Source: Escherichia phage RB16. Taken from it: a stretch of DNA of 64,000 nucleotides. The translations under genes and the position numbers were made by a program. The notes beneath the pieces were generated by a model. The model was not told the DNA's origin. It ran no database searches and saw only the letters and a program-made list of their open reading frames with translations. The stretch's first letter is position 1. The number at the start of each line of letters is the position of its first letter. The stretch is taken from the sequence record NC_014467.1; one strand, written 5' to 3'. This document shows positions 1 to 64,000 of the stretch, one piece after another.

Positions 1-1
1 T

Positions 2-1285
2 TACCGCGCTCGTGATAGCCTTACGATTTTCTGGAAACCAGATAACACATTACTGATTGCGGATCTTATTCAGCAGGAAAGGGAACAACCTTATGTACCG
101 GATTTGTCGCCCGGTTTGATTGATCCTGATTTAAGCCATATGATTACTCGCTTTGCACCACAAAGCTATCTGGATCAGGAATATTTCGAGAAGTTTGGTG
201 AATATTATTTGCAGTTCGTTTCGTTGGGTGAAAACACCTACTATAACAAATTGCTGAACCTTATCAGGAACAAATATCCACGCGAGAAGAACTGTGTTGA
301 ATATTTGTGGTCGGAAGTAAACCGACGCAATATCTATCTGGATAAAACGAAGCGTGATCAAGTTGTGCGATTCTTTGAATCCCGTGCGAGTGATTTTTAC
401 TCCACGAAAGGTATCGAGGCAAGTTATAAATTCCTGTTCAAACTGCTGTACAACGAAGACGTATCCGTAGAAATCGAGAGTTCAAACACTCTGGAATATG
501 ATATACTGGTTTCTTCGACTAACATCAGTCAGGACATTGTAGGGCGCACGATTTATACACCAACAGCAAGAGCAAACGTGACATATATCGAACGTGATTA
601 TGAAGACGGGCAATTGCGATGGTCTATGACTCTGCATAACGTGATCGGTAACTTCCTTGAAGGACAGGTTGTTAAGTCAGAAAAGACTAATTTCACGGGT
701 AGTATTCTGCGTGGTGTTCGTGGTAAGCAAATGGCGAACAACTCGATCGACTATTTCAACCGTGGGCGTTCATACTACGTGATGAAAATCCGTTCAAACC
801 TTCCGGCTTCTCGTTATAAAGATGACGTGTTGCGGTTTGTGCATCCGGTAGGTTTTGGCTTTATCGGGATCACTATGCTGACGGTGTTCATTAACTCCGG
901 TTTGTCGATGACCCATAGTGAAACAATCATTGATATCCTCCGAAACTATCGCTTTGATAGCGGATATCCTAAGTATTGGCCCGATCGTGTTGCACGTCTT
1001 GACGGTAACGGAAACCAGACATTTGACCTTGTAACAGGTGAAGCATTATATGAACCACACCCTAAAGCGGGGCAACCGTTCGATGTTCCACCACAATATG
1101 ACATTGATGAACAACCGTTAAACGGTGTTTTGCCGTCTGCGCGTCGATTCGATCAAAGTCCTCTGTTCGATAGTTCAGCGGTTAAATACTCTCAGTTCCG
1201 TAACTTAGTGGAAAAACGATTGAAAGACGATGCGGGTAATCCTCGTGATCCGAATCCACCGACTCAGAGAAAGGTAGGAAAATAA
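2..1285 (+). CDS. gp7: Baseplate wedge protein gp7-like, C-terminal portion; 5' end lies upstream of the window
   Basis: Frame is open from the first bases of the window; the track ORF at 104 begins on an internal TTG. Assigned by position directly upstream of gp8 (TAATG stop/start overlap at 1283-1287); identity not checked by alignment. Confidence 0.55.
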   Translation, partial: YRARDSLTIFWKPDNTLLIADLIQQEREQPYVPDLSPGLIDPDLSHMITRFAPQSYLDQEYFEKFGEYYLQFVSLGENTYYNKLLNLIRNKYPREKNCVEYLWSEVNRRNIYLDKTKRDQVVRFFESRASDFYSTKGIEASYKFLFKLLYNEDVSVEIESSNTLEYDILVSSTNISQDIVGRTIYTPTARANVTYIERDYEDGQLRWSMTLHNVIGNFLEGQVVKSEKTNFTGSILRGVRGKQMANNSIDYFNRGRSYYVMKIRSNLPASRYKDDVLRFVHPVGFGFIGITMLTVFINSGLSMTHSETIIDILRNYRFDSGYPKYWPDRVARLDGNGNQTFDLVTGEALYEPHPKAGQPFDVPPQYDIDEQPLNGVLPSARRFDQSPLFDSSAVKYSQFRNLVEKRLKDDAGNPRDPNPPTQRKVGK

Positions 1286-2277
1286 TGGCTCAACAAAACA
1301 TCTACCGTGCGGTTGTAACAGGAAAATTCCGCACGGAAAACATGATGAACTTTCGTGATATGATCGGGGATGACCCCGATCACAACTCGATTTATATGTC
1401 AATAGGGAGAACTGAACAATGGGCTGATAACGAATCAGATCCTGAATTCGCTCCCCCGTATCCAAACGATGATACAGATGGTATTGTTGATATGTGGACG
1501 CATATGATCGGGGCGACAAAAGTTCCTGGCGAAATGATTGATGCAATCGTTCCGCGTAAAGATTGGGGCGACACTCGCTATCCAAACCCTAAAATATTCT
1601 ATGTGAATGATATCGTGGTTGTCAACTCCGCACCTTACAACCGTACTGACTACGGGAAAGGATGGATGATTTACCGCGTTGTAGACGTTCCTGATATTGG
1701 TTCTTGTTCTATTTCCAGTATCACAGGTAAAGTCGAATGTGTGCGCATTGGTGGTATCTGGACACCGACCCATGAATCTGTTGAACCTCCACGCGGAGAA
1801 GCAAACGGAATTGATATGGGCGACGGGTACAAGTGGGAATATCTTTATACGATCCCGCCTGATGTCGTTATCAACCGATGCACAAACGAACATATCGTTG
1901 TTCCGTTCCCTGATGAACTGGAAGAAGATCCGGTACGCTGGGGTTATGACAACGTGATCAAATGGTATCCAGATATGTATGATCTGGTGTTCCGTATGAA
2001 AGTTCATTCAATGCGATTCCGTGCGTATATGGATTCTCTATTTTTCCCACAAGCCTCGCTACCTGGCAACCGTGGATTCCGTCAAATCAGCGTGATTGTT
2101 AACCCGCTGTTGAAAAAGGCGCAACCAACAGACCCAGAAGTGAAAGCAACCGGACAATTCTATACAAAGGATCAATTCGAACTGGATTCTGGACAGATGA
2201 TCTATATGGAAAACAGACAACCGATTATTCGATCCCCAGATCAGACCGAAGAAGTCAGTATTATTTTCGAATTCTAA
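1285..2277 (+). CDS. gp8: Baseplate wedge protein gp8
   Basis: 330 aa; long stretches match T4 gp8 as I recall it (IYRAVVT.KFRTE..NF, DMWTHM, RKDWGDTRYP, GDGY.WEYL, PGN.GFRQIS, MIYMENR.PII). Confidence 0.9.
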   Translation: MAQQNIYRAVVTGKFRTENMMNFRDMIGDDPDHNSIYMSIGRTEQWADNESDPEFAPPYPNDDTDGIVDMWTHMIGATKVPGEMIDAIVPRKDWGDTRYPNPKIFYVNDIVVVNSAPYNRTDYGKGWMIYRVVDVPDIGSCSISSITGKVECVRIGGIWTPTHESVEPPRGEANGIDMGDGYKWEYLYTIPPDVVINRCTNEHIVVPFPDELEEDPVRWGYDNVIKWYPDMYDLVFRMKVHSMRFRAYMDSLFFPQASLPGNRGFRQISVIVNPLLKKAQPTDPEVKATGQFYTKDQFELDSGQMIYMENRQPIIRSPDQTEEVSIIFEF

Positions 2278-2287
2278 GGAAACCATA

Positions 2288-3151
2288 ATGGCATATCAAA
2301 CAGGTAAAAAATTAATTGACGTGGGGCAGATCGGCAACCCGTCAACTGGTGACCCGCTGTATGACGGCGGTGTTAAACTTAACGAAATCATCACCAACGT
2401 GTATAATGCGTTCGGTGATGTGCGTTTGCTGACTGCAAATGATGGTGTTGGTACAATGCTGCTTCATGCAACTGGATATTTCCAGAAGTTGCCAAGAACG
2501 TATTATTCAGCAAACCCGATCGAACTGGGTTCATTGCATGATATGGATACAGCAACAGGGCCAATTACGGTTGTTCTTCCGTCTGGTAAGGCTGGCGAAG
2601 GGTGCTATTTCATAAATAGTAACGGTAGTATTTCTGTTGATCGTCCTGTTGTATTTCGTCCTCAAGTTGGCGATAACATCAAAGGGGTTCAGGATCAGCT
2701 TTATATCACTTCTCCTTACACCCAGATTAAATTATGGTGTGTGAAGAAAGAAGGTTCAGTAACCACATGGGATTATTCAGTCGAATCTATGTTCGGATCT
2801 AAAACAATGCCCGTGGATACTACCAAACTAATTTTGAAAGCATCACCGACCGCAATTCCTTTATTCGGTTACAGTGAATTCAGCGGGGCTAAGTTGCTCG
2901 TATATGCTGAAAATATGACAGGTACAGTCAACAAAATGGCTGAACTTCTCCTGTCTGTGGATCGTATCGCAAGGGGCGTATATTCTACGGAATATGCTGT
3001 ACTGAAAAATAGCGATGATGACATGTATTCACTTACTTTCACTGTCGGTGCTGGTGACATTGTATATGCAAACGTCCAATCGGTACTCGAAGATCGAATT
3101 AAGTTCTCGATTAAAGCGGTTGACACCATTAAATCAGGGATCGCAGCATGA
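2288..3151 (+). CDS. gp9: Baseplate wedge protein gp9 (long tail fibre socket)
   Basis: 287 aa against T4 gp9 at 288 aa; recalled motifs KKLID.G.IGN.STGD, YNAFGD, HATGY.QK, ITSPY, SEYAV; correct synteny. Confidence 0.85.
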   Translation: MAYQTGKKLIDVGQIGNPSTGDPLYDGGVKLNEIITNVYNAFGDVRLLTANDGVGTMLLHATGYFQKLPRTYYSANPIELGSLHDMDTATGPITVVLPSGKAGEGCYFINSNGSISVDRPVVFRPQVGDNIKGVQDQLYITSPYTQIKLWCVKKEGSVTTWDYSVESMFGSKTMPVDTTKLILKASPTAIPLFGYSEFSGAKLLVYAENMTGTVNKMAELLLSVDRIARGVYSTEYAVLKNSDDDMYSLTFTVGAGDIVYANVQSVLEDRIKFSIKAVDTIKSGIAA

Positions 3152-4965
3152 AACAAGAAATTATTATTGGTAACGTGGTTGATGATGGCGCTGGCGATTA
3201 CTTACGCCGTGGTGGTCAGAAAACAAACGCTAACTTTACCGAACTATACGAAAAGCTGGGTGATGGGGAGATCCCACACCCAGCGGGTGCATGGAAAACA
3301 CATTCAGCACCGACTCTGAACCCGATTTTCGGTGATTCATGGGCGCTGAATACCAGCAACAACCGTATTACTGTAAACCTCCCTAAAGGCGGCGTAGGCG
3401 ATTATAACAAGGTTATTCGTCTGCGTGACGTATGGAGTAAATGGGCTGTAAACAACGTCCGTATTGTTCCTGCAACTGGTGATACCATCAAAGGATCACC
3501 AACTTACAAAGAACTGTACAAAGATTTCATGGATGTTGAGTTAGTTTATTGTGCGCCTGGTCGTTGGGAATATGTCGAAAACAAACAGGTTGACAAAATC
3601 ACAACTTCCGATCTGGCTACTGTAGCAAAAGAAACATATATTGCTACACAAGGACAGACAGATTTCCCGAATGTGTTTGGCCCTGGTAACTCGTACAACG
3701 TCCGTGCTCTGGAAGTTTACTATCGTGGTAACTTGCTGTACATCGACGACAAAAACGGATTTGTTGAAGCAAACAGCGATTATGGTTCACCTGGTACAAA
3801 CCCTGGAGAATTGATTGACCTTGATGGTACTAACATACGCCTTAAACGTCCGTGTAACGCTGGAGACACGCTTCAATTCGTAACCTATATGGATGGTATA
3901 GCGACATGGCGATCGACGTATGAGGCGCATACTATGCGCGTATACAACACGGGTGATACTGAACTGGTAAGCGTACCTGGTGAAATCTGGGTTGGCAACC
4001 TTGCAACCAAAAAAGAATTTACCACTGCTGAATTCGGGATCAGTTCTCGTGTATTGATTAATCCGAACTCTTTCGAACTGCTGTTGAACGGTCGCCAACT
4101 TGTTAAAGCAGGTGACGCGGATCTTCCTACATTCGTGTGTGAAGGGGCAGAAGGTTATGATGAAGATAGCTGTTTAGCTAACTCCGGTGCGTGGGTTCCT
4201 TCTGGACAGGACTACAGTTTGATCTTTGTTGATTCCATTGTAACAGGTATCAAATTCAGTCAACCTCTTGAAAGTCGCGATGTTGTTACGATCCGTTGGT
4301 TCAATAACGATATCGGAACTGTAATGGAATGGGAAGGTGTTGGCGGTATTAAAGAGCATACCGATAAAATCTATCTGAACAACGAAGAAGAGTTAACCCT
4401 AGTTGGACGGATTGAATATACCGACTATAACAACCCGTCGCAGAAAACGATGCGTAAAATTACGGAACCTTTCAGCGGTCGATTGCTGGATCTGCAAGCG
4501 TTTTTTGATGTGATTCATCCGATCGGGACGATCTACGAAAACGCGCATAACGACGCAAACCCAGGCGAATACATGGGCTTCGGTATCTGGAAACGGTACG
4601 CAGAAGGTCAATTTATCGCTGGTTGGACAACTGATGCAGCAGATAGCGATTTTGGTTTAAACAACAACGATTTGGATGGTTCTGGACAGCCTACACACAC
4701 AGCAGGTGGTTCTGGTGGTGAACGTGGTTATGAAATTCATCCGATCAACGTTCCACAAATTGAATCAACCGATAAAGTTCTGATTAAGGACGACAACGGG
4801 ATCATTATCATTGGTGGCTGTCAGGTTGACCCAGATGCAACAGGGCCAGGATACACTAAATACCGTGAGGATGTATTGAAAGTAAATCAGGGTAACACTA
4901 CCCCAGATAAACTTAAAACGCTCCCTCCGTATATTACTGCACATCGCTGGATAAGGGTAGCATAA
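3148..4965 (+). CDS. gp10: Baseplate wedge protein gp10
   Basis: 605 aa against T4 gp10 at 602 aa; ATGA-type overlap with gp9; position between gp9 and gp11. Confidence 0.8.
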   Translation: MKQEIIIGNVVDDGAGDYLRRGGQKTNANFTELYEKLGDGEIPHPAGAWKTHSAPTLNPIFGDSWALNTSNNRITVNLPKGGVGDYNKVIRLRDVWSKWAVNNVRIVPATGDTIKGSPTYKELYKDFMDVELVYCAPGRWEYVENKQVDKITTSDLATVAKETYIATQGQTDFPNVFGPGNSYNVRALEVYYRGNLLYIDDKNGFVEANSDYGSPGTNPGELIDLDGTNIRLKRPCNAGDTLQFVTYMDGIATWRSTYEAHTMRVYNTGDTELVSVPGEIWVGNLATKKEFTTAEFGISSRVLINPNSFELLLNGRQLVKAGDADLPTFVCEGAEGYDEDSCLANSGAWVPSGQDYSLIFVDSIVTGIKFSQPLESRDVVTIRWFNNDIGTVMEWEGVGGIKEHTDKIYLNNEEELTLVGRIEYTDYNNPSQKTMRKITEPFSGRLLDLQAFFDVIHPIGTIYENAHNDANPGEYMGFGIWKRYAEGQFIAGWTTDAADSDFGLNNNDLDGSGQPTHTAGGSGGERGYEIHPINVPQIESTDKVLIKDDNGIIIIGGCQVDPDATGPGYTKYREDVLKVNQGNTTPDKLKTLPPYITAHRWIRVA

Positions 4966-5627
4966 TGACACAATTTATTTCAAAGACAAGGGAGGGGGCG
5001 AAAGTCCCTTCCCGTGAAGCAGACTTTTTGCAATATGAAATGGGTACTAAAGACCCTCTTATCGGTGGTAAACGTACTATCGGTGGTGCAAACGTCGATC
5101 AGCTTCGTAAAGGGGTAGATTATCCCAACGTGCAATCAGCAATCGATGACCTGTATACTCTGTCTCAACAGATCCCGATCAACGGGGTTATCATGATGAC
5201 AGAAGACAGTCCTCCGACCGCTGTTCAGCAGGTAGAGACTATAACTTTTGATGGTACTGTACAAAACACAGATCCAGACCAGACAAAAGCAACAATTCAT
5301 GTTTATGGATTCCCGTTCGTGTTCGATAACACAACGAACGCATCAACCGTATGCGAAACAGTCTACAACAAGTTTACTGAATTTGTCAATGACGAAAAAT
5401 ATTTCGATCTGGTAACTCGCAAGGGCTTGAACGGTGAAATTCTGGAAGTTCGGTTTATTGATTGTGTTCCGCATCCGGTAACAAATACTACTGAAAACGG
5501 AATATCTATGGTAGGAACAATCGATGTACAGGCACGATCTGGTTACGGTACGTGGTCGAAACTGGGTGAGGTGGATCTTGCTGTAACTCCGGCAGTTCCA
5601 ATTTTCTACTTTAAACGTATTGCGTAA
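4965..5627 (+). CDS. gp11: Baseplate wedge protein gp11 (short tail fibre attachment)
   Basis: 220 aa against T4 gp11 at 219 aa; synteny; start overlaps the gp10 stop. Confidence 0.8.
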   Translation: MTQFISKTREGAKVPSREADFLQYEMGTKDPLIGGKRTIGGANVDQLRKGVDYPNVQSAIDDLYTLSQQIPINGVIMMTEDSPPTAVQQVETITFDGTVQNTDPDQTKATIHVYGFPFVFDNTTNASTVCETVYNKFTEFVNDEKYFDLVTRKGLNGEILEVRFIDCVPHPVTNTTENGISMVGTIDVQARSGYGTWSKLGEVDLAVTPAVPIFYFKRIA

Positions 5628-5636
5628 GGATAACCA

Positions 5637-7028
5637 ATGAGTAACAACACAATTAACCACGTAAGCGATGCGTCCGTTTACGTGACTTTTGATCCGGCAG
5701 GTACGCAATGGCCCTCGACTTTCGTCAACGTACAGCAAGCATTAGCCTCTATAGGCCCGTGGGCGCGTACTGATGTTGGTTTGCCTAACGCGGCTCCTGG
5801 TATGCGTGGTATTGCTGCTATTGCTACCGAGGCGATGATTGACGCAGGGACAGACAACGAAACGATCGTTACTCCTGCATTGCTGGCATATCGTTTACAA
5901 AATCCTCATGCGTCACAAACCGTTTGGGGATATACCAAATACGCAACTGATGCGGAAGCGGTTGATGTCGCAAACGATCTGGTTTCATTAACTCCGCGTT
6001 CGATCAATGTGGTTTTCAATACCAGACACGCATCAGAAACCGTGTGGGGTTCTTCTAAACTGTCAACGACAGCACAGGCAACAGCGGGTACTGATGATAC
6101 AACCTCAATGACACCATTGAAGGTAAAACAAGCAATCTCTGCTCTGGTTCCGGTACAATCCAACGCAACAGAAAGCGCGTTCGGTTTGGTTCAGTTGGCT
6201 ACGGTTTCAGAAGTCCGCGCGGGTACTATTCGCGACGGTTTCGCAATTTCACCGTATACGTTTATTCGTCTGAATGCAACAGAAAGCGATCTGGGTATTG
6301 TTCGCCTAGCAAGTCAGGCAGAAGTAAACGCAGGAACTGATGATACCAAAGCCGTTACCCCGTTAAAACTGGCTAACCTTAAAGGCTCCGGTGGTTCTTT
6401 CGGTTTGGTTAAATTATCAACAGAAGTAAACGCAGGGCTGGCTAACACTGCTCTTTCTGCGGGTGCTAACGTAGTACCGAGCAACCGTGACAGCGCTATC
6501 ACTGGTGGTGCATTGTATCAGGGTTCAGTTGCTGCTGCTAATAAATACCAGACACATAGCGATATCGAAGCATCGTTACCGATTGGCTGTATGATGATGG
6601 CTGCATTTAACTCCGATTACGGAAACCTGTGTATTGCCAACGGTCGCGGGATGTATACATACGAATACCCAGAACTGTTTGCACGTATAGGCTATACGTA
6701 TGGCGGTAGTGGTAACATCTTTAATCTTCCTGATATGCGCGGCGTAGTTGCTCGCGGATTTGATGCGGGACGTGGTTTAGACCCAGGTCGTGGATTTGGT
6801 ACATACCAGCATCACGAAGTACAGTCTCATGAGCATCCATTGCAGATGATCTATCAGTCTGGTGGTAACTTACCATCATGGCAGTGTGTTTATGAACTGC
6901 GTACTGCTGAGAAGAATGACCAGAAATTATACTGGCCTGATCCATCACTCAGTAAAGCAATGGCTGTAGGCGGTAACGAAACGCGAATGAAGAACCTTGC
7001 GGTCAACTATGTAATTCGAGTACGATAA
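5637..7028 (+). CDS. gp12: Short tail fibre protein gp12-like
   Basis: 463 aa; repeated tail-fibre motif (A.TD.G..RLA/LAT..EV.AGTDDT) shared with the gp34-like protein in this window; His-rich C-terminal segment HHEVQSHEH; position between gp11 and wac. Confidence 0.7.
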   Translation: MSNNTINHVSDASVYVTFDPAGTQWPSTFVNVQQALASIGPWARTDVGLPNAAPGMRGIAAIATEAMIDAGTDNETIVTPALLAYRLQNPHASQTVWGYTKYATDAEAVDVANDLVSLTPRSINVVFNTRHASETVWGSSKLSTTAQATAGTDDTTSMTPLKVKQAISALVPVQSNATESAFGLVQLATVSEVRAGTIRDGFAISPYTFIRLNATESDLGIVRLASQAEVNAGTDDTKAVTPLKLANLKGSGGSFGLVKLSTEVNAGLANTALSAGANVVPSNRDSAITGGALYQGSVAAANKYQTHSDIEASLPIGCMMMAAFNSDYGNLCIANGRGMYTYEYPELFARIGYTYGGSGNIFNLPDMRGVVARGFDAGRGLDPGRGFGTYQHHEVQSHEHPLQMIYQSGGNLPSWQCVYELRTAEKNDQKLYWPDPSLSKAMAVGGNETRMKNLAVNYVIRVR

Positions 7029-7040
7029 AGGGGTTAATCC

Positions 7041-9329
7041 ATGATTTCAAAACTTAACCCGTTACCAAAGATCCCGTTTGTTGATGGTGTCCCTTCGGAC
7101 ACCACACAAACCCCGATCAACTGGATAATTAACGGCGAAACTCTCGATGGTGCTAAAACCAAAGTCACTAACGAGGGTTCTTTAAACAGGTGCGGTGTTC
7201 TGGTACAAAAGAACGCGGTGCAATTAGAAACCAACACCATTACACAGACTGCAAAAATCAACGAAGTTATCGATCAGGTTAACCTCATTAGTGAAAACCT
7301 CGCGGCTATTTCTGATGAAAGCGTGATTGACAAACTGGATCAGGTTGTTGCTGATGTAGAAGTGTTGAAAGTTGATATGACTGCGGTTCAAGGTTCTACT
7401 GCAAGCAATACCCTGAAAATCCAGGATCTCGATAAAGAGATCGGGACGTGGGACGCTTCAACAGATCCTAAACACCGTACCATTCGAAAAGATATTATTT
7501 TCCTGAAAGGGGAAATGGGTGCGTACCCTGGGTTTAACGAAAACGGCGACGTAGATCCGACATCAACGGGTTCCGGCATGAAATACAAAATCATGACGAA
7601 CGCGCAAGCGATTTCGATTCATGAAGGACGTATTACGCGCCTTGAAGATGATTGGGCTAACTCAGACGTAGGTCATTTAACTGATGAAGTAACCGATCTG
7701 CGTAACGAAATGGGGCCAAAACATTTAGCGACGTTTGAATCTGTATATGTTCGTCTAAACATTATCGGTACTGAGATCACTGGTATCAATTCCGAACTAA
7801 CCAGCATCAACCAATATATCGGTCGTACTGGCACGGGTGGAACTGGTAGTATTTCTGCGCGTATGACTACAGCAGAATCGAATATCGCAACCCTGCAAAC
7901 ACAGATGAATGATTCTGCTACTGGTGTATTACCTCGCGTAATTTCTTTGGAAAATGCTGTCGGTAACTCTCAGATCCCTGGTAGTATTCGTTACGACATC
8001 AGCGCAATCAAACGTGACATCGGTGATATCAACATGATCGTCGGTGAATCAAGCGATGATGGTCTTCGTGGGGAAATGGCTCAGGTTATGACCGATATCG
8101 GTACTGATTCACAGCCTACGAGCATCAAAGGCCGTTTGCTGAACGTTGAGAACACCCAACGTGACGATCACCAGAAACTGATTGACGTTGAATCTGTTGT
8201 TGGTAATACTTCAAGTGGACTCGTTGCGGCTAATATCGCGATGGGTAAAGCTGTTTACGGTGATGCAACGAGTTCTGATCCATTCCTGAAAGACGGTATT
8301 CAGAAAACAGCGCGTGACAGTAAAGCGGCTATCGGTGTAAACACAACCGGATCGGAAACAGGGATCTATAAACTGATTTCAGATTTGACTGCTCGTGTTG
8401 CTGCACTTGAAAGCGGTACTGGTGGCGAACTTGAACAACGTGTTTCTGATTTGGAAACCAATAAAGCATCGCATCAGGACGTTGCAAACGCATTGGTTCC
8501 GTATATTACCGAAGCGGAAGCAGATGTTAAGTACGAACCGAAGAAAATTCCGTTATCGTTTACGCAAAACCTTGTTAGGCGTGGCGATTATATCGAAGGT
8601 GATGACATTTCTTTCATGGTTACGGTAACAGGTGGTAAACTGCCTTATGTCTACCAGTGGAAGAAAGGAACCGCTGATGTAGGTACTAACGCATCGAGCA
8701 TTCTGATCCAAAGCATTACCTCTGCCGACGCTGGCGTGTATAAAGTTGTTGTTACCGATGCAGACAACACCGTAATTACTTCTGACGAAGTGACGGTTGC
8801 TGTTTATCCGGTTCCTCAGTTTGATACTAACCTGGCTGACAAATCGGTGGTTGACGGTGATCCTCTGACTCTGGAAGTTGTATACAGCGGTGGTAAACCT
8901 CCGTACACTTACGAATGGTTCAAAGATAACTCTGTTATCTCTGGGGAAACATCAGCAACATTTACCAAATCTGCTGTTACAAGCGCTGATGCTGGTGAAT
9001 ACTATGTTTCTGTAACTGACGCAATGAACAACCAAAACGATTCAGTGAAAGCAACCGTGACTGTAACACCTCGTCCGGCTCTTGCATTCACTACGGATCT
9101 GAGTGCTACTAAATCATACAGCACAGGTGCTAACATGGATCTTGCTGTTGTCGTGACTGGTGGTAAAACACCATATACGTATAAATGGTTTAAAGACACT
9201 GCGGAAATTTCCGGTCAGACAGGCGCAAGCCTTACCACTGTAGCAGAAGATGGGGTGTATAAAGTCGAAGTGACGGATGCACTAACGACTAAAATAACAT
9301 CAACTGAATGCACGGTAACTGTGGCATAA
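7041..9329 (+). CDS. wac: Fibritin (wac) homolog with a C-terminal extension of three Ig-like repeats
   Basis: N-terminus LP.IPFVDG...INWIINGE resembles the T4 fibritin N-terminus; long coiled-coil-like middle; three ~90-aa repeats GGK(L/P)PY.Y.W(K/F)K...Y.V.VTDA at the C-terminus. Confidence 0.75.
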   Translation: MISKLNPLPKIPFVDGVPSDTTQTPINWIINGETLDGAKTKVTNEGSLNRCGVLVQKNAVQLETNTITQTAKINEVIDQVNLISENLAAISDESVIDKLDQVVADVEVLKVDMTAVQGSTASNTLKIQDLDKEIGTWDASTDPKHRTIRKDIIFLKGEMGAYPGFNENGDVDPTSTGSGMKYKIMTNAQAISIHEGRITRLEDDWANSDVGHLTDEVTDLRNEMGPKHLATFESVYVRLNIIGTEITGINSELTSINQYIGRTGTGGTGSISARMTTAESNIATLQTQMNDSATGVLPRVISLENAVGNSQIPGSIRYDISAIKRDIGDINMIVGESSDDGLRGEMAQVMTDIGTDSQPTSIKGRLLNVENTQRDDHQKLIDVESVVGNTSSGLVAANIAMGKAVYGDATSSDPFLKDGIQKTARDSKAAIGVNTTGSETGIYKLISDLTARVAALESGTGGELEQRVSDLETNKASHQDVANALVPYITEAEADVKYEPKKIPLSFTQNLVRRGDYIEGDDISFMVTVTGGKLPYVYQWKKGTADVGTNASSILIQSITSADAGVYKVVVTDADNTVITSDEVTVAVYPVPQFDTNLADKSVVDGDPLTLEVVYSGGKPPYTYEWFKDNSVISGETSATFTKSAVTSADAGEYYVSVTDAMNNQNDSVKATVTVTPRPALAFTTDLSATKSYSTGANMDLAVVVTGGKTPYTYKWFKDTAEISGQTGASLTTVAEDGVYKVEVTDALTTKITSTECTVTVA

Positions 9330-9333
9330 TTTA

Positions 9334-9355
9334 ACAAGGGGCGCAAGCCCCTTTT
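9334..9355 (+). terminator. Hairpin plus T-run after wac
   Basis: aaggggcgcaagcccctttt directly after the wac stop. Confidence 0.55.
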
Positions 9356-9364
9356 GAGGATCAT

Positions 9365-10288
9365 ATGATTACGAACAATCCTGAACAATTGAAGGATGAA
9401 ATTCTTCGTCGTCTGGGCGCACCAATCATCAAAATCGAAATCACACAAGACCAGATTTACGATTGCATTCAACGCGCACTGGATCTGTATGCGGAATATC
9501 ACTACAACGGAACAAACAAAAGTTACATTATCCTTACGTTAGGCGAAGACAACCCGCGAAACGTATTTGATTTGAGTAAAGAACATATTTTCGCGGTTAC
9601 AAAAGTATTGCGTACAAATATCGGTTCATTGGTTTCTATGGACGGTACAGCGGTTTATCCGTGGTTTACTGATTTCCTGATGGGGCTTACTGGTGGTTCT
9701 CTGGGCGGTCGCTGTGCATCAAGCGTGTACGGTATGAATGCATATGGCGCGGATCTGGGGTATTTTACACAGATGATGTCATATCAACGTTCAATGCAAG
9801 AGTTGCTGGCTCCATTACCTGATTACTGGTACAACGACGACACTGGTCAGTTTTGTGTATGGGGTAAAGTCAACAACGGTGATATTATTGTCATTGAAGT
9901 GATGGTAAGATCCTTTGTCGATGTTCCTAGTGCCGTAGGAAGCGTTGCAGGATACGCTACAGCGGGTTCTAACGCAGTAGAAGACCAATCCATAGCCGAC
10001 ATCTACGATAACCCGTATAACGCGGTTGTGGGCGGTGTACGAGCGGGACAGGGTACAACTGTTACTGGTGGAACCTCTGCATATAACAACCGTTGGGTAA
10101 AAGACTACTCAACCGCGCTGGTAAAAGAAATCAACGGGCAAATTCTGGCTAAGTTTCAGGGTATGCAATTGCCTGGTGGTGTTGCTCCAGATGGAACACG
10201 ACTGATTCAGGAAGCGGAAACCAAATTACAAGGATTGCGCGACGAACTGATTTCTATGTCTGACGCAGTTCCTATTATTATGGTGTAG
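9365..10288 (+). CDS. gp13: Neck protein gp13
   Basis: 307 aa against T4 gp13 at 309 aa; synteny between wac and gp14. Confidence 0.7.
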   Translation: MITNNPEQLKDEILRRLGAPIIKIEITQDQIYDCIQRALDLYAEYHYNGTNKSYIILTLGEDNPRNVFDLSKEHIFAVTKVLRTNIGSLVSMDGTAVYPWFTDFLMGLTGGSLGGRCASSVYGMNAYGADLGYFTQMMSYQRSMQELLAPLPDYWYNDDTGQFCVWGKVNNGDIIVIEVMVRSFVDVPSAVGSVAGYATAGSNAVEDQSIADIYDNPYNAVVGGVRAGQGTTVTGGTSAYNNRWVKDYSTALVKEINGQILAKFQGMQLPGGVAPDGTRLIQEAETKLQGLRDELISMSDAVPIIMV

Positions 10289-10296
10289 GGGGAATA

Positions 10297-11043
10297 ATGC
10301 AAAACTGGGATGAAAGTTTATTCGCTCAGTTGTCAACGGGGGAGGGAGTCGATCGCAACTTAAAGGATCAAGTCACTAACCCGTATGTAAACTGGTACAA
10401 ATATAACCCAACACAACAGCTACATGATTCACTTACAGCAGAATCAATCCAGATGAAATCACCTGATATGTATTATGTCAGACGTGAATTTGTGAATATA
10501 GATAAAATTCTGGGTGAAGACCGAGAGTCTAAATTCACGAAATCGTGGAAGATCGCTGCATATATTGAATCATATGCTAACTATGAAGGACAGCGGGACT
10601 TCTTTAGAAAATTCGGGTTGAGTTCTAACGACGAAATGACGCTGGTACTAAATCCGCGTTTATTTGCACATCAAACTGATGGTGGTATTCCGGTGCTGGG
10701 GGATTTGGTTTATTTCCCAATGGATAACAGCTTGTTTGAAATTACATGGGTGGAAGCAGATCCGTTCTATCAGTTCGGTGATCGTCCTCAACGTAAAATC
10801 AACCTGGCTAAATTCATCTACACGGGCGAAGAATTGGCTCCTGAATTGCAGCGAAACGAAGGAATCCATATCGAACCTGATGCAGAACTGGATCTTGAAC
10901 CTATTCGAAATCTTGACGGGCTGGCAGATATTAACATTGAACAGTACGAAGAAGACAAAGAATTTGAAAGAGAAGGTGACGAGTTTATCGAATCTTTTGA
11001 TGTTGTCAACGGTCGCGGTTCTCCGTTTGCAAGTCTACCATAA
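10297..11043 (+). CDS. gp14: Neck protein gp14
   Basis: 248 aa against T4 gp14 at 256 aa; synteny. Confidence 0.7.
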   Translation: MQNWDESLFAQLSTGEGVDRNLKDQVTNPYVNWYKYNPTQQLHDSLTAESIQMKSPDMYYVRREFVNIDKILGEDRESKFTKSWKIAAYIESYANYEGQRDFFRKFGLSSNDEMTLVLNPRLFAHQTDGGIPVLGDLVYFPMDNSLFEITWVEADPFYQFGDRPQRKINLAKFIYTGEELAPELQRNEGIHIEPDAELDLEPIRNLDGLADINIEQYEEDKEFEREGDEFIESFDVVNGRGSPFASLP

Positions 11044-11052
11044 ATAAGTTAA

Positions 11053-11826
11053 ATGGGTATAGGCGGAAGTCTATACCCTCTTCAAAGAGGGGTTTATGAT
11101 ATGGTTGCAAAAATCTCTATAGAACAACGAGAACATCAATTAAAAGAACGTTGTGCGGAATTAGAACTATCTTTTGATGGATGGGTAGACCAATCAGCGA
11201 TCACAAAATATTCAAAGTTTTATGTTGTTTGCAGTAAAGGACATAGAACAGAAAAACAGATCAAACCATTTGTCAACAAAAGTCGTCCAAACGGATGTTA
11301 TTTGTGTTCTCCTAAGATGAAAATATCAAAGGAAAACAGAATCGAGGAAATCAAAACTCTTGCAGATTCAATTGGATATACATTCATAGATTTCGTTGGG
11401 GTGTATAAAGATGCTCACACAAAAATATCAATGGTTTGCGATAAAGGCCATAATTGGGATGTAAGTATAGTTGCTTTTCTCAATCAAGGTCATCGCTGTA
11501 AAAAATGCGCAACGTCTGGGTTCAATACGAACAAACCAGCATACGTATACGTACAATCACTATCTGGAAAATTTCTGAAATTTGGGATAACCAACAGAAC
11601 ACCAAAGAAAAGAATGTGTGCGCAATCAAATAAATCCGTTTATAAACACGAACTGGTTTATCAAAAATTATTCGATAAAGGTATTGATGCAATGAGTATT
11701 GAACAGAAGATCAAACAATCTCTTGTTTGTGGCGTAGTTGATAAATCAGATATGATGGATGGATATACAGAAACAACAGATATATCCAATTACGATAAAC
11801 TGTTGAATATTATAGAAGGAGTATAA
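11053..11826 (+). CDS. Endonuclease-like protein with two zinc-ribbon-like motifs and a GIY-YIG/T5orf172-like C-terminal motif; probable selfish insertion between gp14 and gp15
   Basis: Two Cys/His motifs (C.KGH...GC..C and C.KGH...GH.C..C) followed by PAYVYVQSLSGKFLKFGITNRTPKKR, resembling the T5orf172/GIY-YIG core. No gene occupies this position in T4. Start may be 11101 (better SD). Confidence 0.45.
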   Translation: MGIGGSLYPLQRGVYDMVAKISIEQREHQLKERCAELELSFDGWVDQSAITKYSKFYVVCSKGHRTEKQIKPFVNKSRPNGCYLCSPKMKISKENRIEEIKTLADSIGYTFIDFVGVYKDAHTKISMVCDKGHNWDVSIVAFLNQGHRCKKCATSGFNTNKPAYVYVQSLSGKFLKFGITNRTPKKRMCAQSNKSVYKHELVYQKLFDKGIDAMSIEQKIKQSLVCGVVDKSDMMDGYTETTDISNYDKLLNIIEGV

Positions 11827-11828
11827 AA

Positions 11829-12650
11829 TTGTTTGGATACTGGTATAATAGTTCGCTGCGTAACTACATTGTTCTTATGGGACAATTGTTTAACCATGTT
11901 CAGGTTAAAAGAGTACGCGGCGATCAAGAAAAATTTATTAAGGTTCCAATTACCTACGCATCGAAAGAGAAATTTCTTGCTTCCATGAATAAACTCAACT
12001 ATGCGTATAGTCAGGAAAACGTAGCAAAGACGGAAACCATTTTACCGCGAATGAACCTATCACTGGTCGATCTGCAATATAACGCAATTCGTAAAACCAG
12101 CATAGCGGTCAACCAAAAAATGACGCAATTGCAATCACCCCGCAAGACGATCACACAGTTTAACCCTGTGCCTTATCGTTTAATTTTTGAACTGGGTGTG
12201 TATACGCGATATGAAGACGACATGTTTCAGATCGCAGAACAGATTTTACCGTATTTTCAACCACATTTCAACTGCAAGATTACCGAACTGCATAAGAACG
12301 AAATCACAGTTGACCGAGACATCAAAATCAGTCTCCAGTCGGTTGCACCAGATACAACGTTTGAGGGCGAAGCATCACAGCGCCGACATGTTGAATGGTC
12401 TTTCATGTTCGAATTGCAGGGTTATCTGTACCCGCCTGTTACTGACGTTAAGGGCGAAATCAGAACAGTATACACGGATTTCTTTGCCAATATGAACCCA
12501 TTGGATAAAGATAACTTTGAATCCGTTGATAGTCAAGCCGATCCGGTAGATCTGCCTTTGCAGGATTACACGGGCGAAGAATATATTCAGACGTATTCGC
12601 ACGATAAGCCGATCCCGTCTGGTGATGAACCTCCTAAGCCGAGGGAATGA
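11829..12650 (+). CDS. gp15: Tail sheath stabiliser / tail completion protein gp15
   Basis: 273 aa; N-terminus MFGYWYNSSLRNY and internal YEDDMFQI..QILPYFQPHF match T4 gp15 as recalled; initiates on TTG with AGGAG 8 nt upstream. Confidence 0.9.
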   Translation: MFGYWYNSSLRNYIVLMGQLFNHVQVKRVRGDQEKFIKVPITYASKEKFLASMNKLNYAYSQENVAKTETILPRMNLSLVDLQYNAIRKTSIAVNQKMTQLQSPRKTITQFNPVPYRLIFELGVYTRYEDDMFQIAEQILPYFQPHFNCKITELHKNEITVDRDIKISLQSVAPDTTFEGEASQRRHVEWSFMFELQGYLYPPVTDVKGEIRTVYTDFFANMNPLDKDNFESVDSQADPVDLPLQDYTGEEYIQTYSHDKPIPSGDEPPKPRE

Positions 12651-12652
12651 GA

Positions 12653-14990
<2,338 letters not shown>

Positions 14991-15008
14991 ATTAGAGGAA
15001 ATTCTATA

Positions 15009-17000
15009 ATGGCTTTACAATCTCCAGGTATTGAAACAAAAGAAACATCGGTACAATCTACCGTTGTTCGAAATTCAACTGGTCGCGCTGCCATTGTTGG
15101 TAAATTTTCATGGGGGCCAGCTTATCAGATCCGTCAGATTTCTAACGAAGTCGAACTGGTAAACTATTTTGGTTCCCCAGACAACCTAACCGCTGATTAT
15201 TTCATGAGTGCTGTTAACTTCTTGCAGTACGGTAATGATCTCCGTGTGGTTCGTGTTGTCGATAAAGATGCCGCAAAAAACGCAAGCGCAATTTTTAACC
15301 AGATCAAAACAACCATTGCTTCGCAGGGTTCCAACTACACCGTTGGCGACGTAATTAAGGTAAAATATAGCAACAACGTAGTTGAAGAAAATGGTAAAGT
15401 GTCCAAAGTTGACAGTAACGGCAAAATCCTTGCGGTAGTCATCCCAAGCGAAAAAATCGTTGCTCGTGCAAAACAAATCGGGACTTATCCAGATATTTCT
15501 ACTGGCTGGACTACTGAAATCGTTTCTCAGTCTTCCGGTGTGTCTGCGTCAATCACGATCGATGGTATCGAAAGCGATTCTGGTATCACTCTGTTGAACC
15601 TGGATATTGCTAAAGAAACCATTCAAGGAACTGCGTTCCAGACACTGACCCAGAAATACCAGATCCCGTCTGTTGTGGCTCTGTATCCTGGCGAACTGGG
15701 TTCTACTGTACAGGTGGAGATTATCTCCAAAGCTGCTTACGATTCTGGCGCTATGATTTCCGGTTTCCCTTCTGGGATCTCCGTTAAAAACAGCGGTCGC
15801 TCTGTGATGACTTATGGTCCACAGACCGAAAACCAGTACGCTTTTGTTGTGCGTCGTGGTGGTATTGTACAAGAATCTTTCATCGTGTCAACAGAAAAAA
15901 CCGACAAAGATATCTACGGCGTAAACATCTATATGGATGACTTTTTCGCTAACGGTGGTTCACAGTACGTATTCGGTACTTCTATGAACTGGCCTAAAGG
16001 CTTCTCCGGTATTCTAGAATTTGGTGGTGGTTTGTCCTCAAACGACACCGTAGGCGCTGATGAACTGATGACTGGTTGGGATATGTTCGCAGACCGCGAA
16101 GCCCTGCACGTTCCTCTGCTGATTGCTGGTGCTTGCGCTGGTGAAACTGTAGAAGTAATGTCAACCGTTCAGAAACACGTTATCTCGATCGGTGACGAAC
16201 GTCAGGATTGTACTGTGTTTGTATCGCCTCCGCGTTCTCTTCTGGTGAACATTCCTCTTGCTCAGGCAGTGGATAACATCATTGAATGGCGTATGGGATA
16301 TACAATCAGTGGTAACACTCCGGTAGACAACAACCTGAACGTAAGTTCAAGCTATGGCTTCCTGGATGGTAACTATAAATATCAGTATGATAAATACAAT
16401 GACGTGAACCGCTGGGTTCCGCTGGCAGGTGATATCGCTGGCCTGTGTGTTTACACTGATAGCGTTGCGCAACCGTGGATGTCTCCGGCTGGTTACAACC
16501 GTGGTCAGATCCGTAACTGCATTAAACTGGCTATTGAACCGCGTACTGCACACCGTGACGCGATGTATCAAGTTCAGATTAACCCGGTAACAGGTTTTGC
16601 AGGTGGCTCTGGTTTCGTTCTGTTCGGTGATAAAACACTGACTAATGTTCCGAGTCCGTTCGATCGTATCAACGTTCGTCGCTTGTTCAACATGATCAAG
16701 AAAGACATCGGGGATAACGCGAAATACAAACTGTTTGAAAACAACGACGATTTCACCCGTGCTTCGTTCCGTATGGATACTGGTCAGTACATGACGAATA
16801 TTCGTGCGCTGGGTGGTTGCTATGATTACCGTGTAATCTGCGATATCACGAACAACACGCCAGATGTAATCGATCGTAACGAGTTTGTAGCGACTGTTTA
16901 CGTGAAACCGCCACGTTCTATCAACTACATCACTCTGAACTTCGTAGCAACGTCTACAGGCGCAGATTTCGATGAATTGGTAGGGCCACAAGCCGTATAA
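15009..17000 (+). CDS. gp18: Tail sheath protein gp18
   Basis: 663 aa against T4 gp18 at 659 aa; synteny after gp17; sheath-like composition. Confidence 0.85.
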   Translation: MALQSPGIETKETSVQSTVVRNSTGRAAIVGKFSWGPAYQIRQISNEVELVNYFGSPDNLTADYFMSAVNFLQYGNDLRVVRVVDKDAAKNASAIFNQIKTTIASQGSNYTVGDVIKVKYSNNVVEENGKVSKVDSNGKILAVVIPSEKIVARAKQIGTYPDISTGWTTEIVSQSSGVSASITIDGIESDSGITLLNLDIAKETIQGTAFQTLTQKYQIPSVVALYPGELGSTVQVEIISKAAYDSGAMISGFPSGISVKNSGRSVMTYGPQTENQYAFVVRRGGIVQESFIVSTEKTDKDIYGVNIYMDDFFANGGSQYVFGTSMNWPKGFSGILEFGGGLSSNDTVGADELMTGWDMFADREALHVPLLIAGACAGETVEVMSTVQKHVISIGDERQDCTVFVSPPRSLLVNIPLAQAVDNIIEWRMGYTISGNTPVDNNLNVSSSYGFLDGNYKYQYDKYNDVNRWVPLAGDIAGLCVYTDSVAQPWMSPAGYNRGQIRNCIKLAIEPRTAHRDAMYQVQINPVTGFAGGSGFVLFGDKTLTNVPSPFDRINVRRLFNMIKKDIGDNAKYKLFENNDDFTRASFRMDTGQYMTNIRALGGCYDYRVICDITNNTPDVIDRNEFVATVYVKPPRSINYITLNFVATSTGADFDELVGPQAV

Positions 17001-17022
17001 GTCAAAGGGGCTTTTCAGCCCC

Positions 17023-17030
17023 TATAAATA
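17023..17030 (+). promoter_or_regulatory. T4-type late promoter TATAAATA upstream of gp19
   Basis: Exact TATAAATA 15 nt before the gp19 start, overlapping a hairpin after gp18. Confidence 0.6.
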
Positions 17031-17044
17031 ATCCGAGGTTAAAA

Positions 17045-17530
17045 ATGCTTACTGACATTTTACGCGCCTTTGAATCCGGTGATTTCGCACGTCCGAACTT
17101 GTTCGAAGTAGAGATCCCGTATCTGGGCAAAAACTTTAAATTCAAATGTAAAGCGGCAACCATGCCAGCGGCTACAGTTGAAAAAGTTCCTGTAGGCTAC
17201 CAAAACCGCAAAATAAACCTTGCTGGTGACCGTACCTATGATGACTGGACAATCACAATCTATAACGATGACGCGCACAATACGAGAAACGCACTGGTAG
17301 CATGGTCAAATATGCTGCACGGTATGGGTGATCAAATTAGCGGTGATATTCCAGCGAACTACAAAAAAACTGCTACGGTGAAACAGAAAAACCGTAACGA
17401 AGAGATAACCGCAGATCACACCATTCATGGTTTATTCCCAACTAACGTGGGTGAGGTTACTTTAGACTGGGATTCGAATAATGAAGTATCAACTTTCGAG
17501 TGTACCTTTGCGCTGGACTGGTGGGAATAA
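17045..17530 (+). CDS. gp19: Tail tube protein gp19
   Basis: 161 aa against T4 gp19 at 163 aa; synteny. Confidence 0.85.
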   Translation: MLTDILRAFESGDFARPNLFEVEIPYLGKNFKFKCKAATMPAATVEKVPVGYQNRKINLAGDRTYDDWTITIYNDDAHNTRNALVAWSNMLHGMGDQISGDIPANYKKTATVKQKNRNEEITADHTIHGLFPTNVGEVTLDWDSNNEVSTFECTFALDWWE

Positions 17531-17535
17531 AGAGT

Positions 17536-17543
17536 TATAAATA
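17536..17543 (+). promoter_or_regulatory. T4-type late promoter TATAAATA upstream of gp20
   Basis: Exact TATAAATA followed by hairpin caggggtagcaatacccctat and a T-run before the gp20 start. Confidence 0.5.
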
Positions 17544-17584
17544 CAGGGGTAGCAATACCCCTATCATTATTTTTCGGAGTTACT

Positions 17585-19159
17585 ATGAACTTTTTGGGCT
17601 TTGGCAATGTACTTAGCTTTTTCAAGAATTTCGCCCGTGAGGATGAAATTGAACTTGAACAGCAATTAAAAAATGATACAGGTTCGGTCGCGCCTCCTAA
17701 AAATAATGATGGTGCTTACGAGATCGAAACCGACCTGAATAACCAGAAATATGCTGGCGTATTCCAACAATTTTATTCTGGACAAGATCCAGCGATCCAA
17801 AACAAAGAACAATTAATTAATACGTATCGCGGTATTATGTCTTATCCAGAAGTTGAAAACGCAGTGTCGGAAATTATCGACGATGCGATCGTTAACGAAC
17901 AGGGTAAAGATATCATCACCCTGGATCTGGCTAAAACGAATTTTAGTAAGGCTATTCAAGATAAGATCGTTGAAGAGTTCGACAACGTTCTAAATATCTA
18001 TGACTTTGATAACATGGGCGCACGTCTGTTCCGTGATTGGTATGTGGATTCCCGTATATACTTCCATAAAATCATGCACAAAGACGAAACCAAAGGTATC
18101 CGCGAACTGCGTCAACTTGACCCGCGTTGCATGGAACTGATCCGAGAATCTATCACAGAAACCCTTGATGGTGGCGTGAAAGTATTCCGGGGTTATCGCG
18201 AATTTTTCGTGTATAGCGCTCCTAAAGCTGGCTATACATACAACGGACAGATCTACCAGGCAAACCAGAAGATTAAGATCCCGCGCTCCGCTATCGTGTA
18301 CGCTCATTCCGGTCTGGAAGATTGCAGCAACAATATTATCGGATATCTTCACCGCGCTGTCAAGCCTGCAAACCAATTGCGTTTGCTTGAAGATGCGATG
18401 GTGATCTACCGTATTACCCGTGCTCCTGAACGCCGTGTGTTCTATATCGACGTTGGACAGATGGGCGGTAACAAAGCGACTCAGTACGTGAATAACATTG
18501 CACAGGGCTTAAAAAACCGTGTTGTGTATGATGCCCGTACAGGTACTGTTAAAAACCAGCAGAACAACCTGTCAATGACAGAAGATTACTGGTTGATGCG
18601 TCGTGACGGTAAAGCGATTACAGAGGTTTCTACGCTTCCAGGCGGTCAGAACTTCTCTGATATGGATGATATCAAATGGTTTAACCGTAAGCTATATGAA
18701 GCCCTGCGTGTGCCATTAAGCCGTATGCCTCGCGATGACGGGGGTATGCAAATTGGTGGTGGTGGTGAAATCACCCGTGATGAACTCAAATTTAACAAGT
18801 TCATACGCACACTGCAAATTCAGTTCAGTCCTGTTCTGTCAGATCCGTTAAAAACGAACCTGATTGCGAAAAAAGTCATCACCGAAGATGAATGGGACGA
18901 GAACGTTAGCAAAATTTCGTTTATCTTCCAGCAGGATTCATATTATGCGGAAGTAAAAGACATCGAGATCATGGAACGCCGTCTAACGTTGATGTCTCAG
19001 GTCGAGGGTGTAGTTGGGAAATATGTCTCCCATAAATACATCATGAAAGAGATTCTTCGAATGTCCGACGAGGATATTGACGAACAAGCGAAATTGATCG
19101 AAGAAGAATCTAAAGAAGAACGTTTTAAAAATCCAGAAGCGGAAGAGGAAAACTTTTGA
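17585..19159 (+). CDS. gp20: Portal protein gp20
   Basis: 524 aa, identical length to T4 gp20; synteny. Confidence 0.9.
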   Translation: MNFLGFGNVLSFFKNFAREDEIELEQQLKNDTGSVAPPKNNDGAYEIETDLNNQKYAGVFQQFYSGQDPAIQNKEQLINTYRGIMSYPEVENAVSEIIDDAIVNEQGKDIITLDLAKTNFSKAIQDKIVEEFDNVLNIYDFDNMGARLFRDWYVDSRIYFHKIMHKDETKGIRELRQLDPRCMELIRESITETLDGGVKVFRGYREFFVYSAPKAGYTYNGQIYQANQKIKIPRSAIVYAHSGLEDCSNNIIGYLHRAVKPANQLRLLEDAMVIYRITRAPERRVFYIDVGQMGGNKATQYVNNIAQGLKNRVVYDARTGTVKNQQNNLSMTEDYWLMRRDGKAITEVSTLPGGQNFSDMDDIKWFNRKLYEALRVPLSRMPRDDGGMQIGGGGEITRDELKFNKFIRTLQIQFSPVLSDPLKTNLIAKKVITEDEWDENVSKISFIFQQDSYYAEVKDIEIMERRLTLMSQVEGVVGKYVSHKYIMKEILRMSDEDIDEQAKLIEEESKEERFKNPEAEEENF

Positions 19160-19404
19160 TGAAAGAATTTATCGAAGCAATCAAAAGCGGCGATCTGGTG
19201 GAGGCTAAGAAGCAATTCTACTCCATCATGGAAGACCGTACCGAAGCCCTTCGCCAAGAAATGCGCGTTGAAATTGCAGAAGCAGTCCGAATCGAAGGTG
19301 AAACCGACGAAGACGACAGCGACGATGATAAAGACGACAAAGACGGCGAAAAAGGCGAAAAAGACAAAAAGCCGTCTGAAAAAGACGACAAAGCCGACGA
19401 ATAA
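19156..19404 (+). CDS. gp67: Prohead core protein gp67-like (small acidic protein)
   Basis: 82 aa, highly acidic C-terminus (D/E/K-rich); position between portal and gp68; ATGA overlap with gp20. Confidence 0.55.
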   Translation: MMKEFIEAIKSGDLVEAKKQFYSIMEDRTEALRQEMRVEIAEAVRIEGETDEDDSDDDKDDKDGEKGEKDKKPSEKDDKADE

Positions 19405-19416
19405 GAGGTGTAAATA

Positions 19417-19824
19417 ATGCAACTCGAACTCGAAGATATTAGTACCGAACTTATCGAACCCCATTTAACCGAAGCGAAAGCCCGTGTTGATATTCTGGGG
19501 ATTGATGAAGGTACAATTAAAATTATCGAAAATTTGGCGGTCGATGAACCTCATTTAGCCCTGGCGATGATGTCCATTGTTGAGGGTTTGAGTTTAGATG
19601 AAGTCATTGTTAAACACGTCGATTCTCGCGGTAATGTGGAACGTAAAAAGGACCGCAAAACCCGTGAACGTAACGCGTATCAAACAACTGGTCTTACTAA
19701 ATCTCAACGTCGCCAGATCGCGCGTCGTGCGATGAAAACAAAACGTGCGAATCCTTCTATTACAACCCGCGCACAACGCAAGCGCAAAAAAGCGCTCCGT
19801 AAACGCGCCGCATTAGGGCTATAA
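19417..19824 (+). CDS. gp68: Prohead core protein gp68-like
   Basis: 135 aa, basic C-terminus; position between gp67 and gp21. Confidence 0.55.
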   Translation: MQLELEDISTELIEPHLTEAKARVDILGIDEGTIKIIENLAVDEPHLALAMMSIVEGLSLDEVIVKHVDSRGNVERKKDRKTRERNAYQTTGLTKSQRRQIARRAMKTKRANPSITTRAQRKRKKALRKRAALGL

Positions 19825-19827
19825 ATA
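19820..19827 (+). promoter_or_regulatory. Late-promoter motif TATAAATA overlapping the gp21 start
   Basis: Exact TATAAATA whose last base is the A of the gp21 ATG; the function of a promoter in this position is uncertain. Confidence 0.35.
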
Positions 19828-20474
19828 TGAATGAATCCCAACTCAATGAAAACGGCGATATGCTGCTAATCGAGGAATGGGGTTTACCTTGTGCGGATAT
19901 TTCCGATTCGATTTTAGAATCGGTCGGTGCGTCTAAAGACGGTAAACTTCGGATTGAAGGTATTTTCCTACAGGCTGAAAAAGTAAACCATAATAAACGA
20001 CTGTACCCGAAAAAAGTATTAGAAGAAGCAGTAAATGATTATATCAGAACTCAAGTTAATACCCGTCAAGCACTGGGTGAAATGAATCACCCTCCGCGCC
20101 CGAATGTGGACCCGCGAAATGCTTGCATCCTCATTGAAAAAATGTGGTGGAAAGGTAATGACGTTTGGGGCCGTGCGGTTGTTGTCGAAGGTGACAACGC
20201 GGATGGTGATAAACTTGCGGCGTTAATTCGTGCTGGTTGGGTTCCTGGTGTTTCTTCTCGCGGACTAGGTAAACTTGCCGATTCCGGTAAAGGTTACGGT
20301 ATCGTACAAGAAGGGTTTAAATTGGCTGTAGGTGTTGATGTAGTTTGGGGGCCAAGCGCTCCAGATGCTTACGTTAAACCAATAACCGAATCTCAGCAGA
20401 CGAAACCGCTTGTTGAGAATATTAGTGCTGATGACGCTTTCAGAAAATTATCTGAACGTTTGAAAGGTCTATAA
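19827..20474 (+). CDS. gp21: Prohead core scaffold protease gp21
   Basis: 215 aa; matches T4 gp21 as recalled (LYPKKVLEEAV.DYI, ALGEMNHPPR.NVDP, WWKGNDV.GRA, AAL.IRAGW.PGVSSRGLG, EGFKL.VGVD.VWGPSAPDA). Confidence 0.9.
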   Translation: MNESQLNENGDMLLIEEWGLPCADISDSILESVGASKDGKLRIEGIFLQAEKVNHNKRLYPKKVLEEAVNDYIRTQVNTRQALGEMNHPPRPNVDPRNACILIEKMWWKGNDVWGRAVVVEGDNADGDKLAALIRAGWVPGVSSRGLGKLADSGKGYGIVQEGFKLAVGVDVVWGPSAPDAYVKPITESQQTKPLVENISADDAFRKLSERLKGL

Positions 20475-20477
20475 ATA
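20470..20477 (+). promoter_or_regulatory. T4-type late promoter TATAAATA upstream of gp22
   Basis: Exact TATAAATA about 28 nt before the gp22 start. Confidence 0.6.
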
Positions 20478-20504
20478 ATATCATATCAAACAGGAAACTT
20501 AGAA

Positions 20505-21296
20505 ATGCTAAAAGAACAACTGTTGGCAGAAGCCCAGAACCTGGATACTCCAGTTGAGTTAGACAGCATTTTCGAATCAGTTGAACTTTCTGATGAAGTG
20601 AAAGCGAATTTCACCACTGTATTCGAACAAGCTGTAAAAGCTAACGCTGTAAAACTCGCAGAATCCCATATCAATCAGATCGCGGAACGTTCCGATGAAC
20701 TGGTTGAAGCCCAGGTTGCCGAAAAAGCTGGCGCAATCGAAACACAACTGTACGAAGATGCAAATAAATACTTCGACCACATCGCACAAGAATGGCTCTC
20801 AGAAAACAAAGAAGCCGTATCCCGCGATATTAAGGCCGACTTATTCGAATCTCTGGTTGCTGGTATGAAAGAATTGTTCGTTGATCACAACGTAATTATT
20901 CCAGAAGCCCAGGTTGATGTTGTTGCAGAACTCGAAGATGAACTGACCGAAAATCAGCAGGAAGTTAAGCGCCTGTTTGAAGCGAATCAGGCTCAGGCTA
21001 AAGAGATCGCCAACATGAAACGCGATACAATCGTTTCAGAAAAAACCAAAGATTTAACCGAATCCCAGGTTGAGAAAGTTCAGAACCTGATCGAAGGTTT
21101 GGAATATTCCGACAAGTTCGAATCCAAACTGACCGCAATTGTCGAAATGGTAGCGACTAAAGCGGAAAAACAGGTTGACGAGAGTACAAATACTCAGACA
21201 ACCACTAAAGACGATTTTGTTCCGGTAAATGAAAATGCTCCGGCAGAGAAATCGAAGATCAATAAATATGTTGAAGCGGCTAAACGCCTTTCCTAA
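20505..21296 (+). CDS. gp22: Prohead core scaffold protein gp22
   Basis: 263 aa, acidic helical protein; position between gp21 and gp23; T4 gp22 is 269 aa. Confidence 0.8.
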   Translation: MLKEQLLAEAQNLDTPVELDSIFESVELSDEVKANFTTVFEQAVKANAVKLAESHINQIAERSDELVEAQVAEKAGAIETQLYEDANKYFDHIAQEWLSENKEAVSRDIKADLFESLVAGMKELFVDHNVIIPEAQVDVVAELEDELTENQQEVKRLFEANQAQAKEIANMKRDTIVSEKTKDLTESQVEKVQNLIEGLEYSDKFESKLTAIVEMVATKAEKQVDESTNTQTTTKDDFVPVNENAPAEKSKINKYVEAAKRLS

Positions 21297-21317
21297 TCTT
21301 TTATAAGGTAAGAAACA

Positions 21318-22892
21318 ATGTCTAAGAAAAACGAATTGATGGAAAAATGGAACGATCTTCTGGAATCTCAGGAAGGTTTACCGGATATCGCTACCAAATC
21401 CAAAAAACAACTGGTCGCTGCCATTCTGGAAGCACAGGAAAAAGACGCTGAAACCGATCCGGTTTATCGCGACGAAAAAATTGTGGAATCCTTCGGTGGT
21501 TTCCTGGCAGAAGCAGAAATTGCTGGCGATCATAACTATGACCCGACCAACATCGCTTCTGGTAAATCCAGCGGTGCTATCACCAACATCGGTCCTGCTG
21601 TAATCGGTATGGTTCGCCGTGCGATCCCTAACCTGATTGCGTTCGACATTTGCGGTGTTCAGCCTATGACTGGTCCTACTGGTCAGGTGTTCGCTCTCCG
21701 TGCTGTCTACGGTAAAGATCCTCTGGCTGGCGGTACTCCGGCAGATGTTCGTGAAGCATTCCATCCGATGTTTGCCCCGGATACCATGTATTCTGGTGAA
21801 GGTGCTCACACTGCATTCTCGAAAATCACCACTGGTACAGCGATCGCTACTGGCGCTATCGTATACCACATTTTCCAGGAAACTGGTATTGCATACTTCC
21901 AGAACGTTACCTCTGGCAACGTAACTGTAACTGGTGCTGATCCGGCTGCTCTGGATGCTGCTGTAATCGCAGAGAACGAAAAAGGTACTCTGGCTGAAAT
22001 CTCTGTTGGTATGGCTACCAGTGTAGCAGAACTGCAAGAGAACTTCAACGGTTCCAGCTCTAACCCGTGGAACGAAATGGCTTTCCGTATCGACAAACAG
22101 GTTATCGAAGCCCGTAGCCGTCAACTGAAAGCACAGTATTCTGTTGAACTGGCACAGGATCTTCGCGCTGTTCACGGTATGGACGCTGACGCAGAACTGT
22201 CTGCAATTCTGGCAACTGAAATCATGCTGGAAATCAACCGCGAAATCGTTGATCTGATCAACTATACCGCTCAGGTTGGTAAATCTGGTTTCACCCAGAC
22301 CGTAGGCTCTAAAGCTGGCTCCTTCGACTTCCAAGATCCGGTAGATATTCGCGGCGCTCGTTGGGCTGGTGAAAGCTACAAGGCTCTGCTGATTCAGATC
22401 GACAAAGAAGCGAACGAAATCGCACGTCAAACAGGCCGTGGTGCTGGTAACTTCATCATCGCTTCCCGTAACGTGGTTTCCGCTCTGGCTCGTATCGACA
22501 GCGGCATCACTCCGGCAAGTCAAGGTCTCCAGAAGACTCTGAACGTTGATACCACGAAAGCAGTATTCGCTGGTGTTCTGGGTGGCACTTACAAAGTGTA
22601 CATCGACCAGTACGCTCGCCAGGATTACTTCACCGTTGGCTTCAAGGGCGACAACGAAATGGATGCTGGTATCTACTACGCGCCATACGTTGCACTGACC
22701 CCGCTGCGTGGTTCTGATCCGAAGAACTTCCAGCCAGTAATGGGCTTCAAAACTCGTTACGGTATCGGTATCAACCCGTTTGCGAACTCTCGCTCTCAGG
22801 CTCCGGCAGATCGTATCACCTCTGGTATGATCAGCAAAGAAATGTGCGGTAAAAACGCATACTTCCGTAAGGTCTGGGTTAAGGGACTTTGA
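21318..22892 (+). CDS. gp23: Major capsid protein gp23
   Basis: 524 aa; near-collinear identity to T4 gp23 as recalled (GPAVIGMVRRAIPNLIAFDICGVQPM, QVFALRAVYGKDP, DKQVIEA.SRQLKAQYS.ELAQDLRAVHGMDADAELS, YYAPYVALTPLRGSDPKNFQPVMGFKTRYGIGINPFA). Confidence 0.97.
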   Translation: MSKKNELMEKWNDLLESQEGLPDIATKSKKQLVAAILEAQEKDAETDPVYRDEKIVESFGGFLAEAEIAGDHNYDPTNIASGKSSGAITNIGPAVIGMVRRAIPNLIAFDICGVQPMTGPTGQVFALRAVYGKDPLAGGTPADVREAFHPMFAPDTMYSGEGAHTAFSKITTGTAIATGAIVYHIFQETGIAYFQNVTSGNVTVTGADPAALDAAVIAENEKGTLAEISVGMATSVAELQENFNGSSSNPWNEMAFRIDKQVIEARSRQLKAQYSVELAQDLRAVHGMDADAELSAILATEIMLEINREIVDLINYTAQVGKSGFTQTVGSKAGSFDFQDPVDIRGARWAGESYKALLIQIDKEANEIARQTGRGAGNFIIASRNVVSALARIDSGITPASQGLQKTLNVDTTKAVFAGVLGGTYKVYIDQYARQDYFTVGFKGDNEMDAGIYYAPYVALTPLRGSDPKNFQPVMGFKTRYGIGINPFANSRSQAPADRITSGMISKEMCGKNAYFRKVWVKGL

Positions 22893-22922
22893 TCCTAAGC
22901 TGTTGAAAAACAACGACTTTTT

Positions 22923-22950
22923 AAAGGGAACCTTCGGGTTCCCTTTTTGT
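22923..22950 (+). terminator. Rho-independent terminator after gp23
   Basis: aaagggaaccttcgggttccctttttg. Confidence 0.7.
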
Positions 22951-22953
22951 TTA

Positions 22954-22961
22954 TATAAATA
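22954..22961 (+). promoter_or_regulatory. T4-type late promoter TATAAATA upstream of the seg-like gene
   Basis: Exact TATAAATA immediately after the gp23 terminator. Confidence 0.5.
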
Positions 22962-22984
22962 GTGAAAACATTCGAGGCTATATT

Positions 22985-23623
22985 ATGAAACACATCATTT
23001 ATAAAATAACAAACACCATCAATAACAAAATATATGTTGGTGCTCACTCAACCGAAGATATCAACGATTCATACATGGGTTCCGGTATTGCAATCAAAAA
23101 AGCGCAAAAGAAATATGGTATGGAACATTTCACAAAAGAAATACTTCATGTATTTGATACCCGTGAAGAAATGTATGAGAAGGAAAGGGAAATAGTTGAT
23201 ATTGAATTCATAAATCGACCAGATACATATAATGCTGGTATTGGTGGTAAAGGTGCTCCAATGGCGTTGATTGGATGGAGTGATGAACAACGCAAGCTGA
23301 TTTCCGAAAATACTTCGAAAGCTATGCAAACTCCAGAAATGCGCGAACGCCTTTCAAAAATAAAAACAGGGAAGAAGCAATCAGAAGAATCCAACAGGAA
23401 GCGTTCAGAGACTATCAAAGCTATGTACAAGGGTTCTGCATTCGACAGAACCGGATCTAAGCTCACAGACGCGCACAAGGCCAAAATAAGCCGTTCTGTG
23501 TCGATAGATGGAGTTGTTTACGCAAGCGGTTCCGATGCTTCTAAAGCGTTGGGGCTTTCTCGATCTGGCCTTGATTACCGTTTAAAGAGTGACAAATTTC
23601 CTGAATGGAAATTCGTTGCATAA
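22985..23623 (+). CDS. GIY-YIG homing endonuclease (seg-like; same position as T4 segD between genes 23 and 24)
   Basis: N-terminal GIY-YIG motif IIYKITN...KIYVGAHS; basic C-terminal half typical of a DNA-binding domain; inserted between gp23 and gp24. Confidence 0.8.
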   Translation: MKHIIYKITNTINNKIYVGAHSTEDINDSYMGSGIAIKKAQKKYGMEHFTKEILHVFDTREEMYEKEREIVDIEFINRPDTYNAGIGGKGAPMALIGWSDEQRKLISENTSKAMQTPEMRERLSKIKTGKKQSEESNRKRSETIKAMYKGSAFDRTGSKLTDAHKAKISRSVSIDGVVYASGSDASKALGLSRSGLDYRLKSDKFPEWKFVA

Positions 23624-23661
23624 ATAAACAATATACTCCCTCTAATTCAGGAACCAAAGAA

Positions 23662-24960
23662 ATGAGTGATAAACACTACACAATTCACAAGTTGATGCGT
23701 CAGTCTGCGCTTCCGTCTGGTAAACGCGAAAAGGTTATCAACGAAGCAACAGGCACGACCGATATCAACGTACAGAACACGCGCCCAGAACTGGTTTCTT
23801 TGACTCGCGCTGTGAACAACCTGATCTATCATGAACTGGTTGCTGTACAAGAAACGGATTTACCAGTAGCTACCCTTTTCGGTGTTCGTTATCGCAACCC
23901 TAATGGGGACATGACTTTCTCCAGCGCTGCAACCTATTCAGGCCGCATATCTGGACGTACAGACATCGACGATATCGATCTGGCTAAGGCATACGTCAAA
24001 GGCGATTTATTCAAGCACGATGTCACTGACGTTGTGTATGAGGTCATCGAACCTGTAAAGCTAAACGCGCTGGATACTGATAAAGACACCGCAATCATGA
24101 AAGCTGTGTTCCAAAGTAAAATTCGTTTGGTTAGCGAAGCCGCAGACACTTCAAAATATGAAACCAGTGAAGATATCGCATCAACCTCTTTCCAGATGGA
24201 TCGTTGGAACATTCCGGTTCGTTCACGTAAGTTTAAAACTGAAATGACCGTGGAATTGATGCAGGATCTGGAAGCAAACCAGTTTGAAGCCGATGGGGTA
24301 ATTGAAGATATCCTGGGTACGGTTGCAAGCGAAGAAGTCAACAAAGATATTATTCAGACGCTGATCACCGTTTCCAAACGATATAACGTTGATGGTGTAG
24401 TTGTCGATGGTATTTTTGACGGTACAACCACATACACTGCGAAGGATGCTCCAGCATTGGGCCGCATACTCTATCAATTAGCGTGCGAAATGGGCCAAGA
24501 AATGAATAGAACGACTTCATTTGATGCAACCTACGTCCTCGCTAGTGCTCGCGTTGTAGGCGTTCTGGCTGCGTCTGGTTGGATGACCGAAACCGACGAA
24601 CAACACCCGCTGGCAACTGGTAAACTTCAAAACGGTTATTATGTCTATACCGACACGAATACACCGTTTGATTATCTGCTTACCGGATGCAAATACGATC
24701 TGGGTGATATGGATCACGTAGGTTCTCTGTTCTTCACTCCGTACACCGAAGCGGATGATGCAGGTTCAATCAAGGTATCCGTAGATCCTGCATCACTGCA
24801 ACCGAAAGTTGCTATTCTGATGCGTTACGGTTTATCTGTGAACCCATACACAACGGAATCCGACTCTGAACGGTTGACCAAAGGCGATGACTGGTCGAAT
24901 CTGGCTGGTAAATCCAAACTCAGTCAAATCGTAGGTATTAAATTACCTAAGCTGGGTTAA
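23662..24960 (+). CDS. gp24: Capsid vertex protein gp24
   Basis: Similarity to T4 gp24 and gp23 as recalled (LTRA...LIY..V..Q.T..PVA, ASARV.G.LAASGW, NPYT); start placed at the ATG at 23662 (MSDKHY) rather than the track start at 23605, which overlaps the seg-like gene. Confidence 0.9.
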   Translation: MSDKHYTIHKLMRQSALPSGKREKVINEATGTTDINVQNTRPELVSLTRAVNNLIYHELVAVQETDLPVATLFGVRYRNPNGDMTFSSAATYSGRISGRTDIDDIDLAKAYVKGDLFKHDVTDVVYEVIEPVKLNALDTDKDTAIMKAVFQSKIRLVSEAADTSKYETSEDIASTSFQMDRWNIPVRSRKFKTEMTVELMQDLEANQFEADGVIEDILGTVASEEVNKDIIQTLITVSKRYNVDGVVVDGIFDGTTTYTAKDAPALGRILYQLACEMGQEMNRTTSFDATYVLASARVVGVLAASGWMTETDEQHPLATGKLQNGYYVYTDTNTPFDYLLTGCKYDLGDMDHVGSLFFTPYTEADDAGSIKVSVDPASLQPKVAILMRYGLSVNPYTTESDSERLTKGDDWSNLAGKSKLSQIVGIKLPKLG

Positions 24961-25180
24961 TCAAGTTTTGAGAAGACCATTATAATAACAAAGATCAAGA
25001 AGGTCAAACGAGCGAAGCGAGTTTTCACGAACGAAGTGAGTGATGGGTACTACTAACTACATAATTATATTTTTATATTTTATATATAGAGAAAAATGTA
25101 GTTTTTGGTATGTTTTTTAACCAGATGTAAACTAACATTCATTCGCTTCGCTCATTCATGTACTCACTTCGTTCGTAGAT
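24961..25180. repeat. Complex inverted-repeat element with AT-rich core (three inverted-repeat pairs)
   Basis: gatcaagaaggtcaaa (24993-25008) vs tttgacttcttgatc (25180-25194); gagcgaagcga (25010-25020) vs tcgcttcgctc (25143-25153); cgaacgaagtgagt (25029-25042) vs actcacttcgttcg (25163-25176); flanking a ~70-nt AT-rich core. Confidence 0.6.
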
Positions 25181-25208
25181 TTGACTTCTTGATCATGATG
25201 GTTATAAT
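25181..25208 (+). promoter_or_regulatory. Sigma70-like promoter upstream of uvsY (TTGACT-N16-TATAAT)
   Basis: TTGACT at 25181-25186 and TATAAT at 25203-25208; uvsY starts at 25232. Confidence 0.5.
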
Positions 25209-25231
25209 ACTACTTTGTTTTGAGGTGATTC

Positions 25232-25654
25232 ATGGCTGAACTAAAACTTGAAGATTTACAGGCTGAACTCGAAAAGGATATGTTGATCGACCCTCTGAAA
25301 CTACAGAGTGAATCAGCAGACATTCCTAAGATTTGGTCTAAGTGGCTTCGATATCATTCGAATGCTAAGAAAAAACTGATCCAGCTACAGGCCAGGAAAG
25401 AAGCAGAAGTGAAAGAACGTCTTCTGTATTACACTGGACGGCATGAGACTGAAATGACTGATGTCATTTACACAGGTTCAGGTGAAATTAAGATTGCGAT
25501 CAATGGCGATCCGAAAATTGTTGAGGTTAACAAACTGATTCAGTATTTCGAACTGATTGCAGAATTCACCAGTAAGGCGCTGGACATTGTTAAGAACAAA
25601 GGATATTCTATCAAAAATATGTTGGAAATCCGAAAACTTGAGAGTGGTGCATAA
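25232..25654 (+). CDS. uvsY: Recombination mediator protein UvsY
   Basis: 140 aa; matches T4 UvsY as recalled (LEDLQ.EL.KD..ID..KLQ.E.A.....SKWL..HS..KK, RL.YY.GR, K..G..IK). Confidence 0.85.
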   Translation: MAELKLEDLQAELEKDMLIDPLKLQSESADIPKIWSKWLRYHSNAKKKLIQLQARKEAEVKERLLYYTGRHETEMTDVIYTGSGEIKIAINGDPKIVEVNKLIQYFELIAEFTSKALDIVKNKGYSIKNMLEIRKLESGA

Positions 25655-25656
25655 AA

Positions 25657-25835
25657 TGTCAGAACAAGAAGACTGCAAATGTGTGGTTTGTAAAAATCCG
25701 ATTCCTACTGCAACTGGGTTTGTAACTGAATCTGGTCGTGTGTGTGGTGTGATTTGTGCTCAGTATTTGATTGAGCGTAACAAAACCGGATTGAATGAAG
25801 CCGACGATCTGAACGAAGTTCAAATGTTGTTGTAG
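25657..25835 (+). CDS. Small Cys-rich protein (possible zinc ribbon) downstream of uvsY
   Basis: 59 aa from the ATG at 25657 (MSEQEDCKCVVCKNP...CGVIC); the track ORF 25557..25835 is an upstream extension overlapping uvsY. Confidence 0.35.
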
Positions 25836-26134
25836 GTGGAATATGAGCAAAGTTGATTCGGGATGTTTCGAAGACGAACACCCAGATTTTTAGGGTAGGT
25901 AAAAAGTTGCCATAGGCAAGACAAATCAAACTATAGGACAAACTTACGGATAGCCTAACGCCGAGGTGAGAACGTTAACTTTTGTCCGAGGCGGGTTTGA
26001 GTTCGAAACGCAAGGATCGGACGCTCTAAATACTGGTGTACCCCTTGTGGGGCTTGGCTGGCTGATTAATCAGCTTACGCAGTTTAGAATAGCGGTGTCG
26101 TCACCGCGTTAAAAATCAACTATGCTTCAAAATT

Positions 26135-26167
26135 AAAGCCCCTTCCTTTCGGTTGGGGCTTCTTTTT
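26135..26167. terminator. Bidirectional hairpin terminator between the uvsY-side transcript and uvsW.1
   Basis: aagccccttcctttcggttggggcttctttttt; A-rich on the 5' side and T-rich on the 3' side. Confidence 0.6.
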
Positions 26168-26397
26168 TAGAACTTCTCTTCTTCTCCGGTTTCAAGTTCG
26201 GCTTTGAGTTCTTCACGCCGTCCCTTGATCGCGTCACGCATTGAAATGTCATCGGATGCTGCAACTTCAACTTCCTTGACCCGCGTATTGTAATATTTTT
26301 CCAACTCTTTCAAACCGTCCAATGTACGGCACGAAGCAACTTTATTCATGAAATCATCAATTGCGGCTTCGTTAACGAATTCAGTAAAACTTTTCAT
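26167..26397 (-). CDS. uvsW.1: UvsW.1-like small helical protein
   Basis: 76 aa, the same length as T4 UvsW.1, immediately downstream of uvsW; identity not verified by alignment. Confidence 0.55.
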   Translation of the reverse strand: MKSFTEFVNEAAIDDFMNKVASCRTLDGLKELEKYYNTRVKEVEVAASDDISMRDAIKGRREELKAELETGEEEKF

Positions 26398-26406
26398 CTT
26401 AACCTC

Positions 26407-27906
26407 TTAAATTTCTACCTGTTTGATCACGTAGTCGAATCGTTCTTCATTGTAGATCCGCACACGTTCCATAGCATGTTTCATGCCGTAGTTAGTTGCA
26501 CTATATTTATTTTTGGCTGTCTTCGACTTCGCCAGCGTTGCCAGGTTATCGACGATATCCCATACAGTTGCAAGCGCTTTCGAACCATGCTTACGCAACA
26601 CGCGCCCGATCGACTGCTTAACAACAACGGCAGATTTGCAAGGGTGTGCAAAAATGATGTGATGCAGGTTCTTGATTGAAATACCTGTACTCAGTACCCC
26701 GATCGAACCGATTACAATCAAACCCTTTGTTGATTCCGCAATCTTTTTCATTTCGTTGCGGTCGTCAATGTCCGTATCGCCGTTGATCAATACAACGTTG
26801 TCATAAACCTTGCTTAACTTCTCGTACAGCCATTTTCCGTGTTCTTTATACCGGAACATCACGAATGTGTTTTCGTTCTTCTCACGGGCTAATTTAAGCG
26901 CTAATTTTAGAATCCATGCGTTGCGCCGTGTATGGCTTGTAACGTATTTGATTTCAGTCTGGTAGTCTGCACCCTTCAATTTCTTGATCTCTTCTTCTTT
27001 GTACCGAAGGAAGATTGTGTTAATTTTCAGGTTGGTGACTTGTCCATCATCCATCAAACGACGCGTATCAACTGGTTTAAAGACTTTACCGAACGCACCG
27101 ATGTATTGCATCATGTTCGTTTTCCCTTCTTTCAGGGAACCGGATAAACCCAGTTTGAAAATGCACTGATCCATTGTGTCGATAATCTTTTTGATGCTCA
27201 ACCCTGTTGATAGGTGGCATTCATCAACCATCAGGCACATGAACTGCTGGAACCACTCAGCAGGCATTTTAACCGCTGATTGCCAGGTTGAAACATAGAT
27301 TAGCGCGTTGCTGTTCTTAGCAGTACCGGAACGAATACCCAACATTGCCGATTTCGGAAACAGTCGATAGTTTGCGATGTCCTCAATCATTTGGTCAACC
27401 AGCGCCGTAGTTGGAACGATAATCAGCACTTTTCCGCTGTAATGTTCCAGACACCAACGGGAGATAAGACCCTGAATTAGAGATTTACCCGCTGACGTTG
27501 GCAGGTTCAGAACTCCTCGACGGTTTTTGATACCGTGGAATACGGATTCGCGCTGATACCAGTAAGGATCGATCTGTTTGTCACCGTCATAAACTGGATG
27601 CTCGTTAACCCACTTGTCAAAATCTTCTTGCGTGATATCCTCTGTCTCGTGGATCTTCGGATCTACCCAGATTGAATAACCGCGTGATTCTGCGAATTTT
27701 GTTACCAGATAGGCTAACCCATACGGGAGTTTTCCGTTGTAGTCCATCAGGTAAATGTACCCGTTCCATCCACCATATTTGTATTTGGCTTGATACTGAT
27801 AGCCTGGAGGCTGGAATGAAAAATAGTCACGAAGTTCATAGACAATGTTTGCTTCTGCCTGAATCTGTACGTGGCTTGTGTTTAAAAATTTGACTTCAAT
27901 ATCCAC
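26407..27906 (-). CDS. uvsW: UvsW DNA/RNA helicase (SF2)
   Basis: 499 aa; Walker A LPTSAGKS, DECH box; matches T4 UvsW as recalled (ILNLPTSAGKSLIQ, KILIIVPTTAL, GLSGSL.DGKANIMQY.G.FG.IFKPV.T..LM.DGQVT.LKIN.IFLRY, TVWD..D); initiates on GTG. Confidence 0.9.
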   Translation of the reverse strand: MDIEVKFLNTSHVQIQAEANIVYELRDYFSFQPPGYQYQAKYKYGGWNGYIYLMDYNGKLPYGLAYLVTKFAESRGYSIWVDPKIHETEDITQEDFDKWVNEHPVYDGDKQIDPYWYQRESVFHGIKNRRGVLNLPTSAGKSLIQGLISRWCLEHYSGKVLIIVPTTALVDQMIEDIANYRLFPKSAMLGIRSGTAKNSNALIYVSTWQSAVKMPAEWFQQFMCLMVDECHLSTGLSIKKIIDTMDQCIFKLGLSGSLKEGKTNMMQYIGAFGKVFKPVDTRRLMDDGQVTNLKINTIFLRYKEEEIKKLKGADYQTEIKYVTSHTRRNAWILKLALKLAREKNENTFVMFRYKEHGKWLYEKLSKVYDNVVLINGDTDIDDRNEMKKIAESTKGLIVIGSIGVLSTGISIKNLHHIIFAHPCKSAVVVKQSIGRVLRKHGSKALATVWDIVDNLATLAKSKTAKNKYSATNYGMKHAMERVRIYNEERFDYVIKQVEI

Positions 27907-27977
27907 TATGATTACCCTATGTACAAAGTATATAGGTATTTATTGCCTAAATATTGAATAAACACTGGAGATAGACA

Positions 27978-28634
27978 ATGAAAATTGATTACGAATTGGT
28001 AGAAGGGTTCCGTGCTCTGCCTACTAAAGAACAGAAAGGCGCACTGGCTGACTACGCTCAAAGCACCTTCGAAGTAAAACTGAACAAACAAAAATCATTC
28101 GATAACATGCTGGCTGATCTGGAAGCTGCTGTACCAGCGGAAGAAAAACCGGAACTGTTGATTGATTCCCCAGAACCAGAAATAGTTTCGTACACTGGTA
28201 GCTCTATGATGGATGAACCTGTTGTTAACGCTCCGAACATTCCTGATGTGGTTGTCGATGTGTCGCAGGACTTTATGAATTACGTCAAAGAAGTTGCGCC
28301 GGAAGTGGCTGACCAGATTCAATTAGTACCTGATGTTGTAGAAGCTCCTGTAACCGCTTCTGACGAGTCCAAAGCTGATACGGCATGGTTGGATGGTTTT
28401 AGTCCTACCATCGTTCTGATGGGGCGTAGCGCTCGTTCTAACGGCTATTATACGTGTCCCTGGTGGATCTATGATTGGATTAAGAAAAATCCAGATTGGT
28501 ACAAAGATCCTGACCAATGTCCACACTACAGCGCACGGGATACCCTGAAATCGCTGGTGTACTACATCAAGCGTGATGGTCAAGTTACTGTGCGTGAAAC
28601 TCGCAACAGCAGTTTCGACACCTTCAAGTTTTAG
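27978..28634 (+). CDS. Hypothetical protein; C-terminal region shares a PWWIYD motif with the 29689..30192 product
   Basis: 218 aa; acidic, Pro/Val-rich middle; C-terminal CPWWIYDWI. Confidence 0.4.
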   Translation: MKIDYELVEGFRALPTKEQKGALADYAQSTFEVKLNKQKSFDNMLADLEAAVPAEEKPELLIDSPEPEIVSYTGSSMMDEPVVNAPNIPDVVVDVSQDFMNYVKEVAPEVADQIQLVPDVVEAPVTASDESKADTAWLDGFSPTIVLMGRSARSNGYYTCPWWIYDWIKKNPDWYKDPDQCPHYSARDTLKSLVYYIKRDGQVTVRETRNSSFDTFKF

Positions 28635-28654
28635 CACTTTTTGCTAAAATCTGG

Positions 28655-28683
28655 TTGACTCATACCCCGCTTTAAAGTATATT
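28655..28683 (+). promoter_or_regulatory. Sigma70-like early promoter (TTGACT-N17-TATATT)
   Basis: Hexamers at 28655-28660 and 28678-28683 upstream of the 28734 gene. Confidence 0.35.
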
Positions 28684-28733
28684 TGTACTCGAAGGCGGGG
28701 GAAAGGCTCTCGCAGTGAAAGAAGGAAAGCAAA

Positions 28734-29051
28734 ATGAAAAACGAAATGATGAAAAATGCTTATTATCCGGTTCTGTTTGTTTGGGGCGGGGAAAAAGTTA
28801 AAACTATCGTTAATTCACAAGCTCCGTATTACACTGTTGGTGAAGCACTTCGTCATGCCGCCGAAGCTGATTATCCGGTATCATTTGAACCTGGTTATGC
28901 TCGTTGGAATGGTTCTAAATGGGTTGCTGATAGCTGGGACAACTACGAAGAATCAAGAATGGAACATGATCCTGATTATGTTTCTCGCCAGATGGAAGCG
29001 CACATGATTGCAGACCGTCGCCTCGATAACGAAGCTCGCGGGTTCTGGTAA
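28734..29051 (+). CDS. Hypothetical protein
   Basis: 105 aa ORF with GGAAAG SD; followed by a hairpin/T-run. Confidence 0.4.
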   Translation: MKNEMMKNAYYPVLFVWGGEKVKTIVNSQAPYYTVGEALRHAAEADYPVSFEPGYARWNGSKWVADSWDNYEESRMEHDPDYVSRQMEAHMIADRRLDNEARGFW

Positions 29052-29056
29052 AATTT

Positions 29057-29082
29057 AAGGGGGCGAAAGCCTCCTTTTTTAT
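29057..29082 (+). terminator. Hairpin plus T-run
   Basis: aagggggcgaaagcctcctttttt. Confidence 0.5.
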
Positions 29083-29091
29083 AGGTGAAGA

Positions 29092-29661
29092 ATGAACAAA
29101 TTAAACCATGAATGTCTGAAAGATTTGTCAGATGGTAAAGAAATCGAGAACGTTATATTCCTCGATATTGACGGCGTGTTAAATAATATGCGCTCTATGA
29201 AATTCGGTGAACATATGGACATCGAATGTGCGCGACATCTACGCCGGATCGTCAACCATGCAAATTGTGATATCGTTGTTTCTTCAACGTGGCGCATGGG
29301 GAACACGACACACACCCTACGCGAAATCCTGTACCCCTGGGGATTGTATCGCGTTATAGGCCGAACCTGTAGCAACATGGTTGGTAATCGTGTGCGTGGT
29401 GATGAAATAAAGGCGTGGATCGATACGTTCGGATGTAAGAACTATATGATCCTTGATGATGATTGTGATATGTTGCCAGAACAAAAAGATCACTTCGTCA
29501 GAACAGATCCTGAAATCGGGCTTACCGAAGAACAATCAACCTTTGCGATCCGCAATATATTTGGAGTAACAACCCCGTTTTGTCCTGAATGCAACGGCTA
29601 CGGGCGCGTGAACCAATACGATAAATGCGGTAGCTGTAACGGTAAAATATTGCGTCTATAA
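29092..29661 (+). CDS. HAD-superfamily phosphatase-like protein with C-terminal zinc ribbon
   Basis: Motif I FLDIDGVL, motif II VVSSTWR, motif III K...ILDDD; C-terminal CPECNGYGR...CGSCNGK. Confidence 0.55.
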   Translation: MNKLNHECLKDLSDGKEIENVIFLDIDGVLNNMRSMKFGEHMDIECARHLRRIVNHANCDIVVSSTWRMGNTTHTLREILYPWGLYRVIGRTCSNMVGNRVRGDEIKAWIDTFGCKNYMILDDDCDMLPEQKDHFVRTDPEIGLTEEQSTFAIRNIFGVTTPFCPECNGYGRVNQYDKCGSCNGKILRL

Positions 29662-29664
29662 ATA
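29657..29664 (+). promoter_or_regulatory. T4-type late promoter TATAAATA upstream of the 29689 gene
   Basis: Exact TATAAATA, then AAGAGG SD, then ATG at 29689. Confidence 0.55.
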
Positions 29665-29688
29665 CAGAAAAACTAAGAGGTTTCAATA

Positions 29689-30192
29689 ATGGCTACTGAA
29701 AAATGGACTACGGTTCACCCTATCCCGTGGCGTAACACCAGCTTTACCTATCTTCCGTGGTGGATCTATGATATCATTGTTGCTGCTAATACGGCAGGTG
29801 GAGATTGGCGTGATTACGCAGAAGAAAAATATGCGAAAGAATTCGACACGCTGAAACAAGCATATATCGACTATACCGATGTTGATTTCATCGAATCTCG
29901 CAACGGCTACCTGTACAAACTCAGTGATTTTACTCCGGCTGATCCGGTTGTTACTATCACCCCGAAAACTGCCCCTGCTGATTTTAAAGTAGGCGATCCT
30001 GACCTTGCTGCAACCGATCTGTTTACTATCGATCCGAGCGGTACGGCTATGACTCTGACTGTGGATTCCTCTGGTCATGCGTCGATCGTTGGCGGTAAAC
30101 TCCACGCTGTAAGCGCTGGTGATGTTGTTGTAACTGCGACCTCCGGTTCTGTTACTGCAAACCTGACTGTAAATGTTAAAGTTGCTCCATAA
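29689..30192 (+). CDS. Late-expressed protein with C-terminal bacterial Ig-like (Big_2-type) domain; candidate virion decoration protein
   Basis: 167 aa; N-terminal PWWIYD motif; C-terminal TVDSSGHASIVGGKLHAVSAGDVVVTATSGSVTANLTVNV resembles Big_2; late promoter upstream. Confidence 0.45.
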   Translation: MATEKWTTVHPIPWRNTSFTYLPWWIYDIIVAANTAGGDWRDYAEEKYAKEFDTLKQAYIDYTDVDFIESRNGYLYKLSDFTPADPVVTITPKTAPADFKVGDPDLAATDLFTIDPSGTAMTLTVDSSGHASIVGGKLHAVSAGDVVVTATSGSVTANLTVNVKVAP

Positions 30193-30207
30193 CTAAGAAG
30201 GTAAAAC

Positions 30208-30708
30208 ATGCTTCTATTCGAATTCAATGATGTATTCTCGAAGTTTAGTGATGCAATTCAGGCAAAATTCGGCAAACGTCCCGAAAACATGACAGAAACA
30301 GAATACAATACTGCTGTTTCGTCCCTGGTTCGTACAGATTTCTATGAAAAGCTGGCGATCGAGGTTTTGGGCTGGGATATGATGAAATGGGGTATGACTT
30401 ATCGCGATCGCGAAGTCGGTTTTATTCTCGTCAACGAGGTTAAAAGCCCGTTGTGGGTGAATAACCAAAAAATTGCATACATGGATAAAGTGTGTGCGGA
30501 AATGGGTATTGTACGTCTGGATTTCTGGATGTGTAAAGATCTGAATGAACTGAAAGGCCATGCTTATCGATGCCCTCTGATTTCTCGCAACGAGAAACAT
30601 CGTCAAGCATGGGATAGCGCTGGCAAGTATCGCAGTGTATATCTGAATGATGACATGAACATCACTATCCAGGATGTGAACCGCGCCTTTGCGGATTACA
30701 CACCATAA
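30208..30708 (+). CDS. Hypothetical protein
   Basis: 166 aa ORF; ends at a bidirectional terminator. Confidence 0.4.
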   Translation: MLLFEFNDVFSKFSDAIQAKFGKRPENMTETEYNTAVSSLVRTDFYEKLAIEVLGWDMMKWGMTYRDREVGFILVNEVKSPLWVNNQKIAYMDKVCAEMGIVRLDFWMCKDLNELKGHAYRCPLISRNEKHRQAWDSAGKYRSVYLNDDMNITIQDVNRAFADYTP

Positions 30709-30713
30709 ACAAA

Positions 30714-30742
30714 AAAGGGAACCGCAATGGTTCCCTTTCTTT
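30714..30742. terminator. Bidirectional hairpin terminator between convergent genes
   Basis: aagggaaccgcaatggttccctt flanked by A-run and T-run. Confidence 0.6.
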
Positions 30743-31205
30743 TTACAGCTTTCTAACTTCTTTCAACGCTTCTTCTTTGCTACCAACGAAGAGGATCGCT
30801 TTTCCTCCCGCTTTCCTGAAAGGTAATACTGCTTTCGCTCTGTCATCGAACAGTACACCCTGACTTGCATAGGCTGCTTTTTCGCCGCTGCTTTTGGTGT
30901 AGTGGAATTCAGGCAGATACCCAAACAGTTTAACAAGCGCTTTACGTTTTTGTTCTGCAACTTTTTCGGAATTGTATTTACCGACACTGGTCAAGATCGC
31001 AACCTCGCCTAATGTTCTCATATGACAGAACAGCGCAACACCCTCTTCAATCGGTTTTAAATTTTCGTAGAAGTCGGTTTTAGATATTGCCTCTTTTGCC
31101 TTTTTGAGTTCATCCTCTGGCATTCTTGCCGGATCACCATACATCGGTATGAAAGAACCTTCCCAATCGAACAGTACACCATCCATATCAAAGAAAAAAT
31201 TTCAT
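30743..31205 (-). CDS. HAD-superfamily phosphatase (5'(3')-nucleotidase / polynucleotide-phosphatase-like); 5' end shows a one-nucleotide frame offset
   Basis: Track ORF 30743..31186 begins MDGVLFDWEG and therefore lacks the nucleophile Asp of the DxDG motif. An ATG at 31205 with a GAGGA SD sits in the +1 frame and reads MKFFL-stop across a T6 run; removing one T gives MKFFFDMDGVL. Confidence 0.55.
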
Positions 31206-31254
31206 ATCAATTCCTCGCTTTGTGTGTGCATCATATTCATATATGTTCTCATTG

Positions 31255-32088
31255 TCAACCCCATGTGTCTGTTTTAGGTGCGTATGCTGCAACTTTAGCC
31301 ACTAATTCCTTATCAAGCTGATCGATAGATTTCTGTGCTTTGCCTTTTGCCTTAACTTTGATGTAGTTAGACTTGACAACGAACATACCGCCTTTGTCAG
31401 ATTTCTTGATTTCGCTATCGATACCAACTTTGTTAAAGCTGATCCAGATATCACCATCCATGTATTGTTTCAGTGAATCACCCATGTTCAGGATCTTAGC
31501 CATAGTAAGCGCTGCTCCTTCGTGGGTATCCATAAGGATCTCTTTAGGAACCACACGGTCACGTTTCAGGTTCTGCTGCATAGCAATATGAACATCGTTC
31601 ATTACCCAAACGATATGGATGTTTTCTTTATGATATCCCAGCGTTTCAACGTCACGGGCAATGCTTGCCAGCTTGCTCATGCTTTTTAGGGTAACGTCGA
31701 AAATCAGGTTTGGTTTGCGGTCTTCTGGTGCTGCTGCAATACCAGCATAAACACGCGCCTGGTTTTTGTTGGATACGTTGAAAACGTCTGCGATCACATG
31801 ATGCAGGGTTGCCACGTTATCCGGGTTTTTCAAGTTCATGGTTTTAACATCATGACCAGTTTTAGCTTTGATTTCTGCCGCCAGTTTGGTGCTACCCATT
31901 ACCAGCTTTTTCAGTGCGTCAACGTCCAGTGTGATTCCTTCGATACCTAACAGTTTTTCGAGGGTAAAACCTTTACCGGAACCCGCACCGCCAGCCAGGA
32001 TCACAACCTGACCAAATTTAGGATATGCCTTGCCGCCAAACGTAATCAACGCTTCGTCAAGGGATACAAAGTCTTTGAATGATTTCAT
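31255..32088 (-). CDS. P-loop kinase with NMP-kinase-like Walker A; putative nucleotide/polynucleotide kinase
   Basis: 277 aa; LAGGAGSGKGF resembles the adenylate/UMP-CMP kinase P-loop GxPGxGKG; immediately upstream, on the same strand, of the HAD phosphatase. Confidence 0.45.
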   Translation of the reverse strand: MKSFKDFVSLDEALITFGGKAYPKFGQVVILAGGAGSGKGFTLEKLLGIEGITLDVDALKKLVMGSTKLAAEIKAKTGHDVKTMNLKNPDNVATLHHVIADVFNVSNKNQARVYAGIAAAPEDRKPNLIFDVTLKSMSKLASIARDVETLGYHKENIHIVWVMNDVHIAMQQNLKRDRVVPKEILMDTHEGAALTMAKILNMGDSLKQYMDGDIWISFNKVGIDSEIKKSDKGGMFVVKSNYIKVKAKGKAQKSIDQLDKELVAKVAAYAPKTDTWG

Positions 32089-32120
32089 CTTAGAACTCCA
32101 GGGTTATTTTAATATATTTA

Positions 32121-32150
32121 TTGACACCGTTTATTGGTTGGGTTTATAGT
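32121..32150 (+). promoter_or_regulatory. Sigma70-like early promoter (TTGACA-N18-TATAGT)
   Basis: Hexamers at 32121-32126 and 32145-32150 in the divergent intergenic region upstream of the 32201 gene. Confidence 0.35.
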
Positions 32151-32200
32151 GAAGTTGTTCGACGGATAGGCCGGAAGAACTTTAACCATAAGGTAAAATC

Positions 32201-33106
32201 ATGAAAATGCAATTGAATCACTTCATCAAATCCGCTGCTGCTGGCGACCAATCAAAATACAAATCAAACCGCAATCATAGTCTGGATAAAGATTTTGCCG
32301 ACTTCCTGGGGTTCAAACGTTGGCATACTCCGGTTATGCGTCCAGACTGCGATCCCAAATACGATTACCCGCGTTGGGGCATGAGTCGTCACGCTGTCGT
32401 TAAAAACATCCGTGTAATGTCGTTCCGCAATCTGTATGGTAGCTGCATCATCGAAATTGCAAACGAGCGAGACATCATTCTTCCTAATGGATGGAAACTC
32501 GCTGATTTAGTAAAAACCCTGATCCAGATACGTAAAGAATATAAAAACGGGTACATCCGTTCTATGGAATCATTGGGGGCTTATAGCGGTGAAGACTATC
32601 GCGAATGGCAATCAGTTGCGAAATACCTGATCAACAGTGTGTTCGGTATTATTTGTAGCAAAGGATCTGCAATCAATCTTGGTGGTCATGAGGTGATTGC
32701 TCGTGCTCGTGAAAAGGTTGCCGAAGCTATAAACCAGATCATTGCTTCCGGTGGTACGGTTCTTCATGTGAACGTAGATGAAATCGCGTATGTTGGTAAA
32801 CAGGTTGATATTCCTAACGTTCATCACGAACGATTCAACAACGCCGTTTTCACTGGCTTCCGTGGTGCTATGTGGGGAGACCATGCCATTATAAGCGGCC
32901 CTGTTCCTACTCTTCGTTTTGATATGGATGATTGGGAACCTAGCAGACATTATCGCCTTTCTGATGAAGAACAACGCGCCTCTGCTCTGCGTATGATTGA
33001 TAGCCGTCGTGATCGATTGGTAAAAGAACTCAATGAGTACATGAACAAAACGAAAGAAGAAGTTTTACGTGAACTTAACGTTGACTGTGATTCCATTTCG
33101 TTGTAA
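32201..33106 (+). CDS. Hypothetical protein
   Basis: 301 aa ORF with SD; no motif I can assign. Confidence 0.4.
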   Translation: MKMQLNHFIKSAAAGDQSKYKSNRNHSLDKDFADFLGFKRWHTPVMRPDCDPKYDYPRWGMSRHAVVKNIRVMSFRNLYGSCIIEIANERDIILPNGWKLADLVKTLIQIRKEYKNGYIRSMESLGAYSGEDYREWQSVAKYLINSVFGIICSKGSAINLGGHEVIARAREKVAEAINQIIASGGTVLHVNVDEIAYVGKQVDIPNVHHERFNNAVFTGFRGAMWGDHAIISGPVPTLRFDMDDWEPSRHYRLSDEEQRASALRMIDSRRDRLVKELNEYMNKTKEEVLRELNVDCDSISL

Positions 33107-33134
33107 GCTGTAGTCTCTAAACAAGGAGATACAC

Positions 33135-33452
33135 ATGAAAACTATTCACTGTCGCGAAGAACACACTGTTTATTACCACGGATCGTGTACTGCTGCTGGG
33201 ATTGAAAGCATGTTGTTACCTCCTTGTGCGTCTGAAACTCTGTCAGAGAAAGGCAGAAAGAAAAACTTAGACCGTGTTTTCTTCACCGCTGATATAGGTT
33301 TAGCCCGTATCTATGCTGGAAGGGCTGCACGGTCAATAGGTGGCGATCCGGTACTGTATCGGGTTGTGTGTCCGGTTGACGCGGTATGTATGAACGACGA
33401 CAAAGGCGCGAGTGTTTATCATGCTGCATGGGCTTTTTGTGAGGAAATATGA
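33135..33452 (+). CDS. Hypothetical protein
   Basis: 105 aa ORF with GGAGA SD. Confidence 0.3.
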   Translation: MKTIHCREEHTVYYHGSCTAAGIESMLLPPCASETLSEKGRKKNLDRVFFTADIGLARIYAGRAARSIGGDPVLYRVVCPVDAVCMNDDKGASVYHAAWAFCEEI

Positions 33453-33616
33453 ATGATCGTGTTTTAGCAATTCTCGTTTTCCTTCTGGGGTATCGGGTTG
33501 AAGTATTGGGTTGGTATATGGCGCTTAATGGTGATCTGACCGCAATTTGGATGGTTTCATTAGGCATTCTGTTTACTTTCTTATCGTGTGATATCGACAA
33601 TAGGGCTACCCAATGA
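33449..33616 (+). CDS. Small hydrophobic protein (about 55 aa, two predicted membrane-spanning stretches); not in the ORF track
   Basis: ATG at 33449 overlaps the upstream stop (ATGA) and its stop overlaps the next gene's ATG at 33613 (ATGA); translation MNDRVLAILVFLLGYRVEVLGWYMALNGDLTAIWMVSLGILFTFLSCDIDNRATQ. Confidence 0.4.
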   Translation: MNDRVLAILVFLLGYRVEVLGWYMALNGDLTAIWMVSLGILFTFLSCDIDNRATQ

Positions 33617-33939
33617 AACTATTTTATGTAGTGTATAGCGGTATGGTTAATGTTGATGTTCCCTTGCTTTCCGTCGAAACGATTGATACACTCGAAGGGA
33701 AGATCGGAAAACGTTTTAAAACTACCGTATCAGAAATCAGTACGGTGTTTGTTGACCATCCGTCAGATCTGGAAAATTTAATCAACACTCTCGATGATTT
33801 GCAAATCCCGTTTGCTGAAATTTATCATCACCAATCGGGGCTGTATTTGATTGTGACATTTGTTCTAAAAAATGTTGACAGCAGAAATCCAGAAGTGCTA
33901 GATTTTATCCGTAACATTGATTCAAATAAAGGAAAGTGA
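33613..33939 (+). CDS. Hypothetical protein
   Basis: 108 aa ORF, translationally coupled to its neighbours. Confidence 0.3.
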   Translation: MKLFYVVYSGMVNVDVPLLSVETIDTLEGKIGKRFKTTVSEISTVFVDHPSDLENLINTLDDLQIPFAEIYHHQSGLYLIVTFVLKNVDSRNPEVLDFIRNIDSNKGK

Positions 33940-34280
33940 TTATGAAAATCGTTCAGCGTAATATCAGCGAAGTTAGCCAGGAAGAAAAAGTTCAGATCCA
34001 TTTCAAATTCAATGATCTGAAACGTGGTTATGCAGAAATTGCCCGTGTTCATAAGTTGGACAATGGCGACATTTATATGATTGTCCAGGAAATTGAACGA
34101 ATCCGCGCTTTCCGTGCCGAAAACCCGAAAGTAAAACGTGTTCTTCGTCGTGTGTATGTGAATAAACATCGTAAAGCTGCGAAACCAGTTAAACCAAAAC
34201 GCGAACCGCGTCCAGACAACAAACGCAAAGCAATTAACGGCGCTATGGCGTTGGCTTTCCAGGAAGCAGGTTTAGTGTAA
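33936..34280 (+). CDS. Hypothetical protein with basic C-terminal tail
   Basis: 114 aa; C-terminus K/R/P-rich (KPVKPKREPRPDNKRK). Confidence 0.35.
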   Translation: MIMKIVQRNISEVSQEEKVQIHFKFNDLKRGYAEIARVHKLDNGDIYMIVQEIERIRAFRAENPKVKRVLRRVYVNKHRKAAKPVKPKREPRPDNKRKAINGAMALAFQEAGLV

Positions 34281-34289
34281 GGGGTTAAC

Positions 34290-34817
34290 ATGAGTCGTAG
34301 AAATATGGAACGCTGGAATACTATTGTAACCAGCAGTATCAAACCTGTTGCGCCAGCGTTCAAGGAAGTTGTAGAAGAAACTCCGGTTAAAACACAGACT
34401 GTTGTATCTTTGAGTGAAGATGATTTAGAGCACCGTCGCCGTGCGAATCAAATTGAATTCGATCTGCGTATTGCTCGTTCATACAACAGCAAAAACGATG
34501 ATGCGCGTAGTCGTAACCTGCAATTTGCTCTTACGTTGGGCGATTGGACTGTGTTAATGAGTCAAACTACTTGTGCGTATTCCGGCAAGGTGTTTAGCAC
34601 TCGCGGAGACAGCCCGAACTCTCGAACGATGGAACGTATTAACCCTATGTTGGGCTATACCCCAGAAAACACGATCGCAGTGACAAAAGCCGCTAACAGT
34701 GAAAAATCATCACTCGACGCGTTCATGAAGGGTTCTGTAATCCTTCCAGAAGTAAAACTGAAACTGTTACGCAAAGCCGCGTACCAAATTGAAAAACAAC
34801 TGAAAATTAAAGGTTAA
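34290..34817 (+). CDS. Hypothetical protein with HNH-like arrangement (uncertain)
   Basis: CAYSGK ... ERINP ... N...V...N.EK spacing resembles an HNH His-Me finger, but with Glu where the first His would be. Confidence 0.3.
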   Translation: MSRRNMERWNTIVTSSIKPVAPAFKEVVEETPVKTQTVVSLSEDDLEHRRRANQIEFDLRIARSYNSKNDDARSRNLQFALTLGDWTVLMSQTTCAYSGKVFSTRGDSPNSRTMERINPMLGYTPENTIAVTKAANSEKSSLDAFMKGSVILPEVKLKLLRKAAYQIEKQLKIKG

Positions 34818-34821
34818 TATT

Positions 34822-35865
34822 ATGTTTGTGAAATATTCTTCTCTTACGAACCATTATGAAGGTAAATTCATCAATGGTGTGATCATGAATGGTTTGACGG
34901 GCGGTGTGTGGGTTGCTCGTGAAAAGATCCACGGTGCAAACTTTAGTCTGATGACTTCTGACGGAGAAAAGGTTATTCCGGCAAAACGTAGCGGTGAAAT
35001 CCTCCCTACTGAACAGTTTTACGGTTGTGAACCTGTTGTTGCTCGATATGCCCCAGCAATCCGTAAACTGTGGGATGCCCTCAATACTGCACAGCAGGTT
35101 AGCGGGATTTACGATGCGCCGCTGGTAATTCAGGTATACGGAGAATTCGCAGGGCGTGGTGTTCAGAAAGATGTTGACTACGGTGAAAAAGATTTCTACG
35201 TGTTTGATATCCGTGTGAATGGTAATTTCCTACCTGATAACGTTGTTGCGACCTATGCCGTTGCTGTTGGTTTGAAAATGGCCCCGCTGTTAGCATACGG
35301 CACTTTTGACGAGATCCGAGCACTTCCGATCACGTTTGATTCAGTGGTTAACCTGGCGAACTCCGGCGCGATTCCTGCACATAACGGGGTTGAACCTGAA
35401 TTCAAAAACTTCATGACGCTGAAAGATGGTGAAGGTGAGAACATCGCAGAAGGTTTCGTAATGAAGCCCGTACACCCTGCTTTCATGCCGAACGGTGACC
35501 GTGTTGCAATCAAATGCAAAACGACGAAGTTTAGCGAGAAGAAAAACAAACAAGCGAACCGCTTCAATGCTCCGGCTGAACTGTCGGAAAATGATAAAGT
35601 TAAACTGGATGTGTTCACCTGCTACCTGACAGAAAACCGCGTTAAAAACGTCCTGTCTAAAATTGACAGCGCGAACCTTACCGCGAAAGACTTCGGTCGC
35701 GTCATGGGGCTGACTGTACAGGATGCTCTTGAAGAAATCGAACGCAACTACGGACCGTTTATCGAACAGTTTGAAAACCCGACGCTGGCGAAGAAAACTT
35801 TCACCAACGAAGCCTCAAGCCTGATTCGTACAAACTGGGGCGCAATCCTGAACAATGAATTTTAA
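34822..35865 (+). CDS. rnlB: RNA ligase 2 (Rnl2)
   Basis: 347 aa; matches T4 Rnl2 as recalled: MF.KYSSL.NHY..KFI, LTGG.WVAREKIHG.NFSL (lysine nucleophile motif KIHG), VDYGEKDFYVFDI, NGNRVAIKCK..KFSEKK, DFGRVMGLTVQD.LEE. Confidence 0.9.
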   Translation: MFVKYSSLTNHYEGKFINGVIMNGLTGGVWVAREKIHGANFSLMTSDGEKVIPAKRSGEILPTEQFYGCEPVVARYAPAIRKLWDALNTAQQVSGIYDAPLVIQVYGEFAGRGVQKDVDYGEKDFYVFDIRVNGNFLPDNVVATYAVAVGLKMAPLLAYGTFDEIRALPITFDSVVNLANSGAIPAHNGVEPEFKNFMTLKDGEGENIAEGFVMKPVHPAFMPNGDRVAIKCKTTKFSEKKNKQANRFNAPAELSENDKVKLDVFTCYLTENRVKNVLSKIDSANLTAKDFGRVMGLTVQDALEEIERNYGPFIEQFENPTLAKKTFTNEASSLIRTNWGAILNNEF

Positions 35866-36439
35866 AACTGTTCTCGAAAACGCAAAAACGGCTACCCTGA
35901 TCGGTAGCCGTGAACCCCCCGAACGTATAGCAAACATCGCTATCAAGATCGGACGTGCATTAAGTGATCGAGGTATTTTAGCTTATTCTGGTGGTGCTCC
36001 TGGAATGGATAGCCATTTCTTGTTTGACTACGCACCAGAAAGACGGCGCATAATTCTCCCTGAAAACGGTTTTAACGGGCTTTGCTCGAATGGTATGGAT
36101 ATTATCGACTATAACGAGTTAGACACGTACAAAGCCGCTGATGAAGCGAGAAAGGTATCTGGGAACTTCGATTACCAAAACGAATGGACACAAAGGCGTT
36201 ATGCGAGAAATGCAGTTCAGATATTGCGCGAAAATTTAGACAGCCCGACTGACTTCGTGTTATTTTGGGCTATCGAAAAGGATTTTTGTGTCAAGGGCGG
36301 TACGGCTATCGCAACACGCCTTGCACGATTATACGGTGTTCCCAGTTTCAACCTGTGGAAAGAAAACGTATTGAATGATGTTTGTGATACTTTGGGGATT
36401 AATATCAAACCTCCAACTTTGGATTTTCTCTGGTGCTAA
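35855..36439 (+). CDS. DprA/Smf-like Rossmann (SLOG superfamily) protein
   Basis: 194 aa; TATLIGSREPP....IG..LSDRGILAYSGGAPGMD resembles the DprA/SLOG nucleotide-binding core (.GSR....G.....A..G....SG.A.G.D); overlaps the rnlB stop by 11 nt. Confidence 0.45.
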   Translation: MNFKTVLENAKTATLIGSREPPERIANIAIKIGRALSDRGILAYSGGAPGMDSHFLFDYAPERRRIILPENGFNGLCSNGMDIIDYNELDTYKAADEARKVSGNFDYQNEWTQRRYARNAVQILRENLDSPTDFVLFWAIEKDFCVKGGTAIATRLARLYGVPSFNLWKENVLNDVCDTLGINIKPPTLDFLWC

Positions 36440-36460
36440 CTCCCGAACAATCACGTAATT

Positions 36461-36934
36461 ATGAACGCCTCTCAGTTGAAGAGGCACTTAAAAAGGTTAA
36501 GAACAATGGTAGAGATCAACGGAATCGGGGTGAACCCGAACGCGGGAATGACAATTTCAAAGAACGATCCTCGTTGCGGTCGTAGTCCTACGCTGGCAGA
36601 ACGTGCGCGTAAGCTGGTAGAGGAAACAAACGGCAAGATGTTTGAAACATGCCGTGAAGAAATCACCCGCAATATTCTAAGTTTCCCAACAAAACAATCA
36701 TACACGTTTGATATGAAACGTTTTGTTGGTACGACGATGGGGCAAGAATGCACCAAACGTGCGTTTGATATGATCGGGGAATGGCTGACCGAAGAAGGTT
36801 TAACCTATGAAACCCAGGCAGGAAGAACGTCTGTCGCAATACAATACGCAATGAGTAGTCGCCGTATTTCAGGAAGCACTACCGTACCTGAAAGAACTGG
36901 GTATAGTGAATACACGTATTTCATCACCTGGTAA
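36461..36934 (+). CDS. Hypothetical protein
   Basis: ORF; the ATG at 36506 (MVEINGIG) has a better SD than the track start. Confidence 0.35.
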   Translation: MNASQLKRHLKRLRTMVEINGIGVNPNAGMTISKNDPRCGRSPTLAERARKLVEETNGKMFETCREEITRNILSFPTKQSYTFDMKRFVGTTMGQECTKRAFDMIGEWLTEEGLTYETQAGRTSVAIQYAMSSRRISGSTTVPERTGYSEYTYFITW

Positions 36935-36952
36935 AAAAGATTGAAATAGTTG

Positions 36953-36980
36953 TTGACGGGAGTTCTGATTATGATAAGAT
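36953..36980 (+). promoter_or_regulatory. Sigma70-like early promoter (TTGACG-N16-TAAGAT)
   Basis: Hexamers at 36953-36958 and 36975-36980 upstream of the 37022 gene; same -10 hexamer as the 45645 promoter. Confidence 0.35.
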
Positions 36981-37021
36981 AGCTCCCGTAGACAAGACAA
37001 CTAACCCAGAAGGAAAACATC

Positions 37022-37291
37022 ATGGAAATCAAATTAATCCCTACTTGCGCTGGTTACTGCTTGGCACTGAACGGTGTAGCAAACAACGGCAAAGGCTTAC
37101 GGGCTAACGTTGAAGCAATGCTGAATGAACTGGCGTTGCGGAGTGAACCTGGGATGCAGTATGAGTATGATGACGTTGCAACCAGCGTTAAAATCTCTAA
37201 TCTGGTAATGGATGGTGTTGACTGTGCGGGTTGGTGGGATTGCTACATCGACTATGCAGACAATCGGGTTTTCTTACTGACCAGCAACTAA
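37022..37291 (+). CDS. Hypothetical protein
   Basis: 89 aa ORF downstream of a promoter-like element. Confidence 0.35.
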   Translation: MEIKLIPTCAGYCLALNGVANNGKGLRANVEAMLNELALRSEPGMQYEYDDVATSVKISNLVMDGVDCAGWWDCYIDYADNRVFLLTSN

Positions 37292-37299
37292 GGAATGTT

Positions 37300-37710
37300 A
37301 TGAAAGATTATATTTCAGAAGCAGAAGCGCTTGAAGAAAGCGGTTTTCAAGTCACCATTGACGATGAAGAAGATGGTGGCTATGATGGCGGTGTTATGTG
37401 GGGGCTTAAACGTCCACAACGTAAAACTCCTGTTCAATATTCTGATGGTTCGGTAAGATACGAAACGGTTGTTAAAGAAGTAAACGGGCGCGTCATTACG
37501 TCCGAACGGCAGAAGGACATTAAACAGTTGTATGATGTCGCAAAAGCCGCTAAAGTAGGAACCGAGATTGTTTGTCCGGTGTGCAAAGAGAAACACAAGA
37601 AGACGACCTATCATAAGGTGTTCTGCTCTAATGGCAAAAAATCCAGGAAAGACTGTAAGAGTAAATACTGGAACACGATTCATCCTGAACGTTTGGATCG
37701 TATCTTTTAA
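37300..37710 (+). CDS. Hypothetical protein with C-terminal Cys cluster
   Basis: ATG at 37300 with AAGGAA SD (track start 37231 overlaps the upstream gene); CPVCKEKHKK...CSNGKKSRKDC. Confidence 0.35.
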   Translation: MKDYISEAEALEESGFQVTIDDEEDGGYDGGVMWGLKRPQRKTPVQYSDGSVRYETVVKEVNGRVITSERQKDIKQLYDVAKAAKVGTEIVCPVCKEKHKKTTYHKVFCSNGKKSRKDCKSKYWNTIHPERLDRIF

Positions 37711-37732
37711 TCAAAACGTGGAGTACGTTTAA

Positions 37733-39166
37733 ATGAAAACTTTTAATGAACTGAATAGCATCATCACCTCAACCGATTCCTACAAAGTGTCCCACTGGAT
37801 GCAGTATCCGAAAGGCACTGACGCAGCGATGTTCTATATTGAATCTCGCGGTGGTAAATTTGATGAAGTCGTAACCGCTGGCGTTAACTACGTTGCGCGG
37901 GTTCTCGCTGAACCAATTACCATGAAGCAGGTTGAGTTAGCGCGGGTACTTTACCGTAAACACTTCGGAAAAGAGATCTTTAACTACGAAGGGTGGAAAA
38001 AGATTGCTGAACTGGGTTATACCCCTGTAATTTTCCGTGCGATCCCAGAAGGTACGGTTGTTCCGGTGAAAAATGCCGTTGCGACTGTGTACGCCGAAAA
38101 CGAGTTCTCGTGGCTGGCTGGGTGGCTGGAAACAATGACGATTCGCGGTATCTGGTATCCGTCATCTGTAGCAACGCTATCGCGTGAGTGTAAAAAGGTT
38201 CTGGCACACTACCTTGATATGACTTCTGACCTTACTGGTGAAGCATATAACATCACACTGGGTACACGTCTGCATGATTTTGGGGCGCGGGGCGCGACCT
38301 CTGCTGAATCTGCTGGCATTGGTGGGCTGGCACACCTTTATAACTTCATCGGCACTGATACCGTAGAAGGGATGATTATGGCAATCAGCCTCTTTGCGGA
38401 TTATCAAACACTGTTTGATGAAGTTGAAAACGTAGAAGTGGCTGGGGTTTCCATCCCTGCTCGTGAGCATTCAACTACGATTTCCTACGGTAAAGAAAAC
38501 GAAGACGAAGCATATAAAAACAGCATTGAAATGTTCGGTGATGGGTTCTACGCTTGCGTATACGATTCATGGGACTACAAAGCCGCTGTTGACCGGATCG
38601 ATAGTTATAAAGAGAAAATCATTGCATCTGGCGGTGTGTTGGTAGTGCGTCCAGACTCAGGGGATATGATCGACAACATCATGTACACCTTGCGCAAACT
38701 GGGGCAAATCTTCGGATATACTGTCAACTCCAAAGGGTACAAAGTTCTTCATAACTCTGTTCGTATCATCCAGGGTGACGAGATCCACGGGCCTGAAACA
38801 ATCAACCGTGTATTAAGCTGGATGGAAGCGAACAAATGGTCGAGCGAAAACATTGCGTTCGGTATGGGTGGCGGTTTGCTGCAAGAAGTTACCCGCGATA
38901 CCCAGAAATATGCTGAAAAACTTTGCGCTATCCGTATCAACGGTGTGTGGAAAGGCGTTTACAAATGCCCGAAAGGTTCGGAATGGAAAAAGAGCAAGAA
39001 AGGTTTATTGATGACCATCACTAACGGGATGGAATTCAAGACAATCGATTCTCTCGAAGAATCTATTCCTGTTGGGTGGTTTGATGCGATGGTAACTTAT
39101 TACGACAATGGTTATCTGAACAAAACCAACACTTTAGGGGGAATTCGTGAGCGTAGCCGGATTTAA
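37733..39166 (+). CDS. nadV: Nicotinamide phosphoribosyltransferase (NAMPT / NadV)
   Basis: 477 aa; N-terminal signature TDSYKVSHW and GARGATS...GIGG..H typical of the NAMPT family; this length fits NadV. Confidence 0.85.
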   Translation: MKTFNELNSIITSTDSYKVSHWMQYPKGTDAAMFYIESRGGKFDEVVTAGVNYVARVLAEPITMKQVELARVLYRKHFGKEIFNYEGWKKIAELGYTPVIFRAIPEGTVVPVKNAVATVYAENEFSWLAGWLETMTIRGIWYPSSVATLSRECKKVLAHYLDMTSDLTGEAYNITLGTRLHDFGARGATSAESAGIGGLAHLYNFIGTDTVEGMIMAISLFADYQTLFDEVENVEVAGVSIPAREHSTTISYGKENEDEAYKNSIEMFGDGFYACVYDSWDYKAAVDRIDSYKEKIIASGGVLVVRPDSGDMIDNIMYTLRKLGQIFGYTVNSKGYKVLHNSVRIIQGDEIHGPETINRVLSWMEANKWSSENIAFGMGGGLLQEVTRDTQKYAEKLCAIRINGVWKGVYKCPKGSEWKKSKKGLLMTITNGMEFKTIDSLEESIPVGWFDAMVTYYDNGYLNKTNTLGGIRERSRI

Positions 39167-39455
39167 TATCCGCGCCAACGATAACGGATCTGTAATCTTC
39201 TATAACAATCAGCCCCTTGTTGCTCGCAAGGGGCTTTTTTGTAAGTTAGTTGGGTATGGGTTCAAGTTGGAACAGGTGGATAACGCAACACTAAAAGAGA
39301 TCGTGCGTATAGCCTATCTCCTGAAAGATAAGAAAGATGAACATAAGGCGGTTGCAATGCTGGAGAAATTGGGAGAAAATCATTGCTTCATCATAAATCG
39401 TGGATACAAATACGATACAATCGCTTTATTTGAAAAAGGGCTTAGTGAACTATGA
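39147..39455 (+). CDS. Hypothetical protein
   Basis: 102 aa ORF (GTG start) between nadV and dam; ATGA overlap with dam. Confidence 0.3.
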   Translation: MSVAGFNIRANDNGSVIFYNNQPLVARKGLFCKLVGYGFKLEQVDNATLKEIVRIAYLLKDKKDEHKAVAMLEKLGENHCFIINRGYKYDTIALFEKGLSEL

Positions 39456-40303
39456 ATTATTTGGGTGTAATACCTTACACGGGCAACAAGCAGAATTTAT
39501 TGCCTAAGTTGTTTGAACTCTTTCCAGATCGCAGACATTATCATCGATTCGTTGATTGTTTTTGTGGTGGATTGAGTGTGTCGCTAAACGTCCCCAAACC
39601 CGTTCTAAGCAACGATTACGATAAGACGCTGATTGATATGTATGAGCGTCTTAAAACGCTTCCTGACCTGTCTCCGGTGCGAGAATTGATTGCATCAAAG
39701 GGGCTGGGGAAAGACAAGAAAGAAGAGTATTTGAAATTCCGTGATGAATACAACCAGAACAAAGATCCGTTATGGCTCTATGTCCTGATCCTGCATTCAT
39801 TCAGCAACGTTAACCGGACAAACGACAAAGGCGATTTTAACGCTGCTGTAGGAAAACGAACCCTCAACTTTATGACAGAAAAACGTTTCGAACATTTCAA
39901 AAAGAATGTGACAGGAATTGAATTTCGTTCTGGTTCATACTCTGATATTGAAATCAACGATAACGATTTTGTTTATTGCGATCCTCCGTATCTAATCACT
40001 GATGCGGTGTATAACAAATTCTGGAACGCAGATCGCGAACGCGAGTTATATGCTTTCCTTGACTCCCTGCATGAGCGGGGCATTTGGTTTGGTTTGTCTA
40101 ACGTGACTCACCATGCCGGAAAACAAAACGATATCCTGATTGAATGGATGAAGAAATACACCGTTCATAACCTGGATAAAAAGTATCTGTTAGGGCAACA
40201 CACAGAATCCTATGAGCAAAACAAAACACAGGAGGTGTACGTGTGCAACTACCAGAAACGAGAAGTAAATACATTCCCACAAACACTAGATGATTTAATG
40301 TAG
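39452..40303 (+). CDS. dam: DNA adenine methyltransferase (Dam)
   Basis: 283 aa; matches T4 Dam as recalled: YTGNKQ.LLP.L...FP, RFVD.FCGGLSVSLN, DFVY.DPPYLIT...YNKFW, RGI.FGLSNV..H.GK.N. Confidence 0.9.
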   Translation: MNYLGVIPYTGNKQNLLPKLFELFPDRRHYHRFVDCFCGGLSVSLNVPKPVLSNDYDKTLIDMYERLKTLPDLSPVRELIASKGLGKDKKEEYLKFRDEYNQNKDPLWLYVLILHSFSNVNRTNDKGDFNAAVGKRTLNFMTEKRFEHFKKNVTGIEFRSGSYSDIEINDNDFVYCDPPYLITDAVYNKFWNADRERELYAFLDSLHERGIWFGLSNVTHHAGKQNDILIEWMKKYTVHNLDKKYLLGQHTESYEQNKTQEVYVCNYQKREVNTFPQTLDDLM

Positions 40304-40309
40304 GTTAAC

Positions 40310-40582
40310 ATGTTTAAAATTTATGGCTATATCCCTTCCGTATACAATTGCGCTCCGTGCCTGAACTCGAAACGACTGTTGGACGCAAAGAAACATGAAT
40401 ATGAATTCTTATCTGTTGCTGATTCCAAAGGCGAAGACGGCAAACCGATCCTGAATGAATCTGTGATTGATGAACTCGAAGCCCTGACGGGTACGCGCAA
40501 AATGTCAATGCCTCAGATTTTCCACGATGGGAAACACATTGGCGGGTTCGACCAACTTCGTGAGTATGTCCGCACCCTGTGA
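40310..40582 (+). CDS. nrdC: Glutaredoxin/thioredoxin NrdC
   Basis: 90 aa; matches T4 NrdC as recalled: MFK.YGY, C..C redox motif, MPQ.F..G.HIGGFDQLREY. Confidence 0.8.
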   Translation: MFKIYGYIPSVYNCAPCLNSKRLLDAKKHEYEFLSVADSKGEDGKPILNESVIDELEALTGTRKMSMPQIFHDGKHIGGFDQLREYVRTL

Positions 40583-40615
40583 TAAATATCTTTACTTATT
40601 ATTGAGGGGATAATT

Positions 40616-41695
40616 ATGCAAGATTACGGACACTGGAAAACTCTAAAGGATGTTGACATTAGTAATTACTTGGGATTTGTCTACGTAATTACATTTGAAA
40701 ATGGTAAAAAATACGTGGGGGCTAAAAAGATATGGAAACGTATAAAAGTTCCTCCATCTTCGTTTAAGCGCGGCCCCCGAAAGGGTTTTGAAGAATCGGA
40801 CTGGAAAACGTATACATCATCATCGAAAGAAGTTAATGATATGATTTCCAGTGGAATACAACCTAAAGATTATTTGATTGTTGGTTGGTATGATTCATGG
40901 GGTAAAACTTTGTTAGCAGAGGCTGAAATGCAATTCTCTAACGATGTTCTCCGAAATCCTGAATGGTTGAACAAGCAAATCGGTGGTCATTTTAATCCTA
41001 ACTGTTTTGATGATTTGACTTATGAAGACATCGAAAGGTACATGCATTTCGATAAAGGGAATGAACACACATCGTGGCCCGTAATGTATCGAGTTGGTAG
41101 TAAAACGAAATATGTTAACCCTGATGAAGTAGAATCACATTTACAGCAAGGTTGGCAGTTCGGAAGAAGTAGATTAGAAAAGTTGTCTGTTGTCTGTGTT
41201 GTTAGCAAATATAAACTTTATAATACAAAAACTGATGAAGTTGTTGAAGTTGTTAATCAAAATGAATTTGCGCGACAGCATAATATAGAATCGGGACACT
41301 TGACAAATTTGTTGAAAGGTTCTACTGATAGTGTGGGTGATTGGACATTATTGCCAGAAGTCAGAAGAAAGAACTATGTCATCGAAGATGATAAAGGTAA
41401 TAAATTCTCGTCTGTGTCTGAATGTGAAAGAGCTAATGGATTGAAACGAGGTGCTGCTACTTCTCTATGTAAAAAAGGGATCTATAAGAAAATGGTTCCT
41501 GAATCCAGGACTCTTTATAAGAAACGGTTATCAACTATTAACTATGTTGAATCTTGTCGTGTTGAATCTGTTTCTAAGATAACAGAAAACAGTTTTCGTG
41601 GTCTTGTTCCAGATCTTGCTGTATTGCATGATTCGAAAGAATCTGTTATTCTGTGGCTTGAACAATACATATCCTATCTAAAGGCAATGAAATGA
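40616..41695 (+). CDS. GIY-YIG homing endonuclease (seg-like) inserted between nrdC and nrdD
   Basis: 359 aa; N-terminal GFVYVITFENGKKYVGAKK (GIY-YIG); long C-terminal region consistent with DNA-binding modules; ATGA overlap with nrdD. Confidence 0.7.
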   Translation: MQDYGHWKTLKDVDISNYLGFVYVITFENGKKYVGAKKIWKRIKVPPSSFKRGPRKGFEESDWKTYTSSSKEVNDMISSGIQPKDYLIVGWYDSWGKTLLAEAEMQFSNDVLRNPEWLNKQIGGHFNPNCFDDLTYEDIERYMHFDKGNEHTSWPVMYRVGSKTKYVNPDEVESHLQQGWQFGRSRLEKLSVVCVVSKYKLYNTKTDEVVEVVNQNEFARQHNIESGHLTNLLKGSTDSVGDWTLLPEVRRKNYVIEDDKGNKFSSVSECERANGLKRGAATSLCKKGIYKKMVPESRTLYKKRLSTINYVESCRVESVSKITENSFRGLVPDLAVLHDSKESVILWLEQYISYLKAMK

Positions 41696-43821
41696 AAGTA
41701 GAAAAACGCGACGGCAAAACCGTTGATTTTGATAAAGAAAAAATCCGTATTGCTGTAGAAAAAGCTGGCGGAACTATGACGGATGCTGATGCCGCAATCA
41801 TGCTGGTTCAGTACAATCAGATCCGCGATGGTAGCGCAATGAAGATCGCCCGTATCCAGGAACTCGTTGAAGAATCCCTGATGAAAACGAACCCAGCGGT
41901 CGCCCGTGCATACATCGAATATCGCCACGATCGCGATATTGCCCGTGAACAGAAAAGTAAGCTGTTCAAAGATATCTCCGGCATGGTGAATCTGTCCAAC
42001 AAAGAGATCACCAACGAGAACGCAAACAAAGACGCACGGGTATTCCCTACACAGCGTGATTTGCTGGCGGGTATTGTAGCGAAGCATTTCGCCCGTAATC
42101 ATATCCTTCCGAAACATATCGTAGAAGCGCATGACTCCGGCGACATCCATTATCACGATCTGGACTATAGCCCGTTCACCCCTTACACTAACTGCTGTCT
42201 GGTTGACCTGAAAGGTATGCTTGAGAACGGTTTCAAGATGGGTAACGCGGACATTGAACCGCCTAAATCGATCGGTGTTGCTACCGCTCTCATGGCGCAG
42301 ATCACCGCACAGATTGCCTCTCACCAGTACGGCGGGACAACCTTTGCGAACGTTGATAAAGTGCTGGCTCCATACGTAGAAATGACATTCTTCAAACATC
42401 TGCGCGATGCTGAACATTATGGTATCGAACACTATAACGATTATGTGTATGCAATCGAGAAGACCGAAAAAGATGTATTCGATGCGTTCCAGTCCTATGA
42501 GTATGAAGTGAATACCCTGCATACTGCCAACGGGCAAACCCCGTTTGTTACCATCACTTTCGGTACTGGTACAAGCGACTATGAACGCATGATCCAGAAA
42601 GCGATTCTGAAAAATCGTATTCGCGGCCTGGGTAAAGAGGGTATCACTCCGGTATTCCCTAAACTGGTTATGTTCATGGAAAAAGGAATCAACCTTGATC
42701 CAGAGGATCAGAACTATGACATCAAACAACTTGCCCTTGAATGTGCTTCGAAACGCATGTACCCAGATATCATTAGTTCAGCTAATAACCGCGCTATTAC
42801 TGGTTCTAGCGTTCCTGTATCTCCTATGGGTTGTCGCAGTTTCCTTAGCGTGTGGCATGATGATAACGGTAATGAAATTCTGGATGGACGTAATAATCTG
42901 GGTGTGGTGACAATCAACCTCCCACGTATTGCGATCGAAGCCGAAGCACAGGAAGAAGAAGACGCACACGATGCATTTTGGCGTATCCTTGATGAACGTC
43001 TGGATCTTTGTTACGATGCTCTGATGACTCGTATCGAAAGCCTACGCGGTGTTAAAGCCAGTGTAGCCCCGATCCTGTACACAGAAGGTGCGTTTGGTGT
43101 ACGCCTGAAACCGGATGATGAAATTCTGGAACTGTTCAAAAATGGGCGTAGTTCTATCAGTCTGGGCTATATCGGGCTGCATGAAACGCTGTTGATGTTT
43201 GGCTCCGGTCAACATCCATTCGATCGCGTTGGCTCCCAGAACTTCGGTAAACACGTTCTGGAACACCTGAAAAACAAAACTGAACGCTGGAAAGCCGAAA
43301 CTGGGTATGGATTCAGTCTGTATTCAACCCCAGCGGAATCTCTCTGCCATCGCTTCTGTAAGCTGGACTTTGAGAAGTTCGGAAGCATCAAAGGGGTCAC
43401 GGATAAAGGCTGGTATACAAACAGTTTCCATCTGGACGTTGACCGCAAGGTAACACCGTTCGAGAAAATCGACTATGAAGCCGATTATCATTACATCGCT
43501 ACTGCTGGTCATATCAGTTATGTTGAATTCCCTGATATGAAAAACAACCTGCAAGCCCTGGAAAAAGTCTGGGATTATGCGATGGATAAACTGGACTATT
43601 TCGGGACTAACCTTCCGGTCGATAAGTGCTTTGTATGTGGCTCTGATGACGAGTTCACGCCTACAGAAGACGGTTTCCACTGCAAACACTGCGGTAATCA
43701 CGATCCGGCTAAAATGAGCGTCACGCGCCGTACATGCGGTTATCTGGGTGCTCCTGCTGTTCGTGGATTCAACGAAGGTAAGAACAAAGAAATGATGCAC
43801 CGAACTAAGCATCAAAATTAA
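41692..43821 (+). CDS. nrdD: Anaerobic ribonucleoside-triphosphate reductase NrdD (class III)
   Basis: 709 aa; C-terminal Cys cluster C.VCG....C..CG and glycyl-radical motif RRTCGYLG; reads as one continuous ORF with no visible intron. Confidence 0.9.
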   Translation: MKVEKRDGKTVDFDKEKIRIAVEKAGGTMTDADAAIMLVQYNQIRDGSAMKIARIQELVEESLMKTNPAVARAYIEYRHDRDIAREQKSKLFKDISGMVNLSNKEITNENANKDARVFPTQRDLLAGIVAKHFARNHILPKHIVEAHDSGDIHYHDLDYSPFTPYTNCCLVDLKGMLENGFKMGNADIEPPKSIGVATALMAQITAQIASHQYGGTTFANVDKVLAPYVEMTFFKHLRDAEHYGIEHYNDYVYAIEKTEKDVFDAFQSYEYEVNTLHTANGQTPFVTITFGTGTSDYERMIQKAILKNRIRGLGKEGITPVFPKLVMFMEKGINLDPEDQNYDIKQLALECASKRMYPDIISSANNRAITGSSVPVSPMGCRSFLSVWHDDNGNEILDGRNNLGVVTINLPRIAIEAEAQEEEDAHDAFWRILDERLDLCYDALMTRIESLRGVKASVAPILYTEGAFGVRLKPDDEILELFKNGRSSISLGYIGLHETLLMFGSGQHPFDRVGSQNFGKHVLEHLKNKTERWKAETGYGFSLYSTPAESLCHRFCKLDFEKFGSIKGVTDKGWYTNSFHLDVDRKVTPFEKIDYEADYHYIATAGHISYVEFPDMKNNLQALEKVWDYAMDKLDYFGTNLPVDKCFVCGSDDEFTPTEDGFHCKHCGNHDPAKMSVTRRTCGYLGAPAVRGFNEGKNKEMMHRTKHQN

Positions 43822-43825
43822 TCAA

Positions 43826-43858
43826 AAAGCCCCTTGCGAAAGTGAGGGGCTTTTGTTA
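43826..43858 (+). terminator. Rho-independent terminator after nrdD
   Basis: aaaagccccttgcgaaagtgaggggcttttg. Confidence 0.6.
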
Positions 43859-43892
43859 TATTGCACATACCGAAACTATGAGGTATTGAAAA

Positions 43893-44375
43893 ATGATGTA
43901 CTGGACAAAAGACTATTTTGAATTTCGCGATGAAGAAAGTTTTGGGACTGTGTACCGCAATTTAGCTTTGCGTGGTAGTCCTCTATCGCCTAATCAACTT
44001 TCATCTGTTGTGTTTCCAATCAAGGTAACGCACTGCAACCGGAAAGGTGTTAGTGGGATCGTTGATGCCAATGGCACAACCTGGTATTCCGAAGATTCGT
44101 ATCTGTTCGATAACGAGGATCGCGGTTTCTTTAAAAAGTTTGTCGCGCTTAAACCTGCTGTCGAAAAAGCCGACGCACAACAACTACTGGATTGTTCTCA
44201 CCTACTGGGACGAATTTACGTAGATGGTAAGCTGGTGACGAAACCAGGTGATCTGGAAAAATTCTTGCGTAAGGCGCGGGAAACTACCCTGAAAGACACC
44301 GAAAAACGTTACGATACCGCAACCGCCAATCTACAGCGTTTATCTGGTGAACTGAAAGTTCTGCGGGGTGAATGA
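43893..44375 (+). CDS. Hypothetical protein
   Basis: 160 aa ORF. Confidence 0.35.
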   Translation: MMYWTKDYFEFRDEESFGTVYRNLALRGSPLSPNQLSSVVFPIKVTHCNRKGVSGIVDANGTTWYSEDSYLFDNEDRGFFKKFVALKPAVEKADAQQLLDCSHLLGRIYVDGKLVTKPGDLEKFLRKARETTLKDTEKRYDTATANLQRLSGELKVLRGE

Positions 44376-44566
44376 TGTTTCCATTAAAGGCGAGAATTCG
44401 CAACAAAACCGGAACACAAGAATGGATGGAGTGCTTGCGCGAAACTAAGCACTACTACATTTCCCAGGCTGTAGGCTATGACGGAAAGAACATTCGTGCA
44501 AAAAGAACGTGCTGGAGAAGTATGATCCGGCGCTCACATACACCAAAATTGATAAAGATCTGGTAG
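44372..44566 (+). CDS. Hypothetical small protein
   Basis: 64 aa ORF with ATGA coupling to the upstream gene. Confidence 0.25.
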   Translation: MMFPLKARIRNKTGTQEWMECLRETKHYYISQAVGYDGKNIRAKRTCWRSMIRRSHTPKLIKIW

Positions 44567-44573
44567 GTGATTT

Positions 44574-44858
44574 ATGCTGATTAACAAAACGCAGTGCAAA
44601 GCGATTAACTTTCTTCTACATGAACTGATTGAAAGCGGTATTCGTTTTGAATTCGTCGATCCGATTAACAGTGATGATCGTCATCTTCTCCGCTGGGTAT
44701 CTGGTAGCAATCCGCTGGATTCAGTATCCCAGGTGGTAGAGTCTGCACTTAAACATATGCCTTGTCGTGTTCTGTTGGGTAGCGTTAATGCCTCCACATG
44801 GAACGGTTCGGATGCTTATTATGTCGGATTCAAAAAAGAGTTGACGGACGACGAATGA
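44574..44858 (+). CDS. Hypothetical protein
   Basis: 94 aa ORF. Confidence 0.3.
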   Translation: MLINKTQCKAINFLLHELIESGIRFEFVDPINSDDRHLLRWVSGSNPLDSVSQVVESALKHMPCRVLLGSVNASTWNGSDAYYVGFKKELTDDE

Positions 44859-44903
44859 TGTTATAATATGCCCCTGTAGACAACAAACTATAGGGGCTAA
44901 ATC

Positions 44904-45098
44904 ATGAAAATCAAAAATACTGCTACTGAAAATCTTTGTAACGAAATCGCGGTGACTTACTGGAAAGAAGGTCACGTAAAAGCAATGAAGGATTTTCAAC
45001 AGTGGTGTGATACCCAGAAGTTAGCCAACTGGGAATACGCCGTAATCGTGGAACGGATCAAAGAACTGATCCTTGAGAAGAAAGGCACTATAAAATGA
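44904..45098 (+). CDS. Hypothetical small protein
   Basis: 64 aa ORF preceded by a hairpin (gcccctgtag...ctataggggc). Confidence 0.3.
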   Translation: MKIKNTATENLCNEIAVTYWKEGHVKAMKDFQQWCDTQKLANWEYAVIVERIKELILEKKGTIK

Positions 45099-45156
45099 TT
45101 CAACTGAAATTAGACACCCATACGCTGAACAATCTGTTCCCAGAGGCAAAAGGCTG

Positions 45157-45648
45157 ATGAACTTTGACCGCATCTACAACATGGATATGGTCAACGGTAA
45201 AGGAATCCGTGTAGTGTTGTTTGTCACTGGCTGCAATCATAAATGCGAAGGTTGCTATAACCGTAGTACATGGAATCCCCGCAACGGTACACCATACACC
45301 GAAGAGACTGAAAACGAGTTGATTAAACTCCTTTCAAATCCCCATGTGGACGGGTTGACGCTTACAGGCGGCGATCCGTTTTACCGCACCAATCATCCGA
45401 AGCTCTTAAAACTGCTCCAGCGCGTCCGTGCGACGTTCCCTGATAAAGATGTGTGGGTTTGGACGGGTTACACCCTCGAAGCCTTACAGGGCGATACAGA
45501 ACGCTCTAAGCTGCTACCATTCATAGATGTTCTGATCGATGGACGGTACGAAAAGGATCTACCGACTAAGAAACCGTTTCGCGGTTCGGATAATCAGCGA
45601 ATGATTGAGTTCAAAAAGAATTCGATAGAAATTAAAAATATCGCTTGA
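45157..45648 (+). CDS. nrdG: Anaerobic ribonucleotide reductase activating protein NrdG (radical SAM)
   Basis: 163 aa; radical-SAM cluster motif CNHKCEGCYN; GLTLTGGDP. Confidence 0.85.
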   Translation: MNFDRIYNMDMVNGKGIRVVLFVTGCNHKCEGCYNRSTWNPRNGTPYTEETENELIKLLSNPHVDGLTLTGGDPFYRTNHPKLLKLLQRVRATFPDKDVWVWTGYTLEALQGDTERSKLLPFIDVLIDGRYEKDLPTKKPFRGSDNQRMIEFKKNSIEIKNIA

Positions 45649-45672
45649 CCTGGTTTGTGGTTCTGTTAAGAT
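45645..45672 (+). promoter_or_regulatory. Sigma70-like early promoter (TTGACC-N16-TAAGAT)
   Basis: Hexamers at 45645-45650 and 45667-45672 upstream of the 45714 start. Confidence 0.35.
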
Positions 45673-45713
45673 ATCCACGTAGCATAAATTTAACCCAATT
45701 GAGAGATAATATC

Positions 45714-46664
45714 ATGATCCTGAATTTCAAAACCCGTAAAGAAGCCCGTGACTATTGCTGGAAGTGGTCGATCCCGCTGAAAAACATCACCAAAGGAAGC
45801 GGTTCACATCCGTGGACGGTGAGAACCAAAGAAACCCGCTTCGAAACTGGTAAAGATTACAAGCTGGTTGATGTCGAAGGTTTCACTGACAACGGCAAAA
45901 ACATTGCGAACAGTGTTCAATCAAAACAGATCCACCAATTGCTGAACGGTGTTGTAAACATCGCAAGCCGTAACGGTGATCGCTACACCTTCAATGCTCC
46001 GGCAGGTGTTGCTATGAACACCCTTCGTGCATGGGAAGCGAAATACTTCACAGAAGTTGCTCCGGCTAAAGCCCCAGCGCCAAAACGCGCTAAAAAACCA
46101 AAACCAGTAGGCAAACCGTCCGCTGCTCCTGTACCAGCTAAACCGGATCTGGATTCCGAACTTGACGGCGGCGTTAACCTCGCTCAGACAATCGAACCAG
46201 TTGCAAAACCTGCTGCACCACAGCCAGCAACGGTTGAAGCGATGCCTGGTAACTTTGTTGCAAACCGTCCGTATGTTCTGGTAGATGAAGCTGGTTTCCT
46301 GCGCTCGCACACTGCAAACAAACGCATTGTGCAACACATCAAAAACAACAACGGCGTTCTGGTGTTTGTTACTGTTGACGGCGACGGTGACGCAACTATA
46401 TCACAAGATCGTAGCCTCCCGTTTGTAATACATCGTGAGCGTAAGTTCTTCCGTGAACTCGGTACTGGCACAGTTCAGGCAGATACCCCAGCGGTTCAGA
46501 CCGTTGATATTGCCAAACAGCAACGCGACAAAGAGATCATCGAAGCTGCACAGGCAGTAGAAGACGCACTGGCAGAACACCAGAAAGCGATCGAAGTTGT
46601 CACACAGAAAGCTCGCGCAGTTCGCGAAGCCGCTGCAAAACTTGCACTACTGGCAAGTAAGTAA
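45714..46664 (+). CDS. Hypothetical protein with Ala/Pro/Lys-rich central linker
   Basis: ATG at 45714 (MILNFKTRK) downstream of the promoter-like element; low-complexity APAKAPAPKRAKKPKP segment. Confidence 0.4.
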   Translation: MILNFKTRKEARDYCWKWSIPLKNITKGSGSHPWTVRTKETRFETGKDYKLVDVEGFTDNGKNIANSVQSKQIHQLLNGVVNIASRNGDRYTFNAPAGVAMNTLRAWEAKYFTEVAPAKAPAPKRAKKPKPVGKPSAAPVPAKPDLDSELDGGVNLAQTIEPVAKPAAPQPATVEAMPGNFVANRPYVLVDEAGFLRSHTANKRIVQHIKNNNGVLVFVTVDGDGDATISQDRSLPFVIHRERKFFRELGTGTVQADTPAVQTVDIAKQQRDKEIIEAAQAVEDALAEHQKAIEVVTQKARAVREAAAKLALLASK

Positions 46665-46673
46665 TATAATTCG

Positions 46674-46702
46674 GGGGTGCTTGTGAGCATCCCCTTTTTT
46701 AT
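46674..46702 (+). terminator. Rho-independent terminator
   Basis: gggggtgcttgtgagcatcccctttttt. Confidence 0.6.
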
Positions 46703-46713
46703 TTGAGGTAATT

Positions 46714-47448
46714 ATGGAATTATTCGCTGGAAAAACTTACGGTTTAACCGTATCCCCTGAAATCTTTGCAGAGAAAACCTGGAAAACAGGTATCGCAAAC
46801 ATCATTCGTGAAAAAGGTTATGTGACGATTGATCGTACCTCGATCGGTGAGTTCGAAGACCGCGCATTTATCATGGACGGTGGCTACGAATATGAACTCC
46901 CTGCATCATTATGGAAATGGTTCAAGGAAGTAACGCCGGAAGATGGTGAATTCACCCCAGAAGAACCAGAAGAAGTTAATCTGGGTAAAGGTGTAGAGGC
47001 TGAAAACGTTATGCGTATTGCTACGCCGGAAGAGGTTTCCGCTGGTGTTGCCGGATCGGATCTGCGTCTGATGGAGATCCCTAAATTCACGTATCGCCCT
47101 GTACAGGAAAATCCTATGCGCGATCTCCGCATCGATCCATCATTCGGGGCTAACCTGGAAACGTTGAGCATCGCACCGATGCCAGTACGTAAATCTGATG
47201 CAATGCTTCGTTTCGCCTTGCAACATGTTTTCAGTGGTGGTAGCATCTATCAAATCAACATGGAATCAGAACTGAATATACAGGAAGACCAGATCGCAAA
47301 TCTGTTCGATTTGCATACACAGTTAACCGCTGTTGAGAATATCGAAAAACTGTTAGGCAAAGAGAAAAAGCGAATTTTGCAGGATCTCAAACCATACGGG
47401 AAGAAGAATGAAAGTCGAAATATACGGAATCCCCGAAAGTCTTCATAA
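46714..47448 (+). CDS. Hypothetical protein
   Basis: 244 aa ORF; 3' end overlaps the next gene. Confidence 0.4.
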   Translation: MELFAGKTYGLTVSPEIFAEKTWKTGIANIIREKGYVTIDRTSIGEFEDRAFIMDGGYEYELPASLWKWFKEVTPEDGEFTPEEPEEVNLGKGVEAENVMRIATPEEVSAGVAGSDLRLMEIPKFTYRPVQENPMRDLRIDPSFGANLETLSIAPMPVRKSDAMLRFALQHVFSGGSIYQINMESELNIQEDQIANLFDLHTQLTAVENIEKLLGKEKKRILQDLKPYGKKNESRNIRNPRKSS

Positions 47449-47686
47449 CTGTTACGGGTGTATACAAGCACAAAAGCTGTTGACAGAAAAAGGGATAGAA
47501 TATACATTTTATCCCGTTCTGAAAGAAGCGAAAAACGATCTGGGCTTTGAATACGATCGCCCACGTATCGAAGAGTTAGCAAAACGGGTAAGGCAACGTA
47601 GTTTAGCGTTTCAATACCCGCGTATTTTTGTCGATAACAAACTTATCGGCGGTTATCTGCAACTGAAACAACTTATTGGTGATTAA
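47408..47686 (+). CDS. Glutaredoxin-like protein (paralog of NrdC architecture)
   Basis: 92 aa; MKVEIYGIP...NCYGC... with CxxC at the same position as NrdC and a C-terminal P.IF.DN..IGGY.QL. Confidence 0.5.
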   Translation: MKVEIYGIPESLHNCYGCIQAQKLLTEKGIEYTFYPVLKEAKNDLGFEYDRPRIEELAKRVRQRSLAFQYPRIFVDNKLIGGYLQLKQLIGD

Positions 47687-48025
47687 ATGAGCCGTGAAAT
47701 TTTACTCCCTGCTGCAAATGCTGTTCATGCTGAAACGATGGAATATATGGAGAAATTTGTTGAACGTGATAAAACCGCGATCATCACTCCTACTCACCTG
47801 GACGCGCTCGAAGATCGTCTTCACAAGCAGATTAAAGATCAATTCCCTGAAAAGGTTAGCCGCAACTTCATTCGTCAGGAAATCGTTGCAATGATTCTGA
47901 AACATTACGGCGTTGAAATCTTCGGTGTAGAACCACTGAAACCGAAGAAACCGCGTCAAATGCCAACACAGATCACCGACGAAGCAATCAAGAAATACCA
48001 GAAGAAATACGCTAAGAATAAATGA
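47687..48025 (+). CDS. Hypothetical protein
   Basis: 112 aa ORF; ATGA coupling with the downstream gene. Confidence 0.3.
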   Translation: MSREILLPAANAVHAETMEYMEKFVERDKTAIITPTHLDALEDRLHKQIKDQFPEKVSRNFIRQEIVAMILKHYGVEIFGVEPLKPKKPRQMPTQITDEAIKKYQKKYAKNK

Positions 48026-49449
48026 TCTTTAATACGATTGAATGTGTTCCGTCAAGTGGTAAAACAAAGGCGATTCTGAACCATATCAATCAAACGGGCG
48101 AAAAAGCAATCATCGCTTCGATTTCCATGATGTTATCAAAACAGTCTTATGACTATTACATCAACCAGGTAAAAGGGAAACGAGCGGTGATTGTGGACAC
48201 GGATCACCGAACCAAAAGAACCAATAACGATGCGCTGCGTGAAGTAGTCAATGATTACGATGTGATTTTCATCACTCATGCAGCACTGAAAAACATTGAT
48301 GACTTTGATTTGTATAAGGATTTTTCCCTGTACATTGACGAAGTTCCTGATTTGGTTGCGTTCGAAAGTCTGCGATTTAATAGCAATATCAAGCACATAC
48401 GCGAGATTTGCTTGCCGTTTAGTTGCAATGCCGATGATATCGTTGATTTAAAACTTGACGAAGAAAAACGAGAACTGGTTACACGATTAGCCTATGATGG
48501 GCTTCGTAAACGTGATGATATCGCAATGAAGATGTTCCCGCTTTACCGCGCTCTGTTAGGGGCTATTCCGGTGAAGATGCAATGTAGCGATTCGGGATAT
48601 GTCTGTTACTTCGTAGAGGATCATGACGTAAGCCAGTGGAAGTTCAAAAATGTAACCATTGCTTCATCCAACATCAAAGACACGATTACGGGCAAGATCC
48701 TGAAAACGTTTCATGATGTGGAGTTCGAAGAATCACCGCTCCAAAAGCTGGTTGATTTTAAGCAATACAAAAACACGGGACGCATACATATACATGTGCT
48801 CGCAGAGGGGGATTATTCGCGTTATACGGGCGATCTCTCTCAATCTGGGACGACAGTATACACCCAGATTAAAAAACGCGTGGAGGCGCTTCTAGGGGGC
48901 GAACAGTTCATCTACTGCACCAACACGTATCGATCGAAGTTTAGCGAGGGACAAGAAATCCCGTATAACTCGCACGGATTGAACTTCTATTCAAGTTATA
49001 CTAACGTGGTAGCATTATTCAGTTACAACCCGTTACCCTGGCTTCGTCAAATGTTGCGAGCGGTTGCGGTGTCCTCTGGACTCGAAGAGGAAGAATTAGT
49101 TGATGCCTATGTTGTCAGTAAATATTACGAACCAGCCTTTCAGTTATGCGCTCGTTCTGATATCCGACACAACAACAGCAAAAGAAAGATTAATTTATTT
49201 GTGCCTGATATGCGGTTAGCGAAATACATGAAGGAAAAATATTTTCCTGATGCCATTATCGAAACCACAGAAGCAGTTCAAACGAAAAGGCAACGCAAAT
49301 CATTTCAGTCTCTTTTCCAGATGACAGCACAAGAAATTAATGCTTTCAACTGGTACAAGAAGAAACATAAACTTGATTTTGCAGATCCTCTTCATCACGC
49401 GATTGTTAAAGATTGGTTGAACAATTACCGTGAGAAAAAGGCGACTTGA
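48022..49449 (+). CDS. P-loop NTPase of unknown function
   Basis: 475 aa; Walker A-like VPSSGKTKA near the N-terminus and Walker B-like LYIDEVPD; no further family assignment possible by eye. Confidence 0.4.
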   Translation: MIFNTIECVPSSGKTKAILNHINQTGEKAIIASISMMLSKQSYDYYINQVKGKRAVIVDTDHRTKRTNNDALREVVNDYDVIFITHAALKNIDDFDLYKDFSLYIDEVPDLVAFESLRFNSNIKHIREICLPFSCNADDIVDLKLDEEKRELVTRLAYDGLRKRDDIAMKMFPLYRALLGAIPVKMQCSDSGYVCYFVEDHDVSQWKFKNVTIASSNIKDTITGKILKTFHDVEFEESPLQKLVDFKQYKNTGRIHIHVLAEGDYSRYTGDLSQSGTTVYTQIKKRVEALLGGEQFIYCTNTYRSKFSEGQEIPYNSHGLNFYSSYTNVVALFSYNPLPWLRQMLRAVAVSSGLEEEELVDAYVVSKYYEPAFQLCARSDIRHNNSKRKINLFVPDMRLAKYMKEKYFPDAIIETTEAVQTKRQRKSFQSLFQMTAQEINAFNWYKKKHKLDFADPLHHAIVKDWLNNYREKKAT

Positions 49450-49462
49450 GGTCGCCTTTTTT
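49440..49462 (+). terminator. Rho-independent terminator overlapping the stop codon
   Basis: ggcgacttgaggtcgcctttttt. Confidence 0.65.
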
Positions 49463-49465
49463 GTT

Positions 49466-49473
49466 TATAAATA
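49466..49473 (+). promoter_or_regulatory. T4-type late promoter TATAAATA upstream of gp34
   Basis: Exact TATAAATA about 32 nt before the gp34 start. Confidence 0.6.
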
Positions 49474-49504
49474 TCAGTATTGAATAAGATAAAGGAAAAC
49501 GATA

Positions 49505-52500
49505 ATGGTAGCTAAATCATTCCGCGCCACAAGTGGCCTTGATGCTGCTGGCGAAAAAGTTATCAACGTTGGTAAAGCATCCCGCTCTGTGTTGAGCGAC
49601 GGCGTGAACGTTGACTTTTTTAACGAATTTAACACGATCCAACAATACGATTCTACCCGTGGTTATGCTGCGTTTATGGCTATCATGTACGCGCGTCGTA
49701 TTTGGTACGCTCGCGCAGATATTCCATCACCAGCGGGTGCTTTCGATGAAACAAAATGGATCTCAACCCGTAACGATCCAAAATGGGTATATAACAACGT
49801 AACCAGCGCTGACGGTCTCCCTATTGAGTCCGGCACGTACTTAATGGCTGATGGTCGTTTCTCTGAACTGACCTATATTCTGCCAGATTCCCCTGTTGAG
49901 GGTGATATTATCACCATTAAAGACGGTGGCGGTCTTGCAGGTGTAAACAACCTGTTGGTTCGTTCAAACACCCGACAGATCCGTTTGCGTGATATTCAGT
50001 CAAGCTCTTATCGTCTGACTCACCCATACATGACCGTAGCGTTTATCTTTAACGGTAACTTATGGCGTGTTGCTGAAATGCGTGATAACCGCGATTCGCA
50101 GTTTGTGAACGCAACAGGCGCGGGTTCTTTCCAACTACAAGCGGGTATGACAACGTTTCGTAATAGCGGTACTGGTAAAATCACTCTTCAATTGCCGAAA
50201 TATGCAAACGATGGTGACTCTATCACTACCTACGATCTCGATAAACTCAGTTCGGTAAACGTTGCAACTTTACAGGTATATCCTGGTAGCGGTCACACTA
50301 TCACTTATGATAGCATTAACGGCGTAACCTCTGTTGCTTCACAGCGTTCAGGTTATGGTGTGTTTATCTTTGATCAGACTAACAACCGCTGGGTTGTCTA
50401 TGATGGGGATAACCGCGTTCGTCTGCGTCGTATCAGTGACGACCTGAACATGCTCCCGAATGATTATGTTTTCGTTACTCCTATTGCTGGGAACCCTCCT
50501 ACAGTACGTAACGTAACATTAACCCTCCCGCAAGATGTTGCAGAAGGGGATCGCGTGTACATCAGTATGTACATGATGGGTAAAACGCAGAACTGTACGA
50601 TCAAGGTTAAAGATGGTTCCGGTGAAACGATCCGCACCAACAAAAACATGATGCAGTTCCCACAGCGTAAGGATTATCCGCCTAATGATTGGTTCAGTGT
50701 TGACACTCTGACTTTCAACGCCGATACTGACTACCTTCCATACATGGAATTGTCGTATCTGAAAGCTACGAAAGAATGGGTAGTTGCACAATATCGCCCA
50801 ATCATTGAACGTGTCGATCCAACAAACCGTTCTCGTCTGGGTGTGATCGCGCTGGCTACACAAGCAGAAGTAAACAAAAACTTGGAAGATTTACCGTCTG
50901 ATGAACTGGCAGTAACCCCGCGCACACTGGCGAATAAAACCGCTACTGAAACGCGTCGTGGTATTGCTCGACTCGCAACGACAGCAGAAGTTAACCAGAA
51001 CACAACGGCTACTTTCTTGGATGACGTAATCGTAACGCCTAAAAAGCTAAACGAACGTACAGCAACGGAAGATCGTCGCGGTGTGCTGGAAATCGCAACC
51101 CAGGCAGAAACAAACGCGGGTACTGATGACACTACCGCAATAACGCCTAAGAAGCTCGATACGCGTCGTGCAAGCGAAACCTTAGCAGGTATCGGAAAAC
51201 TTGTCACAACGGGTGCTACGACAGCGGAGGGGGCTTTACGTGGGGATGCAGGGACTAACGTCTACAACTTCAACAACGGTGTTGATCTGATCACTCCTAA
51301 ATCGTTGAACGAGAAGACGGCGACCGAAAAATCGAAAGGTTTAGTTGTTCTGGCAACGGAAAACGAAGTTATTACGGGCGCTGCTGCTGGATCTGCTACC
51401 ATGCCGATCGTAGTCACTCCCGAAATGCTTCACCGTAAGACAGCAACAGAAACGCGTATCGGTTTGATTGAAATTGCAACTCAGGCAGAAACGAACACGG
51501 GAACCGATGATTTACGGGCGGTTACTCCGAAGAAACTGAATGATCGCAAAGCAACAGAAGCCCTTGATGGTATTATCGCGCTGGCAAGCACTTCCGAAAT
51601 TGCAGCAGGGACAGTAACCAATAAAGCGGTTGTTCCGGTGAAACTGAAAGAGTTCTTCGATGTTACTGGACATATTGCGGTTGCAACTGATGATGGTTTG
51701 ACTCAATCCGGTACTATCTGGACAACGGTTAACCTGGGGATTGCGTCTGCTACTGAAACACAGCGCGGTACTTTACGTGTTGCGACTCAGGGTGAAACTG
51801 ATGCGGGTACTCTGGATACCGTGTTCATTACGCCTAAAAAACTGCAAGCGAAGAAAGCGACGGATACCGCCGAAGGTATTATTCGTTGTGCGACTAACGC
51901 GGAAGCGGGTGCGGGTACTGCTACTAACTTGGCAATTACTCCGGCTACCATGCAGTTCTTGAACGGTACTGATCCGGCTTGGGGTGCTACAACATTGCGC
52001 CGTGGTGCGGTGTTTATCACTACCAAATCGAATACGTTCATCGGTGATAATCTGGTTGGTTCTACTCAGCCTGTAGATAGCTATCTGGAAGATTTCTACG
52101 CTGTATCGCCTCGCGGTCTGAACTTTGCTCTGCAAAACTTCTTACCGAAAATGGCAACAGCACAGAATAGCTTGAGTCTGGGCGGTGTGGTAGCTGCAAG
52201 CTGGATGCGTCGTGATGCGGATCAAACCGTAACGGGCAACAACACGTTCAACGGTACAAGCAACTTTGTTGGTAATGTAACAACTAACGGGACTCTGACG
52301 GCTAACGCTGCGGTAACTGTTAACAACACCGTAACAACAAACAATAACATTAACCAGTCTGCGAAAGCAAACACGGTTTATGCTAATACTGTTTTGAGTA
52401 CGGCAACCGCTGGAACTAAAAACTTGCTTCGTACCTTCCGTGGCGGTGTGACGGATACTACCTGGCATGAAACTGTTCAGGCAAGCGTGTATCGACTGGC

Positions 52501-53164
52501 AACAGGTACAACGGATCTGGTTGATGTTCTGACTGTAGGTGATATCAGTAACGGTGCTCTGGCGTACTACGGTACGAACATTCGCCTGAATGGTAAAGCC
52601 CTGGCTAACATCAACACTGCTGGTGATCTGTTTGTTGCAAGTGATGCGACTCCTACGGTACAATTACGAACCGCTGCAACTAACGGTTGGAACGGTGTAA
52701 CAATCAGTAACGATAACGGGACAACCACTGCAACCGTGATCAACACCCGAAACTTTACCCAGCATCTTGACAGTACCTATGTCAATACAGCGGGTGATAC
52801 TATGACTGGTGCGCTGTCAGTTAGCGTAAACGGCACGGGTGGACGCTTTACCAGTGTGAGCGGTACGGCACATGTTCAGGCGGGTGATTTCTCTGGTAAC
52901 GTCCAGAAGATGCGCTTAACTGGCATTGACGATAAGGTATTGACTGAATTCAATATCAATATCACCGATTACAACAAAGCGATGATCAACGGAAACCTGA
53001 TCTATCATGCAGGTCGTAAACCAACTCCGGCAGAAATTGGGGCGGTTGCGGTTGCGGGTTCAACTGTAGATACTCTGGTTGTTCGTGATTACATCAAAAT
53101 CGGAAACGTAAAAATCTTCGCAAATCCAACAACTAAGACTTGTGAATTTGTGTGGGAGGAATAA
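49505..53164 (+). CDS. gp34: Long tail fibre proximal subunit gp34
   Basis: 1219 aa; matches T4 gp34 as recalled (RLGVIALATQA, TATETRRGIARLATTAEVNQNT, TPKKLNERTATE, ATQAETNAGTDDTT, C-terminal IRDY..IGNV.I). T4 gp34 is 1289 aa. Confidence 0.9.
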   Translation: MVAKSFRATSGLDAAGEKVINVGKASRSVLSDGVNVDFFNEFNTIQQYDSTRGYAAFMAIMYARRIWYARADIPSPAGAFDETKWISTRNDPKWVYNNVTSADGLPIESGTYLMADGRFSELTYILPDSPVEGDIITIKDGGGLAGVNNLLVRSNTRQIRLRDIQSSSYRLTHPYMTVAFIFNGNLWRVAEMRDNRDSQFVNATGAGSFQLQAGMTTFRNSGTGKITLQLPKYANDGDSITTYDLDKLSSVNVATLQVYPGSGHTITYDSINGVTSVASQRSGYGVFIFDQTNNRWVVYDGDNRVRLRRISDDLNMLPNDYVFVTPIAGNPPTVRNVTLTLPQDVAEGDRVYISMYMMGKTQNCTIKVKDGSGETIRTNKNMMQFPQRKDYPPNDWFSVDTLTFNADTDYLPYMELSYLKATKEWVVAQYRPIIERVDPTNRSRLGVIALATQAEVNKNLEDLPSDELAVTPRTLANKTATETRRGIARLATTAEVNQNTTATFLDDVIVTPKKLNERTATEDRRGVLEIATQAETNAGTDDTTAITPKKLDTRRASETLAGIGKLVTTGATTAEGALRGDAGTNVYNFNNGVDLITPKSLNEKTATEKSKGLVVLATENEVITGAAAGSATMPIVVTPEMLHRKTATETRIGLIEIATQAETNTGTDDLRAVTPKKLNDRKATEALDGIIALASTSEIAAGTVTNKAVVPVKLKEFFDVTGHIAVATDDGLTQSGTIWTTVNLGIASATETQRGTLRVATQGETDAGTLDTVFITPKKLQAKKATDTAEGIIRCATNAEAGAGTATNLAITPATMQFLNGTDPAWGATTLRRGAVFITTKSNTFIGDNLVGSTQPVDSYLEDFYAVSPRGLNFALQNFLPKMATAQNSLSLGGVVAASWMRRDADQTVTGNNTFNGTSNFVGNVTTNGTLTANAAVTVNNTVTTNNNINQSAKANTVYANTVLSTATAGTKNLLRTFRGGVTDTTWHETVQASVYRLATGTTDLVDVLTVGDISNGALAYYGTNIRLNGKALANINTAGDLFVASDATPTVQLRTAATNGWNGVTISNDNGTTTATVINTRNFTQHLDSTYVNTAGDTMTGALSVSVNGTGGRFTSVSGTAHVQAGDFSGNVQKMRLTGIDDKVLTEFNINITDYNKAMINGNLIYHAGRKPTPAEIGAVAVAGSTVDTLVVRDYIKIGNVKIFANPTTKTCEFVWEE

Positions 53165-53169
53165 TTTAA

Positions 53170-54771
53170 ATGGCGAATAACGAATTTATGGCGTTATTCG
53201 GCCCTGATAGTTTCACGGCGAATGTGTTTTCAGAAGCAAACGCCGTGAAATATCGCCTTGTTGTCCGTGGAACGAATAACGATTCTGCGGTCAACTCGGT
53301 TGAGGTATCTATTAACGGGGCTGATATTATAAACAGACGAACACAAGCTGCTCGCGGAATTAACCTGGCTGTCATTGATGGAACAACTTTAGCATTATTG
53401 GATTACAAAGCATTCGATATGTATGGTGATCCTGCTACGAACGGGAATGCGATTAAAGACTACCTGAATTCACTTCCAGCGAACAGAATTGTGTGTTTTT
53501 ATACTTTCGATGCTATCAAAAGTGACGATGACTTTTTAGCAACAATGAGGAAAATAGGTTCTGTTGCGTGGCCTGAAACTCGGTTCTTTAATATCCCGAT
53601 CACCACAACCAATTATTCTCACCGTTCATCCTATTCAGCTATCTATTCATCTACGATGAAAAAGATTTGCATGGAAAACTTTGTCGGTGGTGCTGGTAGC
53701 CTGAAAGACAATACGACGAGTTTTGTTGAAGTTGTGTTTGATGAATTCAGTGATATCGGGGTAACTGGTATTCCAGAAAGAATGGTCGATGATGTCCAGA
53801 CATACCAGACATACCAGAATAGCGGGGATCTTTATGGCTTCCACTCTTACGGGACGTGGATTGTTGGTAGTGATGTTTTTCTGGGCGATATCTTCAAATT
53901 CACGGGTGAACTATATTGTTCGCAAGAACTTCGTGATGCAGGGGGGGAAGTTCACCTGTATATGTGGACTGAAAACAGTACCGGACAATGGATCACATCA
54001 ACCATTCTTCGAACAACTGGATTAGCCCCCGATCAGTGGCATTCATTATCAGGATATTTCACTGTTCCGTCAGATCCAGTAAACACCAAAATGGGTTCGC
54101 AGGTATATCATTATCCGTCTACCGTTAAAGTGAGGCTGGCGCAATGTCGCAACGTCCAGATCACAAAAGTACCTCGCGAAGAAATAAACCGGAATGGTGC
54201 TGCGCTTGGTGTGAACGGTGTTCGAATGCAGACACTTTCCGAAGTGGACGCAAGCGGAAATGAGAACCCGATTGATAAATTGCTTTCTCTACCCGTTTCG
54301 CCTACTGGTGTTGCAAGTGATAAGAAAATCATTTCGCATAACTTTGCTGAACTTGATTATATTGTTTCTGATCCGGTTGAATACACTTCGACAAATACAG
54401 CGGAGTACCAGTTCAAAGAATGGACTGCTACCCAGCAAGCGGCGGTAACGAAAGCATCACTAAGCAGTTATGGCTTAAAAGCTGGTGATACGATTCGTAT
54501 GCAATGCCAAATGAAACGCGATGTGAACGCAATCACTAACGGTAAAAGCGCGTATATCATAATACAGTTCTGGGACGCGAATAATACGTATATCTCAGGG
54601 ATCAACATGCGCGATGTTGGTACGATCCCTAACGTATATTCATTCTACAAAAACGAAGGGGTTATTCCTGCTGGTGCTGTTACGTTTGATTTCGGTTTAT
54701 ACCGTTATCCAAACAACACAAACATCGGTACGGTATCGGCTAAAGACGTTAAACTGTCAATCGTGAGATAA
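53170..54771 (+). CDS. Tail-fibre-locus protein in the gp35 (hinge) position; identity uncertain
   Basis: 533 aa ORF between gp34 and the gp36-like distal fibre genes; no motif recognised. Confidence 0.35.
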   Translation: MANNEFMALFGPDSFTANVFSEANAVKYRLVVRGTNNDSAVNSVEVSINGADIINRRTQAARGINLAVIDGTTLALLDYKAFDMYGDPATNGNAIKDYLNSLPANRIVCFYTFDAIKSDDDFLATMRKIGSVAWPETRFFNIPITTTNYSHRSSYSAIYSSTMKKICMENFVGGAGSLKDNTTSFVEVVFDEFSDIGVTGIPERMVDDVQTYQTYQNSGDLYGFHSYGTWIVGSDVFLGDIFKFTGELYCSQELRDAGGEVHLYMWTENSTGQWITSTILRTTGLAPDQWHSLSGYFTVPSDPVNTKMGSQVYHYPSTVKVRLAQCRNVQITKVPREEINRNGAALGVNGVRMQTLSEVDASGNENPIDKLLSLPVSPTGVASDKKIISHNFAELDYIVSDPVEYTSTNTAEYQFKEWTATQQAAVTKASLSSYGLKAGDTIRMQCQMKRDVNAITNGKSAYIIIQFWDANNTYISGINMRDVGTIPNVYSFYKNEGVIPAGAVTFDFGLYRYPNNTNIGTVSAKDVKLSIVR

Positions 54772-54792
54772 AGGGGCGAAAGCCCCTTTTTC
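54771..54792 (+). terminator. Hairpin plus T-run
   Basis: aaggggcgaaagcccctttttc. Confidence 0.55.
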
Positions 54793-54799
54793 ATAAATA
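54792..54799 (+). promoter_or_regulatory. Late-promoter variant CATAAATA
   Basis: CATAAATA about 24 nt before the 54823 start; one mismatch to TATAAATA. Confidence 0.35.
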
Positions 54800-54822
54800 C
54801 AGTCATTACAGGAGAAATTTTT

Positions 54823-56970
54823 ATGGCTGATTTGAAATTAGGCACAACGCTGGGTGGTGCGGGTATCTGGAGTGCGTCAAACCTCCCTCTGTTGCCCTCT
54901 GGCGACAGATTGACGTATAAAGGGTGGAGAGTATACACCGAAAACGATCGTCCAACAGCGGAGGATATAAACGCCCTCTCGACGATCAACGGCGGTACTG
55001 TTGCGAAGAACACCACGTTCAACCAAAGCGTGACCGTAGGTATTAACTTAACAGCGAACACGCTGTATTCAAAAAGTTATGTCGATATCACCACGGGCGG
55101 GGCTGCTCCGGGTATATTGTTTAAACGTTCTGATGTGACGGGAACACCTTCAACCGAACAGGGCATTATGCAAATCACTGGGGTTAATGCTTCCGGCGTT
55201 GCGCTGGCAACTCTGAATATTAACGCCCGTGCTGACGGTGGTAACAGGATCTATCTGAACGCATACAAAAACGGAACAACAAATACTTCCTTTGTTGTTG
55301 ATTCTGCGAATCAACAGGTATCCGTTGAACTAGGTTCTTTCCGTGTAGCCGGATCATCGACCTTCGCTGCGGTGAGCGCAACCACGTTAAACGTAAGCGG
55401 GGCAATTACTGCTAATACGGTAACTCCTACTGATTGGACAAACCACGATAACCGTTATATCACGGGTATTCCTCGCAGTATGCAGGGAAACAGTTTTGGT
55501 GCTGCTGTTGTAACCGAAAAGAACGATGTTCTGTCAGTTGGTGGTAACGTGATCGATGGGCCTTATGGTAACACTACATATTCTGGTCAGGTTTCGACAT
55601 ATCGACGCACGTTGAATAGTGGTGTATCACTGGTTCAAACTTACTATGACACAAATTCATCATGGATTCGAAGCGGTTCTGGTTCTCCTGGTGCTTGGTC
55701 TTGGTCTGCTGGCGACGCTAATGGTTGGCGACGGATTTATGATACTGCTACTCCGCCAACTCCGGCAGAAGTAGGGGCAGTAAACAAAGCTGGAGATACC
55801 ATGAGTGGTGTTTTAACACTGGCACCTATTTCTCAACCGCTTAAAACGCAAGGCGGTGGTGTTTTTGCGAATGACGGAAACGTGTATATCAATAAAGGAG
55901 GATTTGCTGGATGGATTGATGATTTGTTCTTTAAAAATACAGGAGGTGTTGTAACAGGGACAATCAACCAGGACGGCCTTAATTCTAATGTTTATTGTAC
56001 TTCTGCATTGAGCATAACCGCAACAGGTTCGAAGAATTATCTTCGTCGTTTCCGTGGTGGTAATGGCGACCAGATCTGGCATGAAACTGTTCAGGGCGGC
56101 ACGTATCGTTTAGCAACAGGTGATACAGACTCTGCAAATTTACTTACTATTGAAAGTTCTGGCAACATGATTCTTAACGGTTCTCAAGGTGGTTCATCAA
56201 CCCTATTCCTTGATGCTGACAGTAACAGTGTAGTTTGGTATCGTATGATTAATGGTACGGAAAAGGCAGTAACCTTTGCAAGTAATGACGGTGTATACCA
56301 TATCAGAACAAATAACGTCAGATCAAATACTTGGGATTTTAGAGCGGGTATGATTCTGAACCTGGGCATTTGTTCTGGTTCAGATTATGCATTGATTCGT
56401 GGTACTCCTGATGGTGGCGGTTTGGATCAGTGGCGTGAGCGTTCCTCTGGTTTACAGATCGATATGCCTAACGGTTCTACCTCAGCATATAACATCTGGA
56501 AAGCTACCGTATGGGACGCAACTCATGTTGCTGCTATGGATGTGCATATTCCAAATAATGATGGCGCACAAGCTCGCGTCCGATTGATTCACCAAAGCGG
56601 TGCATATTATCACTTTGATGGTAGCGGTCAATTTACTGCATCTGGTAATGGCAACTTCAACGATGTTTATATTCGTTCTGATGAAAGACTGAAAAGTAAT
56701 CTCAGTAAGATCGAATCTGCATTGGATAAAGTCGATTTGTTGGAAGGTGTGATCTATGATAAAGCGGATCATGTCGGCGGTGAACCTACGTCCCGCGAAG
56801 CTGGTTTGATTGCACAACAACTGCGCGAAGTATTACCGGAAGCGGTTAAAACTGGTGAAGACACCGAAAGGAATGAAATCTTAACGGTTTCTCCGACTGC
56901 GGTTATTGCCTTGCTTGTCAACGCAATTAAAGAACTCCGCGAGGAAATCAGGGAACTTAAATCCCGCTAA
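54823..56970 (+). CDS. Distal long tail fibre protein 1 (gp36-like N-terminus, C-terminal intramolecular chaperone domain)
   Basis: 715 aa; N-terminus MADLKLGTTLGG..IWSASNLPLLPSGD.LTYKGWRVYTENDRPT resembles T4 gp36; C-terminus NDVYIRSDERLKSNL...GLIAQQL resembles the S74 self-cleaving chaperone motif. Confidence 0.7.
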   Translation: MADLKLGTTLGGAGIWSASNLPLLPSGDRLTYKGWRVYTENDRPTAEDINALSTINGGTVAKNTTFNQSVTVGINLTANTLYSKSYVDITTGGAAPGILFKRSDVTGTPSTEQGIMQITGVNASGVALATLNINARADGGNRIYLNAYKNGTTNTSFVVDSANQQVSVELGSFRVAGSSTFAAVSATTLNVSGAITANTVTPTDWTNHDNRYITGIPRSMQGNSFGAAVVTEKNDVLSVGGNVIDGPYGNTTYSGQVSTYRRTLNSGVSLVQTYYDTNSSWIRSGSGSPGAWSWSAGDANGWRRIYDTATPPTPAEVGAVNKAGDTMSGVLTLAPISQPLKTQGGGVFANDGNVYINKGGFAGWIDDLFFKNTGGVVTGTINQDGLNSNVYCTSALSITATGSKNYLRRFRGGNGDQIWHETVQGGTYRLATGDTDSANLLTIESSGNMILNGSQGGSSTLFLDADSNSVVWYRMINGTEKAVTFASNDGVYHIRTNNVRSNTWDFRAGMILNLGICSGSDYALIRGTPDGGGLDQWRERSSGLQIDMPNGSTSAYNIWKATVWDATHVAAMDVHIPNNDGAQARVRLIHQSGAYYHFDGSGQFTASGNGNFNDVYIRSDERLKSNLSKIESALDKVDLLEGVIYDKADHVGGEPTSREAGLIAQQLREVLPEAVKTGEDTERNEILTVSPTAVIALLVNAIKELREEIRELKSR

Positions 56971-56971
56971 T

Positions 56972-56999
56972 TAAAAGCCCTTCGGGGCTTTTTCTTTTT
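56972..56999 (+). terminator. Rho-independent terminator
   Basis: ttaaaagcccttcggggctttttctttt. Confidence 0.65.
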
Positions 57000-57006
57000 A
57001 TAAATA
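56999..57006 (+). promoter_or_regulatory. T4-type late promoter TATAAATA upstream of the second distal fibre gene
   Basis: Exact TATAAATA about 27 nt before the ATG at 57033. Confidence 0.6.
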
Positions 57007-57032
57007 TCATAAAAGCATTTGAGGATCTAATA

Positions 57033-59492
57033 ATGGCAGATTTAAAAGCGGGTACTACCATCGGTGGTAATACTATATGGAGTCAGGCTAACTTGCCTTT
57101 GCTCCCAACTGGAAACACATTAACGTATAAAGGCTTTAAAGTCTATACCGAAAACGACAAACCGACAAAAGCCGAAATCGGTCTGGGTAACGTAACAAAC
57201 GACGCACAGGTCAAAAAGTCCGGCGACGATATGACAGGCGATCTGACGTTAAAGAACAACACACAATTGACTGTTCCGCGTCGTATTAACCTGGTTGCTG
57301 ATACTGCTGCTGTAGCGCCTGTTCTTTTGGTTACTCGTTCAGACAATAACGCGATTACTGATCCGTTTCCTTCTTCTGAAACACGCGTGTATACGTTTTT
57401 GGCAAACACAACGTCGAACACCTCAGATCCGTCTGCGGGTGCTATTTTGACTGCTCACGTTGTCAACCAGAAGCCTAGTGGTGCTGGTGCAATGGAATTT
57501 CAAGTATATGCAGCACCAAATAAGACAACTGGCGCAAGTGGTCGGTTAACATCAAAGTTTAGAATGAGCGGTGATGATGGCGCGGTTTCTCTAACAGGTA
57601 GCTCTTTTACTGTTGGAATGACAACGACAATTAACTATAATTTATACGCGAATGAACTCATTTCGAAAGGGGCAGGAAACCGTAACGTAACTATGCAAGA
57701 CACAAACGGCAACGAACTAGCTATGCTGTTTGCAGATACGGGTAAGAACCTGTATGTTCGTACTGGTGGTTCATATGTATCTCGTTTCGCTGCTGATGGC
57801 ACTCTTATTCTGGCTAACGGCTTGACTGTTCCGCGTCAGGTATTTGTTAACGGTGCTTCACTTCCAGTGAACAATGGTCAAGTTCGACTTGATACAAGCG
57901 CTGATGGAAACGCTGTTGGTGACGGTGCAACGCATCTTGGTATGAAATTAGAAGATGGGAAATATTATCATTATTTCCGTGGTGCTGGTGTGATGTACAT
58001 TGACATGAAAGGTGGAATATCTTCTTCAACCCCGTTGTATATGAATGGAGTTGATCAAGCAATACCTAAAGTTGAAATGCTATCTACTGGTGCTGCTGGT
58101 GCTAAAAACTTTTTGCGGCGGTTCCGTGGTGGTCTTGTTGATACCATATGGCATGAAACTGTTCAGGGTGGTGATTACCGATTAGCAACAGGGGATACCG
58201 ATGCGGATTATCAGTTAAGAATTACTGCTGATGGTGCTAATAGAGGTGGTTATGTATTTGGTGGTACGTTTACGGCTGATCGCGGTAATGATGGATTCAA
58301 GATCCGTTATAAACCTGATACCGAATCAGCAATGTTCCAGATCTGGAACAGGGATACATCAGTATTGAACTCTTATTTCGGATACGGGTCAAGTAATCAG
58401 GCAACAGTTAGCCTGTATAACCGTTTAGGTGATATTGGCGTTTCTACTCCAAACGCGGCGTTCCGTCTGGATAATACTACGTTAACTCTTGGTAACTCTT
58501 CATCTGCGGAAGCCAGTCAACGTGCGTTTACTATCAGGAACTGGGGTGATGGTGAATTTCGTGCTGCGGTTTTTGAAGTCAATGATGGTACTGGTTATCA
58601 TTTCTATAGTCAACGCAGATCCGATAACGTGGTTGAGGCAGCATTCTCCGGCGACCTTTATACCAACGGAACATTACGCGCACAGAACAACATAATTGTT
58701 CGTGGTAGTAATGGCCTAGAAATTCGTTCTGACGGAACCCGTCATGTTTGGTTTAAGGATAACGCGGGAACTGAAAAAGCAGTATTATATGCAGAGAATA
58801 ACGGCAGCGTAAACCTACGTACATCAAACCAACAGTATTCTCTTGCGATTGCTGATGGTATGATCCGAGCAACCGGACAACCAACTACAGGGGATTCACG
58901 AGGTCTTATTCGAGGTGCTGTTACTGGTGGTGCGTTTGCCGCATGGCGCGATCGTCCTGCTGGTTTGTTGCTTGATTGTCCAGATTCATATAATCAGGCA
59001 TACAACATATGGAAAGCGACTCACTGGGGTGTTGCTCACTTAGCATCTATGGATGTGCATAACGGCAGTAACTCCCCTATGGTACTCATGCACGTTGGTG
59101 GTGGAGAATTCAATTTTACCGCTGCTGGTACTCTTACTGTCACTGGTGGAATTTATGCTAGTGTTAACGGTGACTTTAACGATGTGTATATTCGTTCAGA
59201 TATCCGGTTGAAATCTAACCTGGTTGAACTGAAAGATGCACTCAGTAAAGTTGAACAGCTTAAAGGTTATATCTACGATAAGAAACTGAATGTCGAAGAT
59301 GAAGAACCACAGCATCGAGAAGCTGGTATTATTGCTCAGGATCTGCAAAAGGTATTACCAGAAGCAGTAAAAGAGAATGAAGATACTGGCATGTTAACAA
59401 TATCTCCTTCTGGTGTGAATGCACTTTTAGTCAACGCAATCAACGAATTGCGTGAACGTCTGGAAGCAATCGAACGGAAAATAGGGGCGTAA
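57033..59492 (+). CDS. Distal long tail fibre protein 2 (paralog; gp36-like N-terminus, divergent middle, C-terminal intramolecular chaperone domain)
   Basis: 819 aa; N-terminus MADLKAGTTIGGNTIWSQANLPLLPTGNTLTYKGFKVYTENDKPT; C-terminus NDVYIRSDIRLKSNL...GIIAQDL; shares the FRGG..D.IWHETVQGG.YRLATGDTD module with fibre 1 and gp34. Confidence 0.7.
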   Translation: MADLKAGTTIGGNTIWSQANLPLLPTGNTLTYKGFKVYTENDKPTKAEIGLGNVTNDAQVKKSGDDMTGDLTLKNNTQLTVPRRINLVADTAAVAPVLLVTRSDNNAITDPFPSSETRVYTFLANTTSNTSDPSAGAILTAHVVNQKPSGAGAMEFQVYAAPNKTTGASGRLTSKFRMSGDDGAVSLTGSSFTVGMTTTINYNLYANELISKGAGNRNVTMQDTNGNELAMLFADTGKNLYVRTGGSYVSRFAADGTLILANGLTVPRQVFVNGASLPVNNGQVRLDTSADGNAVGDGATHLGMKLEDGKYYHYFRGAGVMYIDMKGGISSSTPLYMNGVDQAIPKVEMLSTGAAGAKNFLRRFRGGLVDTIWHETVQGGDYRLATGDTDADYQLRITADGANRGGYVFGGTFTADRGNDGFKIRYKPDTESAMFQIWNRDTSVLNSYFGYGSSNQATVSLYNRLGDIGVSTPNAAFRLDNTTLTLGNSSSAEASQRAFTIRNWGDGEFRAAVFEVNDGTGYHFYSQRRSDNVVEAAFSGDLYTNGTLRAQNNIIVRGSNGLEIRSDGTRHVWFKDNAGTEKAVLYAENNGSVNLRTSNQQYSLAIADGMIRATGQPTTGDSRGLIRGAVTGGAFAAWRDRPAGLLLDCPDSYNQAYNIWKATHWGVAHLASMDVHNGSNSPMVLMHVGGGEFNFTAAGTLTVTGGIYASVNGDFNDVYIRSDIRLKSNLVELKDALSKVEQLKGYIYDKKLNVEDEEPQHREAGIIAQDLQKVLPEAVKENEDTGMLTISPSGVNALLVNAINELRERLEAIERKIGA

Positions 59493-59517
59493 TGCCCCTT
59501 CTTAAAGAGGTAAAATT

Positions 59518-60042
59518 ATGGCAATTGTTGGAGTACCTGGCTGGATCGGGTCATCTGCTGTAGCTGAAACTGGACAGCGCTGGATGTCTGCTGCGGGTAG
59601 TGCTGTTCGTATCGGTGCGCCTTTCTGGATGTCTCAAATGGCAGGTCAATCGGTATATAACATTTATATTCCAATTTACGATCGATATTATAACGGTATT
59701 CGTTATCGTGGGTGTTGGGGGACGGGTTGGAACTTCCCATATTCTAAACCTGGTTGGAACGCTACTCCTGGTGGTAGTTTTAACGGGCTGGCTTACGGGA
59801 CTTGTGTTGCAGTGCAAAACTATCTCGATGGCGAATATAGCGTATTAACTATTCAAAACGGTCCTGCTGCAAACTTCCGACTCACTACTGATGACGGCGC
59901 GGTGTTCAACTTCGTTGATACCGGAAGATATGATTCAGGTTATAGAAACTACAAAATCGATCCGACTCAACATTTTGTATGGTTCAATTATCTTAACGCT
60001 CGTGTAGGACAAATAAGGCAAGGATTGGTAGCTATAAGATAA
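59518..60042 (+). CDS. Hypothetical Trp/Gly/Tyr-rich protein at the gp38 position (possible fibre-associated protein)
   Basis: 174 aa; between the distal fibre and holin t, where T-even phages carry gp38; no sequence similarity to T4 gp38 recognised. Confidence 0.3.
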   Translation: MAIVGVPGWIGSSAVAETGQRWMSAAGSAVRIGAPFWMSQMAGQSVYNIYIPIYDRYYNGIRYRGCWGTGWNFPYSKPGWNATPGGSFNGLAYGTCVAVQNYLDGEYSVLTIQNGPAANFRLTTDDGAVFNFVDTGRYDSGYRNYKIDPTQHFVWFNYLNARVGQIRQGLVAIR

Positions 60043-60090
60043 ATCTAAATATGATCGGGGGGTTGGGAATCCCCCGAATGAGGGTATAAA

Positions 60091-60732
60091 ATGGCGCTAT
60101 TACAAGATAAATTGGCGGTGCTTGAACGGGTAATATCGTTCATCATGGCAGTCAAAACATGGAAACAACTTTTCATTAAATTGGTTCTTATCGTTACTAT
60201 ATTCATTATGTTTGTTACGTGGTACAAGTGGGATGACTTATTCGCAGTCTGGAAATCATCGAGCGTCATAGACGTTCCGACGATGGAGGTTGAAAAAGCA
60301 AAAAAGTTTGAATCCGCATCCATTGAACAGTTAAACATAGTGCATTTAACTACGGGTGCGGATTTTTCGGCAGTCTTTGGGTTCAGACCTAAGAATGTTA
60401 ATTATTTTGTTGATATAATTGCGTATGAAGGGAAGTTACCACACCAGATAAATCCGAAAAATTTGGGGGGCTATCCTATAGACAAAACATCGGAAGAATA
60501 CAACAGACATATAAACGGGCTGTACTACGTTTCACACGTCGCCAGCCCGTATATTCCGACCAAAGATCTTGTTCCGGTTGCCTATACCTTTAGTTGTCCT
60601 TACTTCAATCTCGAAAACTACTATTCAGGATCAATCTTAATGGAATGGTATAAGCAGAAGCCCGAAGTCACCGATATGAAGTTAATGATCGTGTGCAATC
60701 AGGCCGCTAGAATTTTAGGCAGGATTCGATGA
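60091..60732 (+). CDS. t: Holin T
   Basis: 213 aa; single N-terminal TM segment; matches T4 holin T as recalled (EQL.IVH....ADFSAV..FRPKN.NYFVDIIAYEGKLP, LGGYP.DKT..EY..H.NG, SCPYFNL.N.Y.G.I.M.WY, QAARILGR). Confidence 0.9.
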   Translation: MALLQDKLAVLERVISFIMAVKTWKQLFIKLVLIVTIFIMFVTWYKWDDLFAVWKSSSVIDVPTMEVEKAKKFESASIEQLNIVHLTTGADFSAVFGFRPKNVNYFVDIIAYEGKLPHQINPKNLGGYPIDKTSEEYNRHINGLYYVSHVASPYIPTKDLVPVAYTFSCPYFNLENYYSGSILMEWYKQKPEVTDMKLMIVCNQAARILGRIR

Positions 60733-60987
60733 TAATTTCAGTTTTTTACTCAAAGCCCGACTGATGAAGTTTTTAATCTTCGTCATCGGGCTTTTGTCGT
60801 ATATTTCCCATACCCGCATAAGCTCGTAAGGTGTCGGAACGTATTCATCGTTCCAGTATCCCACGTTCCCTATCGTAATGCGCCGGAAACCAGCCTCTGC
60901 GTTGTAATATACAAAGAACCCAGCCTTGCCTACAGGGGATACCTTAAAACCCCGTGTAGCGGCTTTCATTGCCTCTTCGTGTGTCAT
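60715..60987 (-). CDS. Hypothetical protein
   Basis: 90 aa from the ATG at 60987, which overlaps the upstream gene's stop (ATGA); the track ORF 60715..61059 is a TTG-initiated extension. Confidence 0.35.
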   Translation of the reverse strand: MTHEEAMKAATRGFKVSPVGKAGFFVYYNAEAGFRRITIGNVGYWNDEYVPTPYELMRVWEIYDKSPMTKIKNFISRALSKKLKLSSNPA

Positions 60988-61274
60988 CACGCATCCCCGC
61001 ACCACTGGTTGATATGGAACCGGACACCATATGCTTCCATTTCTATAAAATGTAGACAATGCAACCCGTCATGATGATCCTGTTCTGCAACTATATCCCA
61101 GTCGGTTGCCTTTTGTTCTTCAACACTGGCAATGAATACCTGGTTGATTTCAACTTTGCGATGTGACCGACGAATGATCGTATCTCCTTCACGGAAAACG
61201 ATCATATCTGGAACCGTTGGACGGTACGCGGTTTTACCCGCGCACACTACATTTAACATTTCTTCATAAGTCAT
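60987..61274 (-). CDS. Hypothetical protein
   Basis: 95 aa ORF; ATGA overlaps at both ends. Confidence 0.35.
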   Translation of the reverse strand: MTYEEMLNVVCAGKTAYRPTVPDMIVFREGDTIIRRSHRKVEINQVFIASVEEQKATDWDIVAEQDHHDGLHCLHFIEMEAYGVRFHINQWCGDA

Positions 61275-62071
61275 TCTAATACCTTTACTCGCTGAACGAT
61301 TGTTTGTTTAACTTCTTTGTATTCGTTGTGAAGTTTAGGGGTAGCTTTGAATTTAATCATATCACCCTCTTCAACAATTTTGTTACCGTAGTAGATAACC
61401 ACGTTACCACCTACGTTAATTTTGGTCATGAAACGTTCCACTTCGGTGTAATAAGAAACTTGGGTATATCCGAGAGAAATCACTTTCTCAACAACACCGC
61501 TCATTTCCATACGCTTACCGATTTCCCCGATGTGCTGTGCTGCTGCGATCTTCGCCTGGCGCTCTGCTTCCCATTCTGCGCGGATTTCTTCACGTTTAGC
61601 GATATAATCCTTATCCAGTGCTACACCCATGCAGTAAGAGCAAATAGCCTGAAATACTGGGCTATCGTTGCCGTTTTCTTTGCACTGGTCAGCCCACCAC
61701 AGAATCGTATACATCGGCATATCAGCAATCACTTCACCTTTACGTTTACCGATTGGCATGATGCCCTGTTCCAGCAGTTCCAGGTTTTCGGTATCCTGTA
61801 CGGACAGTTTACCGCGACGTTCAAACAGATCGAAATCTGCGAAGCCCTGGAACACCATCTGGAAAGTATCGGTTTGGTTCAGACGATCCACCATGCGATC
61901 GAAGTATTCACGCGCTTTCGCTTCCGCTTTATCTGGGTCAGTAGACAGGTTGCAGATATAGTTATCAGAAGTGAATTCACCTCCACGACGCTCTACACGC
62001 AGAGTGTACATAGCGTTTTTAGCGCCAGAAGAAATGAAATATGTCGCGGTAACTTTAGTCAGGTTAGTCAT
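61271..62071 (-). CDS. Hypothetical protein
   Basis: ATG at 62071 preceded by AAGGAG SD (track start 62137 is an upstream extension); 266 aa. Confidence 0.4.
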   Translation of the reverse strand: MTNLTKVTATYFISSGAKNAMYTLRVERRGGEFTSDNYICNLSTDPDKAEAKAREYFDRMVDRLNQTDTFQMVFQGFADFDLFERRGKLSVQDTENLELLEQGIMPIGKRKGEVIADMPMYTILWWADQCKENGNDSPVFQAICSYCMGVALDKDYIAKREEIRAEWEAERQAKIAAAQHIGEIGKRMEMSGVVEKVISLGYTQVSYYTEVERFMTKINVGGNVVIYYGNKIVEEGDMIKFKATPKLHNEYKEVKQTIVQRVKVLE

Positions 62072-62150
62072 GGTGAATCTCCTTAGTGGTTTCGTTTCGA
62101 CAAAGCCAATATAACAAAAGCCCTCAACCGAAGTCAAGGGCTTTTTATCA

Positions 62151-62480
62151 TTACAGGAAGAAACCTGTTCGAACTACTAAATCGATCTGTTTTTCCGGTA
62201 TCAGTGGCGCTTTATCGTCAACGTTGCACTGATAATACATCCCGACATACTCATGAGGAACGTTGGATTCGCTCGCCCATGCCAGGTTGTCATCTGTACG
62301 CGGCCCTAACATGAGGTTAACGATATTGACAGCGTGATCCTGTTCTGGGGTATTGTTGCATCCGTTCACATAATGTCCGTGAGCGGTTTTGAGGATTTCA
62401 ATGATATCTTCGTCGGCTTCAACGAGATACAGCCCCGTGTTTTTTGGGATTTCCTCAAGAATAATCAAAGCGGTTTTCAT
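62151..62480 (-). CDS. Hypothetical protein
   Basis: ATG at 62480 preceded by AAGGTAAG SD (track start 62567 is an upstream extension); 109 aa. Confidence 0.35.
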   Translation of the reverse strand: MKTALIILEEIPKNTGLYLVEADEDIIEILKTAHGHYVNGCNNTPEQDHAVNIVNLMLGPRTDDNLAWASESNVPHEYVGMYYQCNVDDKAPLIPEKQIDLVVRTGFFL

Positions 62481-62585
62481 CACACTTACCTTTATGTTTC
62501 TGCTTACGTTTTGCTTCTTTAAGTGCTCGCTTGCGATCGCGGTGAGTAGAAGCGCGGTTGAAATCATGTTTCGCTACCAGGTTGT

Positions 62586-62816
62586 TCATCGAGGATATAA
62601 TGGCACATGATGTTGAATACTGACTTCGCCATACAGTTTTACGATAGTTAAGCTATCAGATCCTTTAACAATTCTGTATTTTTCTGGAACAACGCGGTCG
62701 ATTTCTTTTTTGACAAAGTTAAGCAATCCGAAGTCATCTATATCTTTTGGTGCTTTGGAAATAGAAGACAACGATACTCGTTGACGTGAATCATAGTACG
62801 AAGAAATGATAAACAT
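62586..62816 (-). CDS. Hypothetical protein
   Basis: 76 aa ORF. Confidence 0.3.
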   Translation of the reverse strand: MFIISSYYDSRQRVSLSSISKAPKDIDDFGLLNFVKKEIDRVVPEKYRIVKGSDSLTIVKLYGEVSIQHHVPLYPR

Positions 62817-62854
62817 AAATTTCCTTAATGGGGCTTTTCAGCCCCCAGTTTTAG

Positions 62855-63118
62855 TTAATCCAGCAGTTTGCGGATCTTGTCTGCAATGCGTCCGGCACGG
62901 GTTGCGCTTTCGGTGTGGTCGCTTTCTTTGGTAGCCAGTTCAGCCAGGCGGCGCTGATGTTCTTCTTCCGCTGCTTTGCGGTCTGCTGCAACCTGTGCAA
63001 CCTGATCGTTGTCGTGTTGAATACGCGCTTCCAGTTCGGTCAGAGTTTTGTCGAACGTTGCAACGATTTCATCAACAGAGCGGATTTTAGAAGAAAAAGG
63101 ATTCAGTTTCATATTCAT
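62855..63118 (-). CDS. Hypothetical coiled-coil protein
   Basis: 87 aa, Ala/Glu/Arg-rich helical composition. Confidence 0.3.
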   Translation of the reverse strand: MNMKLNPFSSKIRSVDEIVATFDKTLTELEARIQHDNDQVAQVAADRKAAEEEHQRRLAELATKESDHTESATRAGRIADKIRKLLD

Positions 63119-63126
63119 AGTCTCAA

Positions 63127-63567
63127 TTAGTATGGTTGGAATTCAAAGTCAAACAGATCATTTAAAGCACGGTTGTATTCAGTATAGTTCTCACCATCCC
63201 CGAATCGCATCTGAATCGCGCTTTCCGCTATTGTACCAGTAAGATTTGAGAAACCAAAGAGGTTTTTAATCTTATCGTGTGCAACGAAGTACAGAGAAGC
63301 ACTATCCAGCAAGGCAACCATCGCTGATGGTTCGTGTTCGCGGCGTTTGATACGTAACAGAGTACGGTTAGCGCCAGTCTTGCGGCGTTGATTCGGTGCT
63401 ACGTAGAAACGAAATACTACTTTGCCCGTTTTATCATCAACTACCAGGTAGAAACCGTGTTCTTTCAGGTCAACCCCTTCGAACTTGGTGAACTCACCGC
63501 GTTTCATGTCACCTATCTTAACAGCATATTTGTGGATGTCAAGCCTTGTCAGAATTCTTTTCGTCAT
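63127..63567 (-). CDS. Hypothetical protein
   Basis: 146 aa ORF with ATG start. Confidence 0.35.
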   Translation of the reverse strand: MTKRILTRLDIHKYAVKIGDMKRGEFTKFEGVDLKEHGFYLVVDDKTGKVVFRFYVAPNQRRKTGANRTLLRIKRREHEPSAMVALLDSASLYFVAHDKIKNLFGFSNLTGTIAESAIQMRFGDGENYTEYNRALNDLFDFEFQPY

Positions 63568-63961
63568 TTTCTTTTACCAGTTTATTTCCGAATTTGGTGT
63601 TCACACCAGTTTTTGCATTAACGGTCAGCATAACCAGGACAATTGGTGATGATACCAGCAGGATCACAACACCAAAAAACAGACGTATCAAACGTATGGA
63701 TAACGTACCCAGCCATACAAGAGATTTTTCAACCCAGCGATTAACCGTTCCGAGTACCAGCATAGCATATGCTATGTTAAATGCAAGTGCTACTGCGATA
63801 TATCCGTAAGGTTTTTTGAAATAAGTTTGTTTTCCGTCTTCTGAATGTCCAGCAAGAGGGTTTCCGCCGTTCCAGAGGTCTTTAGAATCTTCCAGCGCAC
63901 GTTTACCACGATCAATGTATTCCCAGTAATCGGGAACGCCTTGCAGTAATTTCATAATCAA
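63539..63961 (-). CDS. Putative membrane protein (two hydrophobic segments)
   Basis: About 140 aa; hydrophobic stretches YIAVALAFNIAYAMLVLG and LFFGVVILLVSSPIVLVML; coordinates approximate because of the printed-sequence discrepancy near 63900. Confidence 0.3.
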   Translation of the reverse strand: MIMKLLQGVPDYWEYIDRGKRALEDSKDLWNGGNPLAGHSEDGKQTYFKKPYGYIAVALAFNIAYAMLVLGTVNRWVEKSLVWLGTLSIRLIRLFFGVVILLVSSPIVLVMLTVNAKTGVNTKFGNKLVKENDEKNSDKA

Positions 63962-64000
63962 ATCCTATGCGCCTGAATCGCTCCAGGCGCTGTTGTTGGG

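Follow-up and report, generated by a model that had tools for sequence, protein, structure and literature searches.

A probable GTG initiation codon for uvsW in an RB43-like phage and repeated use of GTG at uvsW among T4-like phages

The uvsW region and its neighbours

The window, by which we mean the whole 64,000-nt stretch of DNA that was analysed, carries on its minus strand an ORF for an SF2 helicase; the coordinates of this ORF, of its neighbours and of the sequence signals around its start are collected in Table 1. When the 1.8-kb region of the helicase gene was used as a query (1801 nt), Buttiauxella phage vB_ButM_GuL6 showed 98.6 % nucleotide identity and Escherichia phage RB43 97.9 %. 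The same region is about 90 % identical in Citrobacter phage Miller, in phage Lw1 and in many Enterobacter, Cronobacter and Klebsiella phages. By these identities the source is an RB43-like T4-type phage of the genus Pseudotevenvirus (Straboviridae).

The protein given for the ORF in the ORF list begins MDIEVKFLNTSH, and its first codon is GTG. It matched T4 UvsW (PDB 2OCA) with E=1.6e-183, residues 1–498 of the query lying on residues 1–501 of the chain, and the alignment to the N-terminal fragment of T4 UvsW (1RIF) also ran from residue 1. The Pfam profile UvsW_N (PF21241) was matched by residues 2–82 over positions 1–81 of its 81 (E=1.3e-31, 109 bits with the cut-off at 25.3), and further Pfam domains recognised in the protein were ResIII (PF04851), DEAD and Helicase_C (PF00271). 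A Walker A motif, PTSAGKS, is located at residues 136–142. This motif and the motif II sequence DECH are unchanged in ten diverse UvsW orthologues, with P136-S142 and D228 invariant. The genomic context also fits UvsW, with uvsW.1 directly downstream and inh and uvsY as neighbours. We therefore assign the ORF to uvsW, the gene of a repair and recombination helicase; the first-pass annotation had given it the same name, and the match to 2OCA from residue 1 and the UvsW_N match at residues 2–82 bear this out.

Table 1. Genes and sequence signals of the uvsW region, in window coordinates
Feature	Position	Strand	Remarks
uvsW CDS	26407..27906	-	499-aa SF2 helicase; ORF list, 2OCA match, Pfam
Probable uvsW initiation codon GTG	27904..27906	-	Sequence, ORF, conservation, RB43/GuL6/Miller annotation
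First in-frame ATG (codon 54)	27745..27747	-	Rejected alternative start
Weak Shine-Dalgarno-like AGGGT	27914..27918	-	8 nt before GTG
In-frame TAA closing the uvsW frame upstream	27940..27942	-	12 codons before GTG; inside the promoter motif
T4-type late-promoter-like AATAAATA	27937..27944	-	7/8 matches to TATAAATA; begins 38 nt upstream of GTG
Late-promoter-like CCTAAATA	27946..27953	+	24 nt before the inh ATG
inh (prohead protease inhibitor)	27978..28634	+	RB43, GuL6 and Miller annotation; divergent from uvsW
uvsW.1 (76 aa, conserved small ORF)	26167..26397	-	Pfam PF11637, E=1e-17; annotated in RB43; directly downstream of uvsW
ORF corresponding to RB43-annotated uvsY	25232..25654		RB43 annotation

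With uvsW of RB43 and GuL6 the gene shares the CDS length, the GTG, the leader, the SD and the AATAAATA motif, and it differs from them by point differences only, e.g. Phe7 here and Tyr7 in RB43. T4 UvsW (gene T4p184) is more distant, with about 45 % identity over the first 120 residues and about 50 % over the first 230, but it is collinear from residue 1 (MDIKVHF in T4, MDIEVKF here). T4 likewise combines UvsW_N with the SF2 helicase core and has uvsW.1 next to the gene, and T4 uvsW is a late gene. Unlike the gene described here, T4 uvsW starts on ATG (ggcataatt ATG gat att aaa). T4 also carries the homing-endonuclease gene segE between inh and uvsW (1058..1675 in L004), and STML-198 has an ORF at the same place (1..398 in L020) whose C-terminal end looks similar.

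The spacer between inh and uvsW is 71 bp long and holds the regulatory regions of both genes. The length of inh varies: the gene has 657 nt here, 660 nt in GuL6 as annotated and 921 nt in RB43. In BLAST, RB43 inh aligned in two pieces, 1–365 and 529–921, to the overlapping window stretches 27978..28339 and 28242..28634, and this alignment indicates a protease inhibitor that differs in internal length from that of RB43.

Evidence for initiation at the GTG codon

The minus strand around the start reads ...catagggtaatcata GTG gat att gaa gtc aaa ttt..., and a longer stretch upstream of the same codons reads ...tacatagggtaatcata. The first-pass annotation had proposed that the UvsW N-terminus MDIEVKF is encoded from GTG 27906 on the minus strand, with which both the sequence and the ORF list agree. 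As literal translation of GTG gives V, the M of MDIEVKF is the initiator Met read from this codon. The 11 codons between the upstream TAA and the GTG were scanned in frame and contain no ATG, GTG or TTG; the near-cognates among them are ATA at 27939, 27933 and 27909 and ATC at 27912. The earlier remark that no in-frame ATG lies nearby also stands, since upstream there is none before the TAA and downstream the first is codon 54. The uvsW frame is closed upstream without an AUG, and both the homology and the coding signal set in at the GUG.

The alignments with T4 UvsW and with the UvsW_N profile start at residue 1–2. The substitution pattern was compared in nine relatives (RB43-like, KP15-like and two metagenomic lineages) with UvsW 76–98 % identical. 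After the GTG, 9/49, 4/49 and 41/49 sites were variable at codon positions 1, 2 and 3. In the 72 nt upstream, the corresponding counts by phase were 13/24, 11/24 and 11/24, which is non-periodic, and indels were present. The GTG codon is invariant across all RB43-, KP15- and POP12-like relatives examined, and among GTG-starting relatives 16 distinct upstream/start variants all keep it. Within the RB43/KP15 clade this invariance is not significant alone, as 24 of 64 comparable A/G twofold sites (37.5 %) are invariant too. Alignment with relatives, which had been named as a check in the first-pass annotation, thus places the N-terminus at the GTG, with the codon itself invariant and the periodicity beginning after it.

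Regarding the signals in the leader, the duplex of AGGGT with the anti-SD is weak (−3.9 kcal/mol), and because of this the SD alone separates neighbouring candidate start codons poorly. An AGG-containing SD (AGG or GAGG) was found 6–8 nt before the inferred uvsW start in all lineages compared. T4-type late promoters carry a TATAAATA-like motif some 6 nt before the transcription start, and such a motif, recognised by sequence match, lies close to the gene. The NNTAAATA motif is located at −36 to −38 from the start in most orthologous loci, in ATG and GTG lineages alike. Late promoters of RB43 and its relatives often have A or T at position 1 of the consensus (Nolan et al. 2006), and in T4 a late promoter drives uvsW (Kreuzer and Brister 2010). 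In the account of Derr and Kreuzer (1990) given by Kreuzer and Brister (2010), late transcription dependent on gp55, gp33 and gp45 is shown for T4 uvsW only. In the phage described here, AATAAATA may act as the late promoter of uvsW. Neither T4 nor STML-198 has a TATAAATA motif near uvsW, and therefore their uvsW would be transcribed from further upstream.

Because homology, substitution pattern, SD signal and promoter geometry all agree, we consider it very probable that GTG 27906..27904 is the real initiation codon of uvsW in this RB43-like phage. The GTG start is already in public annotation: the same codon is annotated as the start of a 1500-nt uvsW CDS in RB43 (AAX78755.1), GuL6 (QJI10715.1) and Miller (AIK68162.1). 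Our literature search found no paper linking uvsW with a GUG or GTG start.

Translation might instead begin at the in-frame ATG of codon 54 (27747); the protein would then have 446 aa, and the 53 codons before it would be an untranslated leader. Starts on ATG prevail, being annotated for 60 of the 65 CDS in the RB43 region, and automated pipelines have picked an internal ATG in PhiK2046 (codon 54) and in CHI14 (75 codons downstream). However, codons 2–53 show codon periodicity and clear purifying selection, and they match both the crystallised T4 N-terminal domain, residue by residue, and UvsW_N positions 1–81, so that two thirds of the N-terminal domain would be lost with such a start. Moreover, most orthologues have Leu or Ile in place of Met54, and no SD lies at a usable spacing from codon 54, the best pairing being more than 11 nt upstream. 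Codon 54 is for these reasons a very improbable true start; minor additional initiation there, besides that at the GTG, is conceivable.

Even less probable is a start at one of the neighbouring non-canonical codons, either ATA 27909 or ATC 27912 upstream or ATT 27900 (codon 3) downstream, although all of them are in frame and reachable from the same SD, the ATA being 5 nt from it. In E. coli, AUA, AUC and AUU initiate at about 1–2 % of the AUG level while GUG reaches 10–100 % of it, and about 14 % of E. coli genes use a GUG start (Hecht et al. preprint). The ATA before the GTG is not conserved in POP12, STML-198 and other GTG lineages, whereas the GTG is, and the ATG of orthologues sits exactly at the GTG position or one codon off. 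The GTG could also stem from a mistake in sequencing, or from a recent mutation that inactivated an ATG and left the gene poorly expressed or decaying, as a single A-to-G change turns ATG into GTG. We give this explanation the least credit of all, since all the relatives examined, which were sequenced independently, have the same GTG (RB43, GuL6, Miller, Lw1-like, CfP1-like and KP15-like phages, metagenomic contigs and POP12) and the ORF is intact, with 499 aa, in 9/9 full-length relatives.

Recurrence of GTG at uvsW among T4-like phages

The uvsW start was surveyed at 101 loci: a profile-based scan of IMG/VR supplied 80, and the other 21 were taken from phage records in GenBank and from earlier IMG/VR hits; at each locus we took as the start the codon aligned with the UvsW N-terminus. 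Roughly 1,480 Straboviridae records contain uvsW, and the sample should not be read as an unbiased census. Of its 72 distinct N-termini, 22 begin with GTG and 50 with ATG. After clustering at 10 % distance, 10 of the 35 clusters are GTG clusters. The minimum number of ATG/GTG switches is seven, counted on a neighbour-joining tree with ATG inferred at the root. According to the taxonomy of the records, GTG occurs in Pseudotevenvirus, Gelderlandvirus (STML-198), Marfavirus (PWKp18), Winklervirus (CHI14), Kagamiyamavirus (EcS1) and Biquartavirus (44RR2.8t). The other GTG lineages, for which the records examined list no genus, are KP15-like Klebsiella phages, Pectobacterium phage POP12, Klebsiella phage K65_evo10 with its relatives, two metagenomic lineages and the metagenomic contig L092. 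GTG is annotated as the uvsW start also in 44RR2.8t, EcS1, PWKp18, POP12 and STML-198.

For comparison, 60 ATG, 3 GTG and 2 TTG starts are annotated in the 50 kb of RB43 that match most of the window, and the GTG share of annotated RB43 genes in the region is about 3 %. The divergent gene inh, used as a matched control, starts on ATG in every lineage with a recognisable N-terminus (M.ID..Y...), the lineages with GTG at uvsW included. GTG is clearly over-represented at uvsW in this sample of T4-like phages. This recurrence is the only mildly new point, the GTG start itself being ordinary and already annotated. Like other GUG genes of enterobacteria and their phages, uvsW has a near-cognate start used via the initiator tRNA with an SD 6–8 nt upstream; there is no mechanistic difference from them, and the gene is unusual only in the frequency of GTG (22/72 versus about 3 %).

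The main value of the correct start lies in annotation quality, as it gives the full 499-aa helicase including the N-terminal domain. Because of the GTG, the uvsW start is wrong in at least three public records. In the PhiK2046 record (L015) it was miscalled at the internal ATG of codon 54, with 53 residues lost, and in the CHI14 record (L104) it was miscalled 75 codons downstream, with 75 residues lost. The K65_evo10 record (L019) errs in the other direction: uvsW is called from the ATG of a TATAAAT-ATG promoter motif, 10 codons before the GTG that is preceded by an SD. In the related locus L040 a stop 7 codons upstream removes this ATG from the in-frame candidates.

Helicase expression, the shared spacer and other non-ATG starts

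In the mechanism that we propose, a gp55-type late promoter at AATAAATA (27944..27937) would produce a uvsW mRNA whose leader is about 25 nt long. The 30S subunit would bind the weak SD AGGGT, 8 nt before the GUG, and initiator fMet-tRNA would then decode the GUG, so that the product would begin Met-Asp-Ile-Glu-Val-Lys-Phe, collinear with T4 UvsW from residue 1. With a GUG and a weak SD, translation of uvsW may be reduced, with less initiation than at an AUG and modest synthesis of the helicase late in infection. Unwinding of origin R-loops and branched DNA by UvsW late in infection is known for T4 only (Kreuzer and Brister 2010).

The frequency of GTG at uvsW is far above the rate of the average gene in these phages and could reflect tuning of the helicase level. 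The idea would be that a weak start codon is selected because an excess of a helicase unwinding R-loops and branches would interfere with the change from origin-dependent to recombination-dependent replication. The points behind it are the at least seven ATG/GTG switches at uvsW, with none such at the divergent inh, and they support a dosage limit weakly; against it, T4 and many other lineages use ATG at uvsW. Mean SD energy was −4.9 kcal/mol in GTG lineages versus −4.2 kcal/mol in ATG lineages (p=0.046, uncorrected and without phylogenetic correction). The SDs of GTG lineages are thus not weaker than those of ATG lineages, if anything slightly stronger. The fixed GTG of the RB43/KP15 clade gives by itself no significant sign of selection. 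Compensation of the GTG by a stronger SD was also considered and set aside, the difference being only marginal. Altogether, selected dosage control of the helicase through its start codon seems possible but rather doubtful.

The uvsW leader, which is also the upstream region of inh, contains an imperfect 9-bp palindrome, CCTATGTACAAAGTATATAGG, at 27916..27936, which a scan flagged as terminator-like on the plus strand. In T4 gene e and gene 49 the SD is hidden in long transcripts, and a similar role was considered for the corresponding hairpin of the uvsW mRNA, CCTATATAC-TTT-GTACATAGG (27936..27916), in which the SD would be paired. This candidate was rejected as its stem is AT-rich with a mismatch and has little energy, the predicted fold of −31 to +40 totalling about −10 kcal/mol, and as the hairpin is not kept in KP15-like or POP12 leaders.

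The two late-promoter-like motifs of the spacer, one on each strand and pointing away from each other, are separated by 1 bp within 27937..27953. In many other genera the spacer between inh and uvsW holds TATAAATA-N6-TATTTATA, an arrangement that suggests overlapping divergent late promoters.

We noticed two other non-ATG starts in the window. Gene 15, for the proximal tail sheath stabiliser (11829..12650, plus strand), appears to begin on TTG 11829, which is preceded by the strong SD GAAGGAG 8 nt upstream. Its product starts with MFGYWYNSS, which we take to resemble the N-terminus of T4 gp15. The RB43 gene 15 CDS (AAX78739.1) begins 28 codons further in at a GTG; since this codon is GTA in the window, the RB43 annotation is probably truncated and its GTG a mis-call. 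A homing-endonuclease-like ORF occupies 11053..11826, the place of the annotated mobE in RB43, and stops 2 nt short of the gene 15 TTG. The second case is the homologue of RB43 ORF256, a hypothetical protein, which starts at 39147 on the plus strand with a GTG and has GGGGGA upstream; apart from uvsW, no further GTG start found in the RB43-annotated part of the region is supported.

Follow-up and report, generated by a model that had tools for sequence, protein, structure and literature searches.

In HAD phosphatases the first aspartate of motif I serves as the phospho-accepting nucleophile. The HAD 5'(3')-deoxyribonucleotidases of the NT5C family, among them the human enzymes mdN (1MH9) and cdN (2I7D) and a bacterial representative (3BWV), share motifs I-IV with a family of phage proteins that are shorter, at about 153 aa as against 180-208 aa in the NT5C-family enzymes. 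A second point of reference is the +1 frameshift site of prfB, the gene for RF2, which reads CUU UGA C. Both bear on a gene of Escherichia phage RB16 that lies on the minus strand of the 64,000-nucleotide stretch of record NC_014467.1 analyzed here (hereafter the window), in which a run of six T residues (T6) puts the apparent start codon out of frame with the phosphatase sequence behind it. We propose that this T6 probably reflects a homopolymer miscount by one base in the RB16 record as deposited.

The phosphatase family and the 5' end of its RB16 member

Comparison of the family profile with the PDB recovers solved NT5C enzymes, namely 3bwv (2.9e-11), 4mum (3.9e-11) and 1mh9 (1.2e-10), in a range that includes 2i7d and extends to 2e-7, and the alignment to these enzymes begins at the DMDGVL motif. 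Eighteen of the 29 family members match Pfam NT5C at E<=0.001 (best 2e-11); the RB16 protein by itself reaches 18.3 bits (E = 0.0022) against PF06941, short of the gathering cut-off of 24.8, and the assignment to an NT5C-like family therefore follows from the profile result and not from the single-sequence Pfam score. In a 29-sequence alignment no variation is seen at D6, D8, G9, V10, K86, K109, D120 and D121, and almost none at S73; S73 lies in the signature ILTS and D120/D121 in LFDDR, and HAD motifs II (Ser/Thr), III (Lys) and IV (DD) are all present. Motif I (hhhDxDx[TV]) is seen in the reading repaired to five T residues (T5) as FFFD6-M-D8-G-V, and is incomplete in the deposited ORF, which starts at M7. 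Given that the first aspartate of this motif is the nucleophile, a product starting at M7 should be inactive. On these grounds the gene product is a predicted NT5C-like HAD 5'(3')-deoxyribonucleotidase, both activity and substrate being predicted from sequence. Among 51 homologs, ranging down to ~30% identity, 49 carry D-[ML]-D-G-V close behind the N-terminus, preceded by a short leader of 1-6 residues in 46 proteins and of 10-21 residues in P0031, P0044 and P0045; of the remaining two, P0042 is a fragment of 89 aa and P0048, at 261 aa, is extended further at its N-terminus. In this set the deposited RB16 product alone starts at MDGVL.

Direct reading of the minus strand gives, in order, GAGGA (31216-31212), ATTGAT, ATG (31205-31203), AAA, the T6 run (31199-31194), CTT (31193-31191) and TGA (31190-31188), then a single T and ATG (31186-31184) GAT GGT GTA CTG. 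The GAGGA is a Shine-Dalgarno element 6 nt before the ATG at 31205 and occupies the same position as the annotated ribosome-binding site of phage Miller. From this ATG runs a mini-ORF (31188-31205; ATG AAA TTT TTT CTT TGA) of five sense codons, MKFFL*, which is a product of the extra T. The HAD frame, offset by +1 from this mini-ORF, is open from 31201 onward (AAT TTT TTC TTT GAT ATG), with no start codon in the stretch AAT TTT TTC TTT GAT between the upstream stop TGA (31204-31202) and the ATG at 31186, and the same direct reading finds no Shine-Dalgarno sequence ahead of the latter. The ORF as deposited (30743-31186; ADJ55530.1 / YP_003858526.1) accordingly encodes 147 aa beginning MDGVL, without the nucleophile aspartate; it is annotated as a "5'-3' deoxyribonucleotidase", and protein look-up places its exact sequence on a single contig. 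With a T5 run the phosphatase would extend over 30743-31205 and comprise 153 aa, matching the 462-nt coding sequence of phages KKP_3664, RB43 and Miller, and removal of one T yields MKFFFDMDGVL, the exact N-terminus of every close relative. The CTT TGA followed by T (31188-31193) is likewise a by-product of the insertion, having no in-frame counterpart in the T5 relatives (...TTC TTT GAT...).

The earlier note on this DNA had described much of this, and it holds up well. Its account of a Shine-Dalgarno-preceded ATG at 31205 that is offset from the HAD frame and meets a stop after five codons agrees in every detail with the minus strand; its statement that the ATG at 31186 has no such element and would yield a product lacking the nucleophile is borne out by the sequence and by the 147-aa ORF; its reconstruction of MKFFFDMDGVL by dropping one T gives the N-terminus of the close relatives; and its HAD assignment is supported by the conservation of motifs I-IV and by the match of the family profile to solved 5'(3')-deoxyribonucleotidases.

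Genes around the phosphatase

Upstream of the phosphatase, and co-oriented with it, lies a gene for a 277-aa zeta-toxin-like P-loop kinase (31255-32088, minus strand; PF06414, 30.7 bits, above the cut-off), and kinase and phosphatase remain adjacent in all relatives fetched. A sigma-70-type promoter-like sequence, TTGACA-17 nt-TATGAT, at 31230-31258 on the minus strand matches 11 of 12 consensus positions and overlaps the stop codon of the kinase gene; the match is one to the consensus only, of which shuffled sequences give 1.5 sites per region, and it is possible that it represents an early promoter of the phosphatase gene. Downstream, a bidirectional intrinsic-terminator-like hairpin with a T-run (30711-30741, given for the minus strand) is common to the phosphatase and to a convergent gene, and a terminator is annotated in Miller at the corresponding position. 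The convergent gene (30208-30708, plus strand; 166 aa, ADJ55529.1) also carries the annotation "5'-3' deoxyribonucleotidase". It has no Pfam match and resembles the HAD gene in register over the first ~50 residues only (P25...TDFYExL), and at the position of motif I it has E5-F6-N7-D8 against F5-D6-M7-D8 in the HAD gene, without the nucleophile aspartate. It is nevertheless conserved, in a 58-member cluster; its annotation is questionable, and the gene may represent a pseudo-enzyme or a degenerate paralog. A third HAD-like gene within 2.2 kb (29092-29661, plus strand) encodes a 189-aa protein matching PF18143 HAD_SAK_2 (E = 2e-29) with the motif FLDIDGVLN, to which a C-terminal DnaJ-type CxxCxGxG zinc-finger-like segment is fused (E = 9e-5, below the cut-off).

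Farther along, RB16 lacks endonuclease VII (Endo VII, gp49), and the alternative nuclease RB16ORF270c has been proposed in its place (PMC2993671). Consistent with this, the GuL6 Endo VII protein finds no match in the RB16 window: the gene is missing from the ~1.1-kb interval between nrdC and nrdD (window ~40590-41690) and is present in GuL6, RB43 and all metagenomic relatives.

Length of the T run in related phages and the records of RB43

A 621-base query across the gene has matches in 173 phage records, and in each of the ten closest (96.6-99.8% identity) the 621 query bases align to 620 record bases. The nearest relative, KKP_3664, is identical to RB16 at all 620 other positions, the sole difference being one base in 621, and the two proteins are 100% identical once that of RB16 is repaired. 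The alignment gap falls inside the run at 31194-31199, and KKP_3664, RB43 and Miller have T5 there in an otherwise virtually identical 110-base context; all three are annotated with a 462-nt, 153-aa ORF from the ATG behind GAGGA, and it is at the ATG corresponding to 31205 that the 153-aa phosphatase of the relatives truly begins. Overall, T5 is found in 19 locus entries, representing more than 14 independent contigs, and T6 solely in RB16's own record. The related-locus search of IMG/VR yielded 5 loci, and the broader survey drew on the phage collection as well as the protein database. When IMG/VR was scanned with a pattern accepting either T5 or T6, four contigs were returned, three with T5 and one with T6; the latter (IMGVR_UViG_648936715_000001) agrees with the window at 100% across 13,016 bases and is RB16's own record. 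The same either-length pattern found no match to either allele in a JGI metagenome scan, which therefore favors neither length, and a 101-base query across the site found no 100% match to the T6 sequence among 174 related phage records. Further contigs with the intact protein, taken from ENA, Logan and NCBI assemblies, all have T5; a flanking identity to the window of 84-97% and the presence of Endo VII indicate that they belong to phages other than RB16. Thus none of the contigs carrying the intact protein is a second RB16 assembly, all of them having the Endo VII that RB16 lacks; the RB16-specific neighbor protein P0058 occurs on one contig only.

The intact protein, used as a tblastn query, matches 216 phage records, in 215 of which at least 80% of the protein is covered in one place. 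Rows sampled across the ranking were single-piece alignments in 60 of 60 cases, 57 of which start at residue 1 or 2, and no broken allele of the phosphatase was seen among more than 170 related genomes. The comparison with related phage genomes that the earlier note had named as a check thus returned T5 in all independent relatives, and confined the offset to one deposited record. Of the three alternatives listed in that note, a homopolymer error and a recent inactivating indel both survive this result, and programmed frameshifting or slippage does not, the independent relatives all having T5 with an uninterrupted ORF.

The phage RB43 provides a measure of how often such differences arise in a record. 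When RB43 was re-sequenced with Illumina, the new sequence and the published one were reported to show 107 or more nucleotide differences genome-wide (PMC3486835, Perrody et al. 2012). Our comparison of 113000-162999 of the old record (NC_007023) with 112300-162299 of the new one (HE858210, RB43-GVA) revealed 16 indels in 50 kb, all of a single base. Set against GuL6, nine genes of the old record are interrupted or too short, in seven cases through a clear frame switch; nrdG and homologs of GuL6_244-246, 255, 257 and 258 are among them. The Illumina record has every one of the nine intact, and RefSeq NC_007023 still has the split ORFs. The old RB43 record and that of RB16 are probably products of a single T4-like genome project, as judged from PMC2993671.

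Some further irregularities were noticed in these records. Two clusters of three compensating indels lie in NC_007023 inside gp18 and the NAMPT gene. The Hoc-like gene is a single 504-nt ORF in Illumina RB43, Miller, GuL6 and RB16 (window 29689-30192), and is represented in NC_007023 by two short ORFs (hoc, 30353-30856); there is no indel between the two RB43 records at this gene, so the cause of the split would be a substitution. The prohead protease gp21, one 215-aa ORF in RB16 (window 19827-20474) and other relatives, is split in GuL6 into GuL6_221 and GuL6_222 (90 + 130 aa; 21607-22331 of the GuL6 locus), probably through a frameshift or error confined to GuL6 and comparable in kind to the RB16 T6.

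Origin of the extra base

What the comparison shows is an extra base found in a single record, inside a homopolymer, with nothing else over the 621 bases separating RB16 from its closest relative. Such a change, with no other divergence and in a gene under purifying selection, has the character of an artifact. A record error is favored because the gene is intact in more than 170 relatives and strongly constrained (215 of 216 records; D6, D8, G9 and V10 invariant), because the comparison with KKP_3664 gives no sign of decay, and because the base rate of single-base indels is high in the sister RB43 record. We infer that the base originated in sequencing or assembly rather than in the phage stock. 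Under this explanation the real RB16 would carry T5 like its relatives and would make an ordinary 153-aa NT5C-like deoxyribonucleotidase, translated from the ATG at 31205 behind GAGGA without any recoding, in which Asp6 would act as the nucleophile and Asp8 as the general acid/base of motif I.

The main competitor of this explanation is that the extra T is a genuine and recent insertion private to RB16, which arose by replication slippage in T5 and inactivated the phosphatase. We regard this as the less likely but still a serious candidate. Homopolymer slippage is the commonest natural source of frameshift mutations, the phosphatase is probably dispensable in laboratory culture, and two other HAD-like genes within 2 kb could make its loss tolerable. 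The depositors, moreover, annotated the truncated ORF uncorrected. Among the ~65 genes shared with GuL6 in the RB16 window no other is frame-broken, so that the window shows none of the additional frame breaks that would be a sign of poor assembly and the record appears to be much better finished than the old RB43 record; the short alignment of gp68 concerns its low-complexity C-terminus only, its ORF being intact at 135 aa. Another unusual RB16 allele, the rki-058w fusion caused by a stop-codon substitution, has also proved real, having been verified by western blot (PMC3486835). Against a real insertion stand the absence of a broken allele from all of the more than 170 related genomes, the lack of any secondary mutation in the phosphatase gene and the richness of the sister RB43 record in single-base indel errors, points that are still compatible with a very recent mutation in the laboratory stock. 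The description of the genome, in which RB16 is HM134276 with 176,789 bp (PMC2993671, Petrov et al. 2010), does not state the sequencing method. We note in passing that the IMG/VR and protein-collection record has 176,788 bp, one base apart from that figure. On balance we favor the record error over the real private insertion, considering the former probable, the latter possible, and all other explanations together quite unlikely.

Were T6 real, initiation at 31205 would produce MKFFL and terminate at the UGA at 31190-31188, and partial re-initiation at the AUG at 31186, one base on (UGA-U-AUG), might give the 147-aa protein, which would lack the first beta-strand as well as the nucleophile and hence be catalytically dead. 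An N-terminal peptide MKFFFDMDGVLFDWEGSFIPMYGDPAR or MKFFLDMDGVL would then signify rescue by frameshifting, and (M)DGVLFDWEGSFIPMYGDPAR re-initiation. A real insertion would show merely that RB16 can dispense with the phosphatase in laboratory culture. Phase variation was considered and rejected, T5/T6 being too short and the second allele being absent from all population samples.

The deposited 147-aa form could alternatively be the functional product of a gene that truly starts at the ATG at 31186, which is in frame, as the annotation has it and as the earlier note had allowed. This is the least credible of the explanations weighed here. There is no Shine-Dalgarno sequence ahead of that ATG, no homolog starts there, and the upstream residues, including the invariant Asp6, are present in every homolog compared except the 89-aa fragment; in the solved NT5C enzymes, furthermore, the profile alignment starts at DMDGVL.

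It might also be supposed that a programmed +1 frameshift, at CUU UGA U or UUU UUU C, or transcriptional slippage on T6 regulates synthesis of the phosphatase. The sequence CUU UGA U (31193-31187) does match the prfB site at 6 of 7 bases and combines a shift-prone P-site codon with a stop; a +1 slip at CUU would lead to MKFFLDMDGVL, and movement of tRNA-Phe from UUU to UUC to the wild-type MKFFFDMDGVL, with the catalytic motif kept in both. The two-frame architecture is conserved in no relative, however, whereas real programmed shifts are conserved, and the CUU UGA motif owes its very existence to the inserted base. The only Shine-Dalgarno-like element (GAGGA, 31216-31212) lies 18 nt upstream of CUU, with AUUGAUAUGAAAUUUUUU in between, rather than at ~3 nt, and folding around the site reveals no downstream RNA structure above that of shuffled sequences (z = 0.34). 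Efficient slippage by RNA polymerase is known from A/T runs of, typically, about 8-9 or more, and T6, which is T5 elsewhere, is shorter than these. Given the lack of conservation, of a correctly placed stimulator, of a long T-run and of RNA structure, we reject programmed recoding, which the comparative data effectively refute and which we consider highly improbable as judged from sequence comparison. Equally improbable, in our estimate, is that T6 is real and that CUU UGA U or UUU UUU C allows a low-level spontaneous +1 shift, by which a little active phosphatase would be made; this would be a natural case of a frameshift mutation whose leakiness stems from recreating, five codons into the gene, a prfB-like shift site, and T6, if real, would show slight leakiness at most.

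Two practical points follow from the favored record error. YP_003858526.1 (147 aa) probably mis-annotates a conserved 153-aa enzyme as a truncated protein without its catalytic aspartate, and this sequence has spread to RefSeq and UniRef. More generally, a prfB-like CUU UGA can arise trivially from a one-base insertion and is not to be taken for recoding without comparative support.

Compared with the described systems, the RB16 T6 shares with prfB a P-site CUU, an in-frame UGA and a +1 frame that runs into a functional protein. Unlike in prfB, the next base is U and not C, there is no Shine-Dalgarno-like stimulator 3 nt upstream, and the site, located 5 codons from the start, has no counterpart in any homolog and was created by the very base in question. 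In the case of RB43 (NC_007023/AY967407 against HE858210) the question is resolved by another, independently determined sequence of that phage, of which RB16 has no equivalent in the collections searched; single-base events also differ in number, with one in 64 kb in RB16 versus 16 in 50 kb in RB43. The two nevertheless agree in the nature of the event, each presenting a change of one base in a short run that is confined to a single record and breaks a gene kept intact by all relatives.

Follow-up and report, generated by a model that had tools for sequence, protein, structure and literature searches.

The gene that follows rnlB in Escherichia phage RB16 encodes a small SLOG protein whose family is a sister of the DprA/ShosA Rossmann-fold (RF) domain, and in several T4-like lineages this gene and rnlB form an old, translationally coupled pair. 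The protein belongs to PHROG 768, an already catalogued and widespread phage family, within which the T4-like copies constitute one subfamily whose pocket rim is remodelled. Both the pair and the subfamily are new here. As to function, we tentatively favour non-catalytic binding of single-stranded nucleic acid in support of repair or counter-defence, a role to which we give somewhat less than an even chance.

The window analysed here is a 64,000-nucleotide stretch of the RB16 genome (NC_014467.1), and all positions are counted from its first letter. The elements at the junction of the two genes are:

34822..35865, + strand: rnlB (RNA ligase 2), the upstream partner, identified by Pfam and PHROG 548
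35855..36439, + strand: the SLOG gene, 194 aa, single-domain (PHROG 768 'DprA-like', T4-like subfamily)
35855..35865, + strand: start/stop overlap of rnlB and the SLOG gene, 11 nt, ATGAATTTTAA

The SLOG open reading frame starts with an ATG at 35855 and ends with a TAA at 36437-36439; the TAA of rnlB (35863-35865) lies 8 nt past this ATG, hence inside the SLOG gene. The rnlB product matches the Pfam families RNA_ligase (3e-19) and T4_Rnl2_C (2e-14) as well as PHROG 548 (2e-112). A frame overlapping the rnlB stop had been claimed from the letters alone; it is borne out, together with the identity of the upstream gene as RNA ligase 2. No Shine-Dalgarno sequence was seen at normal spacing for the SLOG ATG, so that initiation is likely to occur by translational coupling to rnlB. 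At the rnlB/SLOG junctions compared across lineages the two genes overlap by 11, 1, 4 or 22 nt, and in one case a gap of 9 nt separates them. In 15 of 78 related loci, which belong to 4-5 T4-like lineages, the SLOG gene directly follows rnlB, and the two products have diverged together across these loci, with identities of about 43% for RnlB and 37% for the SLOG protein. A further conserved partner was rejected: clustering of the 78 loci returned, besides rnlB, only T4-like synteny (gp23/24, hoc, inh, head protease) and scattered helicases. Promoter and terminator counts in a scan of 33000-40500 were not above those of shuffled sequence, and an AlphaFold2 (AF2) model of RnlB-linker-SLOG, built from nine paired sequences only, yielded no joint structure of good confidence (pTM 0.39, with a poor RnlB fold).

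The SLOG frame is not a chance one, as three lines of evidence indicate: its match to PHROG 768, the number of its homologues and its dN/dS. PHROG 768 matches the protein at 1.7e-58 (residues 10-189 aligned to positions 3-188 of the 191-position profile). A word-indexed search with the protein retrieved 61 homologues, and the family profile matches 6,839 cluster representatives, 3,081 of them at E<=1e-30. By tblastn, 1,098 of 50,697 phage records (about 2%) contain a match. Plasmid biology was rejected as the setting, since only 35 of 72,556 plasmid records carry a homologue and the family is essentially a phage one. The gene is under strong purifying selection, with a dN/dS of 0.07-0.10 against its orthologues. 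It is nonetheless probably dispensable, given that the RB43 and IME-CF2 sequences carry independent 1-nt deletions in it. Existing annotations of RB43, IME-CF2 and leE include this gene, and RefSeq uses 'DprA-like DNA recombination-mediator protein' for RB43 ORF250w, KPP10 gp141, Acj61p073 and others. The 'DprA-like' name of PHROG 768 is only a homology label; a full-text literature search found no experimental work on the family.

The AlphaFold2 model of the protein (pLDDT 95) is a single-domain SLOG Rossmannoid: a three-layer alpha/beta arrangement around a five-stranded parallel sheet, whose best structural matches are SLOG members. The sequence-only reading, which had proposed a DprA/SLOG fold and a resemblance to the DprA/LOG group, was thus right about the fold, as the model and the Foldseek comparison confirm, and right about DprA, whereas LOG proved more distant. 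In Foldseek the best nine matches are chains of Helicobacter pylori DprA (HpDprA; E 2e-6), followed by ShosA. The family profile picks HpDprA among PDB sequences at 6e-6, and hhalign of the family (A1) against five DprA/ShosA RF domains gives 92.9% and E 3.7e-7 over 151 columns, covering query residues 6-170. Among Pfam, NCBIfam and PADLOC models the protein matches only DNA_processg_A, dprA, ShosA (1.4e-4) and PsyrA (1.5e-3). It is therefore closer to DprA/ShosA RF domains than to LOG or ThsA by fold, HMM and profile-profile comparison. DprA proper was rejected: the protein scores 22.8 bits against PF02481, below the gathering threshold (GA) of 29.6 and over residues 6-54 only, and 17.8 bits against TIGR00732, for which the cut-off is 191, and it has neither a SAM nor a winged-helix domain. 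A Pfam scan of the 194 residues returned nothing beyond the sub-threshold DNA_processg_A match, and no flanking SAM or DML1 (winged-helix) domain.

Four conserved elements of the SLOG core can be placed on the gene:

35903..35911, + strand: G17-S18-R19 loop that follows strand 1; R19 is the counterpart of the GTR arginine in DprA (Hp R52) and ShosA (R139)
35987..36010, + strand: S45-G-G-A-P-G-M-D52 glycine-rich loop after strand 2, matching SGxAxGxD of DprA
36206..36220, + strand: R118-N119-x-x-Q122 helix motif; R118 corresponds to the RN(R) arginine (Hp R143, ShosA R234)
36296..36319, + strand: G148-G149-T150...A153...R155; GGT is the SLOG 'GGxGT'-type loop after strand 4

The GSR and SGGAPGMD motifs that had been picked out by eye are indeed present, the former as I16-G17-S18-R19 at 35900-35911 and the latter in the second loop. 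Little or no variation is seen in G17-S18-R19, S45-GGAPG-x-D52 and G148-G149-T150. Across 268 non-redundant sequences R19 and R118 never vary, and position 155, which aligns with Hp DprA R170 and ShosA R261, is R or K in about 75%; for HpDprA this matching uses an inferred offset between the published residue numbers and those of the PDB chains. In both proteins these arginines (R52/R143/R170 and R139/R234/R261) are needed for single-stranded DNA (ssDNA) binding in EMSA (PMC12961424). At the site of the LOG motif PGGxGTxxE the protein reads K-G-G-T-A-I-A, with A153 in place of the catalytic Glu; Ala occupies this position in 96% of 237 distant and 97% of 31 close sequences.

All T4-like copies have replaced the pocket-rim residues G15, R44, E/Q56, W70, H102 and W105, which are conserved elsewhere in the family, so that the function of the RB16 protein may differ from that of most members. 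Between strand 3 and the RN helix lies an insert peculiar to the family, which reads PWxGFN...HPxW in most members and PENGFN in the RB16 protein. The family has a median pI of 8.6, and the RB16 protein's own clade is acidic, with a pI of 5.5.

Genomic context was examined in 37 lineages. Neighbours are mainly nucleic-acid enzymes (RNA ligase 2, helicases of the gp41, Dda-like and SNF2 types, DNA polymerase A, DNA ligase, SSB), and at one plasmid locus RdgC and DUF1071 lie beside the homologue. One phage lineage places it amid the nucleotide-metabolism genes Tmk, dUTPase, RNR and DCD, and in Acj61 a NARP1-like gene pair is found 3.5 kb away. In RB16, nadV (NAMPT; Pfam NAPRTase 3e-38, NAMPT_N 1e-24) occupies 37733-39166, 1.3 kb 3' of the SLOG gene and separated from it by three or four small ORFs. 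The proximity to nadV that the sequence-only reading had pointed out is thus real in this genome, but it is not conserved, a further new result: of the 37 lineages, only 1-2 have nadV as a neighbour. We rejected a functional link to nadV on this ground and because tblastn, a weak test, found no NADAR, Macro or DUF4326 homologue when these domains of fused homologues were compared with the window. Nor do NADAR, Macro or Nudix occur among the 25 commonest of 51 listed neighbour families. Only a small fraction of the family consists of fusion proteins, all of them in the canonical subfamily and none in the T4-like one. Among the 49 multidomain homologues examined, the commonest recognisable partners are NADAR (6), DUF4326 (5-6) and Macro; a RecJ fusion is also found. 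One fused member carries a macrodomain of DarG/TARG1 type (PADLOC DarG 3e-20), whose best PDB sequence matches are DarG (5m3i, 5m31) and then TARG1.

A binder of single-stranded nucleic acid is the reading to which we incline, on the grounds that DprA and ShosA are the nearest relatives, the DNA-contact arginines are kept, the LOG Glu has become Ala153 and the gene neighbours act on nucleic acids; the RecJ, DarG/TARG1-type and NADAR fusions and the basic median pI of the family point the same way. Most likely the protein is not a LOG-type enzyme. The GSR and SGGAxGxD loops, together with the RN helix and the GGT loop, would make up a pocket that holds a nucleotide unit of a single strand, R19, R118 and R155 being used as DprA and ShosA use theirs for ssDNA. 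In T4-like phages the protein is inherited and, probably, translated with RNA ligase 2, and this joint inheritance and translation suggest a dispensable accessory in nucleic-acid repair, recombination or counter-defence, which might hold or protect single-stranded or nicked substrates or present damaged strands to partner enzymes. The conserved pocket is the generic nucleotide-binding set of SLOG proteins, so that a free nucleotide would fit it equally well as one in a strand. Several observations run against the binder reading: the RB16 clade is acidic, its rim is remodelled and the SAM and winged-helix domains of DprA are absent, and the NADAR, DUF4326 and Macro fusions may also be read as those of soluble-ADPr handlers (PMC9503650).

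Such fusions keep an ADP-ribose connection alive, and with it two other explanations. In one of them, the main rival, which we consider unlikely if worth serious attention, the protein is a counter-defence sponge or hydrolase: its pocket would take up or break down an immune signal of the host or an NAD-derived product, for instance a cADPR isomer, another ADPr derivative or a cyclic nucleotide. The sequence-only reading had taken this direction, and the idea itself is already published: viral SLOG domains have been proposed to handle ADP-ribose-derived immune signals (Iyer et al. 2022, PMC9503650). Besides the fusions, it is favoured by nadV in RB16 and the NARP1-like pair in Acj61, by the anti-AVAST type III deletion phenotype and predicted AMP binding of the distantly related SLOG protein DruSM1 ORF83, and by the acidic pI and remodelled rim of the RB16 clade, which are no less compatible with a small-molecule pocket than with a DNA groove. 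The evidence gathered here leans somewhat away from it, however: the protein is closer to DprA/ShosA than to ThsA/LOG at every level tested, the LOG/ThsA-type catalytic or ligand Glu is Ala, nadV is seldom adjacent, and NADAR and Macro are missing both from the 25 commonest of the listed neighbour families and, by the same weak test, from the window. Our literature search found no report of PHROG 768 as an anti-Thoeris or anti-CBASS factor. Moreover, the NADAR and DarG/TARG1-type macrodomain partners strip ADP-ribose from bases in ssDNA (PMC11543638, PMC11125620) and do not act on soluble signals. In the other explanation, an improbable one, the protein helps or performs the reversal of base ADP-ribosylation by DarT- or CmdT-type toxins: in ssDNA or RNA, SLOG would bind specifically to the modified nucleotide and either bring in a glycohydrolase or remove the adduct itself, and the strand would then be restored by RnlB or other ligases. 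NADARs, phage gp30.3 among them, take ADPr off guanine in ssDNA, and orphan NADARs serve T4-like phages against DarTG1 (PMC11543638, PMC11125620, PMC11825919); the recurrent NADAR fusions, the single DarG/TARG1-type fusion and the DprA-type ssDNA-binding arginines agree with such a role. Yet the RB16 protein stands alone, with no NADAR or Macro gene detected in the window or among conserved neighbours, the few fusions all fall outside the T4-like subfamily, and no catalytic residue can be named.

A bolder version of the coupling argument would make RnlB and SLOG a two-component T4-like repair or counter-defence module, in which the remodelled pocket would read a nucleotide that is damaged or carries an adduct at a break, for instance an ADP-ribosylated, adenylylated or otherwise modified end, and hand the substrate to RNA ligase 2; we regard it as a long shot. 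If true, Rnl2 would gain a defined substrate and partner. To our knowledge, the question of its role in vivo has had no answer since 2002. Catalysis of the LOG type, cleaving the N-glycosidic bond of AMP or of another (modified) nucleotide, an activity that in silico work predicts for DruSM1 ORF83, would be in keeping with the resemblance of the R-N and GGT motifs to the LOG AMP site and with the lineage in which Tmk, dUTPase, RNR and DCD surround the gene. We rejected it because position 153 is Ala, and nearly invariantly so; the T4-like subfamily also lacks E56 and H102, which could substitute for the missing Glu, and ORF83 belongs to a different SLOG family (no match by hmmsearch, 1% by hhalign), so that a phosphoribohydrolase is very improbable. 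Less credible still is an antitoxin mimic, a phage DprA-like protein that would stand in for ShosA or PsyrA by binding ssDNA and RecA and so keep ShosTA/PsyrTA abortive infection silent; this is the least probable of the readings. ShosA and PsyrA are the only PADLOC matches, ShosA is a structural neighbour, and it neutralises ShosT through ssDNA and RecA, without binding ShosT (PMC12961424). Against this, the PADLOC matches are confined to the N-terminal 47 residues, where the shared SLOG motifs lie, ShosA's SAM domain and C-terminal helix are absent, and ShosTA could not account for a family distributed so much more widely.

Databases label PHROG 768 a 'recombination mediator' and the comparative-genomics literature would make it an 'ADPr-signal processor', names that predict different ligands for a family with members in about 2% of the phage genomes sequenced and in metagenomic clusters by the thousand. 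Its conserved coupling to RNA ligase 2 in T4-like phages offers a concrete handle on two orphan functions, and RB16-like phages, with an intact gene, and RB43, with a frameshifted copy, provide a natural comparison. An ordinary ssDNA binder would be a modest result; if an immune signal or nucleic-acid adduct were bound, a widespread counter-defence family would be added.

Several known systems can be set beside the RB16 protein. The DprA/Smf RF domain (PF02481; H. pylori 4LJK/4LJR, R. palustris 3MAJ, S. pneumoniae 3UQZ) is homologous over the RF length, but DprA also has SAM and DML1/winged-helix domains, both missing here, and is a cellular competence and recombination mediator, whereas the RB16 gene is a phage accessory. 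In the ShosTA and PsyrTA antitoxins ShosA and PsyrA (8ZVA, 9VZO), ShosA possesses a SAM domain and a C-terminal dimerisation helix, which it needs for stability (PMC12961424); the RB16 protein has neither. The ShosA gene adjoins that of a PRTase toxin, and no such toxin is found beside the RB16 gene. LOG phosphoribohydrolases have a catalytic Glu where the RB16 protein has A153. The SLOG domain of ThsA, a 3'cADPR sensor, is tied to an effector, while the RB16 protein is stand-alone with no SIR2- or TIR-type effector as a neighbour; both LOG and ThsA are more distant from it than DprA in every comparison. PhiDruSM1 ORF83, which we traced through its deletion primers to the Seurat gp80 type, is likewise a stand-alone phage SLOG protein and follows the same motif logic (GGR / GDADGVD / RN / GGAGT), but it is 130 aa long and of another family, YAcAr/DUF2493: PF10686 does not match the RB16 protein, and a search of Seurat with the family HMM returned nothing. 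ORF83 is the only phage SLOG protein with a deletion phenotype that our literature and database search turned up; because of the difference in family, we rejected carrying its anti-AVAST-III phenotype over to RB16. Within PHROG 768 itself the RB16 protein is a full-length member, but one of a T4-like subfamily set apart by the loss of the six conserved pocket-rim residues.

The gene under study, a member of the SMF/DprA-LOG (SLOG) superfamily, lies in a window of RB43/RB16-like Pseudotevenvirus type, which shares 97.5% identity with Buttiauxella phage GuL6 and 96% with RB43. It is accompanied in the window by the following features:

34290-34817: srd-like ORF (PHROG 4592 'decoy of host sigma70', 4e-76)
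34822-35865: RNA ligase 2 gene (rnlB), directly upstream of the SLOG gene, from Pfam and PHROG matches
35855-36439, + strand: SLOG gene, ATG 35855 to TAA 36439, ORF of 194 aa
36461-36934: ORF immediately 3' of the SLOG gene (PHROG 7671, 1e-67)
37733-39166: nadV (NAMPT; Pfam NAPRTase 3e-38, NAMPT_N 1e-24)

The SLOG ORF is a genuine gene (dN/dS of 0.07-0.10 against orthologues) and belongs to a known, already annotated phage family: its product matches PHROG 768 ('DprA-like') over its full length with an E-value of 1.7e-58. A word-indexed search returned 61 homologues, and an exhaustive search with the family profile 6,839 cluster representatives (3,081 with E<=1e-30); tblastn found the protein in 1,098 of 50,697 phage records, and the family is rare on plasmids (35 of 72,556 records). 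A sequence-only reading had described GSR and SGGAPGMD motifs and an overlap with the rnlB stop. The motifs are found as IGSR at residues 16-19 and SGGAPGMD at 45-52, and rnlB (Pfam RNA_ligase 3e-19, T4_Rnl2_C 2e-14; PHROG 548, 2e-112) stops 8 nt past the SLOG ATG, creating an 11-nt overlap, ATGAATTTTAA. Since no Shine-Dalgarno-like sequence stands at normal spacing upstream of this ATG, the SLOG protein is likely translated by re-initiation of ribosomes ending rnlB.

The assignment to the SLOG fold, proposed from motifs, is solid. AlphaFold2, run with an alignment of 47 sequences, produced a single alpha/beta domain (pLDDT 95.4, pTM 0.90), and Foldseek comparison likewise identified a SLOG: the first nine matches in the PDB are HpDprA chains (E 2e-6), followed by ShosA (1e-4), while BFVD returned family members from many phages (TM 0.7-0.8) and next phage and giant-virus SLOGs of the YspA/DUF2493 type. 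Within the superfamily, all tests based on sequence agree on the DprA clade. The sole Pfam match is DNA_processg_A (22.8 bits against a cut-off of 29.6, residues 6-54 only), the sole NCBIfam match is dprA (17.8 bits against 191), the sole PADLOC matches are the DprA-like antitoxins ShosA and PsyrA, and the family profile finds HpDprA among PDB sequences at 6e-6. Profile-profile comparison with five DprA-type Rossmann-fold domains (E. coli Smf, 3MAJ, 3UQZ, ShosA 8ZVA and HpDprA 4LJK) gave a probability of 92.9% (E 3.7e-7, 151 columns, query residues 6-170), pairing IGSR of the phage family with GS/TR, SGGAPGxD with SGLAxGID, R118-N119 with RN(R) and GGT...R155 with SGS/T...R.

Arginines contacting ssDNA are R52, R143 and R170 in HpDprA and R139, R234 and R261 in ShosA, and the EMSA of the ShosA structure paper found these arginines to be required (PMC12961424). 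By counting along the chains, with an inferred numbering offset, they fall exactly on the aligned R19, R118 and R155. Neither R19 nor R118 varies among 268 non-redundant family sequences, and about 75% of the family have R or K at position 155. In the LOG motif PGGxGTxxE, the Glu corresponds to Ala153 of the query, with Ala in 96% of 237 distant and 97% of 31 close sequences.

Alignment of the 268 sequences to the family HMM revealed a bimodal family. G15, R44, E/Q56, W70, H102-P103 and W105 characterise about 210 'canonical' sequences; a non-canonical group (n=58) is without these rim residues, 43 of its members having none of the six, and leaves the core loops unchanged. All sampled T4-like phage copies are non-canonical; the query is one of them, with L15, Y44, L56, E70, S102 and F105. 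By the secondary-structure map of the model, the six rim positions would occupy strand C-terminal ends or the lid insert, on the ligand face. The query clade has, in addition, an acidic pI of 5.5, whereas the family median is 8.6. Any activity that canonical members have at the pocket rim would be altered or missing in the T4-like subfamily.

Gene context was surveyed in 80 related IMG/VR loci, in which ORFs were called, neighbours clustered and recurrent clusters annotated; 78 have a callable SLOG ORF, representing 37 lineages (between-lineage SLOG identity below 60%). Beyond T4 head-region synteny (gp23/gp24, hoc, inh, prohead protease), the sole recurrent immediate neighbour is RNA ligase 2. 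It lies within 6 kb of the SLOG gene in 18 loci, and in 15 of these directly upstream with stop and start overlapping or almost abutting. The overlap measures 11 nt in RB43-like phages and 1, 4 or 22 nt in phages that are Jiaodavirus-like or related to these, and one lineage has a 9-nt gap instead. Between-lineage identities of about 43% for RnlB and 37% for the SLOG protein indicate that the two have co-diverged. In RB43-like phages srd and nadV flank the pair, away from the head genes, while in other genera it adjoins gene 24; it has thus been kept together through rearrangement. Krischvirus-type phages carry the SLOG gene but have no rnlB next to it. Beyond the T4-like phages the neighbours are varied, most of them enzymes of nucleic acids: gp41 helicase in Acj61, ATP-dependent DNA ligase and helicase in KPP10, and elsewhere Dda-like and SNF2 helicases, DNA polymerase A, SSB, Tmk, dUTPase and RNR, with RdgC and DUF1071 on a plasmid. 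What is new here, if modest, is the conserved coupling of rnlB to the SLOG gene and the signature of the T4-like subfamily.

nadV/NAPRTase is found beside the SLOG gene in only 1-2 of the 37 lineages. The NARP2 pathway would need a partner NMN adenylyltransferase in addition to nadV. In Acj61 (locus L013) the homologue (4016-4612) lies directly 3' of the gene 41 helicase, and a ribose-phosphate pyrophosphokinase-like and NAMPT-like pair similar to the NARP1 NAD-reconstitution operon follows 3.5 kb downstream (7146-8519). In a Klebsiella phage lineage (L020), a 445-nt insert (5480-5926) splits the rnlB-SLOG junction, and the corresponding GenBank entry lists an HNH endonuclease beside the DprA-like gene, suggesting that a homing endonuclease has inserted between the coupled pair. 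The srd-like ORF 34290-34817 has no Pfam match; its residues 43-143 match HNH endonuclease and endonuclease VII PHROGs (E 4e-22 to 5e-6). The RB43 equivalent of 36461-36934 is annotated as two short hypothetical genes, ORF251w and ORF252w.

Two relatives carry a broken SLOG frame, RB43 (NC_007023; L095 7040-7640) through a 1-nt deletion at about codon 34 and IME-CF2 (NC_029013; L096 1340-1940) through an independent 1-nt deletion at codon 19, so that their RefSeq records annotate just a 144-aa C-terminal fragment from Met51. Either a dispensable gene has truly been lost in these phages or the records contain sequencing errors; the IME-CF2 deletion falls inside the 3' arm of a strong hairpin. 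In the window this is a perfect 9-bp hairpin at 35888-35911, ACGGCTACC-CTGATC-GGTAGCCGT, covering SLOG codons 12-19 and spanning the GSR motif; RNA folding of 35840-35930 gives a dG of -24.3 kcal/mol (z -4.5). Orthologues L015, L016 and L021 match all 24 nt of the hairpin, L021 despite a dS of about 1.9 elsewhere, but L020 and L022 do not conserve them. A scan also flagged the hairpin as a minus-strand terminator-like element, and a regulatory element of RNA or DNA may overlie the coding sequence here.

Among 49 longer homologues of the SLOG protein, six are fused to NADAR, five or six to DUF4326, two to DUF7831, one to RecJ (DHH-DHHA1-OB) and one to a macrodomain. The latter, of DarG/TARG1 type, matches the PADLOC DarG model at 3e-20 and, among PDB sequences, best the DarG macrodomains 5M3I and 5M31, then TARG1. 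Two of the six NADAR fusions, the metagenomic proteins P0062 (1,488 aa) and P0063 (1,475 aa), combine the SLOG domain with YAcAr and LDcluster4 SLOGs and a C-terminal NADAR; in P0103 and P0178 (about 1,460-1,480 aa) the SLOG domain occurs without any other recognisable family.

The SLOG pocket of the protein is of the DprA clade, retains the arginines with which DprA and ShosA contact DNA, and lacks the LOG catalytic residue. Its gene has long been inherited and translated together with that of RNA ligase 2, in neighbourhoods of nucleic-acid enzymes. From the pocket, the missing LOG residue and the rnlB co-inheritance we infer, at somewhat less than even odds, that the pocket would hold a nucleotide unit of single-stranded nucleic acid, and that the protein would act as a dispensable accessory of repair, recombination or counter-defence, possibly with RnlB as partner. 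An AlphaFold2 model of RnlB-linker-SLOG, from only nine paired sequences, reached a pTM of 0.39. Our confidence in any mechanism is moderate, mainly because the T4-like pocket rim differs.

The sequence-only reading had proposed handling of an immune-signalling nucleotide or NAD-derived product, a hypothesis already published: Iyer et al. 2022 took such fusions as a sign that viral SLOG domains process soluble ADPr-derived immune signals (PMC9503650). Binding or cleavage of an ADPr-derived or other nucleotide signal is possible though rather doubtful, and comes second on balance of evidence. The fusions can equally well be read as an 'ssDNA-binding module plus DNA de-ADP-ribosylase', because NADARs (phage gp30.3 included) and DarG-type macrodomains remove ADP-ribose from bases in ssDNA; orphan NADARs are used by T4-like phages against DarTG1 (PMC11543638, PMC11125620, PMC11825919). 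[quoted passage not shown] A LOG-like phosphoribohydrolase, whose catalytic Glu is here replaced by Ala153, is highly improbable, and mimicry of the antitoxins returned by PADLOC, ShosA and PsyrA, marginally more so. Binding of single-stranded nucleic acid is the reading we tentatively prefer.

Among known systems, the one phage SLOG found with a phenotype is ORF83 of PhiDruSM1, which HHpred labels 'Smf/DprA': its deletion reduces plating of the phage on hosts with AVAST type III (Ojima et al. preprint), and EVADES predicts that ORF83 binds AMP. Matched through the deletion primers in the supplement, ORF83 corresponds to Seurat gp80, a 130-aa YAcAr/DUF2493-type SLOG of a different family from the query: the query family HMM has no match in Seurat, and hhalign of the two types gives 1%. 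The anti-AVAST III phenotype is therefore not transferable to the query. The closer comparison is with DprA itself: the SLOG protein is a homologue of the DprA Rossmann-fold domain, yet no DprA, because it falls short of the curated cut-offs and lacks the SAM and winged-helix domains of DprA, and it differs further by a family-specific insert between strand 3 and the RN helix.

Follow-up and report, generated by a model that had tools for sequence, protein, structure and literature searches.

Phage NAD+ salvage systems

NAD+ salvage by the enzyme pair NadV and NatV is reported to have been first characterised in vibriophage KVP40 (Lee, Li & Miller 2017, J Bacteriol 199:e00855-16). The pathway was later named NARP2 (Osterman et al., bioRxiv 10.1101/2024.02.11.579819). 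The nicotinamide phosphoribosyltransferase (Nampt) of KVP40 joins nicotinamide to PRPP to form NMN, with a preference for PRPP over ADPR-pyrophosphate (ADPR-PP); the KVP40 Nmnat converts NMN to NAD+ (bioRxiv 10.1101/2024.02.11.579819). Together, the two proteins restored and raised NAD+ during infection and abolished defence by type I Thoeris and DSR2. In the same study, 94% of the phages whose Nampt is of the KVP40 type also had an Nmnat gene somewhere in the genome, and the metabolic cost of NARP2 was raised by the authors. The suggestion of a sequence-only reading of the present DNA, i.e., that phage NAD+ salvage genes are tied to countering NAD-depleting defence, is in line with this literature.

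The second described system is NARP1, found in Bas63, Felixounavirus and SPbeta-like phages. Its enzyme, Namat, is homologous to NadV and serves the same purpose, i.e., NAD+ rebuilding in infection. However, the substrate of NARP1 is ADPR-PP, and a Prs-like Adps encoded next to Namat is required. In bacteria, NadV and NadM enzymes of known structure (7yqo for NadV; 2qjo and 2qjt for NadM) are the closest counterparts.

Genome context

The window, i.e., the whole 64-kb stretch of DNA that was analysed, was compared with phage-collection records by megablast. No end-to-end match was found among these records, and the window represents a mosaic member of the genus Pseudotevenvirus. The nadV region showed 99.7% identity to Buttiauxella phage vB_ButM_GuL6 and 98% to Escherichia phage RB43, both of which are Straboviridae of this genus. 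Positions 1..11046 of the window showed 99.5% identity to RB43, positions 26084..40588 showed 97% identity to GuL6, and identities elsewhere were 78-92%. Position 1 of the window corresponds to position 114147 of RB43. At the other end, the window and the RB43 record stop at the same base in the alignment, which shows that an RB43-like genome of approximately 178-180 kb ends with the 64 kb of the window.

The nadV gene and its product

The gene and its putative ribosome-binding site were assigned as follows:

37733..39166, plus strand: nadV, nicotinamide phosphoribosyltransferase (Nampt), 477 aa, from Pfam, NCBIfam, PHROG and PDB matches
37720..37723, plus strand: GGAG, Shine-Dalgarno-like, 9 nt 5' of the nadV ATG, by direct reading

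The ORF starts with ATG, and the motif TDSYKVSHW, from which a NAMPT-family NadV had been proposed, is located at residues 14-22 of the 477 aa protein. Profile and structure searches confirmed the family. In Pfam, the N-terminal NAMPT domain (PF18127 NAMPT_N, 1.4e-24, 86.7 bits against a cutoff of 25) and the type II PRTase barrel (PF04095 NAPRTase, 3.2e-38, 132.3 bits against a cutoff of 20.8) were both recognized. The protein passed the cutoff of NCBIfam model PRK09198 (NF006629; 455.3 bits, cutoff 405) and matched phrog_448 at 1.3e-162. The best bacterial NAMPT structure, 7yqo, was aligned over the full length (3.9e-104), as were the mammalian NAMPT structures (approximately 5e-85).

The catalytic and substrate-binding residues of mammalian NAMPT, i.e., Tyr18, Phe193, Arg196, Asp219, His247, Arg311, Asp313, Gly353/Asp354, Gly383-385, Arg392 and Lys400, are all identical in NadV when it is aligned to 2gvl and 2h3b. 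Of these, Asp219 gives amide specificity and His247 is the site of autophosphorylation. The counterparts in NadV are Y17, F183, R186, D209, H246, R306, D308, G348/D349, G379-381, R388 and K396. Beside F183 and R186, residues H181 and D182 are also conserved in the alignment to NAMPT structures. Since all the catalytic residues are kept, the nadV product is an intact NAMPT-family enzyme.

A scan for sigma-70 promoters around nadV gave seven sites, fewer than the mean of 11.2 in shuffled controls, and no transcription start was assigned from it.

The partner gene natV

The NMNAT/Nudix partner of NadV was searched in the window by tblastn with the NatV proteins of RB43 and GuL6, and the best hit reached an E-value of only 1.1. 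HxGH-type and Nudix-box motifs were also absent from a six-frame regex scan of the 64-kb window. The sequence-only reading had stated that such a partner is unrecognisable within the window, and both searches agree with it. The further suggestion that the phage is without a canonical partner is not supported, as the partner is encoded approximately 71 kb away from nadV in the closest relatives:

79334..80392 of RB43, minus strand: RB43ORF138c, natV, in RefSeq similar to bifunctional NMN adenylyltransferase/nudix hydrolase
78021..79079 of GuL6, minus strand: GuL6_138, natV, annotated like RB43ORF138c

In both phages, nadV and natV are placed on opposite strands. By the RB43/GuL6 layout, natV is expected approximately 34 kb before position 1 of the window. 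The partner seems missing because only 64 kb of a genome of approximately 178 kb was in view.

The NatV proteins of RB43 and GuL6 carry the N-terminal nucleotidyltransferase motif GRFQPFHNGH, of the (H/T)xGH type, and the C-terminal Nudix box GGHKNANETFLDCAIRELLEEV, and the second nucleotidyltransferase motif (SxTxxR) was found as LSATDLR in GuL6 NatV. In Pfam, RB43ORF138c and GuL6_138 matched CTP_transf_like (2.1e-8) and NUDIX (3.2e-14). Two bifunctional NMNAT/Nudix enzymes of known structure, 2qjo (9.7e-54; Synechocystis slr0787) and 2qjt (1.8e-45; Francisella NadM), were matched by GuL6 NatV over its entire length, and the motifs coincide in the alignments. RB43 NatV is approximately 40% identical to NatV of the KVP40-like phage ValKK3. 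The Nudix domain of KVP40 NatV is said to hydrolyse ADP-ribose, NAD+ and NADH. With the NCBIfam models of bacterial NadM, the phage proteins did not reach the equivalog cutoffs (best model NF003786, 241.6 bits against 397). The RB43 and GuL6 NatV are intact but form a divergent phage branch, "NadM-like" and not an equivalog under the NCBIfam criterion.

Co-occurrence of nadV and natV

NatV proteins at least 80% identical to that of GuL6 were found in 60 phage records of the genus, and the present nadV in 61 phage records. Among the nadV matches listed, 24 of 25 were also in the NatV list; the exception, Citrobacter phage KKP_3664 (OK210075), is a partial record of 61.6 kb. The two genes occurred together in every complete-genome record among the matches listed (24/24), at a constant spacing of approximately 70 kb. 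A canonical NMNAT gene elsewhere in the genome, which the sequence-only reading had named as contrary to its view, is thus present in RB43, in GuL6 and in each of these complete genomes. Judging from genus-wide conservation, natV is almost certainly present in this genome too.

The distance between the two genes differs among phages. In Aeromonas phage Aes012, 4.5 kb with about a dozen small ORFs separate nadV from natV; in Vibrio phage nt-1, which is KVP40-like, the distance is 16 kb. The placement of nadV and natV apart from each other is normal in T4-like phages. In one genus member, leE, nadV is split by a frameshift; either the pathway is dispensable or this record is in error.

Enterobacteria have two routes from NMN to NAD+, i.e., the NMN adenylyltransferase activity of NadR, or deamidation by PncC to NaMN, from which NadD and NadE complete the route. 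A phage could have lost natV and let these host enzymes turn the NMN made by NadV into NAD+. Among phages generally, NadV without NatV is common, as NadV-like genes are present in 2016 records and NadM-type partners in only 445. However, many of the partnerless NadV-like genes belong to the NARP1 Namat clade and are paired with Adps (bioRxiv 10.1101/2024.02.11.579819), and the NadV of the window falls outside that clade. The pairing in all 24 complete genomes of the genus among the matches listed also speaks against a loss, as do the near-equal counts in the sister genus Slopekvirus, where 117 NadV and 115 NatV records were found in the 60-80% identity band. A NadV that works with host enzymes alone is very unlikely here.

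Genes flanking nadV

Four small ORFs adjoin nadV:

36506..36934, plus strand: upstream ORF, phrog_7671 (PHROG without assigned function), no Pfam family at E <= 0.01
37022..37291, plus strand: upstream ORF, phrog_7372 (PHROG without assigned function), no Pfam family at E <= 0.01
37300..37710, plus strand: upstream ORF, 136 aa, phrog_7424 (PHROG without assigned function), no Pfam match
39147..39455, plus strand: downstream ORF, 102 aa, GTG start, phrog_7497 (PHROG without assigned function), no Pfam match

The upstream region had been described as a single gene at 36461..37710, but the GuL6 annotation and the PHROG matches resolve it into three ORFs. It had also been proposed that a flanking ORF could be a noncanonical partner or regulator of NadV, for which profile searches for nucleotidyltransferase or Nudix folds were suggested. 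These searches gave no signal for either fold in Pfam and PHROGs, nor in a fold search with ORF 37300..37710.

The N-terminus of the protein encoded at 37300..37710 is acidic, disordered and variable. Its C-terminus contains a CxxC...C...C module, in which C92, C95 and C109 are invariant and C119 is nearly so. The AlphaFold model was confident in the C-terminal half only, where the blocks have pLDDT of 69-90. A search of this fold against PDB gave no match (best E 0.67), and in BFVD it was matched only by uncharacterised proteins of unrelated phages, e.g., Salmonella SE5 and Pseudomonas Skulduggery. The model points to a small Cys4 domain, not to a nucleotidyltransferase. For the downstream ORF, homologs formed only eight clusters, all at least 68% identical, and the AlphaFold model, built from only nine close sequences, had a mean pLDDT of 45, too low for use in a fold search.

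All four flanking ORFs adjoin nadV in Slopekvirus Roth26 as well, and the block from rnlB to nrdD is syntenic. Around nadV of Aes012 and nt-1, none of the four was found. Since the ORFs are kept in the two sister genera and are absent at the Aes012 and nt-1 loci, their position near nadV reflects the shared ancestry of Pseudotevenvirus and Slopekvirus and not a pathway linkage.

Further upstream, ORF 33135..33452 was considered as an Arr-like ADP-ribosyltransferase. The candidate was dropped, as Pfam gave nothing relevant and its family, phrog_2110, is without assigned function.

Hairpin 3' of nadV

A consensus scan predicted a terminator downstream of nadV:

39211..39241, plus strand: intrinsic-terminator-like hairpin, 10 bp stem and 5 nt loop, followed by T6

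The hairpin begins 45 nt past the nadV stop, inside ORF 39147..39455. Its folding energy was -19.4 kcal/mol (z = -4.36), and none of 200 shuffled sequences was as stable. The stem is invariant in RB43, GuL6 and Roth26; the sole substitution, in Roth26, lies in the loop, and the flanking positions have diverged. It is probably a terminator under selection, at which nadV transcription stops at least in part, and is possibly leaky. A terminator between nadV and most of ORF 39147..39455 argues against obligatory co-expression of the two.

These observations bear on the proposal that the product of a small flanking ORF (36506..37710 or 39147..39455) regulates NadV or acts as a non-canonical NMN adenylyltransferase. 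In its favour, the downstream ORF shares 20 nt with the end of nadV, carries an SD-like GGGGG of its own and yielded no usable structure model, and the ORFs are conserved beside nadV in two genera, in PHROGs whose function is not assigned. Against this, the ORFs have no functional match in Pfam or PHROGs, no HxGH or Nudix motif exists in any frame of the window, and the model of ORF 37300..37710 has no nucleotidyltransferase-like structural match. Their proteins have 89-142 aa, compared with approximately 170-180 aa of the archaeal-type NMNATs among the PDB matches. Furthermore, none of them is near nadV in Aes012 or nt-1, the conserved terminator parts nadV from most of the downstream ORF, and the lineage already has a canonical partner. 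The proposal is largely refuted, and a role of these ORFs as partner or regulator is highly improbable.

One narrower possibility concerns the hairpin. In RB43 and Slopekvirus, ORF 39147..39455 and the conserved hairpin might form a lineage-specific regulatory device, in which read-through of the terminator would decide whether a small NadV-modulating protein is made, tuning PRPP consumption. The gene overlap, the conservation of the hairpin and an ORF without assigned function are all that lies behind this idea, and we regard it as very doubtful. If it were true, the device would address the metabolic cost raised by the NARP2 authors.

Pathway assignment

The NadV of the window is 100% identical to the GuL6 protein. 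It showed 51% identity to Nampt of nt-1, a KVP40-like phage, and of Aes012, and only 26% to Felixounavirus Namat, the NARP1-type enzyme. Felixounavirus Adps was used as a tblastn query against RB43, 118 kb of GuL6 and the window, and no Adps/Prs homolog was detected (best E 2.1). Pfam search of the ORFs neighbouring nadV detected no Prs domains. Osterman et al. (bioRxiv 10.1101/2024.02.11.579819) list GuL6 protein MT334653_00249 in their supplementary table as "Nmnat-associated", not Adps-associated. Its sequence starts MKTFNELNSIITSTDSYKVSHW, as does the NadV of the window. With 51% against 26% identity and no Adps/Prs homolog, NadV belongs to NARP2 and not to NARP1.

Namat and Nampt are homologous, and KVP40 Nampt was weakly active on ADPR-PP in vitro (bioRxiv 10.1101/2024.02.11.579819), but with no Adps/Prs-like gene adjacent to nadV or in the sequences searched, with the far higher identity to KVP40-type Nampt and with the catalogued association of the identical GuL6 protein, it is extremely improbable that this NadV is a NARP1-type Namat joining nicotinamide to ADPR-PP and not a PRPP-using Nampt. 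The gene is very probably the Nampt of NadV/NatV (NARP2), a phage NAD+ salvage pathway of two enzymes that is already known.

By analogy to the KVP40 proteins, NadV would join nicotinamide to host PRPP, yielding NMN. NatV/NadM, a fusion of an HxGH nucleotidyltransferase and a Nudix domain, would then adenylylate NMN to NAD+. In this phage lineage, natV is located in the early-gene region on the opposite strand, approximately 71 kb from nadV, and not beside it. The NAD+ raised or restored during infection may counter NAD+ depletion by Thoeris, DSR and SIR2-HerA. Both the enzymatic activities and the anti-defence role of this pair are what we infer from the KVP40 counterparts.

Comparison with known systems

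The RB43 group and KVP40 share the same two families of NARP2, i.e., a Nampt with NAMPT_N and NAPRTase domains and a bifunctional HxGH-NMNAT/Nudix enzyme. The KVP40-like phages and the RB43 group are both T4-like myoviruses, and nadV and natV are non-adjacent in both. The spacing differs: the RB43 group has the genes approximately 71 kb apart on opposite strands, and in nt-1 the distance is approximately 16 kb. A PnuC-like transporter is present in nt-1, whereas none is annotated in RB43. The pair that was tested experimentally is that of KVP40.

With the bacterial NadV and NadM enzymes (7yqo; 2qjo and 2qjt), those of the RB43 group share full-length alignment and catalytic motifs. The difference is that the RB43-group pair is encoded by a lytic phage and that its NatV falls under the NCBIfam equivalog cutoffs of the bacterial enzymes. 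The likeness to NARP1 is limited to the homology of Namat and NadV and to the common purpose; the 26% identity and the lack of a detected Adps set the present locus apart from it.

Significance

The gene, its partner and the counter-defence role are known from the literature, and the NARP2 catalogue already includes a protein identical to NadV of the window. In T4-like genomes, functionally linked genes may sit tens of kilobases apart, and a partner outside the window is therefore not evidence of absence. As a by-product, the analysis gives a genus-level view of nadV and natV co-occurrence, with both genes in 24 of 24 complete-genome records among the matches listed.

Reading frames of natV and nadV in related phages

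The natV gene, which encodes the NMN adenylyltransferase/Nudix partner of the nicotinamide phosphoribosyltransferase gene nadV, was inspected in the original record of Escherichia phage RB43.
79334..80392 of NC_007023.1 (29334-30392 of the RB43 segment L002), minus strand: natV
In this record the gene has lost one nucleotide and, 35 nt away, gained another, each within a short homopolymer run. Approximately 12 codons are scrambled by this indel pair, and the SxTxxR motif is abolished. The stretch reads 'KIYLRPIYDQPSFLH' in the original RB43 record, whereas Buttiauxella phage GuL6 has 'KDLSATDLRPTIFLH'. NatV of re-sequenced RB43 (HE981739 and HE858210) showed 98.3% identity to GuL6 NatV, compared with 95.2% for the original. 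The indel pair in AY967407/NC_007023 is most likely a sequencing artefact.

The nadV gene of Cronobacter phage leE was annotated as two CDS.
152634..154056 of KX443552.1 (139-1561 of the leE segment L012): nadV
In tblastn, the frame was found to change near codon 320. The frame change is due to a sequencing error, or else nadV is a true pseudogene in this viable phage.

Genes and signals around nadV

A DprA-like gene was found directly 3' of RNA ligase 2 (rnlB), four genes upstream of nadV.
35855..36439, plus strand: DprA-like (SLOG-type Rossmannoid) protein (phrog_768, 1.7e-58)
Its Pfam DNA_processg_A score was under the cutoff of that family. The arrangement of rnlB, DprA-like gene and nadV is also kept in the sister genus Slopekvirus.

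Downstream of nadV, the predicted ORF 39147..39455 contains a canonical intrinsic-terminator hairpin followed by a T6 run.
39211..39241, plus strand: terminator hairpin
The hairpin is kept in two genera, and the sole change is in the loop. A terminator so placed, approximately 20 codons inside a conserved ORF, is unexpected. Production of this ORF's protein would require terminator read-through, unless the ORF is transcribed separately.

Occupant of the gp49 slot and homing-endonuclease-type genes

In RB43, GuL6 and the Slopekvirus phage Roth26, the gene order is nrdC, gp49 (endonuclease VII) and nrdD. Gene 49 of phage T4 is essential. No gp49 homolog was detectable across the whole window (tblastn, E <= 1e-3), and the slot is occupied by a different gene.
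40616..41695, plus strand: SegE-like GIY-YIG endonuclease, 359 aa (Pfam PF19835, 4e-34)
The Cronobacter phages leE and Cronuts have the same arrangement as the window, and only 11 of the 14 Cronobacter records of the genus gave a gp49 match (E <= 1e-60). In the window phage, gp49 may have been shifted to another genome site or functionally replaced. One further gene may be relevant to the missing gp49. Among the PHROGs hit by its product are families of HNH endonuclease and of endonuclease VII (phrog_3118, 3.9e-22; phrog_1035, 5.3e-6).
34290..34817, plus strand: protein called 'decoy of host sigma70 (Srd)' in relatives

Two insertions in the window had no alignment to RB43 or GuL6.
11053..11826, plus strand: protein of 257 aa carrying CapR homology domains, flanked by gp14 and gp15
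22985..23623, plus strand: GIY-YIG endonuclease of 212 aa whose DNA-binding domain is of the I-TevI type, flanked by gp23 and gp24
At the spot of the former, RB43 has mobE; next to the latter, gp23 is the major capsid gene. With these two insertions and the SegE-like gene, the window is rich in free-standing genes of the homing-endonuclease type, and this richness is consistent with its mosaic identity pattern.

Follow-up and report, generated by a model that had tools for sequence, protein, structure and literature searches.

RB16p255 of Escherichia phage RB16, a superfamily 2 helicase-type ATPase of DinG-like build encoded upstream of gene 34

RB16p255, a protein encoded just upstream of the long tail fibre genes of Escherichia phage RB16, is a two-RecA-domain superfamily 2 (SF2) helicase-type ATPase. 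It lacks the sequence signatures of the XPD/DinG helicases, and we therefore describe it as a distinct SF2 family of DinG-like build. Whether it works as an ATP-driven nucleic-acid helicase or translocase of that build, with an accessory role on DNA, is a question on which we put the chances at about even; this is the reading we prefer. The gene lies in a 64,000-nucleotide stretch of phage RB16 DNA (record NC_014467.1), the whole of which we call the window. It is a real gene; the product of the open reading frame is 100% identical to RB16p255, and its coordinates, strand and length agree with the original prediction (Table 1).

Table 1. Features of the RB16p255 gene and its surroundings, in window coordinates
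Feature	Residues	Position	Strand	Remarks
nrdH, glutaredoxin		47408..47686	+	same gene string as the 55.2 homologue and the helicase gene
T4 gp55.2 homologue (DUF7570)		47687..48025	+	upstream gene; 33% identity, E 2e-12; PF24454, 1.4e-29
RB16p255 CDS, SF2 helicase-type ATPase	475 aa	48022..49449	+	ATG start; PHROG 2467
Motif I / Walker A, VPSSGKT	9-15	48046..48066	+	
Motif Ia-like, IIASISMMLSKQS	30-42	48109..48147	+	aligns with motif Ia of the DEAD-box helicase 2z0m
Motif Ib-like, VIFITHAAL	81-89	48262..48288	+	conserved in alignment A1
Motif II / Walker B, LYIDEVPD	103-110	48328..48351	+	DExx box
Insertion domain	111-205	48352..48636	+	about 95 aa, between motifs II and III; beta-alpha-beta-alpha-alpha-beta-beta
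Motif III-like, VTIASSN	211-217	48652..48672	+	strand re-entering RecA domain 1
Second RecA-like domain	about 250-420	48769..49281	+	approximate boundaries, from the model
Motif VI, FQLCARSDIRH	373-383	49138..49170	+	Q374, R378 and R382 are candidate arginine fingers
Basic C-terminal tail	421-475	49282..49446	+	pI 10.1; linker peptide, then two long helices
Intrinsic terminator		49440..49462	+	7-bp G+C-rich stem, TGA-stop loop, T6 run
T4-type late promoter for gene 34, TATAAATA		49466..49473	+	32 nt before the ATG at 49505
Gene 34, long tail fibre proximal subunit		49505..53164	+	downstream neighbour, outside the helicase unit

Motifs and predicted fold

The protein had first been called a P-loop NTPase on the strength of its Walker A and Walker B sequences, and this holds. 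Both motifs are present, and their key residues K14, D106 and E107 are invariant in an alignment of 67 distant homologues of about 20% identity (A2), so the motifs are not a product of chance. Also invariant in A2 are G319, N321, Q374, R378 and R382, and A216 of the motif III-like segment is nearly so. In alignment A1 the invariant positions include P10, G13, K14 and T15 of Walker A and V81, I84, T85, H86 and L89 of the motif Ib-like segment. RB16p255 thereby has what defines an SF2 protein, namely a Walker A motif with its lysine, a DExx motif II, and a second RecA-like domain with motif VI. The ATP site would lie between the two RecA-like domains, with K14 contributed by Walker A, D106 and E107 by Walker B, and Q374, R378 and R382 by motif VI.

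A template-free AlphaFold model of the protein (pLDDT 88.9, pTM 0.79) gives the same layout. The second RecA-like domain holds the sequences FIYCTNTYRS (IV-like), YNSHGLN (V-like), ALFSYNPLPW (Va-like) and FQLCARSDIR (VI); we take the first three, written as FIYTxNSYR, HGLN and FSYNPxPW, to be similar to motifs IV, V and Va of XPD. The best Foldseek matches are XPD, S. aureus DinG and CasDinG (E 1e-9 to 1e-6, TM 0.37-0.50), and XPD/DinG proteins are the leading structural neighbours of the model with two methods. SF1 and PhoH proteins are neither profile matches nor the closest fold. In the model, the insertion domain lies where the topology of XPD/DinG has the Arch domain. A separate model of the insertion gave alignments to DinG/XPD over 78-88 of 101 residues, longer than any others listed but of low Z, and when it is searched alone its similarity to the Arch domain is not significant. 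On the model, then, the overall build appears closest to that of XPD/Rad3/DinG proteins, and most like their iron-sulfur-free members.

The C-terminal tail begins with a conserved linker peptide, KRxSFxxLFxM (residues 422-434, positions 49285-49323), and may be a module for binding DNA or a partner. The distant homologue P0164 has a sub-threshold helix-turn-helix (HTH) at the position of this tail.

Sequence relatives and alternative activities

Searches with the single RB16p255 sequence against Pfam, NCBIfam, PADLOC and the PDB gave nothing usable, and the protein itself falls below every Pfam threshold. Its relatives are more informative. Through their N-terminal domain they match two Pfam families and only these: DEAD (PF00270), in 12 of 28 close and 42 of 67 distant relatives, and ResIII (PF04851), in 23 of the 67. 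Several matches lie above the gathering cut-off, as in P0116 (DEAD 39.1 bits, ResIII 31.1 bits). Comparison of the family profile with E. coli DinG and YoaA by hhalign covers about 40 residues around the P-loop, with scores no better than those against RhlE, the UvsW encoded in the window or T4 Dda; all are weak and confined to the P-loop region. Three distant members have weak N-terminal matches to type IV DinG models (E 1e-6 to 2e-4, sub-threshold), accompanied by equally weak matches to Cas3, PbeA, PriA and RecG.

The original prediction that the protein matches no recognised helicase was thus wrong, given the DEAD and ResIII matches of its relatives and the invariance of motif VI. The superfamily is a known one, SF2 and not SF1 or PhoH, but the family within it is uncharacterised, and the statement that the function is experimentally uncharacterised stands. 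UniRef proteins 97% identical to RB16p255 already carry the name "DEAD/DEAH box helicase domain-containing protein," and Nolan et al. (2006) listed the RB49 orthologue with a marginal DEAD match. Literature searches found nothing on DUF6538 or phrog_2467, and for DinG/XPD in T4-like phages they surfaced a single paper, on plant mitochondrial DNA repair.

Two other activities of an SF2 ATPase need to be weighed. First, RB16p255 could be a double-stranded DNA translocase or remodeller of the Snf2, HsdR or RapA type, which strips proteins from DNA or counters host defence and does not separate strands. The ResIII matches would fit such a protein, as would the finding that bacterial homologues lie in islands with defence cargo. 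However, the alignment of Snf2 neighbours to the model takes in just the two RecA cores, some 250 residues, compared with 308-348 for XPD/DinG; the Snf2-specific protrusions are absent, as is any SNF2 Pfam match; and PADLOC returns no match for the phage protein and only weak N-terminal matches for its distant homologues. We consider this reading unlikely.

Second, the substrate could be phage or host RNA, with RB16p255 a DEAD-box-like helicase or RNP remodeller that serves, for instance, mRNA processing, translation or the degradosome. In sequence its N-terminal domain comes closest to DEAD-box RNA helicases, and in addition to the Pfam matches, the best PDB sequence-profile match of the family is the DEAD-box helicase 2z0m (E 0.29), in an alignment that takes in motifs I, Ia, Ib and II, and the A2 profile meets RhlE at 81% hhalign probability. 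Against this stands much of what defines a DEAD-box protein. With the P-loop beginning at residue 9, after just 8 residues, a Q-motif is missing. Motif II reads DEVP in place of DEAD, and no SAT motif III was found in RB16p255, whose motif III reads TIASSN and lies about 105 residues past motif II. Helicase_C (PF00271) is matched by 0 of the 95 family members, and a large insertion after motif II, of 95 residues here, is foreign to DEAD-box proteins. An RNA helicase therefore seems to us quite unlikely.

Gene order, transcription and distribution

The RB16p255 gene is joined at its start to the upstream gene, whose stop codon overlaps the RB16p255 ATG in the sequence ATGA (48022-48025). At its end, the stem GGCGACT/GGTCGCC (49440-49446 and 49450-49456) encloses the RB16p255 stop codon TGA (49447-49449) as its loop and is followed by the T-run at 49457-49462. 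This structure folds with a dG of -17.1 kcal/mol (z = -4.2), and 0 of 200 shuffled sequences were as good. A simple terminator scanner did not report the hairpin at 49440-49462, probably because an upstream A-run pairs with the T-run. In Citrobacter phage CfP1, the terminator is annotated as such. Between 46694 and 49440 on the + strand, the only other terminator-like site is one weak 5-bp hairpin inside the helicase gene. The late promoter sequence TATAAATA occurs nine times in the window, against 2.7 expected, always on the + strand; sigma-70-like sites were no commoner than chance in promoter scans.

A strong terminator had been predicted directly ahead of the late promoter of gene 34, and both elements are confirmed. 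The accompanying description of the gene as a separate transcription unit is correct in that it is separate from the late tail-fibre operon, but it does not stand alone: its ATG overlaps the 55.2 stop codon. The gene forms the final cistron of a pre-late operon and is translationally coupled to its predecessor; we infer the timing from gene order. As the last member of the nrdH-55.2-helicase string, it would be expressed ahead of the late genes, with its translation coupled to that of the 55.2 homologue, and the terminator would close the string and insulate it from the tail-fibre operon.

Homologues of RB16p255 occur in 240 phage records, nearly all T4-like, and are contained in 1697 clusters at 50% identity. 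The usual slot of the family is between 55.2 and gene 55, where T4 carries 55.1. RB49, Proteus PM2, Aeh1 and phage 65 have the order nrdD-nrdG-nrdH-55.2-[helicase]-55, and so, with small ORFs inserted, do 44RR and Erwinia IT22; this string corresponds to the pre-late nrdD-55 cluster of T4. T4 itself has no gene of the family. Its 55.1 is an 87-aa ORFan with no homologue in the window, a small unrelated protein that shares the slot by positional replacement only. In RB16/RB43-type genomes, a rearrangement has put the helicase gene beside gene 34. The suggestion that T4 has rnh at this position is right insofar as rnh adjoins gene 34 in T4, but rnh is on the opposite strand, divergent from 34, and is not the syntenic counterpart; we reject it as the positional equivalent, the true slot being that of 55.1.

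The adjacency of the helicase gene to 55.2 is confined to Straboviridae, and no 55.2-like gene was found near the homologues in Pseudoalteromonas phage HM1, Agrobacterium phage Atu_ph07 or the Pseudomonas islands. Because T4 retains 55.2 at this place without the helicase, we ascribe the adjacency to inherited synteny and do not take it as a sign of functional coupling. We also rejected the idea that the family marks phages without hydroxymethyl-cytosine, as Erwinia phage IT22 (Tevenvirinae) has both the helicase and an alpha-glucosyltransferase.

The bacterial relatives raise another possibility. The Pseudomonas homologues P0093, P0238 and P0236 always directly follow a DUF6538 tyrosine integrase at an island edge, and P0093 (24% identical) is the sole Pseudomonas homologue with a full-length alignment to the phage protein. 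RB16p255 might then be a domesticated mobile-element protein, whose relatives serve island excision, replication or transfer and which itself keeps a similar role, perhaps the initiation or processing of replication at specific sites by way of its C-terminal tail; the HTH-like segments at the C terminus of some distant homologues and the basic helical tail of the phage protein are in line with this. But the argument is based on three closely related island contexts, the kinship to the Pseudomonas homologues is distant, and the phage slot is stable and vertically inherited, with no integrase nearby. Further, no sequence-specific DNA-binding domain was detected in RB16p255 itself. We regard a mobile-element role as improbable. 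Finally, the name "DNA primase" given to orthologous coding sequences in some recent Klebsiella phage genomes (PP889458, PP889464 and PP889466) can be dismissed on domain content: Pfam, NCBIfam and PHROG searches found no Toprim, zinc-ribbon, AEP or PrimPol domain, PHROG 2467 is itself annotated "unknown function," and the two-RecA helicase fold, insertion and tail account for the full chain.

Possible function and relation to known helicases

If RB16p255 is the helicase or translocase of DinG-like build that we favor, then by analogy with its structural neighbours it would most likely track along single-stranded DNA, probably 5'->3'. Its accessory role would be in the replication, recombination or repair of phage DNA, where it might clear R-loops, D-loops or bound proteins. 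It would not be the replicative helicase: a UvsW homologue is encoded in the window, several phage lineages with the family also have Dda homologues, and T4 lacks the gene altogether. Nor does the family replace UvsW or Dda, since both coexist with it, the former in the window and the latter in an Aeromonas phage, a Krischvirus and Cronobacter phage S13.

A bolder joint reading, which we think very unlikely, makes RB16p255 the founding phage member of a large iron-sulfur-free XPD/DinG-like clade and the partner of gp55.2 on R-loops. gp55.2 inhibits host topoisomerase I and promotes R-loops (PMC4396842). The clade would comprise more than 1000 clusters at 50% identity and would be ancestral to Straboviridae, with loss in the T-even lineage. 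RB16p255 and the translationally coupled gp55.2 would together generate R-loops on phage DNA and afterwards resolve or exploit them, perhaps in origin firing or in replication-transcription conflicts, and the integrase-adjacent Pseudomonas relatives might replicate or mobilise defence islands by the same activity.

In practical terms, a label of SF2, DinG/XPD-like helicase could replace "hypothetical protein" in some 240 phage genomes, nearly all T4-like, and it corrects the primase label. The family is large yet has no Pfam model. As T4 lacks the gene, it was never touched by the classical T4 genetics of phage replication. We see this as a useful annotation and not a surprise, and current understanding stands.

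RB16p255 shares with XPD/Rad3/DinG proteins, which are SF2 DNA helicases of 5'->3' polarity (S. acidocaldarius XPD, 3crv; E. coli DinG, 6fwr), a two-RecA core, an accessory domain set into domain 1 between motifs II and III, and a motif VI of the Q...R...R type. It differs from them in several respects. First, it has no 4Fe-4S domain: conserved Cys residues are absent from the stretch of residues 42 to 103, between motifs Ia and II, where the four-Cys cluster domain would lie, and the only conserved Cys residues in the family are C130 and C376 (26 of 28 sequences). Second, DEAD_2 (PF06733) and Helicase_C_2 (PF13307) are matched by none of the 95 family members (0 of 28 close at E <= 0.1, 0 of 67 distant at E <= 0.001). 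Third, it is shorter, at 475 aa compared with 550-760, and its insertion is half the size of the Arch domain.

Among XPD-type helicases, CasDinG and S. aureus DinG function in the absence of an iron-sulfur cluster. The cluster-free relatives with which RB16p255 is compared are CasDinG/Csf4 of type IV CRISPR systems (8s35, 8e2w and 7xf0), S. aureus DinG (8zef) and Finegoldia DinG (9kqh); the phage gene lies in neither a CRISPR nor an exonuclease context. T4-like phages have accessory, non-replicative helicases of two other kinds, namely T4 UvsW (SF2, a 3'->5' branch and R-loop helicase) and T4 Dda (SF1B, 5'->3'). Beside these, RB16p255 would make a third accessory helicase type in the T4-like toolkit.

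Classification and predicted fold

The ATG-initiated 475-aa ORF encodes RB16p255 of Escherichia phage RB16 (ADJ55559.1, 100% identity), and the DNA matches Pseudotevenvirus genomes, those of Cronobacter phage GAP161 and Klebsiella phage phi1_146002 among them, at about 97% identity. The original prediction called the product a P-loop NTPase without a known function and was right on both counts; the Walker A-like VPSSGKT (residues 9-15) and Walker B-like LYIDEVPD (residues 103-110) are present. It had also found no helicase family that fitted, and here we depart from it: RB16p255 is very probably an SF2 helicase-type ATPase.

Existing labels are sparse. Orthologues are "hypothetical" in almost all records, a homologue in one Krischvirus is a "putative helicase," and UniRef names 97%-identical proteins "DEAD/DEAH box helicase domain-containing protein." The RB49 orthologue has a marginal DEAD match (E 0.069; Nolan et al. 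2006, PMC1524935). The orthologous CDS of PP889458.1 and its sister records from 2024 Klebsiella phages is named "DNA primase," a label without domain support that may spread by annotation transfer. We dropped a primase identity because the primase domain was absent from all searches.

As a single query, RB16p255 matched nothing in Pfam, NCBIfam, PADLOC, or PDB sequences, and it matched PHROG 2467 ("unknown function") at 6e-193. Homologues occur in 240 phage records and form 93 clusters at 90% identity; at 50% identity there are 1697 clusters at E <= 1e-3, 1084 of them at E <= 1e-10. In the close-family alignment (28 sequences), the conserved blocks are readable as SF2 motifs (see table). Among 67 distant homologues (~20% identity), Lys-14, Asp-106, Glu-107, Gly-319, Asn-321, Gln-374, Arg-378, and Arg-382 are invariant; these residues form the ATP site of a two-RecA motor. 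Pfam DEAD is matched by 12 of the 28 close and 42 of the 67 distant members and ResIII by 23 of the latter, with some matches above curated cut-offs; none of the 95 matches Helicase_C, DEAD_2, or Helicase_C_2.

An AlphaFold2 model, built on the close-family alignment without templates, is confident (pLDDT 88.9, pTM 0.79). Foldseek, as an independent test, ranks XPD, Staphylococcus aureus DinG, Thermoplasma acidophilum XPD, and CasDinG at the top (E 1e-9 to 1e-6, TM 0.37-0.50). In profile-sequence alignments, hhalign against Escherichia coli DinG and YoaA aligned the P-loop alone, no better than against RhlE, UvsW, or Dda. The family has no conserved cysteines between motifs Ia and II, and RB16p255 therefore lacks an Fe-S cluster. 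The conserved basic linker KRxSFxxLFxM connects the helicase core to the C-terminal helices, in a stretch where model confidence dips; it resembles a short docking motif, perhaps one for a clamp or an SSB-type protein.

Features of the RB16p255 region and of related loci
Feature	Position	Strand	Remark
RB16p255	48022-49449	+	
Motif I			PxxGKT, close-family consensus
Motif Ia			IASxSxxLSxQS, same
Motif Ib			VIFITHxAL, same
Motif II			LYIDEVP, same
Further conserved blocks			TIAxAN, FIYTxNSYR, YNPHGLN, FSYNPxPW, same
Motif VI			FQLCxRxDIR, same
RecA domain 1	residues 1-110 and ~206-245		model
Insertion	residues 111-205		model; between motif II and motif III-like strand
RecA domain 2	~residues 250-420		model
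Basic tail	residues 421-475		model; two long helices
KRxSFxxLFxM	49285-49323		residues 422-434
ATGA overlap	48022-48025		
Terminator stem	49440-49446 / 49450-49456	+	7 bp, G+C-rich
Terminator loop	49447-49449	+	TGA stop codon of RB16p255
T6 run	49457-49462	+	3' of hairpin
Late promoter TATAAATA	49466-49473	+	32 nt upstream of gene 34 ATG
All TATAAATA sites	16374, 17023, 17536, 19820, 20470, 22954, 29657, 49466, 56999	+	
Sigma-70-like match	47480-47508	+	within nrdH; TTGACA-17-TACATT, 10/12
Upstream terminator	46673-46694		strong
UvsW homologue	~26407-27906	-	
SegE-like GIY-YIG homing endonuclease	40616-41695	+	359 aa; PF19835, E 4e-34; directly upstream of nrdD
TTG-start ORF	41674-42729	-	351 aa; antisense to nrdD; almost certainly spurious
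ORF	45645-46664	+	316-339 aa
"DNA primase" CDS, PP889458.1	37578-39005		6623-8050 of its locus (L001)
Pseudomonas integrase-adjacent loci	L005 6405-9584; L008 6319-9464; L010 1781-4995		

Operon setting and gene order

The strong terminator proposed at the end of the gene, ahead of the gene 34 late promoter, is borne out, with hairpin, T6 run, and TATAAATA all present. The hairpin folds with a dG of -17.1 kcal/mol (z = -4.2), and 0 of 200 shuffles fold as well. Terminator and TATAAATA are both kept in close relatives, among which the loop varies in length by one nucleotide (TTGA-G versus TTGATG), and the Citrobacter phage CfP1 record annotates a terminator at the equivalent position. The nine copies of TATAAATA in the window (2.7 expected) all lie on the plus strand, a bias that fits unidirectional late gene blocks.

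The gene had also been taken for a separate transcription unit. The terminator does insulate it from the late operon, but its start codon overlaps the stop codon of the gene preceding it, and the string 46714-49449, which follows the upstream terminator, contains no convincing internal terminator; the helicase is therefore the terminal cistron of a unit of several genes. The product of the preceding gene is genuinely homologous to T4 gp55.2 (33% identity, E 2e-12; DUF7570 match, 1.4e-29), and nrdH adjoins that gene on its upstream side. Promoter scans returned sites no commoner than chance. The best sigma-70-like match near the helicase could drive 55.2 and the helicase; such matches in this region are no more frequent than in shuffled sequence.

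The order nrdD-nrdG-nrdH-55.2-[helicase]-55-47-46 is found in RB49, Proteus PM2, Aeh1, and Aeromonas phage 65 and, with extra small ORFs, in 44RR and Erwinia IT22 (55.2 positions verified by tblastn). T4 has the same order, with 55.1, an 87-aa ORFan, in the helicase slot. By gene order, the helicase belongs to the pre-late operon. Genes 55, 55.1, and rnh are absent from the window, which fits the unique topology of the RB16/RB43 genomes (Petrov et al. 2010, PMC2993671), and a rearrangement breakpoint directly after the helicase placed it beside gene 34. The comparison with T4 rnh holds insofar as rnh adjoins gene 34 there, but rnh is divergent and unrelated to the helicase.

Elsewhere in the window, the SegE-like gene stands where GAP161 has gp49 endonuclease VII, in agreement with the published absence of gene 49 from RB16 (PMC2993671). 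The ORF at 45645-46664 is without a Pfam match and seems to carry an internal duplication, its copies (containing GKDYKLVDVEGF and NRPYVLVDEAGF) joined by an Ala/Pro/Lys-rich linker, with an Ala-rich, coiled-coil-like tail at the C-terminal end; the strong terminator at 46673-46694 lies directly behind it.

Function and relation to known helicases

The established features of RB16p255 are an intact SF2 ATP site, a predicted two-RecA fold, a modeled insertion at the Arch position, and a basic tail. Such a protein would use ATP to translocate along single-stranded DNA, probably 5'->3' by analogy with its structural neighbors. Its proposed role is that of an accessory helicase during replication, recombination, or repair, with R-loops, D-loops, or protein roadblocks as examples of its targets, and it would be dispensable to the extent that the T-even lineage could lose it.

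DinG-type helicases remove R-loops. T4 gp55.2 acts as an inhibitor of host topoisomerase I and increases plasmid replication that depends on R-loops (PMC4396842). It is attractive to link the helicase functionally with gp55.2. Only within Straboviridae, however, do the two genes adjoin, and common descent accounts for this; no 55.2-like gene was found near the homologues in Pseudoalteromonas phage HM1, Agrobacterium phage Atu_ph07, or the Pseudomonas islands. We consider an R-loop role improbable. Several other readings were rejected. A Dda substitute fails because Aeromonas, Krischvirus, and Cronobacter S13 phages that carry the helicase family have Dda homologues, a UvsW substitute because the window has a UvsW homologue, and a marker of unmodified-cytosine phages because IT22 carries an alpha-glucosyltransferase.

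The rival readings, each less probable, are an RNA helicase, a dsDNA translocase or anti-defense factor, a mobile-element function, and the primase dropped above. Beyond the T4-like phages, three homologues from Pseudomonas directly follow a DUF6538 tyrosine integrase at an island edge. The islands have their insertion site next to an EI24-family gene, carry Kiwa KwaAB, Eco29kI restriction-modification with Vsr, or a PAAR-Ntox44 toxin, and may share an undescribed integrase-helicase backbone. Only one Pseudomonas homologue (P0093) aligns with the phage protein over its full length, at 24% identity. A second size class (~770-890 aa) is extended at the C terminus by a stretch that lacks annotation, and a few homologues have C-terminal HTH-like segments. 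Distant members match type IV CRISPR DinG models weakly at the N terminus, and Cas3, PbeA, PriA, and RecG equally weakly.

That RB16p255, as an SF2 helicase-type ATPase, is specifically a DinG/XPD-like DNA helicase we regard as an even proposition. Membership of the XPD/DinG families is not demonstrable. The protein deserves better annotation and will not surprise specialists: it represents a new, uncharacterized member family of a well-known kind, DinG/XPD-like in build but distinct.
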